Below, piece by piece: positions 1-40,070 of a DNA stretch of 40,070 nt. Source of the stretch: Actinomycetota bacterium. GTDB taxonomy: Bacteria; Actinomycetota; Actinomycetes; Nanopelagicales; Nanopelagicaceae. Numbering within the stretch: position 1 is the first letter of the stretch; each line of letters opens with the position of its first letter. A program made the position numbers and the translations under genes. The DNA lies in assembly GCA_041182705.1 (NCBI GenBank), contig JBEGNC010000118.1, forward strand, positions 1 through 40,070, given 5' to 3'. The notes beneath the pieces are model-generated. The model saw only the letters and a program-made list of their open reading frames with translations. It was not told the origin of the DNA and ran no database searches.

Positions 1-111
1 CTCGACCACTAGTCGGCCACCGCCTTCAAGCGGTATTCGCATGACCAGGCTGCGCGCTTCCTTCGTAACCTCCATAGGACCATCGCCAGTGCGGGGTTTC
101 ATGGCTGCCAT
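1..111 (-). CDS. DUF3117-family small conserved actinobacterial protein (5' part only; the C-terminus lies beyond the window start)
   Basis: My manual reverse translation of 111..1 gives MAAMKPRTGDGPMEVTKEARSLVMRIPLEGGGRLVVE. This matches my memory of the highly conserved ~55-aa DUF3117 protein of Mycobacterium/Streptomyces (MAAMKPRTGDGP...PLEGGGRLVVE). An SD-like GAAAGAGG sits about 9 nt upstream on the minus strand. It is absent from the ORF track because it is cut by the window edge. Confidence 0.75.
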   Translation of the reverse strand, partial: MAAMKPRTGDGPMEVTKEARSLVMRIPLEGGGRLVVE

Positions 112-143
112 ATCGTCCGACCTCTTTCGCGGTTAGGGAGGAT

Positions 144-377
144 TCAAGAGGGCGAATTATCGCCCATTTCTTCACCCGAGGGGAAATTGAAGGCCGCCTG
201 TATGCGAGCCCGGCCGGCAATCAAGACCGAGACCACCGCGCGCTCTGGGACCCCAATCTTCCCCGCTATTTCAGAGATGCTGAGGTTCTTCCCGAAATAA
301 AGCGTCAAGATCACCCGCTCCTCCTCTGGGAGGGCAGCGATCATCTGAGCCAGCGTCAGGTGATCTCTCGCATTCAC
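144..377 (-). CDS. stand-alone sigma-70 region-4-like helix-turn-helix protein (77 aa)
   Basis: LPEEERVILTLYFGKNLSISEIAGKIGVPERAVVSVLIAGRARI fits the sigma70 region 4.2 / ECF r4 HTH pattern. There is no region 2, because only 27 nt separate it from the upstream gene. Confidence 0.6.
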   Translation of the reverse strand: MNARDHLTLAQMIAALPEEERVILTLYFGKNLSISEIAGKIGVPERAVVSVLIAGRARIQAAFNFPSGEEMGDNSPS

Positions 378-404
378 AGCGTAAGGGTACCGAGCAATTC
401 GTAC

Positions 405-833
405 TCAGCCGAGGGACTTAGCGAACTTTCGTAGTGACAATCGAACAGCAATGAGTATTCCAGGCTTAATGAGGGCAATCACGAGTTTGGGAGCTTCGAT
501 CTGTTCGTACCAATCAAATCTAGTCCTGCCATCGCCGATGTCTACCAAGGTAAATCTTCCAATCCCCTTTATCCATCTTCCATAATGAATCACTTCGCAA
601 AATCTCGGTGGCTCCCACTTCACGATTCGCATCCGATCCAAAATGCCAAATCTGCCGATTCCAGTGAATGCATCAATAGTCGTTCCAATACCAGAGTCCG
701 CACTTCCGCTATCAGATGCTTCTACTCTCGTAAGCAACATCCAATCACCCTGACTTCGCCAATCAACTAGCTGATTCCAGACATCTGGAACTGGGCTATC
801 GATAGTCAAGGAAACTTCGAATTCGTTGAACAT
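405..833 (-). CDS. SRPBCC (START/Bet v 1-like, polyketide cyclase/dehydrase fold) family protein
   Basis: It has the N-terminal pattern typical of SRPBCC proteins (FEVSLTIDSPVPDVWNQLVDWRSQGDW) and a size of 142 aa. Its ATG directly abuts the LOG stop (TAGATG). Confidence 0.7.
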   Translation of the reverse strand: MFNEFEVSLTIDSPVPDVWNQLVDWRSQGDWMLLTRVEASDSGSADSGIGTTIDAFTGIGRFGILDRMRIVKWEPPRFCEVIHYGRWIKGIGRFTLVDIGDGRTRFDWYEQIEAPKLVIALIKPGILIAVRLSLRKFAKSLG

Positions 834-1382
834 CTAATCCGCCGCCCTATGGGCCTCGATGTGATCGAGTGAGGAATTAATTGATTCGGACCAGAGAACT
901 AGTTCATGCTGTCCCGGTTTTAAGAAATTCTTAGTCGTTAGATCTGCTAGTGCTACGCGCAGACTTGCATAAACCCCAGTTGGATCCAAAACCGATATCG
1001 GTTTAGCGTGAAAGCCAAGATAGCGACCTACCCAGATCTCGAAAAGCTCCTCAAGCGTTCCAAGTCCGCCAGGGAGCGCGATAAAGCCTTCAGCAAGCGA
1101 TTCGATTTTTCCCTTTCGCTCTCGCATATCAGATACGACATGAAGTTCGCTGGCTTGATGATCGATGAATTCGACATTCATCAATCGCTCTGGGATGACA
1201 CCTATGGTGTATCCATTTCGGGAACGCGCACCGTTTGCGACCTCACCCATAACTGAGATTGCGCCGCCACCCCAGACCAATTCATGACCCCGATCGGCAA
1301 TCGCGGCGCCCAGTTCGAAACCTAACTTCCGCGCGTCGTCAGATACCGATGTCGAAGAGGCGCAATAGACCGCGATTTTCAT
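834..1382 (-). CDS. LOG family protein (nucleotide 5'-monophosphate nucleosidase / cytokinin riboside 5'-monophosphate phosphoribohydrolase type, TIGR00730-like)
   Basis: It carries the motifs GGGAISVMGEVA and PGGLGTLEELFE (PGGxGTxxE). The size is 182 aa. Confidence 0.85.
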   Translation of the reverse strand: MKIAVYCASSTSVSDDARKLGFELGAAIADRGHELVWGGGAISVMGEVANGARSRNGYTIGVIPERLMNVEFIDHQASELHVVSDMRERKGKIESLAEGFIALPGGLGTLEELFEIWVGRYLGFHAKPISVLDPTGVYASLRVALADLTTKNFLKPGQHELVLWSESINSSLDHIEAHRAAD

Positions 1383-1433
1383 CTGCGAACTCTATGGGCA
1401 CTTGCCAGTAATGCGTATTGGTAGCGTTCGCTC

Positions 1434-2351
1434 ATGACCTTCGCCTATGGTTTCGGAGTCGCCACTGTCGCTCGTGATGGCTCGATTCTCGATACCTATT
1501 TTCCCCAACTTGGTTTAGGTCGAATCGCTGATGCCTCCCCGCCGGATTTGAGCGCGTCCCTAGGCGAAGACTCGATTCGAGGGGTCACAAAGAGAGAAAT
1601 TAAGTTAGAGATTGAAATTGAGAAGGCGCCAAGCGATGTTTCGGATGTCTATCTTCGATTACATCTCCTATCGCATCGCTTTGTCCGTCCACATGGCATA
1701 TCCCTCGAAGGAATCTTCGGGATACTTCCGAATGTAGTTTGGACTTCGGCTGGACCATGTCAATTGAGTTCTTTTGCCCAGGTTCGTGATGCGCTGAAGA
1801 ATAAGTATGGCTCACTTGCAATATATGGAGTGGATAAATTTCCCCGGATGGTCGATTACGTCATCCCAGAAGGAGTTCGCATTGCAGATGGCGATCGAGT
1901 CCGGCTTGGTGCTCATCTGGCCTCGGGCACGACTGTCATGCATGAAGGATTTGTAAACTTCAATGCCGGAACGCTTGGCGCTTCGATGGTTGAAGGTCGA
2001 ATCTCGGCAGGGGTAGTAGTCGACGACGGTAGTGATATCGGTGGCGGCGCATCAATCATGGGAACGTTAAGCGGTGGTGGTAAAGAAGTTATCTCAATTG
2101 GTAAGAAGACACTCCTCGGCGCCAATTCAGGAATTGGAATCTCGCTCGGTGATGAATGCGTCGTTGAAGCCGGTGTCTACGTGACTGCTGGAGCGAAGAT
2201 TCGGTTGCCGGATGGCCAAGTCGTCAAGGCGCGGGAACTCTCTGGTGCCAATGGACTTCTCTTCCGAAGGAATTCGGAAGATGGCGCGCTCGAGGCGTTA
2301 CCAAGAAGTGGAAGTTGGGGCGGGTTGAATCAGGTGCTCCACCGTAACTAG
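1434..2351 (+). CDS. dapD: 2,3,4,5-tetrahydropyridine-2,6-dicarboxylate N-succinyltransferase, actinobacterial type
   Basis: It has a hexapeptide-repeat C-terminal half (GASMVEGRISAGVVVDDGSDIGGGASIMG...) and an N-terminus resembling mycobacterial DapD. The size is 305 aa. Confidence 0.8.
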   Translation: MTFAYGFGVATVARDGSILDTYFPQLGLGRIADASPPDLSASLGEDSIRGVTKREIKLEIEIEKAPSDVSDVYLRLHLLSHRFVRPHGISLEGIFGILPNVVWTSAGPCQLSSFAQVRDALKNKYGSLAIYGVDKFPRMVDYVIPEGVRIADGDRVRLGAHLASGTTVMHEGFVNFNAGTLGASMVEGRISAGVVVDDGSDIGGGASIMGTLSGGGKEVISIGKKTLLGANSGIGISLGDECVVEAGVYVTAGAKIRLPDGQVVKARELSGANGLLFRRNSEDGALEALPRSGSWGGLNQVLHRN

Positions 2352-2352
2352 C

Positions 2353-3663
2353 TCAAGGTTGGATGCAGATCTGGGGGCGTTTGAATCGCTGCGGATCGCA
2401 GGGGTCGAGCTTTACAGGTTCTGGAACTTCAACCGCCGGCATAAATAGCCAGGTCGAAGGTAACTTCACAAGCGTCTTGAAAGATTCTCCAGAAATTGTG
2501 CTCTTCCTTCCAGTCGAGGAATAGCCAGTTATCTTCGAGATGCTCCCAGTCGTTGTCCGTTCATCGATCGTGTAACTCATGACATCGGGAAGTGAGAATG
2601 CCTGGGCCATGGTTGCCTGCGGAATCTTCCTACTCCAATTAGCGAATCGAGGATTTAGCTTCACATCTAGACTCCAAGGATCGGGAACTCCCTGGAGATA
2701 ACTGAATTCGCTCCGCCATATCTCTTTGATGTTCTGAGTCTTTCCCGCACTTGAGGAGAAATAGAACGCATTTATAGGTTTACCAGAAAGCGTGACGGTG
2801 AGCGCTGTGGTTTCATCGACGAAGGTATTACTGACCGCCTGCTTCCACTTGACTCCGTATATCGGCTCTACCTCTTTCGAGTAACCGGCAAAAACTTGGT
2901 CACGGGTCGAGTTATAGATCTGACAATCACACTCTGCTCGTATCCGACTCAACTTACCGAGAGCATAGGTGCGCGCTGCAATAGCTTGTGCTTCGAGCGC
3001 TGCGGTTGGCCATGAGGAAGGCATCTCGCCAAGTCCCCAGAGATATTCATCATGCAATCGCATTGTGTTTGTGACAGCGATGTAATTTGTTATTGGCGTT
3101 ACAACGCGCTTTATATTTATCTGCCCGTAGGCATATTGATTCGGCGCCGGAGCGGACCTAAACGACATGACCGTGCCAGGTTGCCAACGCAGGGTCCAGG
3201 ATTTTCCTGGCGGTAGTGGTGCGAGTTTTGCTGTGGGAGAAGTCAGAGAGGCGACTATGCCATCTGGCGAGTTTTCAAAGGTGATGGTGAAAGTCCCGTC
3301 ATATGTTCCGAGCGGTTCAGCTGCTTCACCAAACTTCGGGTCGCCCGCGAAGAGCGAGAACTCACCTTTCTTATTGAGGACTGATAGCGTTGCAGCGCTC
3401 AATCGATTTCCAATATTGACTCGGATCATTGCGTCGTCCGGATAGGGAGTTACTTCCGTACCTGGGTAGTAATACTTGAGAATCTCGGTCGCTGATTTAC
3501 CTTCAAGAGCGAGGCCACGAGCGCCAATCTGGCTCATCCCGATGCCATGACCATAGCCCGATCCAGTGAAGGTGAACTCAGCCGGAATCTCTGGCTGTCC
3601 CGTAGCAGAAGGCGCTAGGAATGCTGCTAATGCGGCGACCAGGAGGAAGACGCCACGTCTCAT
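2353..3663 (-). CDS. SpoIID/LytB domain-containing secreted protein (putative peptidoglycan-remodelling enzyme)
   Basis: It has an N-terminal signal peptide (MRRGVFLLVAALAAFLAPSATG), a GHGIGMSQIGA motif and an FSSSAGKTQN motif typical of the SpoIID family. Confidence 0.75.
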   Translation of the reverse strand: MRRGVFLLVAALAAFLAPSATGQPEIPAEFTFTGSGYGHGIGMSQIGARGLALEGKSATEILKYYYPGTEVTPYPDDAMIRVNIGNRLSAATLSVLNKKGEFSLFAGDPKFGEAAEPLGTYDGTFTITFENSPDGIVASLTSPTAKLAPLPPGKSWTLRWQPGTVMSFRSAPAPNQYAYGQINIKRVVTPITNYIAVTNTMRLHDEYLWGLGEMPSSWPTAALEAQAIAARTYALGKLSRIRAECDCQIYNSTRDQVFAGYSKEVEPIYGVKWKQAVSNTFVDETTALTVTLSGKPINAFYFSSSAGKTQNIKEIWRSEFSYLQGVPDPWSLDVKLNPRFANWSRKIPQATMAQAFSLPDVMSYTIDERTTTGSISKITGYSSTGRKSTISGESFKTLVKLPSTWLFMPAVEVPEPVKLDPCDPQRFKRPQICIQP

Positions 3664-3687
3664 GATTCTTAGGGTACCTGAGGAGAG

Positions 3688-4698
3688 CTAGCGAGATTCG
3701 GTTATAAGTGAACGTGGTGAGGTTATGAAACCAAATCCCCAGGAAAAATGCATGATTATCAAAACAATTGGTAGCAAGAGTCGCTCATCCCACTTCTTGC
3801 CGATCCAGAGTGATGCCATTACTAATGAGCATAGATAGACGATGGTTGGCAGATAAAAGATGGTTGAGACGAAGGTGCCGAGAATTATTGAAAGTAGATT
3901 GACTATCAGATTTAAGGGAGGCGCGAGGTATCTGAGATTCGAAGATCCCTGATGATGTCGAATCACAACTCGACGCCATCTTCCGTATTCCAGATATTGC
4001 CTAGCCAATTTCCGAACGTTCTCACGTGGTCGATATGTAACCCAGAGATCCGGGTTGAACCAGATTAATCCGCCCCGTTCGCGGAGGCGATAATTCAATT
4101 CCCAATCCTGTGCCCGAGTAAATCTAGCGTCGTAACCACCAGTGTCTAGAAGTGCACGCTTTCGGAAAACGCCAAGATAGACCGTGTCGACTGGTCCAGC
4201 TGTGCCGCCAGTATGGAATCGAGCCGGACCGACTCCTATTACCGAGCGCATAGCACGCGCCACCGCTCGTTCAAATCTAGTCCTGCCTTCCGCAGCCATT
4301 ACGCCACCGACATTTACTGCGCCGGTTTCATTGAGCGTCACAATCGCTTTGCTTATGTAATCACGTGCAATCTCAGAGTGACCATCTACTCTGACGATAA
4401 TCTCATTACTGGTTCTTGCTATCGCTGCATTGAGGCCATCAGGTGTGCGACCACTTGGGTTCGCAACTACTTTGATTCGTCGATCGCTTCTCGCTAAATT
4501 ATTTGCGATCTCCTCAGTCGCATCCTTAGAAGGACCAACAGCAATAACGATCTCGATTTCGCCGGCGTAATCTGAGTTAAGAATGGCTGCAATCGCCTCG
4601 CTTAAATGCGCCGCTTCATTGACCACAGTCAGGATGACCGAAATTGGCGGCGTTGAGCGTGAGTGGGGCGATTCACTCGGGAATTTCTCAGCGAACAT
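3688..4698 (-). CDS. glycosyltransferase family 2 with C-terminal transmembrane helices
   Basis: It has a GT2 N-terminus (ISVILTVVNEAAHL...), an IIVRVDGH acidic motif and a hydrophobic C-terminal ~70 aa. It is divergent from an LCP gene. Confidence 0.75.
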   Translation of the reverse strand: MFAEKFPSESPHSRSTPPISVILTVVNEAAHLSEAIAAILNSDYAGEIEIVIAVGPSKDATEEIANNLARSDRRIKVVANPSGRTPDGLNAAIARTSNEIIVRVDGHSEIARDYISKAIVTLNETGAVNVGGVMAAEGRTRFERAVARAMRSVIGVGPARFHTGGTAGPVDTVYLGVFRKRALLDTGGYDARFTRAQDWELNYRLRERGGLIWFNPDLWVTYRPRENVRKLARQYLEYGRWRRVVIRHHQGSSNLRYLAPPLNLIVNLLSIILGTFVSTIFYLPTIVYLCSLVMASLWIGKKWDERLLLPIVLIIMHFSWGFGFITSPRSLITESR

Positions 4699-4734
4699 AA
4701 CCTGCCAACGGTATCGCCCAATTACGCTTCCACC

Positions 4735-5826
4735 ATGACATCACCGCGAGCGATTCGCTTCTTCACCATCCTCTCGCTCGCCATAGTCGGTATCTCCGCC
4801 ATTACCTGGCTCGGGCTTGGTCGAATCACTGCATCGATAGCGAAAGAGGATGTCTTTGGAGATCTCGAGAATCGACCGAAGCGCGAGTCCTCAGCGGTCA
4901 ATTATCTAGTCGTGGGATCTGATACTCGCGAAGGGCTATCGCGCGCAGAGATTCGTCGTCTCAAGGTTGGCGGCACCGAGGTAGCAGCTGGAAAACGTTC
5001 TGACACGATGCTCTTGATCCATATCTCTAAGAAGCGTGATAAAGCCGCAATCATCTCGATCCCGCGCGACTCGTTCGCGCGCATTCCGGAACATGAGTCG
5101 ATAAACACGGGGAAGATGATTTCGGCAACCTACTCGAAGATTAATTCAGCATATAACTGGGGTGGGGCGCCTCTTCTAATCCAAACTTTCGAGGAGATGT
5201 CCGGGCTACGAATCGATCATTACATTGAAGTCAATTTCGTCGGATTCGTGAGAATGGTCGACGCGCTTGGTGGCGTAGAGGTTTGTACCAAGAAGGACAT
5301 CAACGATGCCAAGAGCCATCTCTCGCTGCCAGCCGGACGACATACTCTCGATGGCGTGGACTCACTCAAGTATGTGCGAGCTCGAACCTTCGATGGCCTA
5401 GGAGATCTTGGTCGGATGAAGCGGCAACAGGAATTCGCTGGAGCTATGTTGCGAAAGGCGACTAGCGCCGGCGTCCTGCTTAATCCCGTCAAACTCTTGA
5501 GCTTCGTAAATTCGGCACTGGCAAGCGTCACTACCGATTCTGGATTATCACAAGGTGACCTACTTACCCTTGGCAAGCAGTTGCGAAATCTCTCTGCATC
5601 AAGCGTTCGAACTCTCACCATTCCATTGAAGTATTACAACTACAGTAAGAACGGCGTATCTGCATCAGTCCTTTGGGATCCTGTCCTAGCCCCAGAGCTC
5701 TTCGACCGGATAAAGAACGATGAGGCGCTAATAGATGAAGTCAGGCCCGAACCTTCGGCTTCACCATCGCTCGTAGATAAGTTCAGCACCAAGAGCGCAG
5801 CCGATAATCCCTGCGCCCAGGGATAG
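4735..5826 (+). CDS. LCP (LytR-CpsA-Psr) family cell-wall glycopolymer ligase
   Basis: It has a TM anchor (AIRFFTILSLAIVGISAITWLGL) and the LCP motifs LVVGSDTR, RSDTMLLIHI and ISIPRD. The ORF-track start (GTG 4663) would overlap the divergent GT2 gene by 36 nt, so I prefer ATG 4735. The start is uncertain. Confidence 0.8.
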   Translation: MTSPRAIRFFTILSLAIVGISAITWLGLGRITASIAKEDVFGDLENRPKRESSAVNYLVVGSDTREGLSRAEIRRLKVGGTEVAAGKRSDTMLLIHISKKRDKAAIISIPRDSFARIPEHESINTGKMISATYSKINSAYNWGGAPLLIQTFEEMSGLRIDHYIEVNFVGFVRMVDALGGVEVCTKKDINDAKSHLSLPAGRHTLDGVDSLKYVRARTFDGLGDLGRMKRQQEFAGAMLRKATSAGVLLNPVKLLSFVNSALASVTTDSGLSQGDLLTLGKQLRNLSASSVRTLTIPLKYYNYSKNGVSASVLWDPVLAPELFDRIKNDEALIDEVRPEPSASPSLVDKFSTKSAADNPCAQG

Positions 5827-5837
5827 GGTTACCCGGG

Positions 5838-7145
5838 ATGAAGCTCTCGGTTATCGGCGCCGGTTATCTTGGTGCGACCCATGCCGCCGCGATGTCCTCG
5901 CTCGGTTTTCAGGTGGTTGCAATCGATCGCGATGCTGCAAAAGTAGAGCAGTTAAGCCGGGGTGAACTACCGTTCTTCGAGCCAGGTCTCTCTGATCTAC
6001 TAAAAGCAGAACTAAAGTCTGGCCGATTGAAATTTACTGTTGATTTAACTGAGGTAGCTGATGCAGATGTCCACTTCATCTGCGTTGGCACTCCACAACA
6101 GAAATCTGGCCTCGCTGCAGATCTAAGTGACCTTCACGATGTGATTGATGCGCTTGTGCCTAACTGCAAAGCTGGTTCGCTCATAGTGGGTAAGTCAACC
6201 GTTCCAGTCGGTACTGCTCAATCATTACACTCCAGGATTACGAAGCAGAACCCCAATCTCAAACTAGCTTGGAATCCGGAGTTCCTGAGAGAAGGCTTTG
6301 CTATCCAAGACACATTGCACCCAAATCGAATCGTGGTTGGGACAGATAGTGATGAAGTCGAAGCGATATTGAAGAAGGTTTACGGCAAACTAATTGACGC
6401 CGGTATCCCCTGGATTCGCGCAGACTTTCCAACCGCTGAACTGGTTAAAGTGGCGGCAAACTCCTTCTTGGCTACGAAGATTTCATTCATAAATGCGATG
6501 GCGGAAATATGTGAAGTCTCGGGCGGTGATGTAACTGTACTTGCCAAAGCGATTGGTTATGACCCCCGGATTGGCGACAAATTCCTCCAAGCAGGTATCG
6601 GTTTTGGTGGCGGTTGTCTTCCCAAAGATATCCGGGCTTTTATGGCTCGCTCCGAAGAACTTGGAGCTCGTCAATCGCTCGAGTTCTTGCGTGAGATTGA
6701 TTCGATAAATCTGCGCGCTCGAAATCGGATGATCGATCTGGTCCGTGCCGATCTAGGTAGCGATTTAAAGAGTAGGCGAATCGCTATCTTGGGCGCAGCC
6801 TTCAAGCCAGATAGCGATGATGTTCGAGACTCCCCGGCGCTGGATATCGCGGTGCAGCTCCATGAAGCTGGTGCTGATCTAACAATCCATGATCCAAAGG
6901 CGATGGAAAGTGCAAAAGCTAGGTTTCCCGAATTGAATTTCGTTCCCACCGTAGAAGCGACTCTTACCGGCGCCGAACTAATCCTTCACCTGACTGAATG
7001 GCAGGAATATCGAGGCCTAGATCCAGCAAAGGTCGCTGGGTTGGTCGCCCGAAAGAGCCTGATTGATGGTCGAAGTGTCTTGACACTCTCCGATTGGCAA
7101 CGCGCTGGCTTCAAAGTTCGCGGTATCGGAAGAACTATTCAGTAA
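5838..7145 (+). CDS. ugd: UDP-glucose 6-dehydrogenase (nucleotide-sugar dehydrogenase family)
   Basis: It has a Rossmann motif VIGAGYLGATHAA and the catalytic Cys motif GFGGGCLPKD. The size is 435 aa. Confidence 0.85.
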   Translation: MKLSVIGAGYLGATHAAAMSSLGFQVVAIDRDAAKVEQLSRGELPFFEPGLSDLLKAELKSGRLKFTVDLTEVADADVHFICVGTPQQKSGLAADLSDLHDVIDALVPNCKAGSLIVGKSTVPVGTAQSLHSRITKQNPNLKLAWNPEFLREGFAIQDTLHPNRIVVGTDSDEVEAILKKVYGKLIDAGIPWIRADFPTAELVKVAANSFLATKISFINAMAEICEVSGGDVTVLAKAIGYDPRIGDKFLQAGIGFGGGCLPKDIRAFMARSEELGARQSLEFLREIDSINLRARNRMIDLVRADLGSDLKSRRIAILGAAFKPDSDDVRDSPALDIAVQLHEAGADLTIHDPKAMESAKARFPELNFVPTVEATLTGAELILHLTEWQEYRGLDPAKVAGLVARKSLIDGRSVLTLSDWQRAGFKVRGIGRTIQ

Positions 7146-7827
7146 TCACGCTCTCCATGTAATCAACAGCATGTTCTATCTGCTCTCGCAAGTTTCCACC
7201 GAAGACCGAGATGACGCCACGTTCTTGGGTCAACTGGCGAATCCGATAGTTCGGATTGTGTGCAAAGAGATGTAGGTAAGGCCTGGTCATATCAAGACCT
7301 TGGGGCGCTTCGTACTCCAACAAAGTCCAATCAGAGCGAATCAGTTCACTATTTCCAAGTGGCAGATCATGTGCGCCACGAACCGCATTCTCAAAGTGGG
7401 AGACGAATGTGAAGTCCAAGGTCCAGAGTGATTCGTAAGTGAGCCCCGGGATAGTCGCAATCACCCGCAATTTCTCATCCATCAACAATGTGATTGATCC
7501 AGATAGCTCGTTGAGCTTTACTCCAGCTATCGCTTGTTCTTGAAGTGAAGTTGCGAGTGGAAGTTCGCTGACCGGCTCGCTATAACGTCGGCCACGATAT
7601 CGATCGTGAACAGTCGGGCTGTAAGTGGCAAGTTGTCCGTGTGGCGATCTGGTAAGAAGTACCGAGTAATACCTCGAATTCGGTCGCTCAATAGGAGCAA
7701 AGGATTGGACTTTGATTGGCACGCGAAGATTGCGGGCAAATTCTTGCGATAGTTCGATTACCTCTGATTCTCCGTGAATCTGCCCCTTCATGAAGCGAAG
7801 ATACCCCAGATAGAATCGCGCCATCAT
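7135..7827 (-). CDS. degenerate, N-terminally truncated PurK-like (ATP-grasp C-terminal part) protein; possible pseudoenzyme or gene relic
   Basis: By eye it is collinear with the C-terminal two thirds of N5-CAIR synthase. PIERPNSRYYSVLLTRSPHGQLATYSP resembles the central ATP-grasp strand region. HLFAHNPNYRIRQLTQERGVISV resembles the PurK tail HLHWYDKEVRPGRKVGHLN. The PurK active-site stretch ELAPRVHNSGHW is replaced by ATIPGLTYESLW. The protein is 230 aa, versus about 355-400 aa for PurK. Confidence 0.45.
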   Translation of the reverse strand: MMARFYLGYLRFMKGQIHGESEVIELSQEFARNLRVPIKVQSFAPIERPNSRYYSVLLTRSPHGQLATYSPTVHDRYRGRRYSEPVSELPLATSLQEQAIAGVKLNELSGSITLLMDEKLRVIATIPGLTYESLWTLDFTFVSHFENAVRGAHDLPLGNSELIRSDWTLLEYEAPQGLDMTRPYLHLFAHNPNYRIRQLTQERGVISVFGGNLREQIEHAVDYMESVITE

Positions 7828-8431
7828 GCAGCCAAAAATCGTCCTTGCATCCGCATCGCCATCACGCCAGCGCCTTTTGCGCAGCGCCGGTATTGAACCT
7901 GAGATCGTAGTTAGTGGCGTTGATGAAGAGGATTCGGTCTACGCAAAACTTACGCCTCGTGAGTTAGTGATTGCGCTCGCTATTGTCAAAGCTCACACTG
8001 TGCGAACCATGGTCGATTACCCCGCGTTGGTCATAGGCTGTGACTCAACCTTCGAATTCGCTGGTGAATCACTCGGTAAGCCGATGACTGCTGAACGTGC
8101 CATCGAACGAGCCCGTCGACTCCGGGGAAATTCAGGAATCCTCTACACGGGCCATTGCGTGATTGATACCGAGCGCGGCGTTGAGGTCAGCGATGTGGTC
8201 GCTACGGAAGTCTTCTTTGGAGATCTTTCCGATGATGAGATTTCTTCTTATGTCGCAACCGGTGAGCCGCTGAATGTCGCAGGTGGCTTCACACTTGATG
8301 GCTTGAGTGCACCATTCATCTCACGAATTGAGGGTGAGACCTCAAATGTGATTGGGCTGTCACTTCCATGGCTCCGGAACGCTTTCAAATCCCTCGGCTA
8401 CAACTGGTTTGATTTTGTGAGTACCCGATGA
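7826..8431 (+). CDS. maf: Maf family nucleoside triphosphate pyrophosphatase
   Basis: It has the N-terminal motif IVLASASPSRQRLLRSAGI and a size of 201 aa. Confidence 0.9.
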   Translation: MQPKIVLASASPSRQRLLRSAGIEPEIVVSGVDEEDSVYAKLTPRELVIALAIVKAHTVRTMVDYPALVIGCDSTFEFAGESLGKPMTAERAIERARRLRGNSGILYTGHCVIDTERGVEVSDVVATEVFFGDLSDDEISSYVATGEPLNVAGGFTLDGLSAPFISRIEGETSNVIGLSLPWLRNAFKSLGYNWFDFVSTR

Positions 8432-8862
8432 CGCTTTACGCCGCTTACGGTTCTAACCTGGATCCGCGACAGATGTTGCAACGTGCGCCCCATTCGCCTC
8501 ATCTTGGAACGGGTTGGTTGCGCGGATGGCGATTGACCTTTGGCGGCGAAGAAATCGGTTGGGAGGGCGCAGTTGCCACACTTGCTGAGGATTCAACGAA
8601 GAGCGTCTTTGTATCTATCTACGACCTAACCCGCCAAGATGAAGCTGCACTAGATAACTGGGAGGGTGTGAATACCGATCTATACCGGAAGATTCGCGTT
8701 CGAGTTGATACCTTGAACGGAAACCAACTTTGCTACGTATACGTCTTGAATTCATTCGAAGGTGGGCGACCCTCACAGCGCTATCTAGAGATAATGATTG
8801 GCGCTGCATTGGAAGCTGGTGCGCCAGATGACTATCTGACAGAACTTAGGAGTTTCCTTTGA
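8428..8862 (+). CDS. gamma-glutamylcyclotransferase (GGCT/AIG2-like) family protein
   Basis: It has the N-terminal YAAYGSNLDPRQM motif of GGCT-like folds and a size of 144 aa. It has a 4-nt overlap with both neighbours. Confidence 0.7.
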   Translation: MTLYAAYGSNLDPRQMLQRAPHSPHLGTGWLRGWRLTFGGEEIGWEGAVATLAEDSTKSVFVSIYDLTRQDEAALDNWEGVNTDLYRKIRVRVDTLNGNQLCYVYVLNSFEGGRPSQRYLEIMIGAALEAGAPDDYLTELRSFL

Positions 8863-10490
8863 TTTCAGCGGAGTTGCGTGAAGCGGTAATTTCTTGGATT
8901 GCAGATGATCCAGATCCAAAGACGCGCGCCCAACTCGAGTCGATGCTCGAAGGCGGCGATGAATCCGAGTTGAGATCTTGCTTCTCTGGTTTCCTCGAGT
9001 TTGGTACAGCAGGATTACGCGGTCCGTTAGGACCAGGGCCATCTCGAATGAATCGGGCGGTCGTATCCAAGACTGCGCTTGGGCTGGCTCGCTTTATGGC
9101 TAAATCTGGATTGAAATCCATCGTCATCGGCCGAGATGCCAGATATGGCTCGGAAGATTTCACCCGAGATACTGCTGAGATCATGAGTGGCGCCGGATTC
9201 GATGTATATGTGTTGCCTCGGCCATTGCCGACACCCGTCTTGGCCTTTGCCGTTCGAAAACTCAACTGCGATGTCGGCGTGATGGTCACCGCGAGCCACA
9301 ATCCACCGCAAGATAATGGTTACAAGGTCTATCTCGGTGGCACAGTCAATGGAACCATCTATAACGGTTCGCAAATAATCGCACCGACCGATAGCGAGAT
9401 CTCCCACGCAATCGCGACAGCGCCACAACTTCGAGATACCCCACGCGGCAATAGCTGGACCGTACTTCCGGAACAGGTGATTTCCGATTACATCGACGAG
9501 ACTGCAAAGCTCGCTCAACGCCCAGCGGAGATGAAGATCGTCTACACCGCCATGCATGGCGTTGGAAAAGAGGTCATAAGCAAGGTATTCGAACGCGCAG
9601 GTATGCCAAAGTTGATTCTTGTCAGCGAGCAAGCCGAGCCAGATCCAGATTTTCCAACTGTCGCCTTCCCAAATCCAGAGGAGCCCGGCGCAATAGACCT
9701 CGCCCTGGCTAAGGCGCGTGAGGTTGGTGCAGATCTGGTGATTGCCAATGATCCTGATGCGGATCGCTGTGCTGCTGCGATAAATGACAGTAAGACCGGT
9801 TGGCGAATGCTCCGTGGCGATGAAGTCGGCATCATCCTTGGTGAATATCTTGCAGTGAATGCTCCCGATAAAGTCGGAGTCTTCGCAAATTCCATTGTTT
9901 CATCCTCGGCACTTCGCAAGATTGCCGAGCACTACCAACTTCCGTTCACTGAGACGCTCACTGGATTCAAATATCTAGCTAAGGTGACGAATCTAAGATT
10001 CGGCTACGAAGAAGCGCTCGGATACTGCGTGGATGCCAAGATCGTAAACGATAAGGATGGGATCAGCGCTGCGCTGCTCTTGGCACAAATTGCTGCAGAT
10101 CTTAAAGAGGTGGGATCGAATTTCGAAAGTTTCCTAGATCAGATTTGGCAGCGGATTGGGTTTCATGCCACTCGACAGATCTCGGTAAGAACCCGAGATC
10201 TGTCGGATATAGAAAATGTCATGGGTCGGCTGCGAACGAATCGCCCGACTTCAATCGCCGGATTTGAAATCACTGGCTTCGATGACCTGGAACAACCAAG
10301 CGATGGATTGCCACCCACAAACGGGATTCGTCTCTGGCTCGCTGGGAAGTATCGCGTGATCGTTCGCCCCAGCGGAACGGAGCCGAAGATCAAGTGTTAC
10401 ATCGAGGTAGTCGAGCCAACCGCTGAAGCAGCTCTCCCCATCGTCGCGACTATCGAAAGCGCGTTTCGCACGATTCTGCAGGTAGCGTAA
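8859..10490 (+). CDS. phospho-sugar mutase (PmmB-like alpha-D-phosphohexomutase family; a phosphopentomutase role is likely from context)
   Basis: It has the catalytic serine loop GVMVTASHNPPQDNGYKVY and the N-terminal FGTAGLRG. The TTG start at 8859 is preceded by AGGAG and overlaps the upstream stop (TTGA). It lies directly upstream of deoC. Confidence 0.85.
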   Translation: MISAELREAVISWIADDPDPKTRAQLESMLEGGDESELRSCFSGFLEFGTAGLRGPLGPGPSRMNRAVVSKTALGLARFMAKSGLKSIVIGRDARYGSEDFTRDTAEIMSGAGFDVYVLPRPLPTPVLAFAVRKLNCDVGVMVTASHNPPQDNGYKVYLGGTVNGTIYNGSQIIAPTDSEISHAIATAPQLRDTPRGNSWTVLPEQVISDYIDETAKLAQRPAEMKIVYTAMHGVGKEVISKVFERAGMPKLILVSEQAEPDPDFPTVAFPNPEEPGAIDLALAKAREVGADLVIANDPDADRCAAAINDSKTGWRMLRGDEVGIILGEYLAVNAPDKVGVFANSIVSSSALRKIAEHYQLPFTETLTGFKYLAKVTNLRFGYEEALGYCVDAKIVNDKDGISAALLLAQIAADLKEVGSNFESFLDQIWQRIGFHATRQISVRTRDLSDIENVMGRLRTNRPTSIAGFEITGFDDLEQPSDGLPPTNGIRLWLAGKYRVIVRPSGTEPKIKCYIEVVEPTAEAALPIVATIESAFRTILQVA

Positions 10491-10494
10491 GGCC

Positions 10495-11436
10495 ATGAAA
10501 TCGCTGATTGATGGGAGCGAACAATCCCTCCGCGCTTTCCTTAATGAATTACCTGGGGTAGATAAGGTAGGCGCAGAAGCTCGCGCGGCGATGCTTGGAA
10601 CCAGAAGTATCAAGACTTCAAGTAAGGCGAAGGCGATCGATCTGGCAATCAGCATGGTCGACCTGACGACCCTAGAAGGCGCAGATACGCCCGGGAAAGT
10701 CCGATCCCTCTGCGCTAAAGCAGTTCGACCGGATCCACGAGATCCATCGGTCCCTCATGTCGGAGCGGTTTGTGTCTACAACGATATGGTCGATATTGCC
10801 CGAAGGACTCTGGATGAACTAGGTGGGCGGACCATTCCCGTTGCTGCGGTATCCACAGCATTCCCATCCGGTCGCGCCTCTATGAGTGTGAAGTTGCGTG
10901 ACACGAAGGATGCGATTGATGCTGGGGCTAGTGAGATAGATATGGTCATCGATCGCGGTGCATTCTTGTCGGGTCGAATCGGTGAAGTCTTCGAAGAGAT
11001 TCGCGAAATCAAATCGCTCTGTGGCAATCAAGCTCACCTTAAGGTGATTTTGGAGACTGGTGAACTTGCGACCTACGACAACGTCCGACGAGCCTCTTTC
11101 TTGGCGATGTTGGCGGGCGCAGATTTCATCAAGACCAGCACCGGCAAAGTCACGCCAGCTGCAACACCGCCGGTGGTTCTGATCATGCTTGAAGCCGTTC
11201 GAGATTTCCATCGCCTGACCGGCGAGCGGATTGGCGTGAAGCCAGCGGGTGGGATCAAAACCACCAAGGACGCGATAAAGCAATTGGTTCTGGTGAATGA
11301 GACAACTGGCCCAGAATGGCTCACTCCAAAACTATTCCGAATCGGAGCAAGTTCCCTACTAAATGACTTACTACTCCAACGTATGAAGTTAACGAGTGGT
11401 CGATATTCTGGAAGCAATTATGTTACGGTGGACTGA
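10495..11436 (+). CDS. deoC: deoxyribose-phosphate aldolase (long actinobacterial form)
   Basis: It has the Schiff-base lysine motif GADFIKTSTGKV and a size of 313 aa. Confidence 0.9.
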   Translation: MKSLIDGSEQSLRAFLNELPGVDKVGAEARAAMLGTRSIKTSSKAKAIDLAISMVDLTTLEGADTPGKVRSLCAKAVRPDPRDPSVPHVGAVCVYNDMVDIARRTLDELGGRTIPVAAVSTAFPSGRASMSVKLRDTKDAIDAGASEIDMVIDRGAFLSGRIGEVFEEIREIKSLCGNQAHLKVILETGELATYDNVRRASFLAMLAGADFIKTSTGKVTPAATPPVVLIMLEAVRDFHRLTGERIGVKPAGGIKTTKDAIKQLVLVNETTGPEWLTPKLFRIGASSLLNDLLLQRMKLTSGRYSGSNYVTVD

Positions 11437-11438
11437 AT

Positions 11439-12887
11439 ATGACCGCTGAGATCTTCGAATACGCACCGGCGCCGGAGTCGACGGCAATCGTCAATATCGC
11501 CGACACTTATGGTCTTTTCATAAATGGAAAATTCGTAGCGCCGCATTCAAAGACCCGATTCGCCACGATAAATCCCGCTACCGAAGCGACGCTGAGTCGA
11601 GTAGCTCAAGCTGACCAGGTTGATGTGGATAAGGCCGTCAAAGCTGCGCGGGCAGCCCACACCAAGGTCTGGTCGAAAACCAAACCAAAAGATCGTGCAA
11701 AGTACCTGTTCCGGATTGCTCGCCTGATACAGGAGCGGGCTCGCGAGTTTGCGGTATTGGAGAGCCTTGATAATGGGAAGCCGATTCGCGAGACACGTGA
11801 TGTGGATGTTCCGCTCGCAGCGGCCCACTTCTTCTATCACGCCGGCTGGGCAGATAAGTTGGAATATGCCGGAGTAGGTAATTCTCCAAAACCTCATGGC
11901 GTAGTCGCGCAGATAATCCCGTGGAACTTCCCGCTTCTGATGCTTGCTTGGAAAGTAGCTCCAGCGCTTGCTACTGGAAATACCGTTGTGTTGAAGCCAG
12001 CTGAGACGACGCCACTTACTGCTCTTTTATTCGCTGAGATCTGTGAACAAGCCGAACTCCCAGCCGGGGTCGTGAACATCATCACTGGAGATGGTCGGAC
12101 TGGTGCAGCATTAGTTGCGCATCCCGATATCGATAAGGTCGCATTCACCGGATCTACTGAGGTCGGCAAGTTGATCGCCAATTCACTGGCAGATCGAAAT
12201 GTTCCAGCGACCCTGGAACTTGGCGGTAAAGGTGCCAACATCGTCTTCGACGATGCGCCGCTGGATGAGGCGGTCGAAGGAATCATCAACGGCATATTCT
12301 TCAATCAAGGCCATGTTTGTTGTGCTGGTTCACGGCTATTGCTCCAGGAGAGTATCGTCGATGAATTCTTGGCGAGCCTTCAATCACGAATGGCAAAGAT
12401 CCGAGTTGGAGATCCACTTGATAAGAACACTGATCTAGGTGCAATCAACTCGAGCGCCCAACTCGCGAAGATAAAGGAGTTGAGCGAATCTGGCATCAAG
12501 GAGGGCGCTGAGATTTGGAGCGCGCCTTGCTCACTACCGCAAAAGGGATTCTGGTTTGCACCAACTATCTTCACTGGTGTCACGCAGGCCCATCGAATCG
12601 CGCGCGAAGAGATCTTCGGTCCAGTGCTATCAGTGTTGACCTTCCGTACTCCACAAGAGGCGATTGAGAAGGCGAATAACACTCCTTATGGACTTTCAGC
12701 AGGTATCTGGACCGATAAAGGTTCGCGAATCCTCTGGGCTGCAAATGAGTTGAAAGCCGGAGTCATCTGGGCGAATACCTTCAATAAATTCGATCCAGCT
12801 AGCCCATTTGGCGGCTACAAGGAATCTGGTTGGGGTCGCGAAGGTGGCCGACATGGCTTAGCCGCTTACCTGAAAGGTGGTGAGTGA
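11439..12887 (+). CDS. NAD(P)-dependent aldehyde dehydrogenase (probably acetaldehyde from DeoC)
   Basis: It has the ALDH motifs IIPWNFPL, FTGSTEVG, ELGGKG and the catalytic Cys context FFNQGHVCCAGSR. The size is 482 aa. Confidence 0.9.
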   Translation: MTAEIFEYAPAPESTAIVNIADTYGLFINGKFVAPHSKTRFATINPATEATLSRVAQADQVDVDKAVKAARAAHTKVWSKTKPKDRAKYLFRIARLIQERAREFAVLESLDNGKPIRETRDVDVPLAAAHFFYHAGWADKLEYAGVGNSPKPHGVVAQIIPWNFPLLMLAWKVAPALATGNTVVLKPAETTPLTALLFAEICEQAELPAGVVNIITGDGRTGAALVAHPDIDKVAFTGSTEVGKLIANSLADRNVPATLELGGKGANIVFDDAPLDEAVEGIINGIFFNQGHVCCAGSRLLLQESIVDEFLASLQSRMAKIRVGDPLDKNTDLGAINSSAQLAKIKELSESGIKEGAEIWSAPCSLPQKGFWFAPTIFTGVTQAHRIAREEIFGPVLSVLTFRTPQEAIEKANNTPYGLSAGIWTDKGSRILWAANELKAGVIWANTFNKFDPASPFGGYKESGWGREGGRHGLAAYLKGGE

Positions 12888-13726
12888 TGCGCCTTGATGT
12901 GATGAAGACCTACAAGCTATTCATCGGTGGTGCGTTCCCGCGGAGCGAATCTGGGCGCTCATACCAAGTTAAGGATAAGCGTGGTGAATTCATCGCAAAC
13001 CCAGCTTGGGCATCGCGGAAAGATCTACGTGACGCCGTAGTCGCCGCGAAAGGTTCTTTTTCTGGCTGGTCTCACGCGACTGCTTATAACCGAGGCCAGA
13101 TTCTCTATCGAATCGCTGAGATGATGGAGGGAAGAAGCGAACAGTTCATCGCCGAGATCATGGCGCTAGAAGGCGTGACTGAGAAGAATGCCCGAGCACA
13201 AGTATCGGAAGCGATCGACCTATGGGTCTGGTATGCCGGATGGACCGATAAGTTGTCTTCAATCTATGGCAGCACAAATCCAATCGCTGCTCCCTATTTC
13301 AACTTCACGATCCCAGAACCAATCGGAGTAGTCGGCATCATCTCCGAGGAGAAGGATTCGCTATTGGGATTAGTTCGTGCGTTGGCGCCGATCATCGCCA
13401 GCGGCAATAGCGCCGTTGTGATTTCTAGTGAAACTCGCCCACTTCCTGCAATGACCTTCGCTGAGGTACTTGCTACAAGTGATCTGCCAGCTGGTGTGGT
13501 CAATATCCTGACTGGCAAGAAAGCAGAACTTCTTCCTTGGCTCGCTTCGCACATGGATGTGGATGCACTCGATATCTCCGGTGCGAATCCAAAGTTGGAT
13601 GGTGAGTTACGCCGATTAGGAACCGAGAATCTGAAGCGGATCCATAGATTTAGTAAGAAGGATTCACCAAAACGGATTTTGAGCTACATGGAGTTGAAGA
13701 CGGTTTGGCACCCGATCGGAATCTAG
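12884..13726 (+). CDS. truncated aldehyde-dehydrogenase-like protein lacking the catalytic domain (280 aa)
   Basis: It aligns by eye to the N-terminal cofactor-binding half of the upstream ALDH (LPAGVVNILTG vs LPAGVVNIITG) and keeps a C-terminal tail (MELKTVW). It lacks PWNFP (it has SEEKDS), FTGST (it has ISGAN) and the whole Cys-containing catalytic domain. Its start overlaps the upstream stop (GTGATG). Confidence 0.7.
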   Translation: MMRLDVMKTYKLFIGGAFPRSESGRSYQVKDKRGEFIANPAWASRKDLRDAVVAAKGSFSGWSHATAYNRGQILYRIAEMMEGRSEQFIAEIMALEGVTEKNARAQVSEAIDLWVWYAGWTDKLSSIYGSTNPIAAPYFNFTIPEPIGVVGIISEEKDSLLGLVRALAPIIASGNSAVVISSETRPLPAMTFAEVLATSDLPAGVVNILTGKKAELLPWLASHMDVDALDISGANPKLDGELRRLGTENLKRIHRFSKKDSPKRILSYMELKTVWHPIGI

Positions 13727-15006
13727 CTGATTCGGGTAACAACCAGCGGTAATCGCTCTGCTAAAGAATCACCGATCTTCACCGCATCCTTCAAGGCTGC
13801 CTCGGCTCGTTCGAAACGATTCGGTTCATCGGTATGTAAGGTGAATAGCGGGTCTCCAGCTTTAATGGATTGACCTGGTTTGGCATGAATCTCGATTCCG
13901 GCACCAGCTTGCACCTGTTCACCTTGTCGTTCACGTCCGGCGCCCAATCGCCATGCCGCGATTCCTACGCTTAAGGCGTGCATCGAGGAGATGACGCCAG
14001 AATCGGTGGCGGAGATGATCTTCTCTTCGCGCGCTACCGGAAGTTTTCCATCTGGATCGCCACCCTGAGCGCGAACCATCCGCCGCCAATGATCCATCGC
14101 GCTTCCATCTTTTAGCGCGGTTTCGGGATCCTTGCCTTTGATCTGCGCAGCATCCAACATCTCGCGGGCGAGAATCAAAGTCAGTTCGACTACATCTGCG
14201 GGTCCGCCACCGGCAAGAACCTCGACTGATTCGCGAACCTCAAGAGCGTTACCTGCAGTTAGGCCGAGCGGAACATCCATCGCTGTTACTAAGGCGCGAG
14301 TGTTTACGCCAGCTCGCTTACCCAATGCCACCATCGTCTCGGCTAACTCCTTGGCCTGCTCAGGTTCCGACATGAATGCACCGTTACCGGTCTTCACATC
14401 GAGTATCAATGCGCTAGTTCCTTCTGCAATCTTCTTACTCATAATCGATGAAGCGATCAACGGAATTGATTGAACGGTAGCTGTCACATCACGGAGCGCA
14501 TATAGCTTCTTATCGGCCGGAGCCAGACCACTTCCCGCGGCACAAATTACGGCGCCACATTCTTGTAGAACTCTTAGCATTTCTTCATTTGATAGTGATG
14601 CCCGCCATCCTGGAATCGCTTCCATTTTGTCGAGGGTGCCTCCGGTATGACCCAAGCCGCGACCAGAGAGTTGTGGAACTGCAGCGCCACAAGCGGCAAC
14701 TAGCGGGGCCAATGGGAGCGTGATCTTGTCGCCGACTCCACCAGTGGAATGCTTATCAACAGTAGGTTTATTCAGCGCCTGCCAGGACATTCGCTCACCA
14801 CTTGCGATCATGGCATCGGTCCAACGTGAAATCTCTCGAGGATTCATCCCATTCAACAAGATTGCCATCAGCAATGCAGACATCTGTTCATCGGCGACTA
14901 CACCCCGTACATAAGCATCAATCACCCAATCAATCTGGGGATCGCTTAATTCAAATCGATCTCGTTTAGCAGAGATGATCTCAACAGCTGCAAACTTTTC
15001 AGCCAT
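13723..15006 (-). CDS. deoA: thymidine/pyrimidine-nucleoside phosphorylase
   Basis: It has the motifs KHSTGGVGDKITL and LSGRGLGHTGGTLDK. The size is 427 aa. Confidence 0.9.
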   Translation of the reverse strand: MAEKFAAVEIISAKRDRFELSDPQIDWVIDAYVRGVVADEQMSALLMAILLNGMNPREISRWTDAMIASGERMSWQALNKPTVDKHSTGGVGDKITLPLAPLVAACGAAVPQLSGRGLGHTGGTLDKMEAIPGWRASLSNEEMLRVLQECGAVICAAGSGLAPADKKLYALRDVTATVQSIPLIASSIMSKKIAEGTSALILDVKTGNGAFMSEPEQAKELAETMVALGKRAGVNTRALVTAMDVPLGLTAGNALEVRESVEVLAGGGPADVVELTLILAREMLDAAQIKGKDPETALKDGSAMDHWRRMVRAQGGDPDGKLPVAREEKIISATDSGVISSMHALSVGIAAWRLGAGRERQGEQVQAGAGIEIHAKPGQSIKAGDPLFTLHTDEPNRFERAEAALKDAVKIGDSLAERLPLVVTRIS

Positions 15007-15015
15007 GTGTTCGCC

Positions 15016-15408
15016 TCACTTGGATTTCTTCAGATCTTCTGGACCGAATCCCCAAGGCAGGATCTTCGACATCTTCATCGGCCCTTCGGGAGTTAGAAGT
15101 TCTAACTCACCTCCGCCATGCTCGAAGAGTAATTGGCGACATCTACCGCATGGTGAGAGCAGCGCACCATCTGCATCAACACAGACAACCGCTATTAGGC
15201 GTCCGCCACCCGTCATCGCCAAGCTTGAGACCATCGAACACTCCGCGCAGAGCGTCAATCCATAACTCGCGTTCTCCACATTGCAGCCACTGATCACACG
15301 ACCATCGTCTACCAAACCTGCAACCCCGACTGGGAATTTCGAATATGGTGCGTACGCAAACTTAGTGGCGCGCATCGCCTCTTCCTGCAACATCTTCCAG
15401 TCGATCAT
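15016..15408 (-). CDS. cdd: cytidine deaminase
   Basis: It has the zinc-ligand motifs CAECSMV and PCGRCRQ. I prefer the ATG at 15408 (130 aa). It is preceded by AGGAG in TAGGAGCGTCATG, where TAG is the stop of the upstream gene. The ORF-track start at 15447 would overlap that gene by 32 nt. Confidence 0.9.
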   Translation of the reverse strand: MIDWKMLQEEAMRATKFAYAPYSKFPVGVAGLVDDGRVISGCNVENASYGLTLCAECSMVSSLAMTGGGRLIAVVCVDADGALLSPCGRCRQLLFEHGGGELELLTPEGPMKMSKILPWGFGPEDLKKSK

Positions 15409-15415
15409 GACGCTC

Positions 15416-17383
15416 CTATCTTGGAAATCCTGCAGCAACGCCACCATCCACCGGTATTACAGCACCAGTCGTACGTGATGACTCATCTGAGAGCAGGAAC
15501 GCTACTGAGCGAGCGACATCAGATGAACGTACCCGCGCCTTGAGGATGTTTCGTTTGGCGTAGAAATCCTCGAGTTCCTCAGGTTTTACGCCATGCTCTT
15601 TCGCCCGCTGCTCTCGGATGCCACCCTCCCAGAGCTTGCTGTTGTCGAAGACCGCATCGGGATTTAGCGCATTGGCGCGCACACCAATCGCACCGCCTTC
15701 CAAAGCAGCAATCCGCATCAACTGGATCATTCCCGCCTTGGTCACGGAATATCCACCAAAGCCTGCGCCAGGTGCGAAGGCATTCTTACTTGCGATGTAG
15801 ACCAGTGAACCGCCCATTGCCTGGGTGCGCATAGCGCGCATCGCATACTTTGTTAAAAGGAATGAACTAGTCAGATTTATCTCGATGCCACGTCGCCATT
15901 GCTCCGGGGAAAGCTCTTCCAGAGTGCCAGGAACACCAATACCGGCGTTCAGTATGACGCCATCCAAGCCGCCGAAATTATCGATTGTCTTTGAAACCGT
16001 TTCCTGCACTACAGCTTCACTACTTTGATCGCCTTCGATAAGTAAAGGTTTGGCAAACTTTCCGGCAATAAATTCTGCTTCCGTTGCAGCTAGTCCCTTC
16101 GCATCTAAATCCGCCAATACCACATTCGCGCCGAGTGAGCCAAGGTGAAGCGCTATTCCGCGGCCAATGCCACTTCCGGCACCAGTAACGATAAAAATGT
16201 TTCCCGTAAGTGGCGGTGCCTTCGGTTTCAATTTCAACTTAAACAATTCCATCGGCCAATAATCAAAGCCAAATATCTCCGCATCCGGCAAGGTGCGCGG
16301 CTTAGGGAAACAATCGACGACAGTTGCGCCAACAGAGTGGGTATGGAATGCAATATCCGCCAGCATCTTGGTCTCACCGGTATTAGCGCCGGCGCCAATC
16401 ATGCCGACGCCAGGAGTTAGGAAGACTTTTGGATCATTGCCGTGGCTGGAATATCCCGGCGGCAAGAGCGACTTATTCGCCTCGAAGTACGAGTCGTATC
16501 GCGACCGGTAAGTATCAACAGCGTTCTCTAGATTCTCTGGAGTGAGCAGACAAGACCAAGGGCGGATACGAAGCATGTGATCAGCGCTGGCAGCACCAGC
16601 GGCAAGCACCTTCGGAAGATCTGTTCGATCTGCAATCTGGCGAAGTCTGGTGTCGACCCGGAGAACTTGCTTCTTACCGATCTTGCCGCGGAGCCGTAGT
16701 AGAAGTTCCCGGATCTCATCATCGCGCAGATCTTGATGTCGGAAATCCGCCTTCGGTGGCTCCTTTAAAGTAGCGAGGAACTTCTCGGCGGTTTCGACTG
16801 CCGCCAATGTCTTGCCGTAACACTTGTCGCTATCGTCATCCCAGACAATCAGTCCGTGATGGGCTAGCACCACGCCTTCATAATCCTTCAATTCACTTAC
16901 TAATTTTGAGAGTTCGAAACCTGGACGTAGCCATTCGACGAAGGCAAATCCCTCACCTAGGGCATCTTTCACCGCAGCTTGCGCGTCCTCATGGTTCGTC
17001 AGTGCACAGATCGCATCCGCATGGACGTGGTCTATATGTCGCGCCGGGAGAAAAGCATGAAGCAAGGTCTCGATAGATGGTCGGCGCGCGCTTGGATCGA
17101 CTAGTGCACGGGTAACGAAATCGACCATCGTGTCATCGTCTAGCTCGCCCTTGGCCTTCAGCGCAATCAGTTCTTCCAGATATAGAGCGGGATAGTCGAC
17201 TGCTTCGCCATACTGCATATCAGCGCCAGATCCCTTTACCCAAAGTACTTTTCGATTTCTTCCCAGGTAATCGGTGATCTCGCCCTTTGCAGAGGTATTT
17301 CCACCGCCATAAACGACGAGTGATTGATCTGCACCGATCAACTTAGAGCGTGCAACCAGTTTCGTAAGATCTGGATGGTTCAT
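15416..17383 (-). CDS. bifunctional class II aldolase / short-chain dehydrogenase (RhaD/YuxG/RhaEW-type fusion)
   Basis: The N-terminal half has class II aldolase/adducin motifs (GGGNTSAKG, HIDHVHAD, VLAHHGLIVW). The C-terminal half is a classical SDR (TGAGSGIGRGIA, NAGIG, YSVTKAG). Its ATG overlaps the mtnA stop (ATGA). Confidence 0.85.
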   Translation of the reverse strand: MNHPDLTKLVARSKLIGADQSLVVYGGGNTSAKGEITDYLGRNRKVLWVKGSGADMQYGEAVDYPALYLEELIALKAKGELDDDTMVDFVTRALVDPSARRPSIETLLHAFLPARHIDHVHADAICALTNHEDAQAAVKDALGEGFAFVEWLRPGFELSKLVSELKDYEGVVLAHHGLIVWDDDSDKCYGKTLAAVETAEKFLATLKEPPKADFRHQDLRDDEIRELLLRLRGKIGKKQVLRVDTRLRQIADRTDLPKVLAAGAASADHMLRIRPWSCLLTPENLENAVDTYRSRYDSYFEANKSLLPPGYSSHGNDPKVFLTPGVGMIGAGANTGETKMLADIAFHTHSVGATVVDCFPKPRTLPDAEIFGFDYWPMELFKLKLKPKAPPLTGNIFIVTGAGSGIGRGIALHLGSLGANVVLADLDAKGLAATEAEFIAGKFAKPLLIEGDQSSEAVVQETVSKTIDNFGGLDGVILNAGIGVPGTLEELSPEQWRRGIEINLTSSFLLTKYAMRAMRTQAMGGSLVYIASKNAFAPGAGFGGYSVTKAGMIQLMRIAALEGGAIGVRANALNPDAVFDNSKLWEGGIREQRAKEHGVKPEELEDFYAKRNILKARVRSSDVARSVAFLLSDESSRTTGAVIPVDGGVAAGFPR

Positions 17384-18399
17384 AATCTCTCTCCTTCACT
17401 TACTCGATAAACCTTCTTCTCAGTCACGACAGCAGTTATGTAACGTGCTGGTGTCACATCGAAGGCTGGGTTATATGTCCGAGAACCTTTTGGCGCGGTT
17501 GGAACGCCGGCGAATTCCGTCATCTCGCGATCATCGCGGAACTCAATCTCGATCTGACTGCCATCGGCAAGTGATCGATCTACCGTCGATTCTGGCGCAA
17601 CTACAAAGAATGGGACGCCAACTGCATGAGCTGCGACAGCCACCGCCAATGATCCGATCTTGTTCGCTGAATCGCCATTACGTGCAATCCGATCCGCGCC
17701 GATTGCCACAGCGTCGATTAGCCCCGCAAAGAGCGCACTTGCGGCTGCACCATCCGGAAGAATTCGATATGGAATTCCAATCTGAGCCAATTCCCATGCA
17801 GTCAGACGAGCGCCCTGGAGCAGTGGCCTGGTCTCATCAGCGAAAACCTCGCGAACCTTTCCGCGATCATTTAGTTCTTGGATCATTCCAAGAGCAGTTC
17901 CCCACTCGGTGGTCGCCAGCGCACCGGTATTGCAATGAGTAAGTATTGTGAAATCACCACTCTTGCCAGATTTAGCGAGGAGTTCAATTAGATGGTCTGC
18001 ACCAAGGGAACCCATTGCGCGATTGGCCCGACCATCTTCTGCAGCCATCTCGAGGGCGCGCTTTAACACCGCTGCCGCACCATCTTTGAGAAGCGGCCGT
18101 ACTTGATCGACTCCCCAAGCAAGATTCACCGCTGTCGGACGAGCAGTTCGCAACTCATCAACTGCTTTATCGATGCTTGCTGCGCTCCAGGAATCGCGCT
18201 CCGCATTCTTGGCGATCAAAGCTACGCCAAATGCGCCTGCGACACCGAGAGCTGGTGCGCCGCGAATCGCCAAACGCTTTATGGCATCTATTAATTGGAG
18301 ATGGTCATCAATCACCAATTCGACAGTTTCCAATGGCAGCCGCGTCTGGTCGAGCAGGTGGATCTGGCCATCTGCTTCGCTCCAACTTATGGTGCGCAC
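17380..18399 (-). CDS. mtnA: S-methyl-5-thioribose-1-phosphate isomerase (eIF-2B alpha/beta/delta-like family)
   Basis: It has the N-terminal IHLLDQTRLP and the GADRIARNGDSANKIGS motif. It has a GTG start at 18399 and a size of 339 aa. Confidence 0.85.
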   Translation of the reverse strand: MRTISWSEADGQIHLLDQTRLPLETVELVIDDHLQLIDAIKRLAIRGAPALGVAGAFGVALIAKNAERDSWSAASIDKAVDELRTARPTAVNLAWGVDQVRPLLKDGAAAVLKRALEMAAEDGRANRAMGSLGADHLIELLAKSGKSGDFTILTHCNTGALATTEWGTALGMIQELNDRGKVREVFADETRPLLQGARLTAWELAQIGIPYRILPDGAAASALFAGLIDAVAIGADRIARNGDSANKIGSLAVAVAAHAVGVPFFVVAPESTVDRSLADGSQIEIEFRDDREMTEFAGVPTAPKGSRTYNPAFDVTPARYITAVVTEKKVYRVSEGERL

Positions 18400-18451
18400 C
18401 TGCCTAGCCTAAACCCAACCTTTACCCTTGCTTCACCTGGGCTGGAGCGTA

Positions 18452-18480
18452 ATTACCTCTCATTCGTTACCTTCTTGTAA
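18452..18480 (-). promoter_or_regulatory. candidate sigma70-type promoter for the mtnA operon
   Basis: The minus strand reads TTACAA-17 nt-GGTAAT about 50 nt upstream of the mtnA GTG. This rests on the sequence pattern only. Confidence 0.25.
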
Positions 18481-18602
18481 TAGAAGCCACGCAAGCCATC
18501 GCCGCAGGCGGCTAATAATTGAAATCGCGCTTGGATAGGATTTCGGACGTCTCCAACGCGTTCCCCGCGTATTTCTTGATAAGGATTTACTCTCGTTGGG
18601 AG

Positions 18603-18618
18603 ATAATCGATCGATTAT
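18603..18618. promoter_or_regulatory. perfect 16-bp palindrome ATAATCGATCGATTAT, a candidate operator
   Basis: I verified base by base that it equals its own reverse complement. It overlaps a -10-like GATAAT (18602-18607) and lies 44 nt upstream of the BMP transporter ATG, in the only long intergenic region. Confidence 0.45.
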
Positions 18619-18620
18619 TG

Positions 18621-18643
18621 CTAACGCACTAATCACGCGTTAG
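18621..18643. promoter_or_regulatory. inverted repeat CTAACGC-N9-GCGTTAG (second operator half-site pair or 5'-UTR hairpin)
   Basis: It has perfect 7-bp arms and ends about 6 nt before the SD region GAGAGGAG of the BMP gene. Confidence 0.35.
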
Positions 18644-18661
18644 TCACTTGAGAGGAGTTAC

Positions 18662-19708
18662 ATGTTCAAGCGTATTGCGACTATCGTCGCAGCGTTAAGC
18701 ATTTCACTATTCGGTCTCGTTGGCTGCAGCAGCAGCGATGAGAATGCGGCAATCACAGAAGCTGATTGCGGCACCGAAGGTGCATTCTGTATCGGCCTAG
18801 TAACCGACACTGGCAAGGTTGATGACAAGTCATTCAACCAGTCTGCTTGGGAAGGTGCTGTAGCTGGCGCAGAGACAGTTGGTGGTTTCGCGAAGTACAT
18901 TGAGACCATTGATCCAAAAGATTATGCAACCAACATCGGACAGTTTGCCGAAAATGGTTACAACGTGATCATCGGTGTCGGCTTCTTGATGGCTGAAGCG
19001 ATGACTACCGCAGCAAATCAATATCCAGATATCAAGTTCATCGGTGTCGACCAGTTCCAAGGAACTGCGCTACCGAACTTGACTGGCCTTGTGTTCCCAG
19101 AAGATAAGGCTGGCTTCCTTGCTGGCTATCTCGCTGGCCACCTAACAACTTCTGGAAAGACTGGCGCCGTTCTCGGCACCGAAGTCGTTCCACCAGTCCG
19201 TTACTTCGGCGAAGGCTTCCGCAATGGCGTTGCCTACGCAGCTCAGGAAATGGGCAAGAGCTATCCAGAGACTCGTCTCGTCTATCACGCACCAGATAAC
19301 GCATTCAATGACCCAGCATGGGGCGCAGCCACTGCAAAGCAGTTGCTCTCCCAGGGTTATGACGTCATCTTCGGTGCTGGTGGAAATACCGGTAACGGCG
19401 CGCTCCTCGAGATCGCTAAGACCCCAGGTGCATATTGCATCGGTGTCGACGCTGATCAATGGGGAACACTGCCTGAAGCACAACCTTGCCTCGTAACTTC
19501 AGCGATGAAGTTGATCGACAAGGGCGTTGCAGCTCTAATCGAGCAGGCATCTGATGGATCAATCGCTGGCGGAAACTTCTTTGGTGAAGTCGGCCTTGCT
19601 CCTTACCATGACTTCGATTCCAAGCTCGCTCAGGACATCAAGGACAAGGTGGCTGCTCTAACGCCACAGGTCATCGATGGAACTGTTGCAACTGGAGTTA
19701 AGTTGTAA
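18662..19708 (+). CDS. BMP family (PnrA-like) ABC transporter substrate-binding lipoprotein, probably nucleoside-binding
   Basis: It has a lipobox (LFGLVGCSS) and the BMP motif DDKSFNQSAWEG. The size is 348 aa. Confidence 0.85.
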   Translation: MFKRIATIVAALSISLFGLVGCSSSDENAAITEADCGTEGAFCIGLVTDTGKVDDKSFNQSAWEGAVAGAETVGGFAKYIETIDPKDYATNIGQFAENGYNVIIGVGFLMAEAMTTAANQYPDIKFIGVDQFQGTALPNLTGLVFPEDKAGFLAGYLAGHLTTSGKTGAVLGTEVVPPVRYFGEGFRNGVAYAAQEMGKSYPETRLVYHAPDNAFNDPAWGAATAKQLLSQGYDVIFGAGGNTGNGALLEIAKTPGAYCIGVDADQWGTLPEAQPCLVTSAMKLIDKGVAALIEQASDGSIAGGNFFGEVGLAPYHDFDSKLAQDIKDKVAALTPQVIDGTVATGVKL

Positions 19709-19724
19709 GAGTCCTGTGACTCTA

Positions 19725-19758
19725 GAAGAGGGGAGGCGCGTGTGCGTCTCCCCTCTTC
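19725..19758 (+). other. stable stem-loop between the SBP and permease genes (possible partial terminator or mRNA-stabilising hairpin)
   Basis: GAAGAGGGGAG (19725-19735) pairs perfectly with CTCCCCTCTTC (19748-19758), and further partial pairing is possible in the 12-nt loop. No U-tract follows, so it is not a canonical intrinsic terminator. Confidence 0.5.
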
Positions 19759-19789
19759 AAATTAACCAGCAAAAGAGGAAGAATCAGGG

Positions 19790-20854
19790 TTGATGAAGAT
19801 ATCGGTAAGTAACAAGCAACTTCAGGCAATCTCCGTGCCATTACTTTCGATTGCCATTGCCCTCTTCTTCGGTGGGATCATGATTGCGCTTCAAGGAATC
19901 AACCCGCTGTATGCATATCAAGTTCTATTCATAAAAGCCTTTGGTTCCATCGAGGGAATCGCGACAACTTTGGCAAAGGCCACGCCATTGGTATTAAGCG
20001 GCCTTGCTGTCGCAGTTTGTCTGCGCGCTGGCCTGTTCAACATCGGTGCCCAAGGTCAGTTGATATCTGGCGCACTCGCCTCAGCTTGGGCCGGTTATTA
20101 CTTCGTCGGTCTGCCTAGCTTGGTACATATTCCATTAGCGTTACTTTTTGGCGCAGTCTTCGGTGCTCTTGTTGCACTCGTTGCTGGCGCACTCAAGGCT
20201 TATCGTGGCGTACATGAAGTGATCACAACCATCATGCTCAATAGCATCGTGATCGCACTTGCCGACTATCTAGCAAGCACGCCATTCAAGGAGCCAGATC
20301 AGCCTCTTACTCGCACTCCAGCGATCCAGGATTCCGCGCGCATCCCAGATATCTTCGGATTACCGCTTGGTTTCTTCATGGCAGTAGGACTTTCGGTTGC
20401 GCTCTGGTGGTTGATTATGAATACGACCACAGGTTTCCGTATCGAGACCATCGGAAGGAATCGGAATGCTGGTTGGTATGCCGGTATTTCAGTTAAGCGC
20501 GTGATCTTGATCAGCATGCTATTTGGCGGATCAATCGCTGGACTTGCTGGCGCTATCGAGACTCTTAGTATCACTGGAAGATTCGAGCCAGCATTCAATG
20601 CTGGTTTGGGTTTCGACGGGATCACCGTCGCCCTACTAGGAAGAGCTAATCCTTTAGGCGTTATCCCAGCAGCAATCTTGATCGGTGGAATGCGCGGCGC
20701 CGCTTCAACTATGCAATTCCGCGCGGGCGTAGCACCTGAGATTGTCGATTTGCTTCTTGCATTGATTCTATTCTTCGTTACGGCGCCGCTATTGATGCGT
20801 CTTTTGAAGAAGAAGCAAGAGGGTATCTCCCTTTCGAGCGGATGGAGTAACTAA
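19790..20854 (+). CDS. ABC transporter permease (BMP/simple-sugar type)
   Basis: It is a multi-TM protein of 354 aa. The start is TTG 19790 or ATG 19793, after AGAGGA. Confidence 0.85.
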   Translation: MMKISVSNKQLQAISVPLLSIAIALFFGGIMIALQGINPLYAYQVLFIKAFGSIEGIATTLAKATPLVLSGLAVAVCLRAGLFNIGAQGQLISGALASAWAGYYFVGLPSLVHIPLALLFGAVFGALVALVAGALKAYRGVHEVITTIMLNSIVIALADYLASTPFKEPDQPLTRTPAIQDSARIPDIFGLPLGFFMAVGLSVALWWLIMNTTTGFRIETIGRNRNAGWYAGISVKRVILISMLFGGSIAGLAGAIETLSITGRFEPAFNAGLGFDGITVALLGRANPLGVIPAAILIGGMRGAASTMQFRAGVAPEIVDLLLALILFFVTAPLLMRLLKKKQEGISLSSGWSN

Positions 20855-21834
20855 TGAAGATTCGGCTTGGTTACCTATCTGCGATTCCACTGCTTGTGGC
20901 TTTTGTCTACTTCTATCAAGTAAATTCGATGATCACGACCTCGGTGCTATTCACAGCAATCCCATTTGCGCTACCACTTGCGCTTGCGGCGATGGTCGGT
21001 GTGATGTGCGAGCGGACCGGAATCGTGAATATTGGTATCGAAGGGACTATGTTGGTCTCGGCCTTCACTGCTTTCTTCATCGGCGCCATCGTCAAGGACA
21101 CTGTGATCGGTTTAGCGGTCGGCATTGTGACCGGCGCGTTAGTTGGGCTCTTGCTATCGCTTATGACGATCTCCTGGAAGATGGATCAGATCATCGCGGG
21201 CGTGATCATCAATATCATGGCTGCAGGAATAACTTCATTCCTTTACAAGCAGAATTATTCGATCCCAGGGACTCTGCCACCGATTGACCTACCGATCATT
21301 GGTGACTTGCCGGTGCTGGGGCCGATCTTGTCCAAGCATGGTCCGATCACCTATTTCGGAATCGTCTTCATCATCGGTCTCTGGGTAGGCCTCTACAAGA
21401 CGCCGTGGGGCCTTCGCTCTCGATCAGTCGGCGAACATCCATCGAGCGCAGATACTGCAGGTGTCTCGGTGATTCGCCTCCGCTACATCAATGTGACGAT
21501 TGCTGGCGCTGTAGGTGGACTTGCTGGAAGTTATCTCGCTTTGGAAGCGGTTGGAATATTCGAGCGCGGTTTCACTGCAGGAAAGGGCTTCACGGCCCTT
21601 GCAATCATGATCTTTGGAAGATGGAATCCGATGGGCGCATTCGCAGCAGCGCTCTTCTTCGGCCTTGCGCAAGCCGTTACAAATCAATTGATGATCGATG
21701 AGATCGTCAAGATCCCACAGCAATTCATCAATATGTTGCCATATGTTCTGACCATCTTGATCCTTGCAATCTCAGCAGGCAAAGTTCGGCCGCCAGCAGC
21801 CGAAGGAATCCCATATGAGAAGGAGAAGGTATGA
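20854..21834 (+). CDS. ABC transporter permease (BMP/simple-sugar type)
   Basis: It is a multi-TM protein of 326 aa. Its start overlaps the upstream stop by 1 nt. Confidence 0.85.
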   Translation: MKIRLGYLSAIPLLVAFVYFYQVNSMITTSVLFTAIPFALPLALAAMVGVMCERTGIVNIGIEGTMLVSAFTAFFIGAIVKDTVIGLAVGIVTGALVGLLLSLMTISWKMDQIIAGVIINIMAAGITSFLYKQNYSIPGTLPPIDLPIIGDLPVLGPILSKHGPITYFGIVFIIGLWVGLYKTPWGLRSRSVGEHPSSADTAGVSVIRLRYINVTIAGAVGGLAGSYLALEAVGIFERGFTAGKGFTALAIMIFGRWNPMGAFAAALFFGLAQAVTNQLMIDEIVKIPQQFINMLPYVLTILILAISAGKVRPPAAEGIPYEKEKV

Positions 21835-23339
21835 CAAATCTCCTTGACGTCAGAAATATCAGCAAAGCCTTCGGGTCGGTTCAGGCCAACTCAGATATCT
21901 CGTTATCGGTAGCTCCAGGCGAGATTGTTGCGCTACTTGGCGAGAATGGCGCAGGTAAGTCGACGCTGGTCAAGGCGGTCTTTGGATTAGTTCGCCCAGA
22001 TTCTGGAACGATTGCAATCAAAGGTGAACAACTAACACCGGGCGATACCGCAGGTGCGATTGCGCGTGGCGTCGGTATGGTGCACCAGCATTTCCAATTG
22101 GTCCCAGTCATGACCGTTACCGAGAATTTGATATTGGGCGATGAACCAAAGAGATTCGGCTTCCTGCAGATGAATCGTGCTCGTAAAGAAGCCCAAGAAC
22201 TCTCTGAGCGATATGGCTTAGAAGTAGATCCAGATGCATTGATTGAGGATCTTCCAGTTGGTATGGCGCAGCGTGTCGAGATTCTAAAGGCGCTACGCCG
22301 TGATGTTAGCTTGTTGATTCTAGATGAGCCGACTGCGGTACTTACCCCGCAAGAGACCGATGAACTTCTCGCCGTGCTACGGAATCTTGCTAAGAAGGGC
22401 GTGGGCATACTCTTCATCACCCATAAATTGCGCGAAGTGATGGCGATCGCAGATCGCGTCGTCGTTCTGCGAAATGGAAAGTTAGTCGGCACGACTTCAC
22501 CAAAAGAGAGTAGTGAAGCCCAATTAGCCCAGATGATGGTCGGCCGAGCAGTGGTCTTGGAAGTAGAGAAAGGACCGGCAAAACCTAAGGATCCAGCGCT
22601 GGTTGTCGACGGAATCAAAGTGCTCGACGATCGCAAATTAGAAGCGGTTAAGGGGCTATCGCTCTCCGTAAAGTCCGGTGAGATCCTCGGCATCGCAGGT
22701 GTCGAAGGTAATGGCCAGCGAGAATTAGTCGAGGCAATCTGTGGGATGCGTTCTCGAATCGAAGGAACCGTATCGATAAATGGAAATCCATTACCCAATC
22801 TCAATCCGAAAGCCGCCCATGAGGCTGGAGTTTCGCATATACCTGAGGATCGCGAGAAGCATGGCTTGGTATCAAGTTACTCAATCTCGGATAACTTGAT
22901 CTTGAACTGTTTCGACCAAGAACCATATGCACATGGCTGGGTCAGAGATCACGCCGCTGTTGCTGCCAATGGCGCTGCACTGGTTAAGGAATTCGATATC
23001 CGAACTCCCAGTCCGGATCTACCAGCCGGTTCTCTCTCTGGCGGGAACAAGCAAAAAGTCGTTGTAGCGCGTGAACTTAGTCAGGATCTCAGTGTTGTCG
23101 TTGCAGCCCAACCAACACGCGGCGTCGATGTCGGATCTATTGAATTCATCCATAATCAATTGATTGCTGCGCGCGATAATGGAGCTGCGGTCCTCTTGGT
23201 TTCCGCTGAATTGGATGAAGTACTTTCGCTATCCGACCGAATCTCGGTTATCTATGCCGGGAAGATCGTCGCTACCTTCGATTCTGAAGGTGCGGATCGA
23301 GCGAAGATCGGACGGATGATGGCTGGGTTAACTGATTAA
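21831..23339 (+). CDS. ABC transporter ATP-binding protein with two fused ABC domains
   Basis: It has Walker A GENGAGKST, a second P-loop GVEGNGQRE, the signature LSGGNKQK and a Walker B ILDEPT. It has a 4-nt overlap with the upstream permease. Confidence 0.9.
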   Translation: MTNLLDVRNISKAFGSVQANSDISLSVAPGEIVALLGENGAGKSTLVKAVFGLVRPDSGTIAIKGEQLTPGDTAGAIARGVGMVHQHFQLVPVMTVTENLILGDEPKRFGFLQMNRARKEAQELSERYGLEVDPDALIEDLPVGMAQRVEILKALRRDVSLLILDEPTAVLTPQETDELLAVLRNLAKKGVGILFITHKLREVMAIADRVVVLRNGKLVGTTSPKESSEAQLAQMMVGRAVVLEVEKGPAKPKDPALVVDGIKVLDDRKLEAVKGLSLSVKSGEILGIAGVEGNGQRELVEAICGMRSRIEGTVSINGNPLPNLNPKAAHEAGVSHIPEDREKHGLVSSYSISDNLILNCFDQEPYAHGWVRDHAAVAANGAALVKEFDIRTPSPDLPAGSLSGGNKQKVVVARELSQDLSVVVAAQPTRGVDVGSIEFIHNQLIAARDNGAAVLLVSAELDEVLSLSDRISVIYAGKIVATFDSEGADRAKIGRMMAGLTD

Positions 23340-23341
23340 CC

Positions 23342-24094
23342 ATGGCTAAGTTGGCCTTGATCGCAGGTACCGGTTTCTATGACCTACCTAATCTAACCGA
23401 CCGTAATGAACGGCTCGTCGATACCAAATATGGGCAAGCTAAAGTCATTGAAGGAAGATTGGGCGATATCGAACTGGTCTTCCTGACCCGCCATGGCAGC
23501 GGCCACACCATCCCGCCTCATATGATCAATTATCGAGCCAATATCAAGGCTTTACAGGACCTCGGCGTCTCATCGGTAATAGCGGTAAATGTGGTCGGTG
23601 GCGTAGATCCCACTTTGAAACCTGGTGACTTAACTTTGATCGATGACTTCATCGATTACACATCAGGGCGGATCAATACATTCTTTGATGGTGGTGACGA
23701 GTTTGGCGTCCAGCATATCGACATGACAAATGTATACGACAAGAAAATCCAAGCAGCTCTTCTGGCAAGCGCAACCTCACTTGGAATTAGCTTGCGAACC
23801 GGTGCTGTTTATGCCGGATTTAATGGGCCGCGTTTCGAGACCCCGGCAGAGATTCGGATGGTGGCTCAGGCGGGTGGAACCGTAGTTGGGATGACTGGTT
23901 GTCCGGAAGCAGCGCTCGCACGCGAGATTGCGCTGCCTTATGCAGCAATTGCGCTTATCGTGAATCCCGCTGCCGGCTTAAGCGAGGAAGAGATAACCAT
24001 GGAGGAAATTAATCGCGCATTGGATGCAGGACGGAATAAGGTACTTGCTATCTTGGCTGATGCAGTCTCGCGGATTGCGAAAGCAAGTGAGTGA
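23342..24094 (+). CDS. mtnP: S-methyl-5'-thioadenosine (or 5'-methylthioinosine) phosphorylase, MTAP family
   Basis: It has LTRHGSGHTIPPHMINYRANIKAL and GPRFETPAEIRM typical of MTAP-family phosphorylases. The size is 250 aa. Confidence 0.8.
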   Translation: MAKLALIAGTGFYDLPNLTDRNERLVDTKYGQAKVIEGRLGDIELVFLTRHGSGHTIPPHMINYRANIKALQDLGVSSVIAVNVVGGVDPTLKPGDLTLIDDFIDYTSGRINTFFDGGDEFGVQHIDMTNVYDKKIQAALLASATSLGISLRTGAVYAGFNGPRFETPAEIRMVAQAGGTVVGMTGCPEAALAREIALPYAAIALIVNPAAGLSEEEITMEEINRALDAGRNKVLAILADAVSRIAKASE

Positions 24095-25394
24095 ATTAGA
24101 TCTTTCGATAGCTAATGCAAGTTATCTGATCACATCAAATAGCACTGGGGAGATTCATCAGGACGTCTCGATTGGAATCAAGGATGGCGCGATTGTAGAG
24201 ATTTCCAATTCACCACTGACTGCCACGCACACTTATGATGCAAGAGGTAAGTTGGTTGCGCCAGGCTTGATAAATGCGCATACCCATCTTGCTATGACGC
24301 TCTTCCGCGGCTGGGCTGAAGGGGTCGATCTTCAAGGATTCTTGGAATTGGTCTGGGCAGCTGAGGGCGCAATCATGGATGCACCGACGGCTGAACTTGG
24401 CACCAAGTTAGGCGCTTATGAAGCGCTCCTTAGTGGAACGACCACAGCCCTTGATATGTATCTATTTCCAGATGCAGCCCACCGGGGCGCAGTCGCAGCC
24501 GGCCTACGCCATCTCGGCGGGCCGATTTTCTTTGATTTTCCCGGGCTAGACGGGCTGGAGTGGGAGGAGCGGCTCGCCTTAGCGCGACGCTGGCCTGCGA
24601 TCCTGGCAGAGATTGGTGGCCCTGAAGTGCCTGGGTATCTGATGCCACATGCAACCTATACCTGCTCGCCAGAACATCTGACTGAGATTGCATCAATTGC
24701 AACCGAACTCGATTACTACATACACATCCACGCATCTGAGAACTTACGTGAGAATCAAGATGTAGCGACCCAGTATCACCGGACTCCTACTGAGATTCTT
24801 GCCGATTCGAAGATCATCGATCGCAACGTCGTATTAGGTCATGGCGTTCATCTCAGTGATTCAGATCTTAAGCTCCTGAGTGGACGAGGTGCGGTAGCGC
24901 ACTGCCCGGGAAGTAATTTGAAACTCGCTAGCGGCATTGCGGATATCCGGAAGTATCAAGGAACTGGTGTTGGCGTCGCTCTCGGAACTGACGGTTGTTC
25001 ATCGAGTAACGATCTCGATATGTGGGTCGTTATGCGATTGGCTGCGTACTTGATTGCCCAGACCAGATCACCACGTGAAGTATCTGCAGAACAAGTCTTT
25101 CGAATGGCGACGATTGATGGGGCAAGGGCCCTTGGAATCGATCACCTTGTCGGAAGTGTGGAAGTTGGTAAGCGCGCCGATTTGATCGCTCTCGAGCTGG
25201 ATGCGCCGCATCTAATTCCGATGTATGACCCATTTGCCCAACTCGTCTTTGCAGCTGGCCGCTCCGATGTAAGCGATGTCTGGGTTGATGGCGAACAAGT
25301 GATCGCTGCAAGAAAATCGACGCGATTGGATTACCCAGAACTTCGAAGCGCGGTATTGGCAAAGACCGAAGGATTGAAAGAGCGGTTGAAGTGA
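24087..25394 (+). CDS. mtaD: amidohydrolase, 5'-methylthioadenosine/S-adenosylhomocysteine (5'-deoxyadenosine) deaminase type
   Basis: It has the metal motif INAHTHLAM, HASE and LGTDGCSSSNDLDM. I prefer GTG 24087 (435 aa, 8-nt overlap with the mtnP stop). The ORF-track ATG at 24024 would overlap mtnP by 71 nt. Confidence 0.75.
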   Translation: MSELDLSIANASYLITSNSTGEIHQDVSIGIKDGAIVEISNSPLTATHTYDARGKLVAPGLINAHTHLAMTLFRGWAEGVDLQGFLELVWAAEGAIMDAPTAELGTKLGAYEALLSGTTTALDMYLFPDAAHRGAVAAGLRHLGGPIFFDFPGLDGLEWEERLALARRWPAILAEIGGPEVPGYLMPHATYTCSPEHLTEIASIATELDYYIHIHASENLRENQDVATQYHRTPTEILADSKIIDRNVVLGHGVHLSDSDLKLLSGRGAVAHCPGSNLKLASGIADIRKYQGTGVGVALGTDGCSSSNDLDMWVVMRLAAYLIAQTRSPREVSAEQVFRMATIDGARALGIDHLVGSVEVGKRADLIALELDAPHLIPMYDPFAQLVFAAGRSDVSDVWVDGEQVIAARKSTRLDYPELRSAVLAKTEGLKERLK

Positions 25395-25813
25395 ATGTAT
25401 CTGAGATCATCAAGACCCTTGGGCTTACTCCACTTGAGGGCGAGGGTGGTCTTTGGCGCGAGATCTACCGAGATGAAGCAAGCAACGCCATATATTTCGC
25501 CATGTCCGCACCAGATTTCTCGGCTTGGCATCGAATCGAGGAGCCCGAACTCTGGATACATATCGCGGGCGGCCCGACTGATCTCCATCTCATCGAATCG
25601 GGCGAATTGCGCACAATCAGGTTAGACCGCGACTCTGGCGAATTCGCATATCGAGTTCCACCCCGGACCTGGATGGCCGCCTCACCGGTTAAGGATTGGT
25701 CGCTCCAAATCTGCGCTTTGACCCCAGCGTTTTCCGGTATGGAGCTAGCCTCGCGCGCAGAACTGGAGCGAGAGTTTCCCAATCTAAATCTGCCAGGATT
25801 GTTCCATGAGTAA
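25391..25813 (+). CDS. DUF985 (cupin_5) family protein of unknown function
   Basis: LEGEGGLWREIYR, SAWHRIEEPELWIHIAGGP and ICALTPAFSGMELA match the DUF985 cupin pattern as I remember it. The GTG start overlaps the mtaD stop (GTGA). Confidence 0.65.
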   Translation: MNVSEIIKTLGLTPLEGEGGLWREIYRDEASNAIYFAMSAPDFSAWHRIEEPELWIHIAGGPTDLHLIESGELRTIRLDRDSGEFAYRVPPRTWMAASPVKDWSLQICALTPAFSGMELASRAELEREFPNLNLPGLFHE

Positions 25814-26504
25814 ACCAAAGGTATTGATAACTGGCGCAAGCGGTTTGATTGGTAAATCCATGGTCGCTCACTTCCTAAATCAAGGATGGTCGGTGATTGC
25901 GCAAGTAAATGGAAATGGTGAGCGCTTGGCTGAAGTTTCTAATCAGATAGAAATCATCAAGAGCGATCTTTCGATACCTGGGAATGGAACTGCTTTGATT
26001 AACCAGCTTGATAATCTCGAGTTGGTCGTAAACAATGCAGCTGACCAGTCTGTTATCCAACCGACTGAACTACGCACCGAGGCAATCGAGGCGATGTTTC
26101 GCGTTAATCTCTTTGCACCACTTGAGATCATCGCTGCAGCGCGCTCGAAAGGTGTTCGAACCTGTATCAACATCTCCTCAATAGAGGCTCACTCCGCCCG
26201 TGCGGGCCACGAGATTTATGGCGCAAGTAAGGCGGCGCTGGAATCGATTACCAAGAGCCTCTCGGTCGCCTTTGCTCCAATGCGGATCAATGGGGTTCGA
26301 CTTGGCTTGGTTGGTGAACCAAGTATCGAATCTCGCTGGCCAGATGGCGTAGTCGCCTGGCAAAACGCTGTACCAAGTAAGCGATACGCCTCGCCAGATG
26401 AGGTTGCAAAGTTCGTCCATGCGATATCTACCGACTCATTTGATTACACGACGGGGGCCATCTTCGATTTCGATGGCGGGAAGAGCGCTAGCGCCGGCTG
26501 GTAA
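25806..26504 (+). CDS. SDR family oxidoreductase
   Basis: It has TGASGLIGKS, NNAA and YGASKAA (YxxxK). The size is 232 aa, and it has an 8-nt overlap with the cupin gene. Confidence 0.85.
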   Translation: MSKPKVLITGASGLIGKSMVAHFLNQGWSVIAQVNGNGERLAEVSNQIEIIKSDLSIPGNGTALINQLDNLELVVNNAADQSVIQPTELRTEAIEAMFRVNLFAPLEIIAAARSKGVRTCINISSIEAHSARAGHEIYGASKAALESITKSLSVAFAPMRINGVRLGLVGEPSIESRWPDGVVAWQNAVPSKRYASPDEVAKFVHAISTDSFDYTTGAIFDFDGGKSASAGW

Positions 26505-27447
26505 GAGCCTGTATTTCGCTGGTTATACGCCGCTTCAATTCACTACTGGCCCCAGCGCCAAATTGGACCTTAAGACCATCGTTCTTGAAGGTGTAACGCC
26601 GCCCAAAGATCCCGCTTTCATCGATGATATCCACCAACATGTCATCTTCCAGGGCTGCCCGAACTAATTGGGCGATCGGCTTTCGCAACTCCTTCTGCAC
26701 TACAGCCAAGACCCTTGGATATTCCGGAGTGAGTCGAATAAAGAATTGGTCCGGACTCCTACCGACATACCAAATCGTCCGCTTCTGACTTGCGATGAAG
26801 GTGTAAAGCGAAGCATCTTGATCCCACATTGAATATACGACATCTATCCCTTTGAGATTCGCCTCAAGCAGATTGGGGTTGCCTTGATAATTGAACTCCT
26901 TTACGGCGATACCTTTGCCGATTCGTGTTGCGCCACGTTTGAATTGGGCTACTTGTTCCATAGTTCCATTTATGATTGCAATCTTCTTTCGCTTTGTCTG
27001 ACTAGCTGAGATAGCGCCAGCGATAAAAGCGATTTCTTCCTCATCAAAATAGATATTGGAGATTCCAAGCGAGTCCAAAGTGCGATCGTTGATCGGCGCA
27101 AACTGCACTAGTGGATACTCTTGGGAGACCCGTCGCACGGTTTCGCGATATCCAGAACCGACTGTGATGATTAGTGTGTAACCACTCTTGGCTAGGAATC
27201 TTAGTCGCGACAAACGGTCGACTGCCGTGCCGCTTGTTGGAATCTCGCGAATGAATGGTTCGACCAAGTTATTGCGCTTGGCAGCTGCTAAAAATGCTTG
27301 ATGTACCGCATCATTAAATCCATTATCACCGAGGAAACCGATGTCGTAAGCCACGGCGATCTTCGGAACCGACTCTTCCGCCGCGCCAGCCAGGGGAAGA
27401 TTGGTCGCAACCAATAGTGCGACAGAAGCGATGGCCTTAAATCGCAT
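26488..27447 (-). CDS. divergent BMP-family (periplasmic-binding-protein-like) secreted protein without a lipobox
   Basis: It has a signal-like N-terminus (MRFKAIASVALLVATNLPLAGAAEE, no Cys), the BMP-like motif GDNGFNDAV and a size of 319 aa. No cognate permease or ATPase is adjacent. Confidence 0.6.
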   Translation of the reverse strand: MRFKAIASVALLVATNLPLAGAAEESVPKIAVAYDIGFLGDNGFNDAVHQAFLAAAKRNNLVEPFIREIPTSGTAVDRLSRLRFLAKSGYTLIITVGSGYRETVRRVSQEYPLVQFAPINDRTLDSLGISNIYFDEEEIAFIAGAISASQTKRKKIAIINGTMEQVAQFKRGATRIGKGIAVKEFNYQGNPNLLEANLKGIDVVYSMWDQDASLYTFIASQKRTIWYVGRSPDQFFIRLTPEYPRVLAVVQKELRKPIAQLVRAALEDDMLVDIIDESGIFGRRYTFKNDGLKVQFGAGASSELKRRITSEIQALTSRR

Positions 27448-27452
27448 CTTGG

Positions 27453-28460
27453 TTATCTGCGCCAGGGGCCAGGAACCAGTCCGAGCGCGTCATAAACCCG
27501 ATTCAAGGTATCGCTAGCGACCTCTCGGGCCTTCTCGCTTCCGGCATTTAACTGGCGCTGTAATTCTGCCGGATCGGCGAGCAACTCAGCGGCTCGCTCT
27601 CGAACCGGTGCGAAATAACTGGTTACTACCTCGGCTACGGCGCCCTTGAAATCACCATAACCCTTACCTTGGAATTCCGTCTCCAGGTCGGCGATCTTCT
27701 TCCCTGATAGGGCCGAGTGAATTGTCAAAAGATTTGAGATTCCGGGCTTGTTCTTCTCATCAAATTTGATCTCTTTACCGGTATCGGTAACAGCGCTCTT
27801 GATCTTCTTGGCATTCACATCAGTTCCATCCAGGATATCAATGACGCCTGAATTGGATGTTGCAGATTTACTCATCTTCGCCATCGGATCTTGCAAGTCA
27901 TTTATCTTCGCACCACTCTTGATGATATGTGCATCCGGGATTCGAAATACCTCGCCGAAGCGGCTATTGAATCGTTGGGCTAGATCGCGCGTCAATTCGA
28001 TATGTTGCCGCTGATCCTCGCCGACCGGGACTTGATGAGCCTGGTAGAGCAAGATGTCAGCTGCTTGCAACATTGGATATGTGAAGAGTCCGACTACGGT
28101 GCGATCTGCGCCAGATTTCTGTGACTTATCCTTGAATTGGGTCATGCGACTCGCTTCACCAAACCCGGTAATGCACTCAAAAATCCAACCAAGTTGGTTG
28201 TGCTCAGGAAGATGTGACTGGACGAAGAGTGTGCACTTCTGTGGATCCAAACCGAGAGCAATCAACTGAGCGCCAGCCGCAAGTGTCCGCTTCCTAAGTA
28301 GTTCTGGTTCCGTCTCAACGGTTAGCGCGTGGAGATCCACGATGCAGTAGAAGGCATCGTTGCCCTCCTGCAATTCAACCCATTGCTTTACGGCGCCCAA
28401 GTAATTGCCGAGGTGGAGCGACTCAGCGGTCGGCTGGATTCCAGAGAGGATGCGCTTCAT
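27453..28460 (-). CDS. trpS: tryptophan--tRNA ligase
   Basis: It has the class I motifs HLGNYLG (HIGH-type) and KMSKS. The size is 335 aa. Confidence 0.95.
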
Positions 28461-28472
28461 CCACTAATCCTC

Positions 28473-29771
28473 TCAATTCTCGGTTCTAGTAAGGAGCAAC
28501 AAGCCGGCTCGCTTGCCCTCCATAGAGCGAACTCTGATGCTGGCACCAGGTAACTCCAAGTGATCATCTACCTTTGGAATGCGCCCAAGCTGGTGCATGA
28601 CGTATCCGCTCAACGTCTCATAAGGACCCTCTGGGACCTCGACGCCGGTCTCCTCGGCTAGATCCTCGAGGGAGATCAGACCATCAATCTCATACTCACC
28701 CAACTTAGGTGTATTTGATACTTCCGAGCTCTGTACATCGTATTCATCATGGATATCGCCAATCAGGGTCTCCACGAGATCCTCGAGCGTGACGATTCCA
28801 TCGGTTCCGCCATACTCATCAAGGACGATTGCAATCTGTTGTCGCTGCGATCTCATCTCAGTCAGCGCCGGGAGCACGCCTTTAGTGCCGGGCAAGAAGA
28901 GGATTGGACGAGCTAGATCCATCACCGACTTCTTATCTGGAGCATCGAGTAAATCGCGAACATGGATAAAGCCGATTACTTCATCGGAACTACCTCGAAC
29001 AACTGGGTATCGAGAATGCGACTTATCGATCGCGATTGCGGTCGCTTGACCAAGTGTCAAACTCGCATCGAGGAAATCAACTTCGGTTCGCGGCACCATT
29101 ACCTCGTGAACTTGTCGCTCACTCGCATTGAAGACCTCTTCGACGATATCTCGTTCTTCCTCGGTGAGCGCCTTATGCCCAGTTACAAGATCGACCAACT
29201 CCTCTTCGGAGATTTCCGCGCGGGAAGCTTTTGGATCGATACCAAGCGCGCGCAGGATTAGATCTGAAGAATGTGACAGCAACCAGATAAGCGGTTGGAA
29301 TATCCGAGCGGTGAATGAGACCGGAGCTGCTACAACTAGCGCAATCTGTTCCGATTTATGTAGCGCAATCCGCTTCGGGACAAGCTCACCTAAGACTAGT
29401 GAGAAATAGGCAATCACCAGAGTAAGTAATACGAGAGAAAGTCCGGCAGCAACGCCATCACTTAGACCGGCATCCGCTAGAACCGGGATCAGGTAATCGC
29501 CGAGTTGATCGGCGCCAAATGCGGCAGAGAGGAATCCGGATAGGGTCACACCAACCTGAACGGCGGCGAGGAATCGGTTGGGGTGGCCGGCCAGTTCCGC
29601 CACTTTGCGTCCGCGGCGACCGCGCTCGCTAAGGGCCTTCACTTGACCCTCACGCAGTGAGATTAGGGCGATCTCAGCGGCTACGAATAGAGCGCCGAGG
29701 CCGATAAAGAAGAATACGACGAATAGGTCGATAGCGAGGCTACCGACCGAAAAGGCACCATCGGGGTCCAT
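28473..29771 (-). CDS. CNNM/CorC-HlyC family membrane protein (DUF21 + CBS pair + CorC_HlyC)
   Basis: It has four N-terminal TM helices, a central CBS-pair region and a C-terminal transporter-associated domain. The size is 432 aa. Confidence 0.8.
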   Translation of the reverse strand: MDPDGAFSVGSLAIDLFVVFFFIGLGALFVAAEIALISLREGQVKALSERGRRGRKVAELAGHPNRFLAAVQVGVTLSGFLSAAFGADQLGDYLIPVLADAGLSDGVAAGLSLVLLTLVIAYFSLVLGELVPKRIALHKSEQIALVVAAPVSFTARIFQPLIWLLSHSSDLILRALGIDPKASRAEISEEELVDLVTGHKALTEEERDIVEEVFNASERQVHEVMVPRTEVDFLDASLTLGQATAIAIDKSHSRYPVVRGSSDEVIGFIHVRDLLDAPDKKSVMDLARPILFLPGTKGVLPALTEMRSQRQQIAIVLDEYGGTDGIVTLEDLVETLIGDIHDEYDVQSSEVSNTPKLGEYEIDGLISLEDLAEETGVEVPEGPYETLSGYVMHQLGRIPKVDDHLELPGASIRVRSMEGKRAGLLLLTRTEN

Positions 29772-29857
29772 AGAGTCGATAAGGGTACCGAAGGGTGGAA
29801 ATCCCCGCAGCCACCCTCTTCCCTCACGCGGGACTCTCGCCTAATCTTCGCCAATCC

Positions 29858-29913
29858 GCACTTCATCCAACGGACCGTCGGGCACGTACCTGCCCGGAGA
29901 AGGAAGGAAGAAA
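29858..29913 (+). ncRNA. structured 5' leader of msiK (candidate msiK RNA motif)
   Basis: A GC hairpin CGGGCA/TGCCCG (29879-29884 with 29891-29896) lies immediately 5' of the purine-rich SD tract GGAGAAGGAAGGAAG. An upstream pyrimidine tract CTTCATCC (29861-29868) is complementary to parts of that SD tract. A conserved msiK 5'-UTR motif is known in Actinobacteria, but I cannot verify a match to its covariance model. Confidence 0.35.
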
Positions 29914-30996
29914 ATGGCTTCAGTCGTATTCAAAGATGCCTCCCGCATCTATCCGGGAACAACCACCCCAGCCGTCGATAAATTGAATCTCACCGTCAAT
30001 GATGGTGAATTCCTCGTACTTGTCGGACCATCTGGCTGCGGAAAGTCAACATCACTTCGCATGCTTGCTGGTCTTGAAGAGATCGATACCGGCGCAATCT
30101 TCATTGGTGACCGAGATGTCACAAATGTTGCGCCGAAGGATCGCGATATCGCGATGGTATTCCAGTCTTACGCGCTCTATCCGCATATGACGGTCGCAGA
30201 GAATATGGGCTTCGCTCTCAAGATTGCTGGCGTAGCTAAAGAAGAGCGTGAACGTCGCGTACTTGAAGCAGCCAAGTTACTTGATCTTGAACCATATCTA
30301 GAGCGCAAACCGAAGGCGCTCTCAGGTGGTCAGCGTCAGCGCGTCGCAATGGGCCGCGCAATCGTCCGCGAACCACAGGTCTTCTTGATGGATGAACCGC
30401 TTTCAAACCTTGATGCGAAGTTGCGCGTTGCAACTCGTACCCAGATCGCAGCGCTCCAGCGCCGACTTGGAATCACTACTGTGTATGTGACACACGATCA
30501 GGTCGAAGCTATGACCATGGGTGATCGCGTGGCTGTCCTCAAAGATGGCTTACTCCAGCAAGTTGATACCCCACGTAATCTCTACGATCGTCCGGCAAAT
30601 GCCTTCGTAGCTGGCTTCATCGGATCACCTGCGATGAATCTTCTAGTAGCACCAGTTGCAGGCGGTAAGGCGAAGCTAGGACATCTAGAGCTCGACGTTC
30701 CAGCGAAGGCAGGAAATTCGGTAATCGTCGGTATCCGCCCAGAAGGCTTCACTCCTTCTTCTAAGGGCTTTGAGATCGAGGTCGAAGTCGTCGAAGAACT
30801 TGGCGCTGATGCCTTCGTCTACGGCAAGCCAATCGATAGCGCTGTGAAATTCAACAACGCCAGCGATGAGGGAGCACAAGTCATCGTTCGTTGGGATCCA
30901 AAGAGCCCACCGAAGGCTGGTCAGACTGTGACCGTATCGGCTAAGGCTGACGCGGTACATCTATTCAACGCCGCCAATGGCGAGCGCATTAATTAA
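29914..30996 (+). CDS. msiK: sugar ABC transporter ATP-binding protein, MsiK/MalK/UgpC type (orphan ATPase shared by CUT1 importers)
   Basis: It has Walker A GPSGCGKST, the signature LSGGQRQR and Walker B FLMDEPLSNLD, plus a C-terminal regulatory (TOBE-like) domain. There are no adjacent permease genes. Confidence 0.85.
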   Translation: MASVVFKDASRIYPGTTTPAVDKLNLTVNDGEFLVLVGPSGCGKSTSLRMLAGLEEIDTGAIFIGDRDVTNVAPKDRDIAMVFQSYALYPHMTVAENMGFALKIAGVAKEERERRVLEAAKLLDLEPYLERKPKALSGGQRQRVAMGRAIVREPQVFLMDEPLSNLDAKLRVATRTQIAALQRRLGITTVYVTHDQVEAMTMGDRVAVLKDGLLQQVDTPRNLYDRPANAFVAGFIGSPAMNLLVAPVAGGKAKLGHLELDVPAKAGNSVIVGIRPEGFTPSSKGFEIEVEVVEELGADAFVYGKPIDSAVKFNNASDEGAQVIVRWDPKSPPKAGQTVTVSAKADAVHLFNAANGERIN

Positions 30997-31009
30997 TAAC
31001 TAGTAATAG

Positions 31010-31037
31010 AAAAGGCCCCCAACTGGGGGCCTTTTTC
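31010..31037. terminator. bidirectional intrinsic terminator between convergent msiK and icd
   Basis: AAAAGGCCCCC-AACT-GGGGGCCTTTT forms a perfect 11-bp stem including the A/T flanks. The flanks give U-runs on both strands. Confidence 0.85.
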
Positions 31038-31047
31038 ATATCAATAC

Positions 31048-32262
31048 CTACTTCATTACCTTCTGGAGATTCTCGTCTATTGCCGTCAAGAACTCCTGGG
31101 TGTTCAACCAGGGCGCATCGTTGCTGATCAGAAGTGCAAGATCCTTGGTCATCTTTCCACTCTCAACCGTCGCGATGCATACCCGCTCGAGATCGCTTGC
31201 AAATTTCGCAAGCTCTGGAGTGTTATCCAATTTGGCGCGATGCTGCAAACCTTGAGTCCAGGCGAAGATAGATGCGATCGGATTGGTCGAGGTTGGTTTA
31301 CCAGCTTGGTGATCGCGGTAGTGACGAGTCACGGTGCCGTGCGCTGCTTCAGCTTCTACTGTGCGACCATCTGGTGACATCAATACCGAGGTCATTAGAC
31401 CTAGCGAACCATAACCTTGTGCGACGGTGTCAGATTGGACATCGCCATCATAATTCTTACAAGCCCAGATATAGCCACCCTCCCAACGGAGCGAGGTAGC
31501 GACCATGTCGTCGATTAATCGATGGTCATATTCCAAGCCATTCTTTGCGAATTCATCCTTGAATTCACTCTCGAAGATTTCCGCAAAGATATCCTTAAAG
31601 CGTCCATCGTAAGCTTTCAAGATGGTGTTCTTAGTCGATAGATAGACCGGATACTTACGAGCCAACCCATAGTTGAATGACGCGCGGGCGAAATCACGGA
31701 TTGACTCATCCAAGTTATACATCGCCATCGCGACGCCAGAGCTTGGGAAATCGAAGACGTTGAACTCCATCGGCTTTGATCCATCCGCCGGTGTGAAAGT
31801 GACCGTCAATTTTCCAGCACCAGGTACTTTGAAGTCAGTTGCACGATATTGATCTCCGAAGGCATGGCGACCGATAACAATCGGCTTGCTCCAGTGTGGG
31901 ATCAACCTTGGTACGTTCTTGATGATGATCGGCTCACGGAAGATGACGCCACCCAAGATATTACGGATGGTTCCATTAGGTGACTTCCACATCTGCTTCA
32001 GGCCGAACTCCTTAACCCGAGCCTCATCTGGGGTGATGGTTGCGCACTTAACGCCGACGCCATGCTTCCTTATAGCGTTTGCGCAATCGATTGTGACCTG
32101 GTCATTGGTCGCATCGCGATGCTGGATTCCTAGGTCGTAATACTCAAGGTTTATATCTAGATAAGGGAGGATCAATTGTTTCTTGATGAAATCCCAAATG
32201 ATGCGGGTCATTTCATCGCCGTCTAATTCAACGACGGTTCCTTCTACCTTGATCTTGCTCAT
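31048..32262 (-). CDS. icd: NADP-dependent isocitrate dehydrogenase, homodimeric type II (eukaryote-like, ~404 aa)
   Basis: It has the N-terminal [21 protein letters not shown] and [14 protein letters not shown], characteristic of IDH1/2-like enzymes. Confidence 0.9.
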
Positions 32263-32273
32263 TGCATCCTCTC

Positions 32274-33230
32274 CTATAGGTCTTTCACATCAGCTTGCTT
32301 CGTGCGTACCGCTTCCGCAGCCTTCTTCAAATCCTCCAACTCAGCCGAGCTAAGTGAGCTCTCGACTACGTTGACTACCCCGGAGCGACCAATCTCTGCT
32401 TCGACGCCGAGATATACGCCAGAGATTCCATATTCACCATCCACCCAGGCGCAGACCGGCAACACCGTGCGGGCATCCTCGATTACGGCACGCGCCATCC
32501 GGGCCGCAGCCGCTGAAGGAGCGTAATAAGCCGAACCAGTCTTCAGTAGCGCAACGATCTCAGCGCCACCATTTCGAGTTCGCGTAACCAATTCTTCGAT
32601 CTCAGCTGCGCTCAATAACTCACTCAGCGGCTTGCCGTTAACAGTGCAACGACTTGGGACTGGGACCATCGTCTCGCCATGCGACCCAAGCGTCAGCGTC
32701 TTCACGCTTGCAACAGGTACTCTGAGTTTCTCAGCAACGAAATCCGTGAAGCGAGCTGTATCTAACATTCCCGCTTGACCCATCACTCGATTATGTGGGA
32801 ACTTCGATGCAATCTGGGCAAGAGCAGTCATCTCATCTAGCGGATTGGAAACGACGATCAATACAGCATTCGGTGAATGCTTAGCGATGTTCTCTGCAAC
32901 GCCACGCACAATGCCTGCATTTACGCCGATGAGATCCATCCGGCTCATTCCCGGCTTGCGCGGCAACCCAGCGGTTATTACTACAACATCTGAATTCGCT
33001 GTTGCTTCATACCCTGCGCCATCGGCGGTAGTGGTCTGGCCGATTACTTTCGTCTCAAAGCCCTCAATCGAACGAGATTGATTGATATCTAGCGCGAGAC
33101 CTTCTGGTTTGCCATCCACGATATCGGTGATGACCACAGTCTCGAGGATGTCGTATTCAGCTAGTCGAAGAGCGGTAGTGGAGCCATAAAAACCGGCGCC
33201 AACAACAGTTACTTTCCCGGATCTACTCAT
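32274..33230 (-). CDS. mdh: malate dehydrogenase, LDH-like type
   Basis: It has GAGFYG and the substrate loop [13 protein letters not shown], where Arg in the PRKPG context indicates MDH rather than LDH. The size is 318 aa. Confidence 0.9.
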
Positions 33231-33247
33231 GGCGGCAAACCTACCGG

Positions 33248-33454
33248 CTACCTCCGGGGCAGCGCCAATGCGACTGTAATCAGGGACACAATCATGGCCA
33301 TGGCCATTAACTTCTCGATAGCGCGAAGGCGGCGAAAGTCCGGTGCGATAAAAAGGGCGAGCGCTGCCGCCAAAGAGATTGCGCCAATTCGCACCGATAC
33401 TGCAATGGAGATGGCGATTGCCAAGAGCGCAATCAGATAGGAGATCCGCTTCAT
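33248..33454 (-). CDS. small two-TM membrane protein (DUF3017-like, commonly downstream of folD in actinobacteria)
   Basis: It is a 68-aa, strongly hydrophobic protein with a 4-nt overlap with the folD stop. The family assignment is from memory of the conserved context. Confidence 0.55.
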
Positions 33455-34278
33455 TGCGCCAAATTCACGACATTTCGCAAGAGCATGGCGCGAGTCATCG
33501 GTCCGATTCCACCAGGTACCGGAGTGAATGCAGTTGCAACTTGGTGGGCTAGCGGATCGATATCTCCAACCAATCCACTCTGCTGGCGCGTCAATCCGAC
33601 GTCAATCAAGATTGCGCCAGCTTTCACCATCTCCGGCTTCAAGAAATGTGGTTTACCGAGCGCGGCTACGATCACATCCGCTCGCTTGGTGTGACTTGCT
33701 AAATCTCGAGTACCGGTATGCAGCGTGGTTACAGTCGCATTTATCTTCCTTGAGGAGAGAAGTAGCGAGAGTGGCCGGCCGACCGTCGTACCTCTACCGA
33801 TTACCGCCACCTCAGCGCCAGAAAGTTCTATTCCATTCCGACTTAAGATCTCGACGATTGCCATCGGGGTGCATGGTCGCGGCGCTGGATAATCGAGTAC
33901 TAACCGACCCAAATTGACCGGATGTAATCCATCAGCATCCTTAGTTGGATCGATCGCCTCTAAAATCTCCTGCGTATCAATGCCAGTTGGCAATGGAAGT
34001 TGGACTATGAAACCGGTGCAATTCGGCTCTTGATTGAGCCTGGTTACTGCACTTCGAATCTCGGCTTGAGTTGAATCTCCCGGAAGATCAATTCGGATGG
34101 AGTTGATACCGACCTCGGCACAATCGCGATGTTTTCCAGCGACATAAGCCGCCGAACCTGGATCATCGCCGACCAATATCGTTCCAAGCCCGGGCGCGCT
34201 CTTTAGTTGAGAGATCTCAGATTTGAGTTCACTCTTGATAGTCGCCGCCAAGGCGCGGCCATCAAGGATCTTGCTCAT
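33451..34278 (-). CDS. folD: bifunctional methylenetetrahydrofolate dehydrogenase/methenyl-THF cyclohydrolase
   Basis: It has [26 protein letters not shown] and [10 protein letters not shown]. The size is 275 aa. Confidence 0.95.
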
Positions 34279-34287
34279 GGCGTGATT

Positions 34288-35709
34288 CTAGTTGTGGGAG
34301 AAGTGGCGAATACCCGTGAAATATAGGCTGAGATTCGCAGCGGTAGCGGCCGCTATCACCTCTTCATCCCGGATAGAACCTCCAGGGGAAACGACCGCAA
34401 TCACGCCAGCTTTGATCAAGGAAGTAATTCCATCGGCGAAGGGAAAGAAACCATCGCTGGCGGCAACCGACCCGATGCTGCGATCCCCCGCCCTAGCAAT
34501 AGCAAGTTCAGCGGCAGCCAGTCGATTGACCTGACCGGCACCGATTCCTAGAGCAACTTGATCGTGCGCAATCACAATCGAATTACTCCGACAGCGCGCT
34601 GCGATTTTCCAAGCGAAGTGGAGATCCGCCAACTTACCGGCATCGACAGCTGGCCCACTGACAAGGCGCCAATTCTCGGGCTGATCATTAGAACCCTTCA
34701 ATTGATCCGAGTTCTGGAATAGCAAACCACCATTTATCATCCGAAATTCGAATTGATCTTCAATCCGTTTTACACAGAAGATCCGAAGTTTTGTCCTTTT
34801 TGCCAGAATCAATCTAGCTTCTTTCGAGATTGCCGGAGCGATCAAGAGTTCGAGGAATTTTTCCTCTAACTCTTGGGCAACTTCACCTGAGATTTCGAAG
34901 TTCGTAGCAAGTACGCCACCGAATGCGGAAAGGGGATCACCGCTGAGCGCGCCGATAACTGCTTTAGCTGGGTGAGCGTTGATCGCTACCCCGACTGGAA
35001 TACCGTGCTTTACGATGACAGCGGTTGGTTCATCGAATTCATTTGCTAATCGGGTCGCGCTATCGCCATCCAAGTAATTATTGAAAGAGAGTTCACTTCC
35101 TTGGATTAGTTCGCCACTTGCTAATCCTGCGCTTCCGAATACCTTGCCATTTTGGTGAGGGTTTTCGCCATATCGAAGCGGTCTACTGAAATCTGCCAAG
35201 ATCGCCAAGTCGTATCGAGTGGTTCGATCAATCGCAACCGCTGCCCAATTCTTGCGCTGGACGGGATCCGATCCCTTAGCTAAGGATTCGATCAGTTCTG
35301 GATACTGTTCTGGAGCTGTTATAACTGATACCGCCCGATGATTCTTGGCCGCGGCACGAATCAAGGCCGGTCCTCCGATATCGAACTTATCTGCTGGATA
35401 AAGGTTAACGATCACGATATCGATCGCCGTTAAACCATTTGCCTCGGCCTCTTTGATTTGCTGCGGATCTTCTCGATCAAAGAGGATCGCTCCGTGAATC
35501 GCTGGGTGGAGTGATTTGACGCGACCATCCAGAATCTCCGGGCTACCAGTTATCTCTTCAATGGTTTTCGTCGCCAGGCCGGAATCGCGAAGCGTGGCCG
35601 CAGTTCCGTCAGATGCGACAATTTCGTAGCCAGCATCCAAGAGCGCTCTAGCTACTTCAAGTAATCCAGTCTTATCGGAGACTGAGATCAACGCTCGTCT
35701 ATTTGCCAC
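34288..35709 (-). CDS. purH: bifunctional AICAR transformylase / IMP cyclohydrolase (short form, 473 aa)
   Basis: It has ALISVSDKTG, DIGGPALIRAAAKN, RYGENPHQ and ASDGFFPF. Confidence 0.9.
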   Translation of the reverse strand: MANRRALISVSDKTGLLEVARALLDAGYEIVASDGTAATLRDSGLATKTIEEITGSPEILDGRVKSLHPAIHGAILFDREDPQQIKEAEANGLTAIDIVIVNLYPADKFDIGGPALIRAAAKNHRAVSVITAPEQYPELIESLAKGSDPVQRKNWAAVAIDRTTRYDLAILADFSRPLRYGENPHQNGKVFGSAGLASGELIQGSELSFNNYLDGDSATRLANEFDEPTAVIVKHGIPVGVAINAHPAKAVIGALSGDPLSAFGGVLATNFEISGEVAQELEEKFLELLIAPAISKEARLILAKRTKLRIFCVKRIEDQFEFRMINGGLLFQNSDQLKGSNDQPENWRLVSGPAVDAGKLADLHFAWKIAARCRSNSIVIAHDQVALGIGAGQVNRLAAAELAIARAGDRSIGSVAASDGFFPFADGITSLIKAGVIAVVSPGGSIRDEEVIAAATAANLSLYFTGIRHFSHN

Positions 35710-36832
35710 GATTTCGTAACTTCTCGATCGCCGGCGGAACTTTCAAATAGATAGTTATACCAATGGCTACTTCAACTGCTAATAACAGTGGCATCGCCCA
35801 CCAGATCGGTCCAACGGAAGGAAGATTCTCGGATAGGAGCTGTCCGCTGCTTCCACGAGCCGCTACGAAAGAAAGGAGTGCTATGAAACCGATTGCGCTG
35901 ATTAGAAATCGCTTCTGCTCCACCCAATCGGAGTAATTCTCCGAACCATACTTCGCTATTAGCGCTCCGGTTAGTAGGAAGAGGATGGCAAATAGGAACA
36001 AGAGCGACGTTCTACTTGCAGGAAGTGCGCCCAAAATCGGAATCGCCGGAATCTCATCGATTCGATGGATGAATGGTGAGAGCAAGCTGCCCGCTCCGAG
36101 TGAGATACCTGCTCCAGATATAAAGCTGATGACGCTCAACGCCAGATTTGGTAGGTAAAGGATCTGAACCAGAAGTAACACCAAGCCACCAAAGAAGCCT
36201 GGTTCTACCACGCGAGTGAGATTCACCAGGAGTTCGAAGTGCCAGATCATTGAAGCAGCAAGGATCAGCGAACCGAATCCAATCCAACCGATGATTAGAA
36301 TCCAAGCTACTTTGAGCGCTCGCTGCCAAGGAAATTGCAAGTTGTGGCGCGGGAGAAGGCCGCTTACCAGATAGGCGATCGCGGTTGCGACCAGGAAGAT
36401 GACTGGAACACCGATATAAAAGGGAACCGTTACGGTATCGCCGAGGCCCAATAGCGATATCAGATAACCGATAAACGAATACATCCCAGCAAAGGCGATT
36501 ACGTTCCGCCGTTTCTCGCGATTATTCGATTCACCAATCGTCGCCACCATACGTTCGTAACCGCTCTTCACGGCGATGACCGCAACCAAGAGCGCACCGA
36601 TTGGAAGGAAACTCAGCGTTCCAGAGATTGTCGCATCGGAGAGCGTTAGCTGGAGCGGAACTTGATGGGCCACCAAGAAGAACCAGAGCGCAGCGCGCAA
36701 TGGATCTGCAGTATTACCAGAGGAACTTCCAGCGGTAGCCCAAGTAATCAAAGCGATGAATCCAACCGGCAAGAGAATCAGGATGATGCTGCGTGATGCC
36801 TGGGTGAAGGCGGTACGCAGGACTTGCAGCAT
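35699..36832 (-). CDS. polytopic membrane protein, PerM-like / DUF6350
   Basis: It has about 10 predicted hydrophobic segments. It occupies the position between sucD and purH that PerM (Rv0955) occupies in Mycobacterium. The family name is inferred from synteny and topology. Confidence 0.55.
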   Translation of the reverse strand: MLQVLRTAFTQASRSIILILLPVGFIALITWATAGSSSGNTADPLRAALWFFLVAHQVPLQLTLSDATISGTLSFLPIGALLVAVIAVKSGYERMVATIGESNNREKRRNVIAFAGMYSFIGYLISLLGLGDTVTVPFYIGVPVIFLVATAIAYLVSGLLPRHNLQFPWQRALKVAWILIIGWIGFGSLILAASMIWHFELLVNLTRVVEPGFFGGLVLLLVQILYLPNLALSVISFISGAGISLGAGSLLSPFIHRIDEIPAIPILGALPASRTSLLFLFAILFLLTGALIAKYGSENYSDWVEQKRFLISAIGFIALLSFVAARGSSGQLLSENLPSVGPIWWAMPLLLAVEVAIGITIYLKVPPAIEKLRNRGK

Positions 36833-36836
36833 AAGG

Positions 36837-37718
36837 TCAGCTATTTATTAATTCACGGAGCAGGCGAGCGGTTTCACTCGGAGTCTTACCAACGCGAACT
36901 CCAGCGGCTTCTAGCGCCACCTTCTTCGCTTCGGCGGTTCCTGAAGAACCAGAGACGATTGCGCCAGCATGCCCCATCGTCTTTCCTTCCGGAGCAGTGA
37001 ATCCGGCAACATAACCCACGACTGGTTTGGTCACATACTCCTTGATGAACGCTGCGGCGCGCTCCTCCGCATCGCCGCCAATCTCACCAATCATCACGAT
37101 CGCTTTAGTATCTGGATCATCTTGGAATGCTCTTAGACAATCGATATGGGTGGTTCCAATTACCGGGTCGCCACCAATTCCAACCGCTGTCGTGAATCCG
37201 ATATCGCGCAATTCGTACATCATCTGATAGGTCAGCGTTCCCGATTTCGAAACCAGACCGATCTTGCCTGGGCCAGTTATATCTGCGGGCGTGATGCCGA
37301 TGTTGCATTTACCTGGCGAGATCAATCCTGGGCAATTTGGCCCGATGATTCGAGTGCTCCCTTTGCTTTCTGCATAGGCGAAGAAGCTTGCCGTGTCGTG
37401 TACGGGAATCCCCTCGGTGATAACAACTACGAGAGGTAAACGAGCATCAATCGCATCGATTACAGCGGCTTTGGCGAACTTTGGTGGAACGAAGACCACT
37501 GAGGCGTCAGCGCCAGTAGCCGCAACTGCTTCTGCAACATTATTGAAGACTGGTAATTGTTTACCTTCGATCTCTACGGTTTGGCCACCTTTACCTGGCG
37601 TGACGCCTCCTACGATCTTGGTGCCGCTAGCAATCATCCGCCGGGTGTGCTTGGTTCCTTCAGAACCAGTCATGCCTTGAACAATTACTCTAGTGTTCTC
37701 ATCAATGAAGATAGTCAT
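36837..37718 (-). CDS. sucD: succinate--CoA ligase subunit alpha
   Basis: It has GPNCPG and the phosphohistidine loop MGHAGAI. The size is 293 aa. Confidence 0.95.
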
Positions 37719-38878
37719 CGCTGGGCCGCCAATTCTGCAGCCCGAGCAGCTGCTCCATCCATCGTGTCAACCTGTTCGACTAGCGGGTGGTTTGCCTCAT
37801 TCAAGATTCTTCTACCCTCTAGGACATTATTGCCATCGAGGCGAACTACCAATGGTTTGGTTGCTTTATCACCAAGGAGTTGTAGCGCCTGCACGATGCC
37901 ATTTGCCACTGCATCACAAGCCGTGATCCCACCAAATACATTGACGAATACGGAACGGACTGCGGGGTCGCCCAAGATGATTGAGAGACCATCAGCCATG
38001 ACTTGGGCCGAAGCGCCGCCTCCGATATCGAGGAAGTTCGCAGGTTTTACGCCATATTTCTCACCAGCGTAAGCGACAACATCAAGTGTGCTCATCACCA
38101 AGCCTGCGCCATTGCCAATCACGCCCACTTCACCTTCAAGTTTTACGTAATTGAGATCCTTCTCTTTTGCGAGCGCTTCTAGAGGGTTTGTTGCAGCATG
38201 ATCGATTAGCGCTTCATGATCTGGATGGCGAAATGCGGCGTTATCGTCGAGGGTGACTTTCCCATCAAGTGCGATGATCCGACCATCAGCGGTCTTGACT
38301 AGCGGATTTACTTCGACCAAAGTCGCATCTGAGGTTACAAAAGTCTCCCAAAGCTTAATCAGTACCTCTGCGACTCCCTTAGCCACATCGCTGGGAAAAC
38401 CACCTTTACTTACTATCTCAAGCGCCGTTTCCATATCGATACCTAAATTCGGATTGACATGCACCCGAGCAAGTTTCTCCGGGGTCTTATGTGCAACTTC
38501 TTCGATATCCATTCCGCCAGATACCGATGCCATAACAAGGAATGATCGGGCGGCGCGATCTAGCAGGATTGCAAGGTAATACTCACTCTCAATTGGAGCT
38601 GCTTGCGCGATCATCACTTTATGGACGGTATGTCCTTTGATATCCATCCCAAGAATCGCTTTTGCTTTCTCAAATGCATCATCTGGATTCTCGGCCAATT
38701 TCACACCGCCGGCCTTACCTCGACCACCGATCTTGACCTGCGCCTTGACTACGGTTCTTCCACCAATTGCAGCGGCAGCTTTGCGCGCTTCCTCCGGCGT
38801 AGTAGCTACGGCTCCGGCGAGAACTGGGACTCCTTTGGCTTCGAAGAGGTCACGAGCCTGATACTCAAAGAGGTCCAT
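37715..38878 (-). CDS. sucC: ADP-forming succinate--CoA ligase subunit beta
   Basis: It has the N-terminal [12 protein letters not shown] and an ATP-grasp fold pattern. It has a 4-nt overlap with sucD. Confidence 0.95.
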
Positions 38879-38881
38879 GGG

Positions 38882-40070
38882 TCATAACTTATCTACTGGG
38901 GCATATCGGAGCAACAAACGCTTATCTCCGAAGCTACCGAAATTGATCGTCGCTTCTGATTTATCGCCTTCTCCTGAGACCGCTATCACAGTACCTAAAC
39001 CAAAGGTGTCATGAGATACCCGATCGCCGACTGCAAGTTGGAGAGCCGAACTCTGCTTTCCAGTTGCGCGCGGGAGGACTGGTGCATTGAATTTCTTTCG
39101 CTTAATTGGTGGCGTAGTAAATCCACTCTCTGATTTGTTCCAATCGATTAATGTCTCTGGAATCTCATCAAGGAAGCGTGATGGCGGATTGTAATTTGGT
39201 GCGCCCCAAGCAGATCGGTACTCAGCGCGAGAGAGATAGAGCCGCTGTTGGGCGCGAGTTAAGCCGACATAAGCAAGTCGTCGCTCCTCTTCCAATTCCT
39301 TCTTCTCTCCCAGTGTTCGCGAATGCGGAAATACTCCTTCTTCCATTCCAGTCAAAAAGACCGTTGGAAATTCCAAACCTTTAGCAGTATGAAGTGTCAT
39401 TAAAGTTACGACGCCGCCATGCTCCTCGCCCTCTGGTATCTCATCGGCATCCGCAACAAGTGATACCTCTTCGAGAAAGCCGCCGAGCGTAGGTGATTCA
39501 CCTTCAGAGATTGTGCGTTCCTCATACTCTTCGACAACAGCTACTAACTCCTCAAGGTTCTCCACTCGAACCTCATCCTGGGGATCGTGGCTGGCGCGAA
39601 GTTCCTCCAGTAGCCCGGATTGTTCAAGAACCGCGGCGGCGATCGTGGCCGGTGGTCGATTTACCTCTACAAGCACTTGAAGTGCAGTTAACATCGAAAC
39701 GAATGCCGAGATTGAAGCAGCTGTTCGAGGCGATAAGCCCGCGGCTGACGCGCGCGAAAGCGCCTGCCAGAAGGAGATTGCCTCAACATTGGCGAATTGA
39801 TCTATTGACTCCAGCGCGCGATCACCGATTCCGCGCTTGGGCGTATTGATGATCCGACGCAATGAGACTTCATCACTTGGATTAACTAGTACCCGGAGAT
39901 AGGCAAGCAGATCCTTTACCTCACGCCGCTCGTAGAATCGCAGGCCGCCAACGACTTTATAGGGCAGGCCAGCGCGCATGAAAACCTCTTCAAAGACACG
40001 GGATTGGGCGTTGGTTCGATAGAAGACCGCAGTATCGCCATAACGTGATGTACCAGCCTGGCTCAACTTG
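38882..40070 (-). CDS. pcrA: ATP-dependent DNA helicase PcrA/UvrD1 (C-terminal ~395 aa; the N-terminus lies beyond the window end)
   Basis: It has SF1 helicase motifs V/VI (VTLMTLHTAKGLEFPTVFL, RRLAYVGLTRAQQRLYLS) and a C-terminal Tudor-like tail (GDRVSHDTFGLGTV). The ORF is open to the window edge. Confidence 0.9.
   Translation of the reverse strand, partial: KLSQAGTSRYGDTAVFYRTNAQSRVFEEVFMRAGLPYKVVGGLRFYERREVKDLLAYLRVLVNPSDEVSLRRIINTPKRGIGDRALESIDQFANVEAISFWQALSRASAAGLSPRTAASISAFVSMLTALQVLVEVNRPPATIAAAVLEQSGLLEELRASHDPQDEVRVENLEELVAVVEEYEERTISEGESPTLGGFLEEVSLVADADEIPEGEEHGGVVTLMTLHTAKGLEFPTVFLTGMEEGVFPHSRTLGEKKELEEERRLAYVGLTRAQQRLYLSRAEYRSAWGAPNYNPPSRFLDEIPETLIDWNKSESGFTTPPIKRKKFNAPVLPRATGKQSSALQLAVGDRVSHDTFGLGTVIAVSGEGDKSEATINFGSFGDKRLLLRYAPVDKL

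Follow-up and report, generated by a model that had tools for sequence, protein, structure and literature searches.

An mtnA-coupled aldolase–dehydrogenase fusion as a candidate variant of the DHAP shunt in Nanopelagicales

Introduction

Why would a freshwater actinobacterium couple the gene for the isomerase MtnA to one whose source name reads 'rhamnulose-1-phosphate aldolase/alcohol dehydrogenase'? The pair lies in a 40,070-nt stretch of Nanopelagicaceae DNA, analysed here as a whole and called the window. Genuine genes of that name, RhaEW, are reported always to lie inside rha loci, and in the validated enzyme aldol cleavage is coupled with oxidation of the resulting aldehyde by NAD+ (PMC3870299). 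Other aldolases work behind MtnA-type isomerases. The DHAP shunt of Rhodospirillum rubrum, Rhodopseudomonas palustris and extraintestinal Escherichia coli comprises MtnP or MtnN/MtnK, MtnA and Ald2 (PMC5893883, PMC10986504), and DrdK-DrdI-DrdA of Bacillus thuringiensis (an MtnK paralogue, an MtnA paralogue and a class II aldolase) yields DHAP and acetaldehyde (PMC6079011).

A preliminary description of the window had proposed that a RhaEW-family aldolase was recruited to MtnA products, with a fused short-chain dehydrogenase (SDR) disposing of the aldehyde; on sequence grounds, the conserved gene pair, its MTA/5'-deoxyadenosine partners and the lack of rhamnose context support this proposal. 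If it is true, 5-methylthio- and 5-deoxy-sugar leftovers of S-adenosylmethionine would become DHAP and a small acid in a freshwater actinobacterium, through a variant common in Nanopelagicales, the dominant lake bacteria.

Results

Domain searches covered every window ORF of 120 aa or more. The pair opens a tight minus-strand operon, listed here with the neighbouring plus-strand operon:

17380-18399, minus strand: mtnA, S-methyl-5-thioribose-1-phosphate isomerase (339 aa, GTG start)
15416-17383, minus strand: fusion of class II aldolase and SDR (655 aa)
16769-17383, minus strand: RhaE-type class II (metal-dependent) aldolase domain of the fusion, residues 1-205 (PF00596, E = 4.5e-16)
16214-16768, minus strand: helical middle or linker domain, residues 206-390, the least conserved segment of the fusion
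15416-16213, minus strand: classical SDR domain, residues 391-655 plus stop (PF13561/PF00106)
15016-15408, minus strand: cdd, cytidine deaminase (NF004064, 176.6 against a cut-off of 74)
13723-15006, minus strand: deoA/pdp, thymidine (pyrimidine-nucleoside) phosphorylase (NF004490, 630 against 269; TIGR02644, 551 against 409)
8859-13726, plus strand: PGM-type phosphosugar mutase, DeoC, aldehyde dehydrogenase and a half-size ALDH-like protein (Pfam)

The four minus-strand ORFs were recovered at the coordinates first assigned to them, as were the sequence motifs previously named in MtnA, aldolase and SDR and the close spacing of the operon: an ATGA overlap of mtnA and fusion at 17380-17383, then gaps of 7 and 9 nt. 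The fusion ends with TAG at 15416-15418; 7 nt on lies the probable cdd start, ATG 15408, which carries an AGGAG ribosome-binding site, and the NF004064 alignment begins at residue 15 of the longest cdd ORF. The cdd stop and the deoA start are 9 nt apart, and deoA is the final gene of the operon.

A profile search placed MtnA in the IF-2B/MtnA family, with the motif GADRIARNGDSANKIG at residue 234. It passes the equivalog models TIGR00512 (376 bits, cut-off 279) and NF004326 (378 against 271), and the MtnA proteins of relatives likewise pass TIGR00512, as MtnA/DrdI-type aldose-1-phosphate isomerases. With the ribose-1,5-bisphosphate isomerase model TIGR00511 it stays below cut-off (147 against 314). 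The plus-strand mutase–DeoC–ALDH operon, whose DeoC scores 169 against 117 with TIGR00126, also adjoins deoA in related loci and is the predicted route for ordinary (deoxy)ribose-1-phosphate, the putative substrate of its mutase. With that substrate taken by the neighbouring operon, just 5-blocked pentose-1-phosphates would be left for MtnA and the aldolase.

The fusion combines a RhaE-type aldolase and a C-terminal SDR in one chain and aligns over its full length to TIGR02632 (E = 7e-154). Its aldolase domain carries GGGNTS (26-31), HIDHVH (116) and AHHG (174), with conserved E105, H109, H116/H119/H121 and H175/H176; the metal-ligand histidines and E105 are invariant across the fusion clade, and most are shared with rhamnose-locus references. 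The SDR domain carries TGAGSGIG (400-407), YSVTK (545) and D425, and its S532-Y545-K549 triad is also invariant across the clade. An acidic residue at the position equivalent to D425 is typical of NAD-preferring SDRs. The AlphaFold2 model contains a 3m4r-like and an SDR-like domain. The aldolase domain has 3m4r as its nearest structure (E = 4e-36; Foldseek TM 0.89 for the model), the modelled SDR domain resembles NAD(H)-dependent SDRs (TM 0.85-0.89), and the middle domain is predicted with pLDDT mostly 70-96.

The fusion nevertheless falls below the cut-offs of all 11 RhaEW models (TIGR02632 and ten PRK08324 models), scoring 513.8 against 567.75 with TIGR02632 and, for the best of the others, NF006190, 527.7 against 1014. 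Identity to RhaEW references from rhamnose loci is 31-39% for the fusion and its mtnA-linked kin; for the window protein, the middle domain reaches 25-26% against 36-40% for both catalytic domains. The ORF scan and tblastn bore out the earlier observation that the window has no rhamnose isomerase, kinase or transporter, and a search that took in 80 related loci (1.05 Mb) as well as the window yielded no homologue of rhaI or rhaB and no clear one of rhaS. Stray matches in those loci comprised one rhaM-like gene (L041) and two proteins 24% identical to a rhamnose binding protein (L038, L058); the reference loci L084-L086, by comparison, do show rha context. Among NCBIfam models, the aldolase half matches PRK08324/TIGR02632 only. 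It is not an orthologue of the single-domain, FucA-like Ald2/DrdA type, and its match to FucA in the PDB reaches only E = 0.17.

We then compared loci whose fusion homologues are 51-85% identical to that of the window, from Nanopelagicales-like metagenome-assembled genomes and isolates. Of the 66 loci with enough upstream DNA, 64 have mtnA as the gene immediately preceding the fusion in the same orientation, a pairing far above chance. The two genes, mostly overlapping or near-abutting, stay together down to 51% identity as their surroundings change, and the 4-nt overlap is kept in the window clade, Nanopelagicaceae and a high-GC clade. In a tree whose outgroup consisted of three RhaEW proteins defined by context, rather than of the validated Bacillus subtilis or C. 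aurantiacus enzymes, the mtnA-linked fusions form one clade at 51% identity or more. The two loci that lack mtnA beside the fusion (L029, L042) instead have a PfkB sugar kinase and Dak1/Dak2 facing it, another ketose-1-phosphate/DHAP context.

The variable partner genes of the pair all belong to MTA/5'-deoxyadenosine metabolism. MTI/MTA phosphorylase and MTA-deaminase-like genes share one operon with it in L072, L075, L077 and L080, and the phosphorylase gene does so in L088 as well. In nine loci the pair has MtnK (TIGR01767, 391 against 275) and a sugar ABC transporter as neighbours. A RuBisCO-like protein (RLP) accompanies the pair in 40 loci and split transketolase halves do so in 16; the RLP has MtnW models as its best curated matches and the 378-aa 3qfw, not MtnW structures, as its best solved relative. 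These genes stay linked to the pair across inversions and insertions: in L001 and L065 they run in the same direction as the pair, in L059, L064 and L081 towards it. Neither RLP nor transketolase was found within reach of the pair in the window clade or the high-GC clade.

Separate mtnB, mtnC and mtnD (ARD) genes adjoin the pair in three loci, L075, L087 and L088 (MtnB, TIGR03328, 153 against 137; MtnC, TIGR01691, 220 against 128), so the fusion is not the MtnB of those genomes. As previously noted, the window lacks MtnB, MtnC and MtnD, here by tblastn with the relatives' proteins. These three loci thus contain what the preliminary description took to speak against its proposal, a canonical MtnB/C/D pathway that explains the presence of MtnA; such a pathway is absent from the window locus and was not found at the homologous locus of the window's closest relatives, that locus alone having been searched.

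What supplies MtnA with substrate? Upstream of mtnA, a divergent operon encodes nucleoside uptake and MTA-type enzymes:

18662-23339, plus strand: Bmp/PnrA-type nucleoside ABC transporter with binding protein, two permeases and a double ATPase (PF02608, PF02653 twice, PF00005 twice)
23342-24094, plus strand: MTA/MTI phosphorylase-family enzyme, 250 aa (NF006599, 272 against 223)
about 24087-25394, plus strand: MTA/5'-deoxyadenosine-deaminase-like amidohydrolase (PF01979)
25391-26504, plus strand: Cupin_5 protein (DUF985, 140 aa) and a 232-aa SDR, the tail of the phosphorylase–deaminase operon

The preliminary description had overlooked the phosphorylase and the deaminase-like gene. The phosphorylase passes the S-methyl-5'-thioinosine phosphorylase model NF006599 and stays below the MTAP model TIGR01694 (257 against 275). 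Its best PDB match (E = 5.5e-60) is 3ozb, deposited as 'methylthioadenosine phosphorylase', which we take to be the MTI phosphorylase of Pseudomonas aeruginosa. The enzyme is the predicted source of MTR-1-P or 5-deoxyribose-1-P. The amidohydrolase is closest in the PDB to the MTA/SAH deaminase 4f0r (E = 4.9e-71) and reaches the cut-off of none of the NCBIfam models that it matches (TRZ/ATZ, 5'-deoxyadenosine deaminase, MTA/SAH deaminase). Its longest ORF runs from 24024; we infer a start at GTG 24087, which overlaps the phosphorylase stop and suits homologues better (431 aa in L088). A route through MTA deaminase and 5'-methylthioinosine phosphorylase has been assigned to P. aeruginosa. The window likewise has an MTI-model phosphorylase followed by a 4f0r-like amidohydrolase, but the window genes share their operon with a nucleoside ABC transporter.

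Discussion

We favour, at a probability of roughly 65%, the reading that the mtnA–fusion pair runs a variant of the DHAP shunt on 5-blocked pentoses from S-adenosylmethionine chemistry. MTA and/or 5'-deoxyadenosine, formed in the cell or imported by the Bmp transporter, would be deaminated by the amidohydrolase and cleaved by the phosphorylase-family enzyme to 5-methylthioribose-1-P or 5-deoxyribose-1-P; the MtnK of some relatives would yield the same 1-phosphates from the free sugar. Because these sugars lack a 5-OH, the adjoining phosphopentomutase/DeoC route would be closed to them. MtnA would turn them into ribulose-1-phosphates, and the metal-dependent aldolase domain would release DHAP and 2-(methylthio)acetaldehyde or acetaldehyde. 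The fused SDR would clear the reactive aldehyde and, on the model of RhaW (PMC3870299), probably oxidise it with NAD+ to 2-(methylthio)acetate or acetate. The sequence data establish the gene identities to family or equivalog level, the coupling, the partner genes and the lack of rhamnose genes; substrates, aldol cleavage and how the SDR works, in which direction and with which cofactor, are predictions.

In the three loci where MtnB/C/D accounts for MtnA, the fusion can only serve a side branch, and its simplest role there is a DrdA-like one on 5-deoxyribulose-1-P; drdA-like genes, too, sometimes sit in methionine-salvage clusters (PMC6079011). In the window lineage, it may take both 5-methylthio and 5-deoxy substrates. 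Characterised RhaE domains act on L-rhamnulose-1-P (3R,4S), whereas 5-deoxy- and 5-methylthio-D-ribulose-1-P are 3R,4R, the FucA/DrdA stereochemistry (PMC6079011), so an altered C4 preference of the fusion aldolase must be assumed.

The putative pathway shares the logic of the DHAP shunt: a phosphorylase or kinase encoded with the pair yields a pentose-1-phosphate, MtnA isomerises it, and a class II aldolase clustered with mtnA gives DHAP and an aldehyde that needs detoxification. Unlike that shunt, it uses an aldolase of the RhaE type rather than an Ald2/FucA-type orthologue, fuses this aldolase to its own dehydrogenase, appears to be entered through a deaminase and an MTI-phosphorylase-like enzyme, and is predicted to oxidise the aldehyde to an acid, where a separate ADH otherwise gives 2-(methylthio)ethanol or ethanol. 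The Drd system likewise has kinase, isomerase and class II aldolase in one cluster; DrdA, however, is stand-alone, Mn-dependent and FucA-like, whereas the window aldolase is of a different subfamily and has an SDR attached, and one MtnA appears to serve salvage and shunt alike. With RhaEW/YuxG (PMC3870299; TIGR02632, PRK08324) the fusion shares the three-part architecture, catalytic residues and probably the coupling of aldol cleavage to NAD+-dependent oxidation; it differs in its scores and identity, in its partner (mtnA rather than rhaI/rhaB, and never a rha locus) and in the opposite C4 configuration of its predicted substrate. We found no earlier description of such a fused-enzyme shunt in the literature searched, and the MtnA-coupled, RhaE-type form of this otherwise known salvage shunt seems not to have been described.

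Some features of the locus count against a DHAP shunt. In the window, cdd and deoA, which yield ordinary (deoxy)ribose-1-P as their sugar product, belong to the same operon as the pair; scores with the deaminase and MTAP models stay under the equivalog cut-offs; and the fusion aldolase is no orthologue of Ald2 or DrdA.

The first of these features invites another reading, which we consider unlikely: ribose-1-P, released from nucleosides by DeoA and the PNP-like phosphorylase, would be isomerised by the MtnA-like enzyme to D-ribulose-1-P and split by the fusion into DHAP and glycolaldehyde, the latter oxidised to glycolate, which would parallel, in bacteria, the ribulose-1-P aldolase step of haloarchaea. 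The window-clade pair does face a nucleoside ABC transporter, D-ribulose-1-P shares the 3R,4R core of the 5-deoxy substrates, a ribulose-1-P aldolase family (NF053831) exists, and methionine-salvage enzymes are reportedly promiscuous towards ribose (review PMC6302742). Yet a mutase, DeoC and ALDH for (deoxy)ribose-1-P are already at the locus, none of the 41 loci with the pair plus RLP and/or split transketolase has a nucleoside gene, and MtnK, MtnB/C/D and the phosphorylase/deaminase-like pair link the isomerase to 5-methylthio/5-deoxy sugars. The aldolase domain also has no NF053831 match at E = 1e-6, which together with the TIGR00511 score sets the locus apart from the archaeal pentose-bisphosphate and ribulose-1-P aldolase pathways.

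Quite unlikely, in our judgement, is a larger undescribed pathway with the RLP and split transketolase of the Nanopelagicaceae loci, in which the fusion would act on another ketose phosphate or on their aldehyde and not directly on the MtnA product. The persistent linkage of RLP and transketolase halves to the pair through rearrangements suggests it, but two clades have the pair without either nearby, and the constant, translationally coupled neighbour of the fusion is mtnA. Parallel RLP and Ald2 branches from the MtnA product MTRu-1-P are, moreover, known in R. palustris (PMC5893883), an arrangement that Nanopelagicaceae loci also suggest.

That the N-terminal domain is an MtnB-like dehydratase, or another non-cleaving enzyme of the class II aldolase fold acting on MTRu-1-P, is very improbable. 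MtnB has this fold, and RLPs with MtnW models as best curated matches lie downstream in many loci, but the domain has no TIGR03328 match at E = 1e-6 and is 23% identical to bona fide MtnB in a local BLASTP alignment of 167 columns, the fusion is not the sole class II aldolase-fold protein of the salvage clusters that carry a separate equivalog-level MtnB, and the RLP's best solved relative is not an MtnW structure. An ordinary L-rhamnulose-1-P aldolase/L-lactaldehyde dehydrogenase merely adjoining mtnA, as the JGI annotation and the full-length TIGR02632 similarity would have it, is hardly credible given the sub-cut-off scores, the low identity to rhamnose-locus proteins and the rha-free surroundings.

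Returning to the favoured shunt, its two divergent operons may share a regulator-binding site in the 262 nt of promoter DNA that separate mtnA from the Bmp transporter operon:

18605-18616, no strand: perfect palindrome AATCGATCGATT

The palindrome occurs once in the window, is one of few conserved intergenic blocks and is unchanged in 13 of 14 aligned sequences (L076 differs by one base), making it a candidate operator common to both operons. At the far end of the transporter operon, the order of the Cupin_5–SDR tail is kept in L088, where it stands in an operon with mtnB-mtnD, and in 10-12 related loci.

A conserved mtnA-fusion operon in freshwater Actinomycetota

Scanning the window for ORFs placed mtnA in a tightly packed minus-strand operon with a gene fusing a class II aldolase to a short-chain dehydrogenase/reductase (SDR), followed by cdd and deoA.

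Genes of the mtnA operon
13723-18399, minus strand: four tightly packed genes (ORF scan)
17380-18399, minus strand: mtnA, S-methyl-5-thioribose-1-phosphate isomerase, 339 aa (TIGR00512, NF004326)
15416-17383, minus strand: fusion, N-terminal class II aldolase and C-terminal classical SDR, 655 aa (domain search)

The operon read in the preliminary description is confirmed. The mtnA stop and the fusion start share ATGA at 17380-17383, the translational overlap that had been claimed; all the motifs listed for the fusion are present (residues 26, 116, 174, 400 and 545), as is that of MtnA (residue 234); and cdd and deoA continue the same tight operon. An AGGAG ribosome-binding site contains the fusion stop TAG (15416-15418), the cdd ATG at 15408 lies 7 nt past that stop, in agreement with the cytidine deaminase alignment, and deoA begins 9 nt downstream of the cdd stop. 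The isomerase is a genuine MtnA; it passes both curated equivalog models (TIGR00512, 376 bits versus a cut-off of 279; NF004326, 378 versus 271) and scores below the ribose-1,5-bisphosphate isomerase model (147 versus 314).

Protein searches returned thousands of fusion relatives, nearly all from freshwater metagenomes, with Nanopelagicaceae, Planktophila, acTH1 and unclassified Actinomycetota as the named sources. A scan of species-representative genomes yielded 80 loci at 54-85% identity. The linkage seen in the window holds on a gene-neighbourhood check: in 64 of the 66 loci with at least 1.1 kb of upstream DNA, the gene just before the fusion on its strand is mtnA. By gene calls, the 4-nt overlap also occurs in Nanopelagicaceae and a high-GC clade. 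The two loci without mtnA, L029 and L042, form a sister pair in the tree; their fusion faces the gene of a PfkB-family sugar kinase, after which come Dak1 and Dak2, the dihydroxyacetone kinase subunits (7165-9848 in L042). This neighbourhood is again a ketose-phosphate/DHAP setting, and suggests that the same enzyme clade was recruited a second time and differently, to a ketose-1-phosphate. A more distant member, P0221, had no informative neighbour.

Several clade members come from freshwater metagenome-assembled genomes (MAGs) whose record titles read Bifidobacterium breve, Bifidobacterium sp., Bifidobacteriaceae bacterium, Clavibacter sp. or Rubrivirga sp. (loci L008, L011, L020, L028, L038, L049, L057, L067, L068, L070, L074, L079, L080 and L081). 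Because these loci are syntenic with Nanopelagicales-type genomes, the organism names look unreliable.

The fusion is distinct from rhamnose enzymes and from Ald2/DrdA

The fusion aligns over its full length with TIGR02632 (E = 7e-154), the family of RhaEW, the bifunctional L-rhamnulose-1-P aldolase/L-lactaldehyde dehydrogenase. Its score is under the TIGR02632 cut-off (514 versus 568) and under those of all ten PRK08324 models, and the best of 259 plasmid-borne homologues shares 35% identity with it. As references we took three of these homologues, RhaEW proteins chosen by annotated rhamnose context, from Deinococcus (rhaI, fusion, rhamnulokinase and lactate utilisation genes), Rhizobium leguminosarum (rhaS transporter, fusion, rhaI) and Prescottella equi (rhaI, fusion, rhamnulokinase, rhamnosidase). 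When 71 relatives were aligned with these references, identity to the window's clade was 31-39% for the references and at least 51% within the clade. The mtnA-linked clade was monophyletic on a long branch, in a tree that is a limited test with only three outgroups. This placement draws on context-defined RhaEW references and curated HMM cut-offs.

Gene context gave the same picture. Among all window ORFs of at least 120 aa, none encodes a rhamnose isomerase, kinase or transporter, as had been noted at the outset, and none a mutarotase. Tblastn with reference RhaI, RhaB, RhaM and RhaS queries detected neither rhaI nor rhaB in the window or in 1.05 Mb of related loci; its sole matches were one rhaM-like sequence (L041) and two to the rhamnose binding protein at 24% identity. 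True RhaEW genes are reported always to be located within rha loci (Rodionova et al., PMC3870299). The aldolase half alone matched only fused-family models in NCBIfam, and in the PDB it matched an uncharacterised Thermoplasma domain (3m4r, E = 4e-36), with FucA scoring no better than E = 0.17. Judged by sequence, then, the fusion has the RhaEW architecture yet lies outside the curated rhamnose family and is no orthologue of Ald2/DrdA, given these cut-offs, identities, contexts and matches of the aldolase half. A true rhamnose enzyme was rejected on the model cut-offs, the identity to references and the gene context in the window and related loci.

The constant, translationally coupled partner of MtnA has a metal-dependent aldolase-fold domain. 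Across the clade there is no variation in the putative metal-ligand histidines H116/H119/H121 and H175/H176, in E105 or in the GGGNTS loop, and most of these residues are likewise invariant in the rhamnose references. The SDR domain retains TGxxxGIG, S532-Y545-K549 and D425, an aspartate of the kind usually seen in SDRs that prefer NAD. An AlphaFold model (pLDDT 86, pTM 0.86) comprises an aldolase domain, a helical middle domain and a classical SDR; by Foldseek, the modelled aldolase reaches TM 0.89 to 3m4r and the SDR TM 0.85-0.89. No full-length structure is available in the PDB. The alignment also revealed 30 positions fixed in the mtnA-linked clade and uniformly different from the three RhaEW references, several of them flanking the HxH motif (V24, L112, I117, A122, C126, T129 and A141); reading them as a specificity switch would require a RhaE structure with bound substrate. 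The RhaE substrate characterised so far is 3R,4S, versus 3R,4R for the proposed 5-methylthio/5-deoxy substrates (PMC6079011), and on this proposal the C4 selectivity of the fusion would have to differ from that of RhaE.

Partner genes of the pair belong to methylthioadenosine and 5'-deoxyadenosine metabolism

We counted the contexts of the mtnA-fusion pair in a tblastn census of the 80 loci, adding two, L087 and L088, from a second protein search. Partners vary, yet all fall within methylthioadenosine (MTA)/5'-deoxyadenosine metabolism. A nucleoside/MTA phosphorylase (MTAP) context, with phosphorylase, deaminase, cdd, deoA and Bmp transporter, was found in 19 loci including the window's clade, with these genes co-directional with the pair in L072, L075, L077 and L080. 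A second context, of a RuBisCO-like protein (RLP) and transketolase, accounted for 41 loci, with a 366-aa RLP in reach in 40 and each split-transketolase half in 16; in none of the 80 loci did the two contexts coincide. Nine of the RLP/transketolase loci also carry MtnK, which passes its equivalog model (TIGR01767, 391 versus 275), and in acTH1-type loci the kinase gene comes after those of a sugar ABC transporter and a divergent GntR regulator. The top curated matches of the RLP are MtnW models, under cut-off; among solved structures it is closest, along its entire length, to the 378-aa 3qfw (E = 4e-64), versus 1e-41 to 1e-40 for MtnW structures.

The split transketolase/DXS-like enzyme (~301 + 337 aa) is linked to the pair and the 366-aa RLP in Nanopelagicaceae and acTH1 loci (L001, 11981-14997; L015-L017, L038, L049, L051, L058, L059, L064, L065, L067, L071 and L081), and the linkage persists through inversions, with or without mtnK.

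In three loci the pair is followed by canonical methionine-salvage genes (L087, 12309-14274; L088, 11978-13940; L075, 12105-14031), namely mtnC (TIGR01691, 220 versus 128), mtnB (TIGR03328, 153 versus 137) and an ARD-family mtnD, and then by cdd, phosphorylase, amidohydrolase, Cupin_5, SDR and Bmp transporter genes. (The automatic gene call of L087 merged mtnC with antisense sequence and overlooked mtnB.) L087 and L088 are flanked, like the window, by TrpRS and CNNM genes, which makes the window locus a rearranged homologue of this methionine-salvage/nucleoside supercluster without mtnB/C/D. Of the classical salvage genes noted as absent from the window, MtnB, MtnC and MtnD are indeed not encoded by any ORF of at least 120 aa.

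A DHAP-shunt-type pathway is the simplest reading

The simplest function of the fusion would be a branch from the MtnA product, with aldol cleavage of 5-methylthio- and/or 5-deoxy-D-ribulose-1-P to DHAP and 2-(methylthio)acetaldehyde or acetaldehyde. The DHAP shunt and the DrdKIA pathways perform the same cleavage (PMC10986504, PMC6079011). The SDR domain of validated RhaEW uses NAD+ to turn lactaldehyde into lactate; NADH gave no activity, and no DHAP formed without NAD+ (PMC3870299). By analogy, the end products of the fusion would be 2-(methylthio)acetate or acetate. Beside MtnB/C/D the fusion most likely serves 5-deoxyribulose-1-P, and drdA genes have been noted inside salvage clusters (Beaudoin et al.); in the lineage of the window it may act on both substrates. 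In R. palustris, RLP and aldolase branches run in parallel from 5-methylthioribulose-1-P (MTRu-1-P; PMC5893883), which renders the Nanopelagicaceae arrangement of RLP plus aldolase intelligible.

That the pair instead acts on ribose-1-P/ribulose-1-P is suggested by its co-operonic cdd and deoA in the window, but the MtnK, MtnB/C/D and RLP contexts speak against this, as do 41 loci with the pair and no nucleoside gene, and we consider it distinctly improbable. The layout of the locus agrees with the 5-methylthio/5-deoxy reading: ordinary ribose-1-P and deoxyribose-1-P could exit through the mutase/DeoC/aldehyde dehydrogenase operon, whereas 5-blocked pentose-1-phosphates would be unable to. The MtnW-like matches of the RLP raised the possibility that the fusion is an MtnB dehydratase; relatives L075, L087 and L088 encode separate MtnB, MtnC and MtnD beside the pair, and it is therefore not the classical-pathway dehydratase. 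An archaeal-type ribose-1,5-bisphosphate pathway (AMP phosphorylase, R15P isomerase, RuBisCO) was rejected, as the isomerase scores too low against TIGR00511 and NF004490 identifies deoA as a bacterial thymidine phosphorylase.

A broader proposal, which we consider unlikely, concerns Nanopelagicales, where MtnA, fusion, MtnK, short RLP and split transketolase/DXS-like enzyme would form one so far undescribed multi-branch 5-methylthio-/5-deoxy-pentose module. Here the transketolase-like enzyme, in place of the cupin methylsulfurylase of R. rubrum, would act on what the RLP produces, 1-methylthio- or 1-deoxy-xylulose-5-P; 2-(methylthio)acetate from the fusion would be a new fate for MTA sulfur; and the window's lineage would have lost mtnB/C/D and retained the aldolase branch only. 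We know of no pathway joining an RLP to a transketolase downstream of MtnA.

What we propose is a pathway of the DHAP-shunt type whose aldolase is non-orthologous and fused to a dehydrogenase, and which is widespread among abundant freshwater Actinomycetota. To our knowledge, the aldolase route has so far been seen only with FucA-like Ald2/DrdA and unlinked alcohol dehydrogenases. The literature searched, incomplete in coverage and including the main DHAP-shunt, 5-deoxyribose and methionine-salvage papers, yielded neither a description of an MtnA-linked RhaEW-like fusion nor any mention of an MtnA-fusion module in Nanopelagicales. If the reading is true, a rhamnose-family enzyme has displaced Ald2/DrdA non-orthologously, with aldehyde removal built in, which would point to acids rather than alcohols as end products. 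Clade members are currently annotated as 'rhamnulose-1-phosphate aldolase/alcohol dehydrogenase' or 'SDR family oxidoreductase', which would amount to systematic mis-annotation across thousands of actinobacterial sequences from freshwater. Disposal of MTA and 5'-deoxyadenosine is a task that all cells face. Nanopelagicales are the most abundant lake bacterioplankton. Since the clade includes these genome-streamlined bacteria, the fate of SAM by-product sulfur and carbon bears on nutrient dependencies and on lake organic sulfur and acetate fluxes. Comparing loci that have mtnB/C/D with loci that lack them offers a natural experiment in a shunt replacing the oxygen-dependent methionine salvage pathway.

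A divergent transporter-phosphorylase-deaminase operon shares the mtnA promoter region

Genes flanking the mtnA operon
18662-23339, divergent from mtnA across a 262-nt spacer: Bmp/PnrA-type nucleoside ABC transporter (domain search)
23342-24094, after the Bmp transporter: phosphorylase, 250 aa (NF006599)
start probably GTG 24087, after the phosphorylase: amidohydrolase (PDB 4f0r match)
25391-26504, last genes of the phosphorylase-deaminase operon: Cupin_5/DUF985 protein and 232-aa SDR (domain scan)
upstream of deoA, plus strand: PGM-type phosphosugar mutase, DeoC, aldehyde dehydrogenase (ALDH) and half-size ALDH-like protein (domain scan)

The phosphorylase passes the S-methyl-5'-thioinosine phosphorylase model NF006599 (272 versus 223) and is narrowly below the MTAP model (257 versus 275). 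Its closest PDB relative, 3ozb (E = 5.5e-60), is deposited as 'methylthioadenosine phosphorylase' and is presumably the Pseudomonas aeruginosa methylthioinosine phosphorylase. The amidohydrolase is closest to the MTA/S-adenosylhomocysteine (SAH) deaminase 4f0r (E = 4.9e-71), with all its NCBIfam matches (TRZ/ATZ, 5'-deoxyadenosine deaminase, MTA/SAH deaminase) under cut-off; the deaminase and MTAP assignments thus derive from sub-threshold family matches and best PDB hits. DeoC scored 169 versus 117 for TIGR00126.

A perfect palindrome, AATCGATCGATT, lies at 18605-18616 in the divergent promoter region (18400-18661) between mtnA and the Bmp transporter operon. It occurs once in the window and is fully kept in 13 of 14 aligned sequences, L076 being one base off; across the window's clade the region holds two further conserved blocks, GAATCCTATCC and GGTTTAGGCT, as candidate promoter elements. 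We regard AATCGATCGATT as a candidate operator that ties the transporter-phosphorylase-deaminase operon to that of mtnA, the fusion, cdd and deoA. The window yielded no regulator gene; RLP-type relatives have a divergent GntR/UTRA regulator in place of this arrangement. Consensus sigma-70 promoter and terminator scans gave nothing exceeding shuffles, and an Rfam search of the window found no riboswitch for the mtnA operon, solely an msiK RNA elsewhere.

The Cupin_5 and 232-aa SDR genes always follow the phosphorylase-deaminase pair, even in loci with full methionine salvage genes; PDB matches of Cupin_5 are uncharacterised proteins, and neither these nor the literature searched revealed a link to the R. 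rubrum/R. palustris cupin methylsulfurylase of the MTA-isoprenoid shunt. The half-size ALDH-like protein (280 aa, 12884-13726) corresponds to the N-terminal half only (Pfam Aldedh 12-215 of 461), and its gene overlaps the full-length ALDH gene at the stop of the latter. The half-size protein is kept full-length at 55-72% identity in nine related loci, and is thus no recent pseudogene; a tenth match (L007) ends at a contig edge. A second Bmp-family binding protein (319 aa, 26488-27447, minus strand), matching only the first half of the Pfam model, adjoins TrpRS, apart from any permease genes. The msiK RNA motif (RF01747, 61.6 bits; gathering score 33) occupies 29853-29912, immediately upstream of the gene for an MsiK/MalK-like ABC ATPase (29914-30996).

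Follow-up and report, generated by a model that had tools for sequence, protein, structure and literature searches.

A nucleoside-utilisation cassette of freshwater acI actinobacteria joining a BMP-type ABC importer to a predicted MTA/SAH/adenosine-type deaminase and a 5'-methylthioinosine-phosphorylase-like enzyme

Which nucleosides does a BMP-type ABC importer serve when its genes run into those of a phosphorylase and an amidohydrolase, and in what order would the two enzymes act? The locus that raises this question lies on contig JBEGNC010000118.1 of the actinobacterial assembly GCA_041182705.1, of which we analysed positions 1 to 40,070 (the window, 40,070 nucleotides). Comparison with related genomes revealed a variable nucleoside-utilisation island in Candidatus Nanopelagicaceae (acI), freshwater actinobacteria, and the locus is best read as one of its cassettes.

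Gene chain and control regions

The first-pass annotation had described six genes, encoding a substrate-binding protein (SBP), two permeases, a double ATPase, a phosphorylase and a deaminase. Their coordinates (Table 1) and junctions were borne out, as was the placement of the ATPase after the permeases (SBP-permease-permease-ATPase). Read directly from the sequence, the two permease genes overlap by 1 nt (TAATG, at 20854), the second permease and ATPase genes by 4 nt (ATGA, 21831-21834) and the phosphorylase and deaminase genes by 8 nt (24087-24094), while a 2-nt gap separates the ATPase from the phosphorylase gene (TAA-CC-ATG, 23339/23342). Of the proposal that these genes form one translationally coupled unit, the tight junctions stand, but the chain runs past 25394 to 26504, with a GTGA overlap between the deaminase and DUF985 cupin genes and an 8-nt overlap between the cupin gene and the terminal SDR gene; moreover, since tight junctions are common in operons, they do not prove translational coupling. 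Permease 1 starts at TTG 19790 or at the neighbouring ATG 19793. For the deaminase, the GTG at 24087 is the best start, because relatives align from residue 1-3 of this version onwards; alternative in-frame ATGs lie at 24024 and 24060. The DUF985 cupin has 1ZNP, 3LOI/3LZZ and 1YUD as PDB relatives.

Table 1. Features of the cassette, its divergent operon and the regions between them, in window coordinates.
Feature	Position	Strand	Basis
Thymidine/pyrimidine-nucleoside phosphorylase (deoA)	13723..15006	-	NF004490, 630 bits (cut-off 269)
Cytidine deaminase (cdd)	15016..15447	-	NF004064, 176.6 bits (cut-off 74)
Class II aldolase-SDR fusion	15416..17383	-	Pfam Aldolase_II and adh_short
MtnA, 5-methylthioribose-1-phosphate isomerase; first gene of the divergent operon	17380..18399	-	TIGR00512
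Divergent control region between mtnA and SBP gene	18400..18661	.	Palindrome and inverted repeat
BMP/PnrA-family SBP lipoprotein	18662..19708	+	Pfam Bmp, 144 bits
Perfect 15-bp stem-loop	19725..19758	+	Directly 3' of SBP gene, within SBP/permease 1 gap
ABC permease 1	19790..20854	+	Pfam BPD_transp_2, 154 bits
ABC permease 2	20854..21834	+	Pfam BPD_transp_2, 131 bits
ABC ATPase, two nucleotide-binding domains, CUT2-like	21831..23339	+	Pfam ABC_tran, two stretches
MTAP-fold phosphorylase, predicted 5'-methylthioinosine-phosphorylase (6-oxopurine) type	23342..24094	+	PNP_UDP_1, NF006599
Amidohydrolase, predicted MTA/SAH/5'-deoxyadenosine/adenosine deaminase group (COG0402 type)	24087..25394	+	Pfam Amidohydro_1, 201.8 bits
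DUF985 (Cupin_5) protein	25391..25813	+	Pfam Cupin_5
SDR, final gene of the chain	25806..26504	+	Pfam adh_short

The SBP and permease 1 genes are 81 nt apart, and the sequence spanning this gap (19705-19795) folds at -43 kcal/mol (z = -6.6; none of 200 shuffles was as stable). A strong hairpin of different sequence occupies the same place in 26 of the 28 relatives examined. This element is likely an intercistronic attenuator, which may act on transcription, or an mRNA stabiliser, and would probably hold the SBP mRNA above that of the membrane and enzyme genes. Contigs from an RNA library are far deeper over the SBP gene than downstream, a weak signal to which DNA carry-over may contribute; they touch every gene and bridge no junction, and could likewise include DNA. 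No internal promoter-like site was found between 18662 and 26000. The divergent control region holds a 16-bp perfect palindrome (18603-18618) and a 7-N9-7 inverted repeat (18621-18643), and of 13 relatives inspected, 2 have a near-identical AAATCGATCGATTT-type palindrome about equally far from the SBP start; a search of the region for Rfam riboswitches returned none.

Assignment of the phosphorylase, the deaminase and the SBP

The phosphorylase scored 272.4 bits against NF006599, the S-methyl-5'-thioinosine phosphorylase equivalog (cut-off 223, exceeded in only 2 of 14 control genomes), and 256.7 bits against the MTAP model TIGR01694, below its cut-off of 274.85. Its top PDB match was 3OZB (E 5.5e-60), which we take to be the P. 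aeruginosa MTI phosphorylase PA3004. By alignment, the Glu of RFETPAE and the Asn of VNPAAG are present in both proteins. At the positions of human PNP Glu201 and Asn243, this pair is found in the window phosphorylase and all 80 retrieved relatives, one truncated locus having the Glu only, and the MTAP-type control L013 carries RFSTRAE and TDLDAG, that is, Ser and Asp-x-Asp. In human PNP and MTAP, from which these rules come, Glu/Asn denotes the 6-oxopurine recognition of PNPs and Ser with Asp-x-Asp that of MTAP. Twelve residues beyond the Asn, the window enzyme and 3OZB have Met where PunA-type PNPs of the same genus show His (SHEEV), an equivalence given by alignment only; ordinary PNPs bind the 5'-OH with a His at this position. 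The NF006599 score, the top PDB match and the Glu/Asn/Met signature together support, at sequence level, an MTI-phosphorylase-like rather than an MTAP-like enzyme. Inspection of the residues that separate adenine from hypoxanthine recognition, which the first-pass annotation had advised, thus returned a 6-oxopurine-type pair plus Met. Its description of an MTAP-family phosphorylase, perhaps specific for MTI or 5'-deoxyinosine, held for the fold and for the MTI-type model and residues, but the enzyme fell short of the MTAP model itself.

The amidohydrolase had been called an MTA/SAH-type deaminase, and solved deaminases of the MTA/SAH/adenosine type are indeed its nearest structures. The best match was 4F0R (243 bits, E 4e-71), followed by 3LNP (235), 4DYK/4GBD (221) and 4DZH (220), and every one of the five top-ranking PDB sequences, which make up six entries, is an MTA/SAH-type deaminase or a structural-genomics relative of that class (E 1e-64 to 1e-71). 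Guanine deaminases reached at most 98 bits (E 5e-27) and triazine hydrolase 82 bits; the PDB ranking, with guanine deaminases so far behind, supports the MTA/SAH/adenosine type as the predicted class, and not a guanine- or cytosine-type amidohydrolase. The motifs HTH, PHA, HIHASE, GHGVH and GTDG align with 4F0R, leaving the metal ligands (HxH, His, His, Asp) and the catalytic Glu intact. All NCBIfam equivalog cut-offs were missed (PRK09045, 357.8 versus 540; DadD, 283 versus 522; MTA/SAH deaminase, 197.6 versus 779), which places the protein in a separate subfamily.

The SBP has a lipobox (LVGC, residues 19-22) and found Lbp (7X0R, E 6e-42) as its top PDB match, then PnrA/TmpC (2FQW). In the alignment it matches all the PnrA contacts Asp27, Phe36, Asp108, Phe186, Asp238 and Lys260, which provide an aromatic sandwich and Asp/Asp/Lys ribose contacts (PMC7093131, PMC13325309), and Lbp, its nearest solved relative, was crystallised with guanosine bound (PMC9601137). 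The genome has no full BMP importer other than the cassette's system, and relatives carry this transporter co-operonic with cdd-deoA. With all canonical contacts kept, no second full BMP system and the cdd-deoA linkage, a broad nucleoside importer is more likely, and these same observations tell against the earlier proposal of an importer dedicated to MTA or 5'-dAdo. The importer gives no sign of a preference for 5'-modified nucleosides, which counts against our preferred reading of the locus as set out below.

Cassette exchange, gene linkage and downstream metabolism

Among 24 same-genus genomes, the phosphorylase, the deaminase, MtnA and the SBP subtype (73-88% identity) occur in the same 10, and none of them occurs in the other 14; these congeners are related, and the counts are not independent events. 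Every cassette type lies between msiK-cnnm-trpS-orphan BMP and cdd, with deoA and the deoC-ALDH-mutase genes beyond cdd in types A and B. Between these flanks the 14 other congeners carry either a PunA + Add cassette or a Udp-like/RihA + Add cassette, exactly the arrangement of BMP loci beside cdd-deoA-add that had been noted at first pass. Canonical Add is present in 10 of the 14 cassette-free congeners versus 1 of the 10 cassette-bearing ones, and the SBP subtype shares no more than 32-35% identity with its counterparts in the other cassettes. Two points here weigh against the preferred reading: the exclusion with respect to Add and PunA could mean mere replacement for adenosine and inosine, and a DeoD-type PNP elsewhere in the genome of 9 of the 10 cassette-bearing congeners means that canonical purine nucleosides need not use the phosphorylase-deaminase pair.

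Beyond the genus, about 40 Nanopelagicales loci keep the block phosphorylase-deaminase-cupin-SDR unchanged, with the BMP transporter beside it in either of two orders. In Acidimicrobiia a further arrangement groups mtnA with a BMP ABC system, the phosphorylase and an aldolase/SDR-like gene; the retrieved relatives from Proteobacteria and Nitrospirota have no transporter nearby.

On the divergent side, MtnA scored 376 bits against TIGR00512 (cut-off 279), and the gene for the aldolase-SDR fusion, which missed the RhaD-ADH equivalog cut-off, overlaps mtnA by 4 nt. G005 and G013 have a stand-alone 216-aa class II aldolase at the very position of the fusion, in its stead, and a class II aldolase in one of these two forms always follows mtnA. 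Together with the strict co-occurrence with MtnA in the genus, this upholds the suggested link to the divergent mtnA-aldolase/SDR operon. The genes that mark a DHAP shunt are found here, with an MtnA-type isomerase adjoining a class II aldolase, plus an MTI-type phosphorylase. Hpt is present in the genome, and cdd, deoA, deoC and a phosphosugar mutase are kept for ordinary nucleosides. Searches of G000 and of five congeners with 91-99% completeness returned no spermidine synthase (SpeE), and G000 has only 3-4 radical-SAM genes; these few endogenous sources, the presence of Hpt and the 14 congeners without the module were counted in favour of imported substrates. Scavenging of reduced sulfur, a further early suggestion, found no support, as no gene of the locus would release or re-assimilate methylthio sulfur.

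Proposed route, alternatives and known systems

From gene content, junctions, family memberships, signature residues, co-occurrence and cassette replacement, all directly observed, we infer substrates, reaction order and co-transcription as follows. The BMP/PnrA SBP, two permeases and double ATPase would bring in nucleosides, probably over a broad range, and the MtaD/DadD-like amidohydrolase would deaminate adenine nucleosides, likely MTA and 5'-deoxyadenosine and probably adenosine too. The phosphorylase, a presumed trimer of MTAP fold in which Glu/Asn would form a 6-oxopurine site and Met a non-polar 5' pocket, would cleave the inosine forms. Hypoxanthine would then pass to Hpt, and 5-methylthio- or 5-deoxy-ribose-1-phosphate to MtnA and on to the class II aldolase-SDR fusion, giving DHAP and a C2 aldehyde that would be oxidised or reduced, a variant of the DHAP shunt; cdd and deoA of the divergent operon would process imported pyrimidine nucleosides. 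Family assignments, signature residues, strict co-occurrence and cassette replacement make the deaminase-first route feeding the DHAP shunt well supported by inference. The whole reading, a broad nucleoside importer joined to this route, we hold to be probable, if well short of assured.

Plain nucleoside catabolism would account for several of the same observations. The deaminase would then be an adenosine deaminase and the phosphorylase an inosine/guanosine PNP, the pair would be a non-orthologous replacement of Add and PunA, and MtnA and the aldolase would do no more than clear the few radical-SAM by-products that the cell itself makes. The MTI phosphorylase of M. jannaschii is reported to act on six purine nucleosides and also in general purine salvage (PMC6302742), and in our genomes Add and PunA are absent exactly where the pair occurs (the single Add-bearing congener above apart), the cassette occupies the site of the classical BMP-cdd-deoA-add cassette, and cdd-deoA follow the same transporter in relatives. 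We nevertheless regard this explanation as rather unlikely, because the phosphorylase has Met in place of the 5'-OH-binding His kept by the genus's own PunA and passes the MTI-phosphorylase equivalog model, most cassette-bearing congeners already have a DeoD-type PNP, and a pair yielding mainly ribose-1-P would give little reason for MtnA and the aldolase to accompany it so strictly. Dedicated scavenging of 5'-deoxynucleosides, through an SBP specific for MTA, 5'-dAdo or their inosine forms, draws on the perfect co-variation of the divergent SBP subtype with the enzyme set, the 2-nt ATPase-phosphorylase gap, the few endogenous sources found, E. coli DHAP-shunt operons with a transporter gene and growth on exogenous 5'-deoxynucleosides (PMC12632272), and dissolved MTA measurable in seawater (PMC9723752). 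It is nonetheless doubtful at best, given that no canonical PnrA contact to ribose or base has been lost, that the genome has no other full BMP importer and also keeps cdd, deoA, deoC and phosphosugar mutase, and that the transporter is co-operonic with cdd-deoA in relatives. It seems to us very improbable that the enzymes merely detoxify endogenous SAM by-products beside an importer whose adjacency is functionally meaningless. The transporter-free surroundings of the retrieved Proteobacteria and Nitrospirota relatives would suit such a role, as would the P. aeruginosa MTA deaminase and MTI phosphorylase genes, presumably unlinked to any transporter; however, the importer linkage persists through two orders in Nanopelagicales and a third in Acidimicrobiia, the whole module is absent from 14 congeners with similarly streamlined genomes, and SpeE was not found in G000 and the five congeners.

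Set beside known systems, the preferred deaminase-first route resembles that of P. aeruginosa, with its MTA deaminase PA3170 (4GBD/4DYK) and MTI phosphorylase PA3004 (3OZB), as PMC6302742 summarises it from Guan et al. 2011, 2012. Both have the same two enzyme families, with deamination followed by phosphorolysis of the inosine form to hypoxanthine, and the two phosphorylases agree in their Glu/Asn purine site and in having Met in the 5' region, though both enzymes show only moderate identity (E 5.5e-60 for the phosphorylase, 2e-64 for the deaminase). The pseudomonad genes are unlinked, have no known importer and feed methionine salvage, whereas the acI locus has the 8-nt overlap, an ABC importer upstream, and MtnA with an aldolase (DHAP shunt) in place of a full methionine cycle. 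DadD and the MTI phosphorylase of M. jannaschii likewise handle 5'-dAdo and MTA deaminase-first, with a broad-range 6-oxopurine phosphorylase (PMC6302742), but this system is archaeal, has no known importer and sends the sugar phosphate to other fates, and the acI deaminase stays well below the DadD cut-off. The DHAP shunt for 5-deoxyribose salvage in R. rubrum and extraintestinal E. coli (MtnP or MtnN + MtnK, MtnA, Ald2) has, as here, MtnA followed by a class II aldolase, and its E. coli operon includes a transporter gene, exogenous 5'-deoxynucleosides supporting growth (PMC12632272, PMC10986504). The acI version differs in its predicted entry by deaminase and MTI-type phosphorylase, not nucleosidase plus kinase or MTAP, in its SDR-fused aldolase, in its four-gene BMP-type ABC transporter and in the extra conserved DUF985 and SDR genes. 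With PnrA/TmpC, BmpD/BmpA, pneumococcal PnrA and Lbp the acI SBP shares the Bmp fold, lipoprotein anchor, aromatic sandwich and Asp/Asp/Lys ribose contacts, and the acI system shares with these importers a double ATPase and two permeases as partners; it differs in its order, theirs being SBP-ATPase-permease-permease, and in being co-operonic with the deaminase-phosphorylase pair. The kinds of enzyme are already known; the packaging of an importer, a deaminase and an MTI-type phosphorylase in one cassette, as these acI genomes have it, has not previously been described.

Nucleoside cassettes at a fixed chromosomal site

We compared the window's own genome (G000; 1.04 Mb, 80% complete) with 24 genomes of the same genus; these are related to one another, and the counts below are not independent events. 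None of the conclusions draws on the unpublished genome G030. The nearest public loci belong to metagenome-assembled genomes labelled Candidatus Nanopelagicaceae, Nanopelagicales or Planktophila, that is, to the freshwater acI lineage. Orthologues of the phosphorylase, the deaminase, MtnA and the substrate-binding protein (SBP; 73-88% identity) occur together in the same ten genomes (G001, G005, G006, G010-G014, G017 and G024) and in none of the other 14, whose BMP binding protein is merely 32-35% identical to that of the window. Canonical adenosine deaminase has the reverse distribution, being present in 10/14 genomes without the window's set (type A) versus one of the ten that carry it (G010). 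A PunA-type purine nucleoside phosphorylase (PNP) lies beside the mutase gene in 6/14, and others among the 14 hold a RihA-like hydrolase with two Udp-like phosphorylases.

Types A, B and C are flanked alike, by msiK-cnnm-trpS-orphan BMP at one end and by cdd at the opposite end, and beyond cdd types A and B continue into deoA and the deoC-ALDH-mutase genes. Common flanks around differing contents point to a replaceable cassette at a fixed site, in which the importer subtype goes with the enzyme set. The "hard-wired" link between importer and enzymes proposed in the first-pass annotation is thereby supported, the SBP subtype co-varying with the enzymes among the 24 congeners. In the type-A genome G010, one contig (C3) also carries type-C genes, namely add at 552-1535 with an in-frame TGA and a Udp-like pair at 3789-5122, which could reflect a mixture of bins or a second, decaying cassette.

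Linkage extends beyond the genus. The phosphorylase-deaminase-cupin-SDR block is constant in about 40 Nanopelagicales loci, where the BMP transporter stands either before it, as in the window, or after it and followed by cdd-deoA. Acidimicrobiia loci group mtnA, the phosphorylase and an aldolase/SDR-like gene with a BMP system whose order is the classical SBP-ATPase-permease-permease, and their deaminase and cupin are divergent; near the proteobacterial and Nitrospirota relatives no transporter was found. That the genes stay linked in two classes despite three different orders speaks for function.

Within the window, direct reading confirmed the junctions previously described (overlaps of 1, 4 and 8 nt and one 2-nt gap), and the cupin and SDR genes are joined to the chain by further overlaps of 4 and 8 nt. 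The deaminase start was placed at a GTG and not at ATGs further upstream, since the GTG version resembles its relatives from residue 1-3 onward. Further upstream, beyond the mtnA operon, lie genes for a PGM/PMM-family mutase, DeoC and an aldehyde dehydrogenase (ALDH). The full-length ALDH gene is followed by a half-length paralogue, which we regard as a real gene since its length and 63-79% identity are kept in all cassette types. At the other end, the orphan Bmp-like gene adjoins trpS in types A, B and C; some type-A relatives lack it there (e.g., G001, G011 and G014), which places it outside the variable cassette.

Features of the cassette region in the window, with the three cassette types (L-numbers, loci retrieved from relatives)
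Feature	Location	Strand	Remarks
Type A	window 13723-26504
Type B	L138/L029 (G009)		SBP'-ATPase'-permeases'-cdd-deoA-add plus PunA
Type C	L139/L052 (G022)		another BMP system, MFS transporter, RihA-like gene, two Udp-like genes, add
Half-length ALDH paralogue	12884-13726	+	280 aa
mtnA, class II aldolase-SDR fusion, cdd, deoA		-	divergent, across the 262-nt region from the SBP gene
Inverted repeats in the 262-nt region	18603-18643		perfect 16-bp palindrome and 7-N9-7 inverted repeat
Chain of eight genes	18662-26504	+	ORF calls and profile searches
Bmp-family binding protein (SBP)	18662-19708	+	lipoprotein signal LVGC
Gap fold	19705-19795		-43 kcal/mol, z = -6.6
Hairpin in the gap after the SBP gene	19725-19758		perfect 15-bp stem
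BPD_transp_2 permeases, two	19790-20854 and 20854-21834	+
ATPase	21831-23339	+	two ABC domains
PNP_UDP_1 phosphorylase	23342-24094	+
Amidohydro_1 protein (deaminase)	24087-25394	+	GTG start
DUF985 cupin	25391-25813	+
SDR	25806-26504	+
Orphan Bmp-like protein	26488-27447	-	match covers N-terminal half of profile only
msiK RNA motif (RF01747)	29853-29912	+	61.6 bits, E 7e-13; upstream of msiK/UgpC-like ATPase gene

Predicted substrate recognition by the phosphorylase, deaminase and sugar branch

Two NCBI equivalog models place the phosphorylase. It scores 272 against a cut-off of 223 for S-methyl-5'-thioinosine (MTI) phosphorylase, a model exceeded in only 2/14 control genomes, and 256.7 against 274.85, hence below the cut-off, for 5'-methylthioadenosine (MTA) phosphorylase (MTAP). 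Its top solved relative is 3OZB (E 5.5e-60), which we take to be the P. aeruginosa MTI phosphorylase PA3004. We aligned the window enzyme with 80 retrieved relatives and three controls; residue roles in PaMTIP, and in PA3170 and DadD among the deaminases, rest on alignments and general background. The Glu of an RFETPAE stretch and the Asn of a VNPAAG stretch, the positions of human PNP Glu201 and Asn243, are present in the window enzyme and all relatives, one truncated locus showing the Glu alone. In human PNP these residues read N1-H and O6/N7 of 6-oxopurines. At these positions an actinobacterial MTAP control carries Ser and Asp-x-Asp, with which MTAP reads adenine. In both the window enzyme and 3OZB the alignment places a Met twelve residues beyond the Asn; the genus's own PunA-type PNPs have a His there, which binds the 5'-OH. 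From this Glu/Asn and Met signature, the phosphorylase should accept hypoxanthine-type nucleosides and have a non-polar 5' site, which favours the earlier proposal of an MTI/5'-deoxyinosine-type enzyme. Sequence cannot tell how strongly inosine would be selected against, and for an M. jannaschii enzyme of the MTI-phosphorylase type, activity on six purine nucleosides is reported (PMC6302742). The window phosphorylase is the sole PNP_UDP_1 gene found in the 80%-complete G000; the idea that it is the genome's only PNP, and hence a generalist, was dropped, as a DeoD-type PNP lies elsewhere in 9/10 cassette-bearing congeners.

The five top PDB sequences for the deaminase (six entries: 4F0R, 3LNP, 4DYK/4GBD and 4DZH) match with E-values of 1e-64 to 4e-71, and 4F0R is named an MTA/SAH deaminase by its depositors. 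Guanine deaminases and triazine hydrolases match far more weakly, so a guanine/cytosine-type amidohydrolase, the identity that would have undone the proposed deaminase-first route, is disfavoured. Metal ligands and the catalytic Glu align with those of the solved relatives, and the protein falls below every NCBIfam equivalog cut-off. As judged from these alignments, it is a predicted distinct subfamily of the MTA/5'-deoxyadenosine (5'-dAdo)/adenosine deaminase group.

In the sugar branch, MtnA exceeds its equivalog cut-off and the aldolase-SDR fusion lies below that of rhamnulose-phosphate aldolase/ADH. Two congeners, G005 (L017, 9883-10533) and G013 (L020, 2999-3649), carry a 216-aa stand-alone class II aldolase in place of the fusion, between mtnA and cdd, which is the DHAP-shunt arrangement of Rhodospirillum and E. 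coli. In Nanopelagicales the phosphorylase and deaminase genes are invariably followed by those for the DUF985 cupin and SDR (25391-26504 in the window). A GDP-bound form exists for 3LOI/3LZZ, a PDB relative of the cupin, and hints at a purine ligand.

Importer range, substrate source and control elements

All six PnrA ligand-contact residues (roles as in PMC7093131 and PMC13325309) are kept in the SBP alignment, and its top solved relative, Lbp, was crystallised with guanosine (PMC9601137). A reading of Lbp as a laminaribiose binder was set aside, given the guanosine in the pocket of the structure paper and the continued growth of a transporter-L deletion strain on laminaribiose; the NCBIfam "putative B6 ABC transporter" labels were likewise rejected, with scores far under their cut-offs (e.g., 49.5 against 400 for the SBP). 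The genome holds no other full BMP importer, its second Bmp match being the orphan; for ordinary nucleosides it also retains cdd, deoA, deoC and the mutase. Taken together, the PnrA contacts, the guanosine of Lbp, the single importer and these catabolic genes make a broad nucleoside importer more likely than one dedicated to 5'-deoxynucleosides. Low identity to the SBPs of the other cassettes leaves room for a shifted ligand range.

Cells can have only a small internal flux of MTA and 5'-dAdo: searches of G000 and of five congeners of 91-99% completeness turned up no spermidine synthase, G000 holds three or four radical-SAM genes, and fourteen congeners live without the phosphorylase-deaminase-MtnA module. 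Hpt and Apt are present. A Pfs/MtnN-type nucleosidase was found in 0/24 genomes, PNP_UDP_1 matches having been sorted into four classes (MTI, PunA, DeoD and Udp) by locus, length and profile span, with DeoD, PunA and Udp typed. With so small a flux, external supply is the more plausible source for a putative eight-gene operon that includes an importer. In seawater, MTA can be measured as a dissolved metabolite (PMC9723752); our literature search found no such data for freshwater. The most specialised version of this idea seems improbable to us: that type A serves some acI species as a dedicated pathway for living on MTA and 5'-dAdo, SAM waste nucleosides that other plankton release, with an SBP subtype tuned to 5'-modified nucleosides and with the DUF985 cupin and SDR processing the C2 or methylthio fragment, perhaps as a reduced-sulfur source for sulfate-assimilation-deficient cells.

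The 81-nt gap after the SBP gene folds into a hairpin that is a conserved structural element: a strong hairpin lies directly 3' of the SBP gene in 26/28 relatives (L054-L104), its position and strength kept and its sequence different, with stems of 13-22 bp and in many cases a T-rich tail. As a candidate intercistronic attenuator, it would set the SBP-to-transporter ratio. Contigs from four metatranscriptome runs (three studies) touch every gene and are far deeper over the SBP gene than downstream, but none bridges a junction, DNA carry-over is possible, depth cannot rank genes and uncovered stretches are meaningless; the deeper SBP contigs are a weak hint, consistent with attenuation and no proof of it. 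As for the inverted repeats in the divergent region, only 2/13 relatives have a similar AAATCGATCGATTT-type palindrome, 59-65 nt ahead of the SBP start, and the window holds no regulator gene. A riboswitch or leader RNA in this region or in the SBP/permease gap was rejected, Rfam giving no match at its gathering thresholds and, on the hairpin, only miRNA matches due to chance. A promoter/terminator consensus scan was uninformative, with fewer sites than shuffled sequence gave.

Known chemistry in a new package

The component chemistries are known. A deaminase-first route has been described in P. aeruginosa and M. jannaschii, and BMP importers are known from spirochaetes and Firmicutes. The DHAP shunt is established in Rhodospirillum and in E. 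coli, the E. coli operon including a transporter gene (PMC12632272). Our literature search found no paper on the combined systems, the permease-permease-ATPase order, the DUF985 and SDR tail, or cassette polymorphism in acI. The single enzymes are already documented in Pseudomonas, methanogens, Rhodospirillum and E. coli; the novelty is one of packaging, distribution and ecology and not of mechanism.

Bacteria of the acI lineage (Nanopelagicales) are among the most abundant in freshwater, and their uptake from dissolved organic matter is known only in part. For three gene types with poor annotation (the "TRZ/ATZ hydrolase", the "rhamnulose-phosphate aldolase/SDR" fusion and DUF985), the cassettes supply a working context. 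Congeneric species carry different versions of a swappable nucleoside cassette at one constant position in the chromosome; the type-A version would combine an importer with a deaminase-first route able to dispose of 5'-deoxy and 5'-methylthio nucleosides via the DHAP shunt. Such a cassette gives niche partitioning between acI species that live side by side a concrete basis, and one that can be tested.
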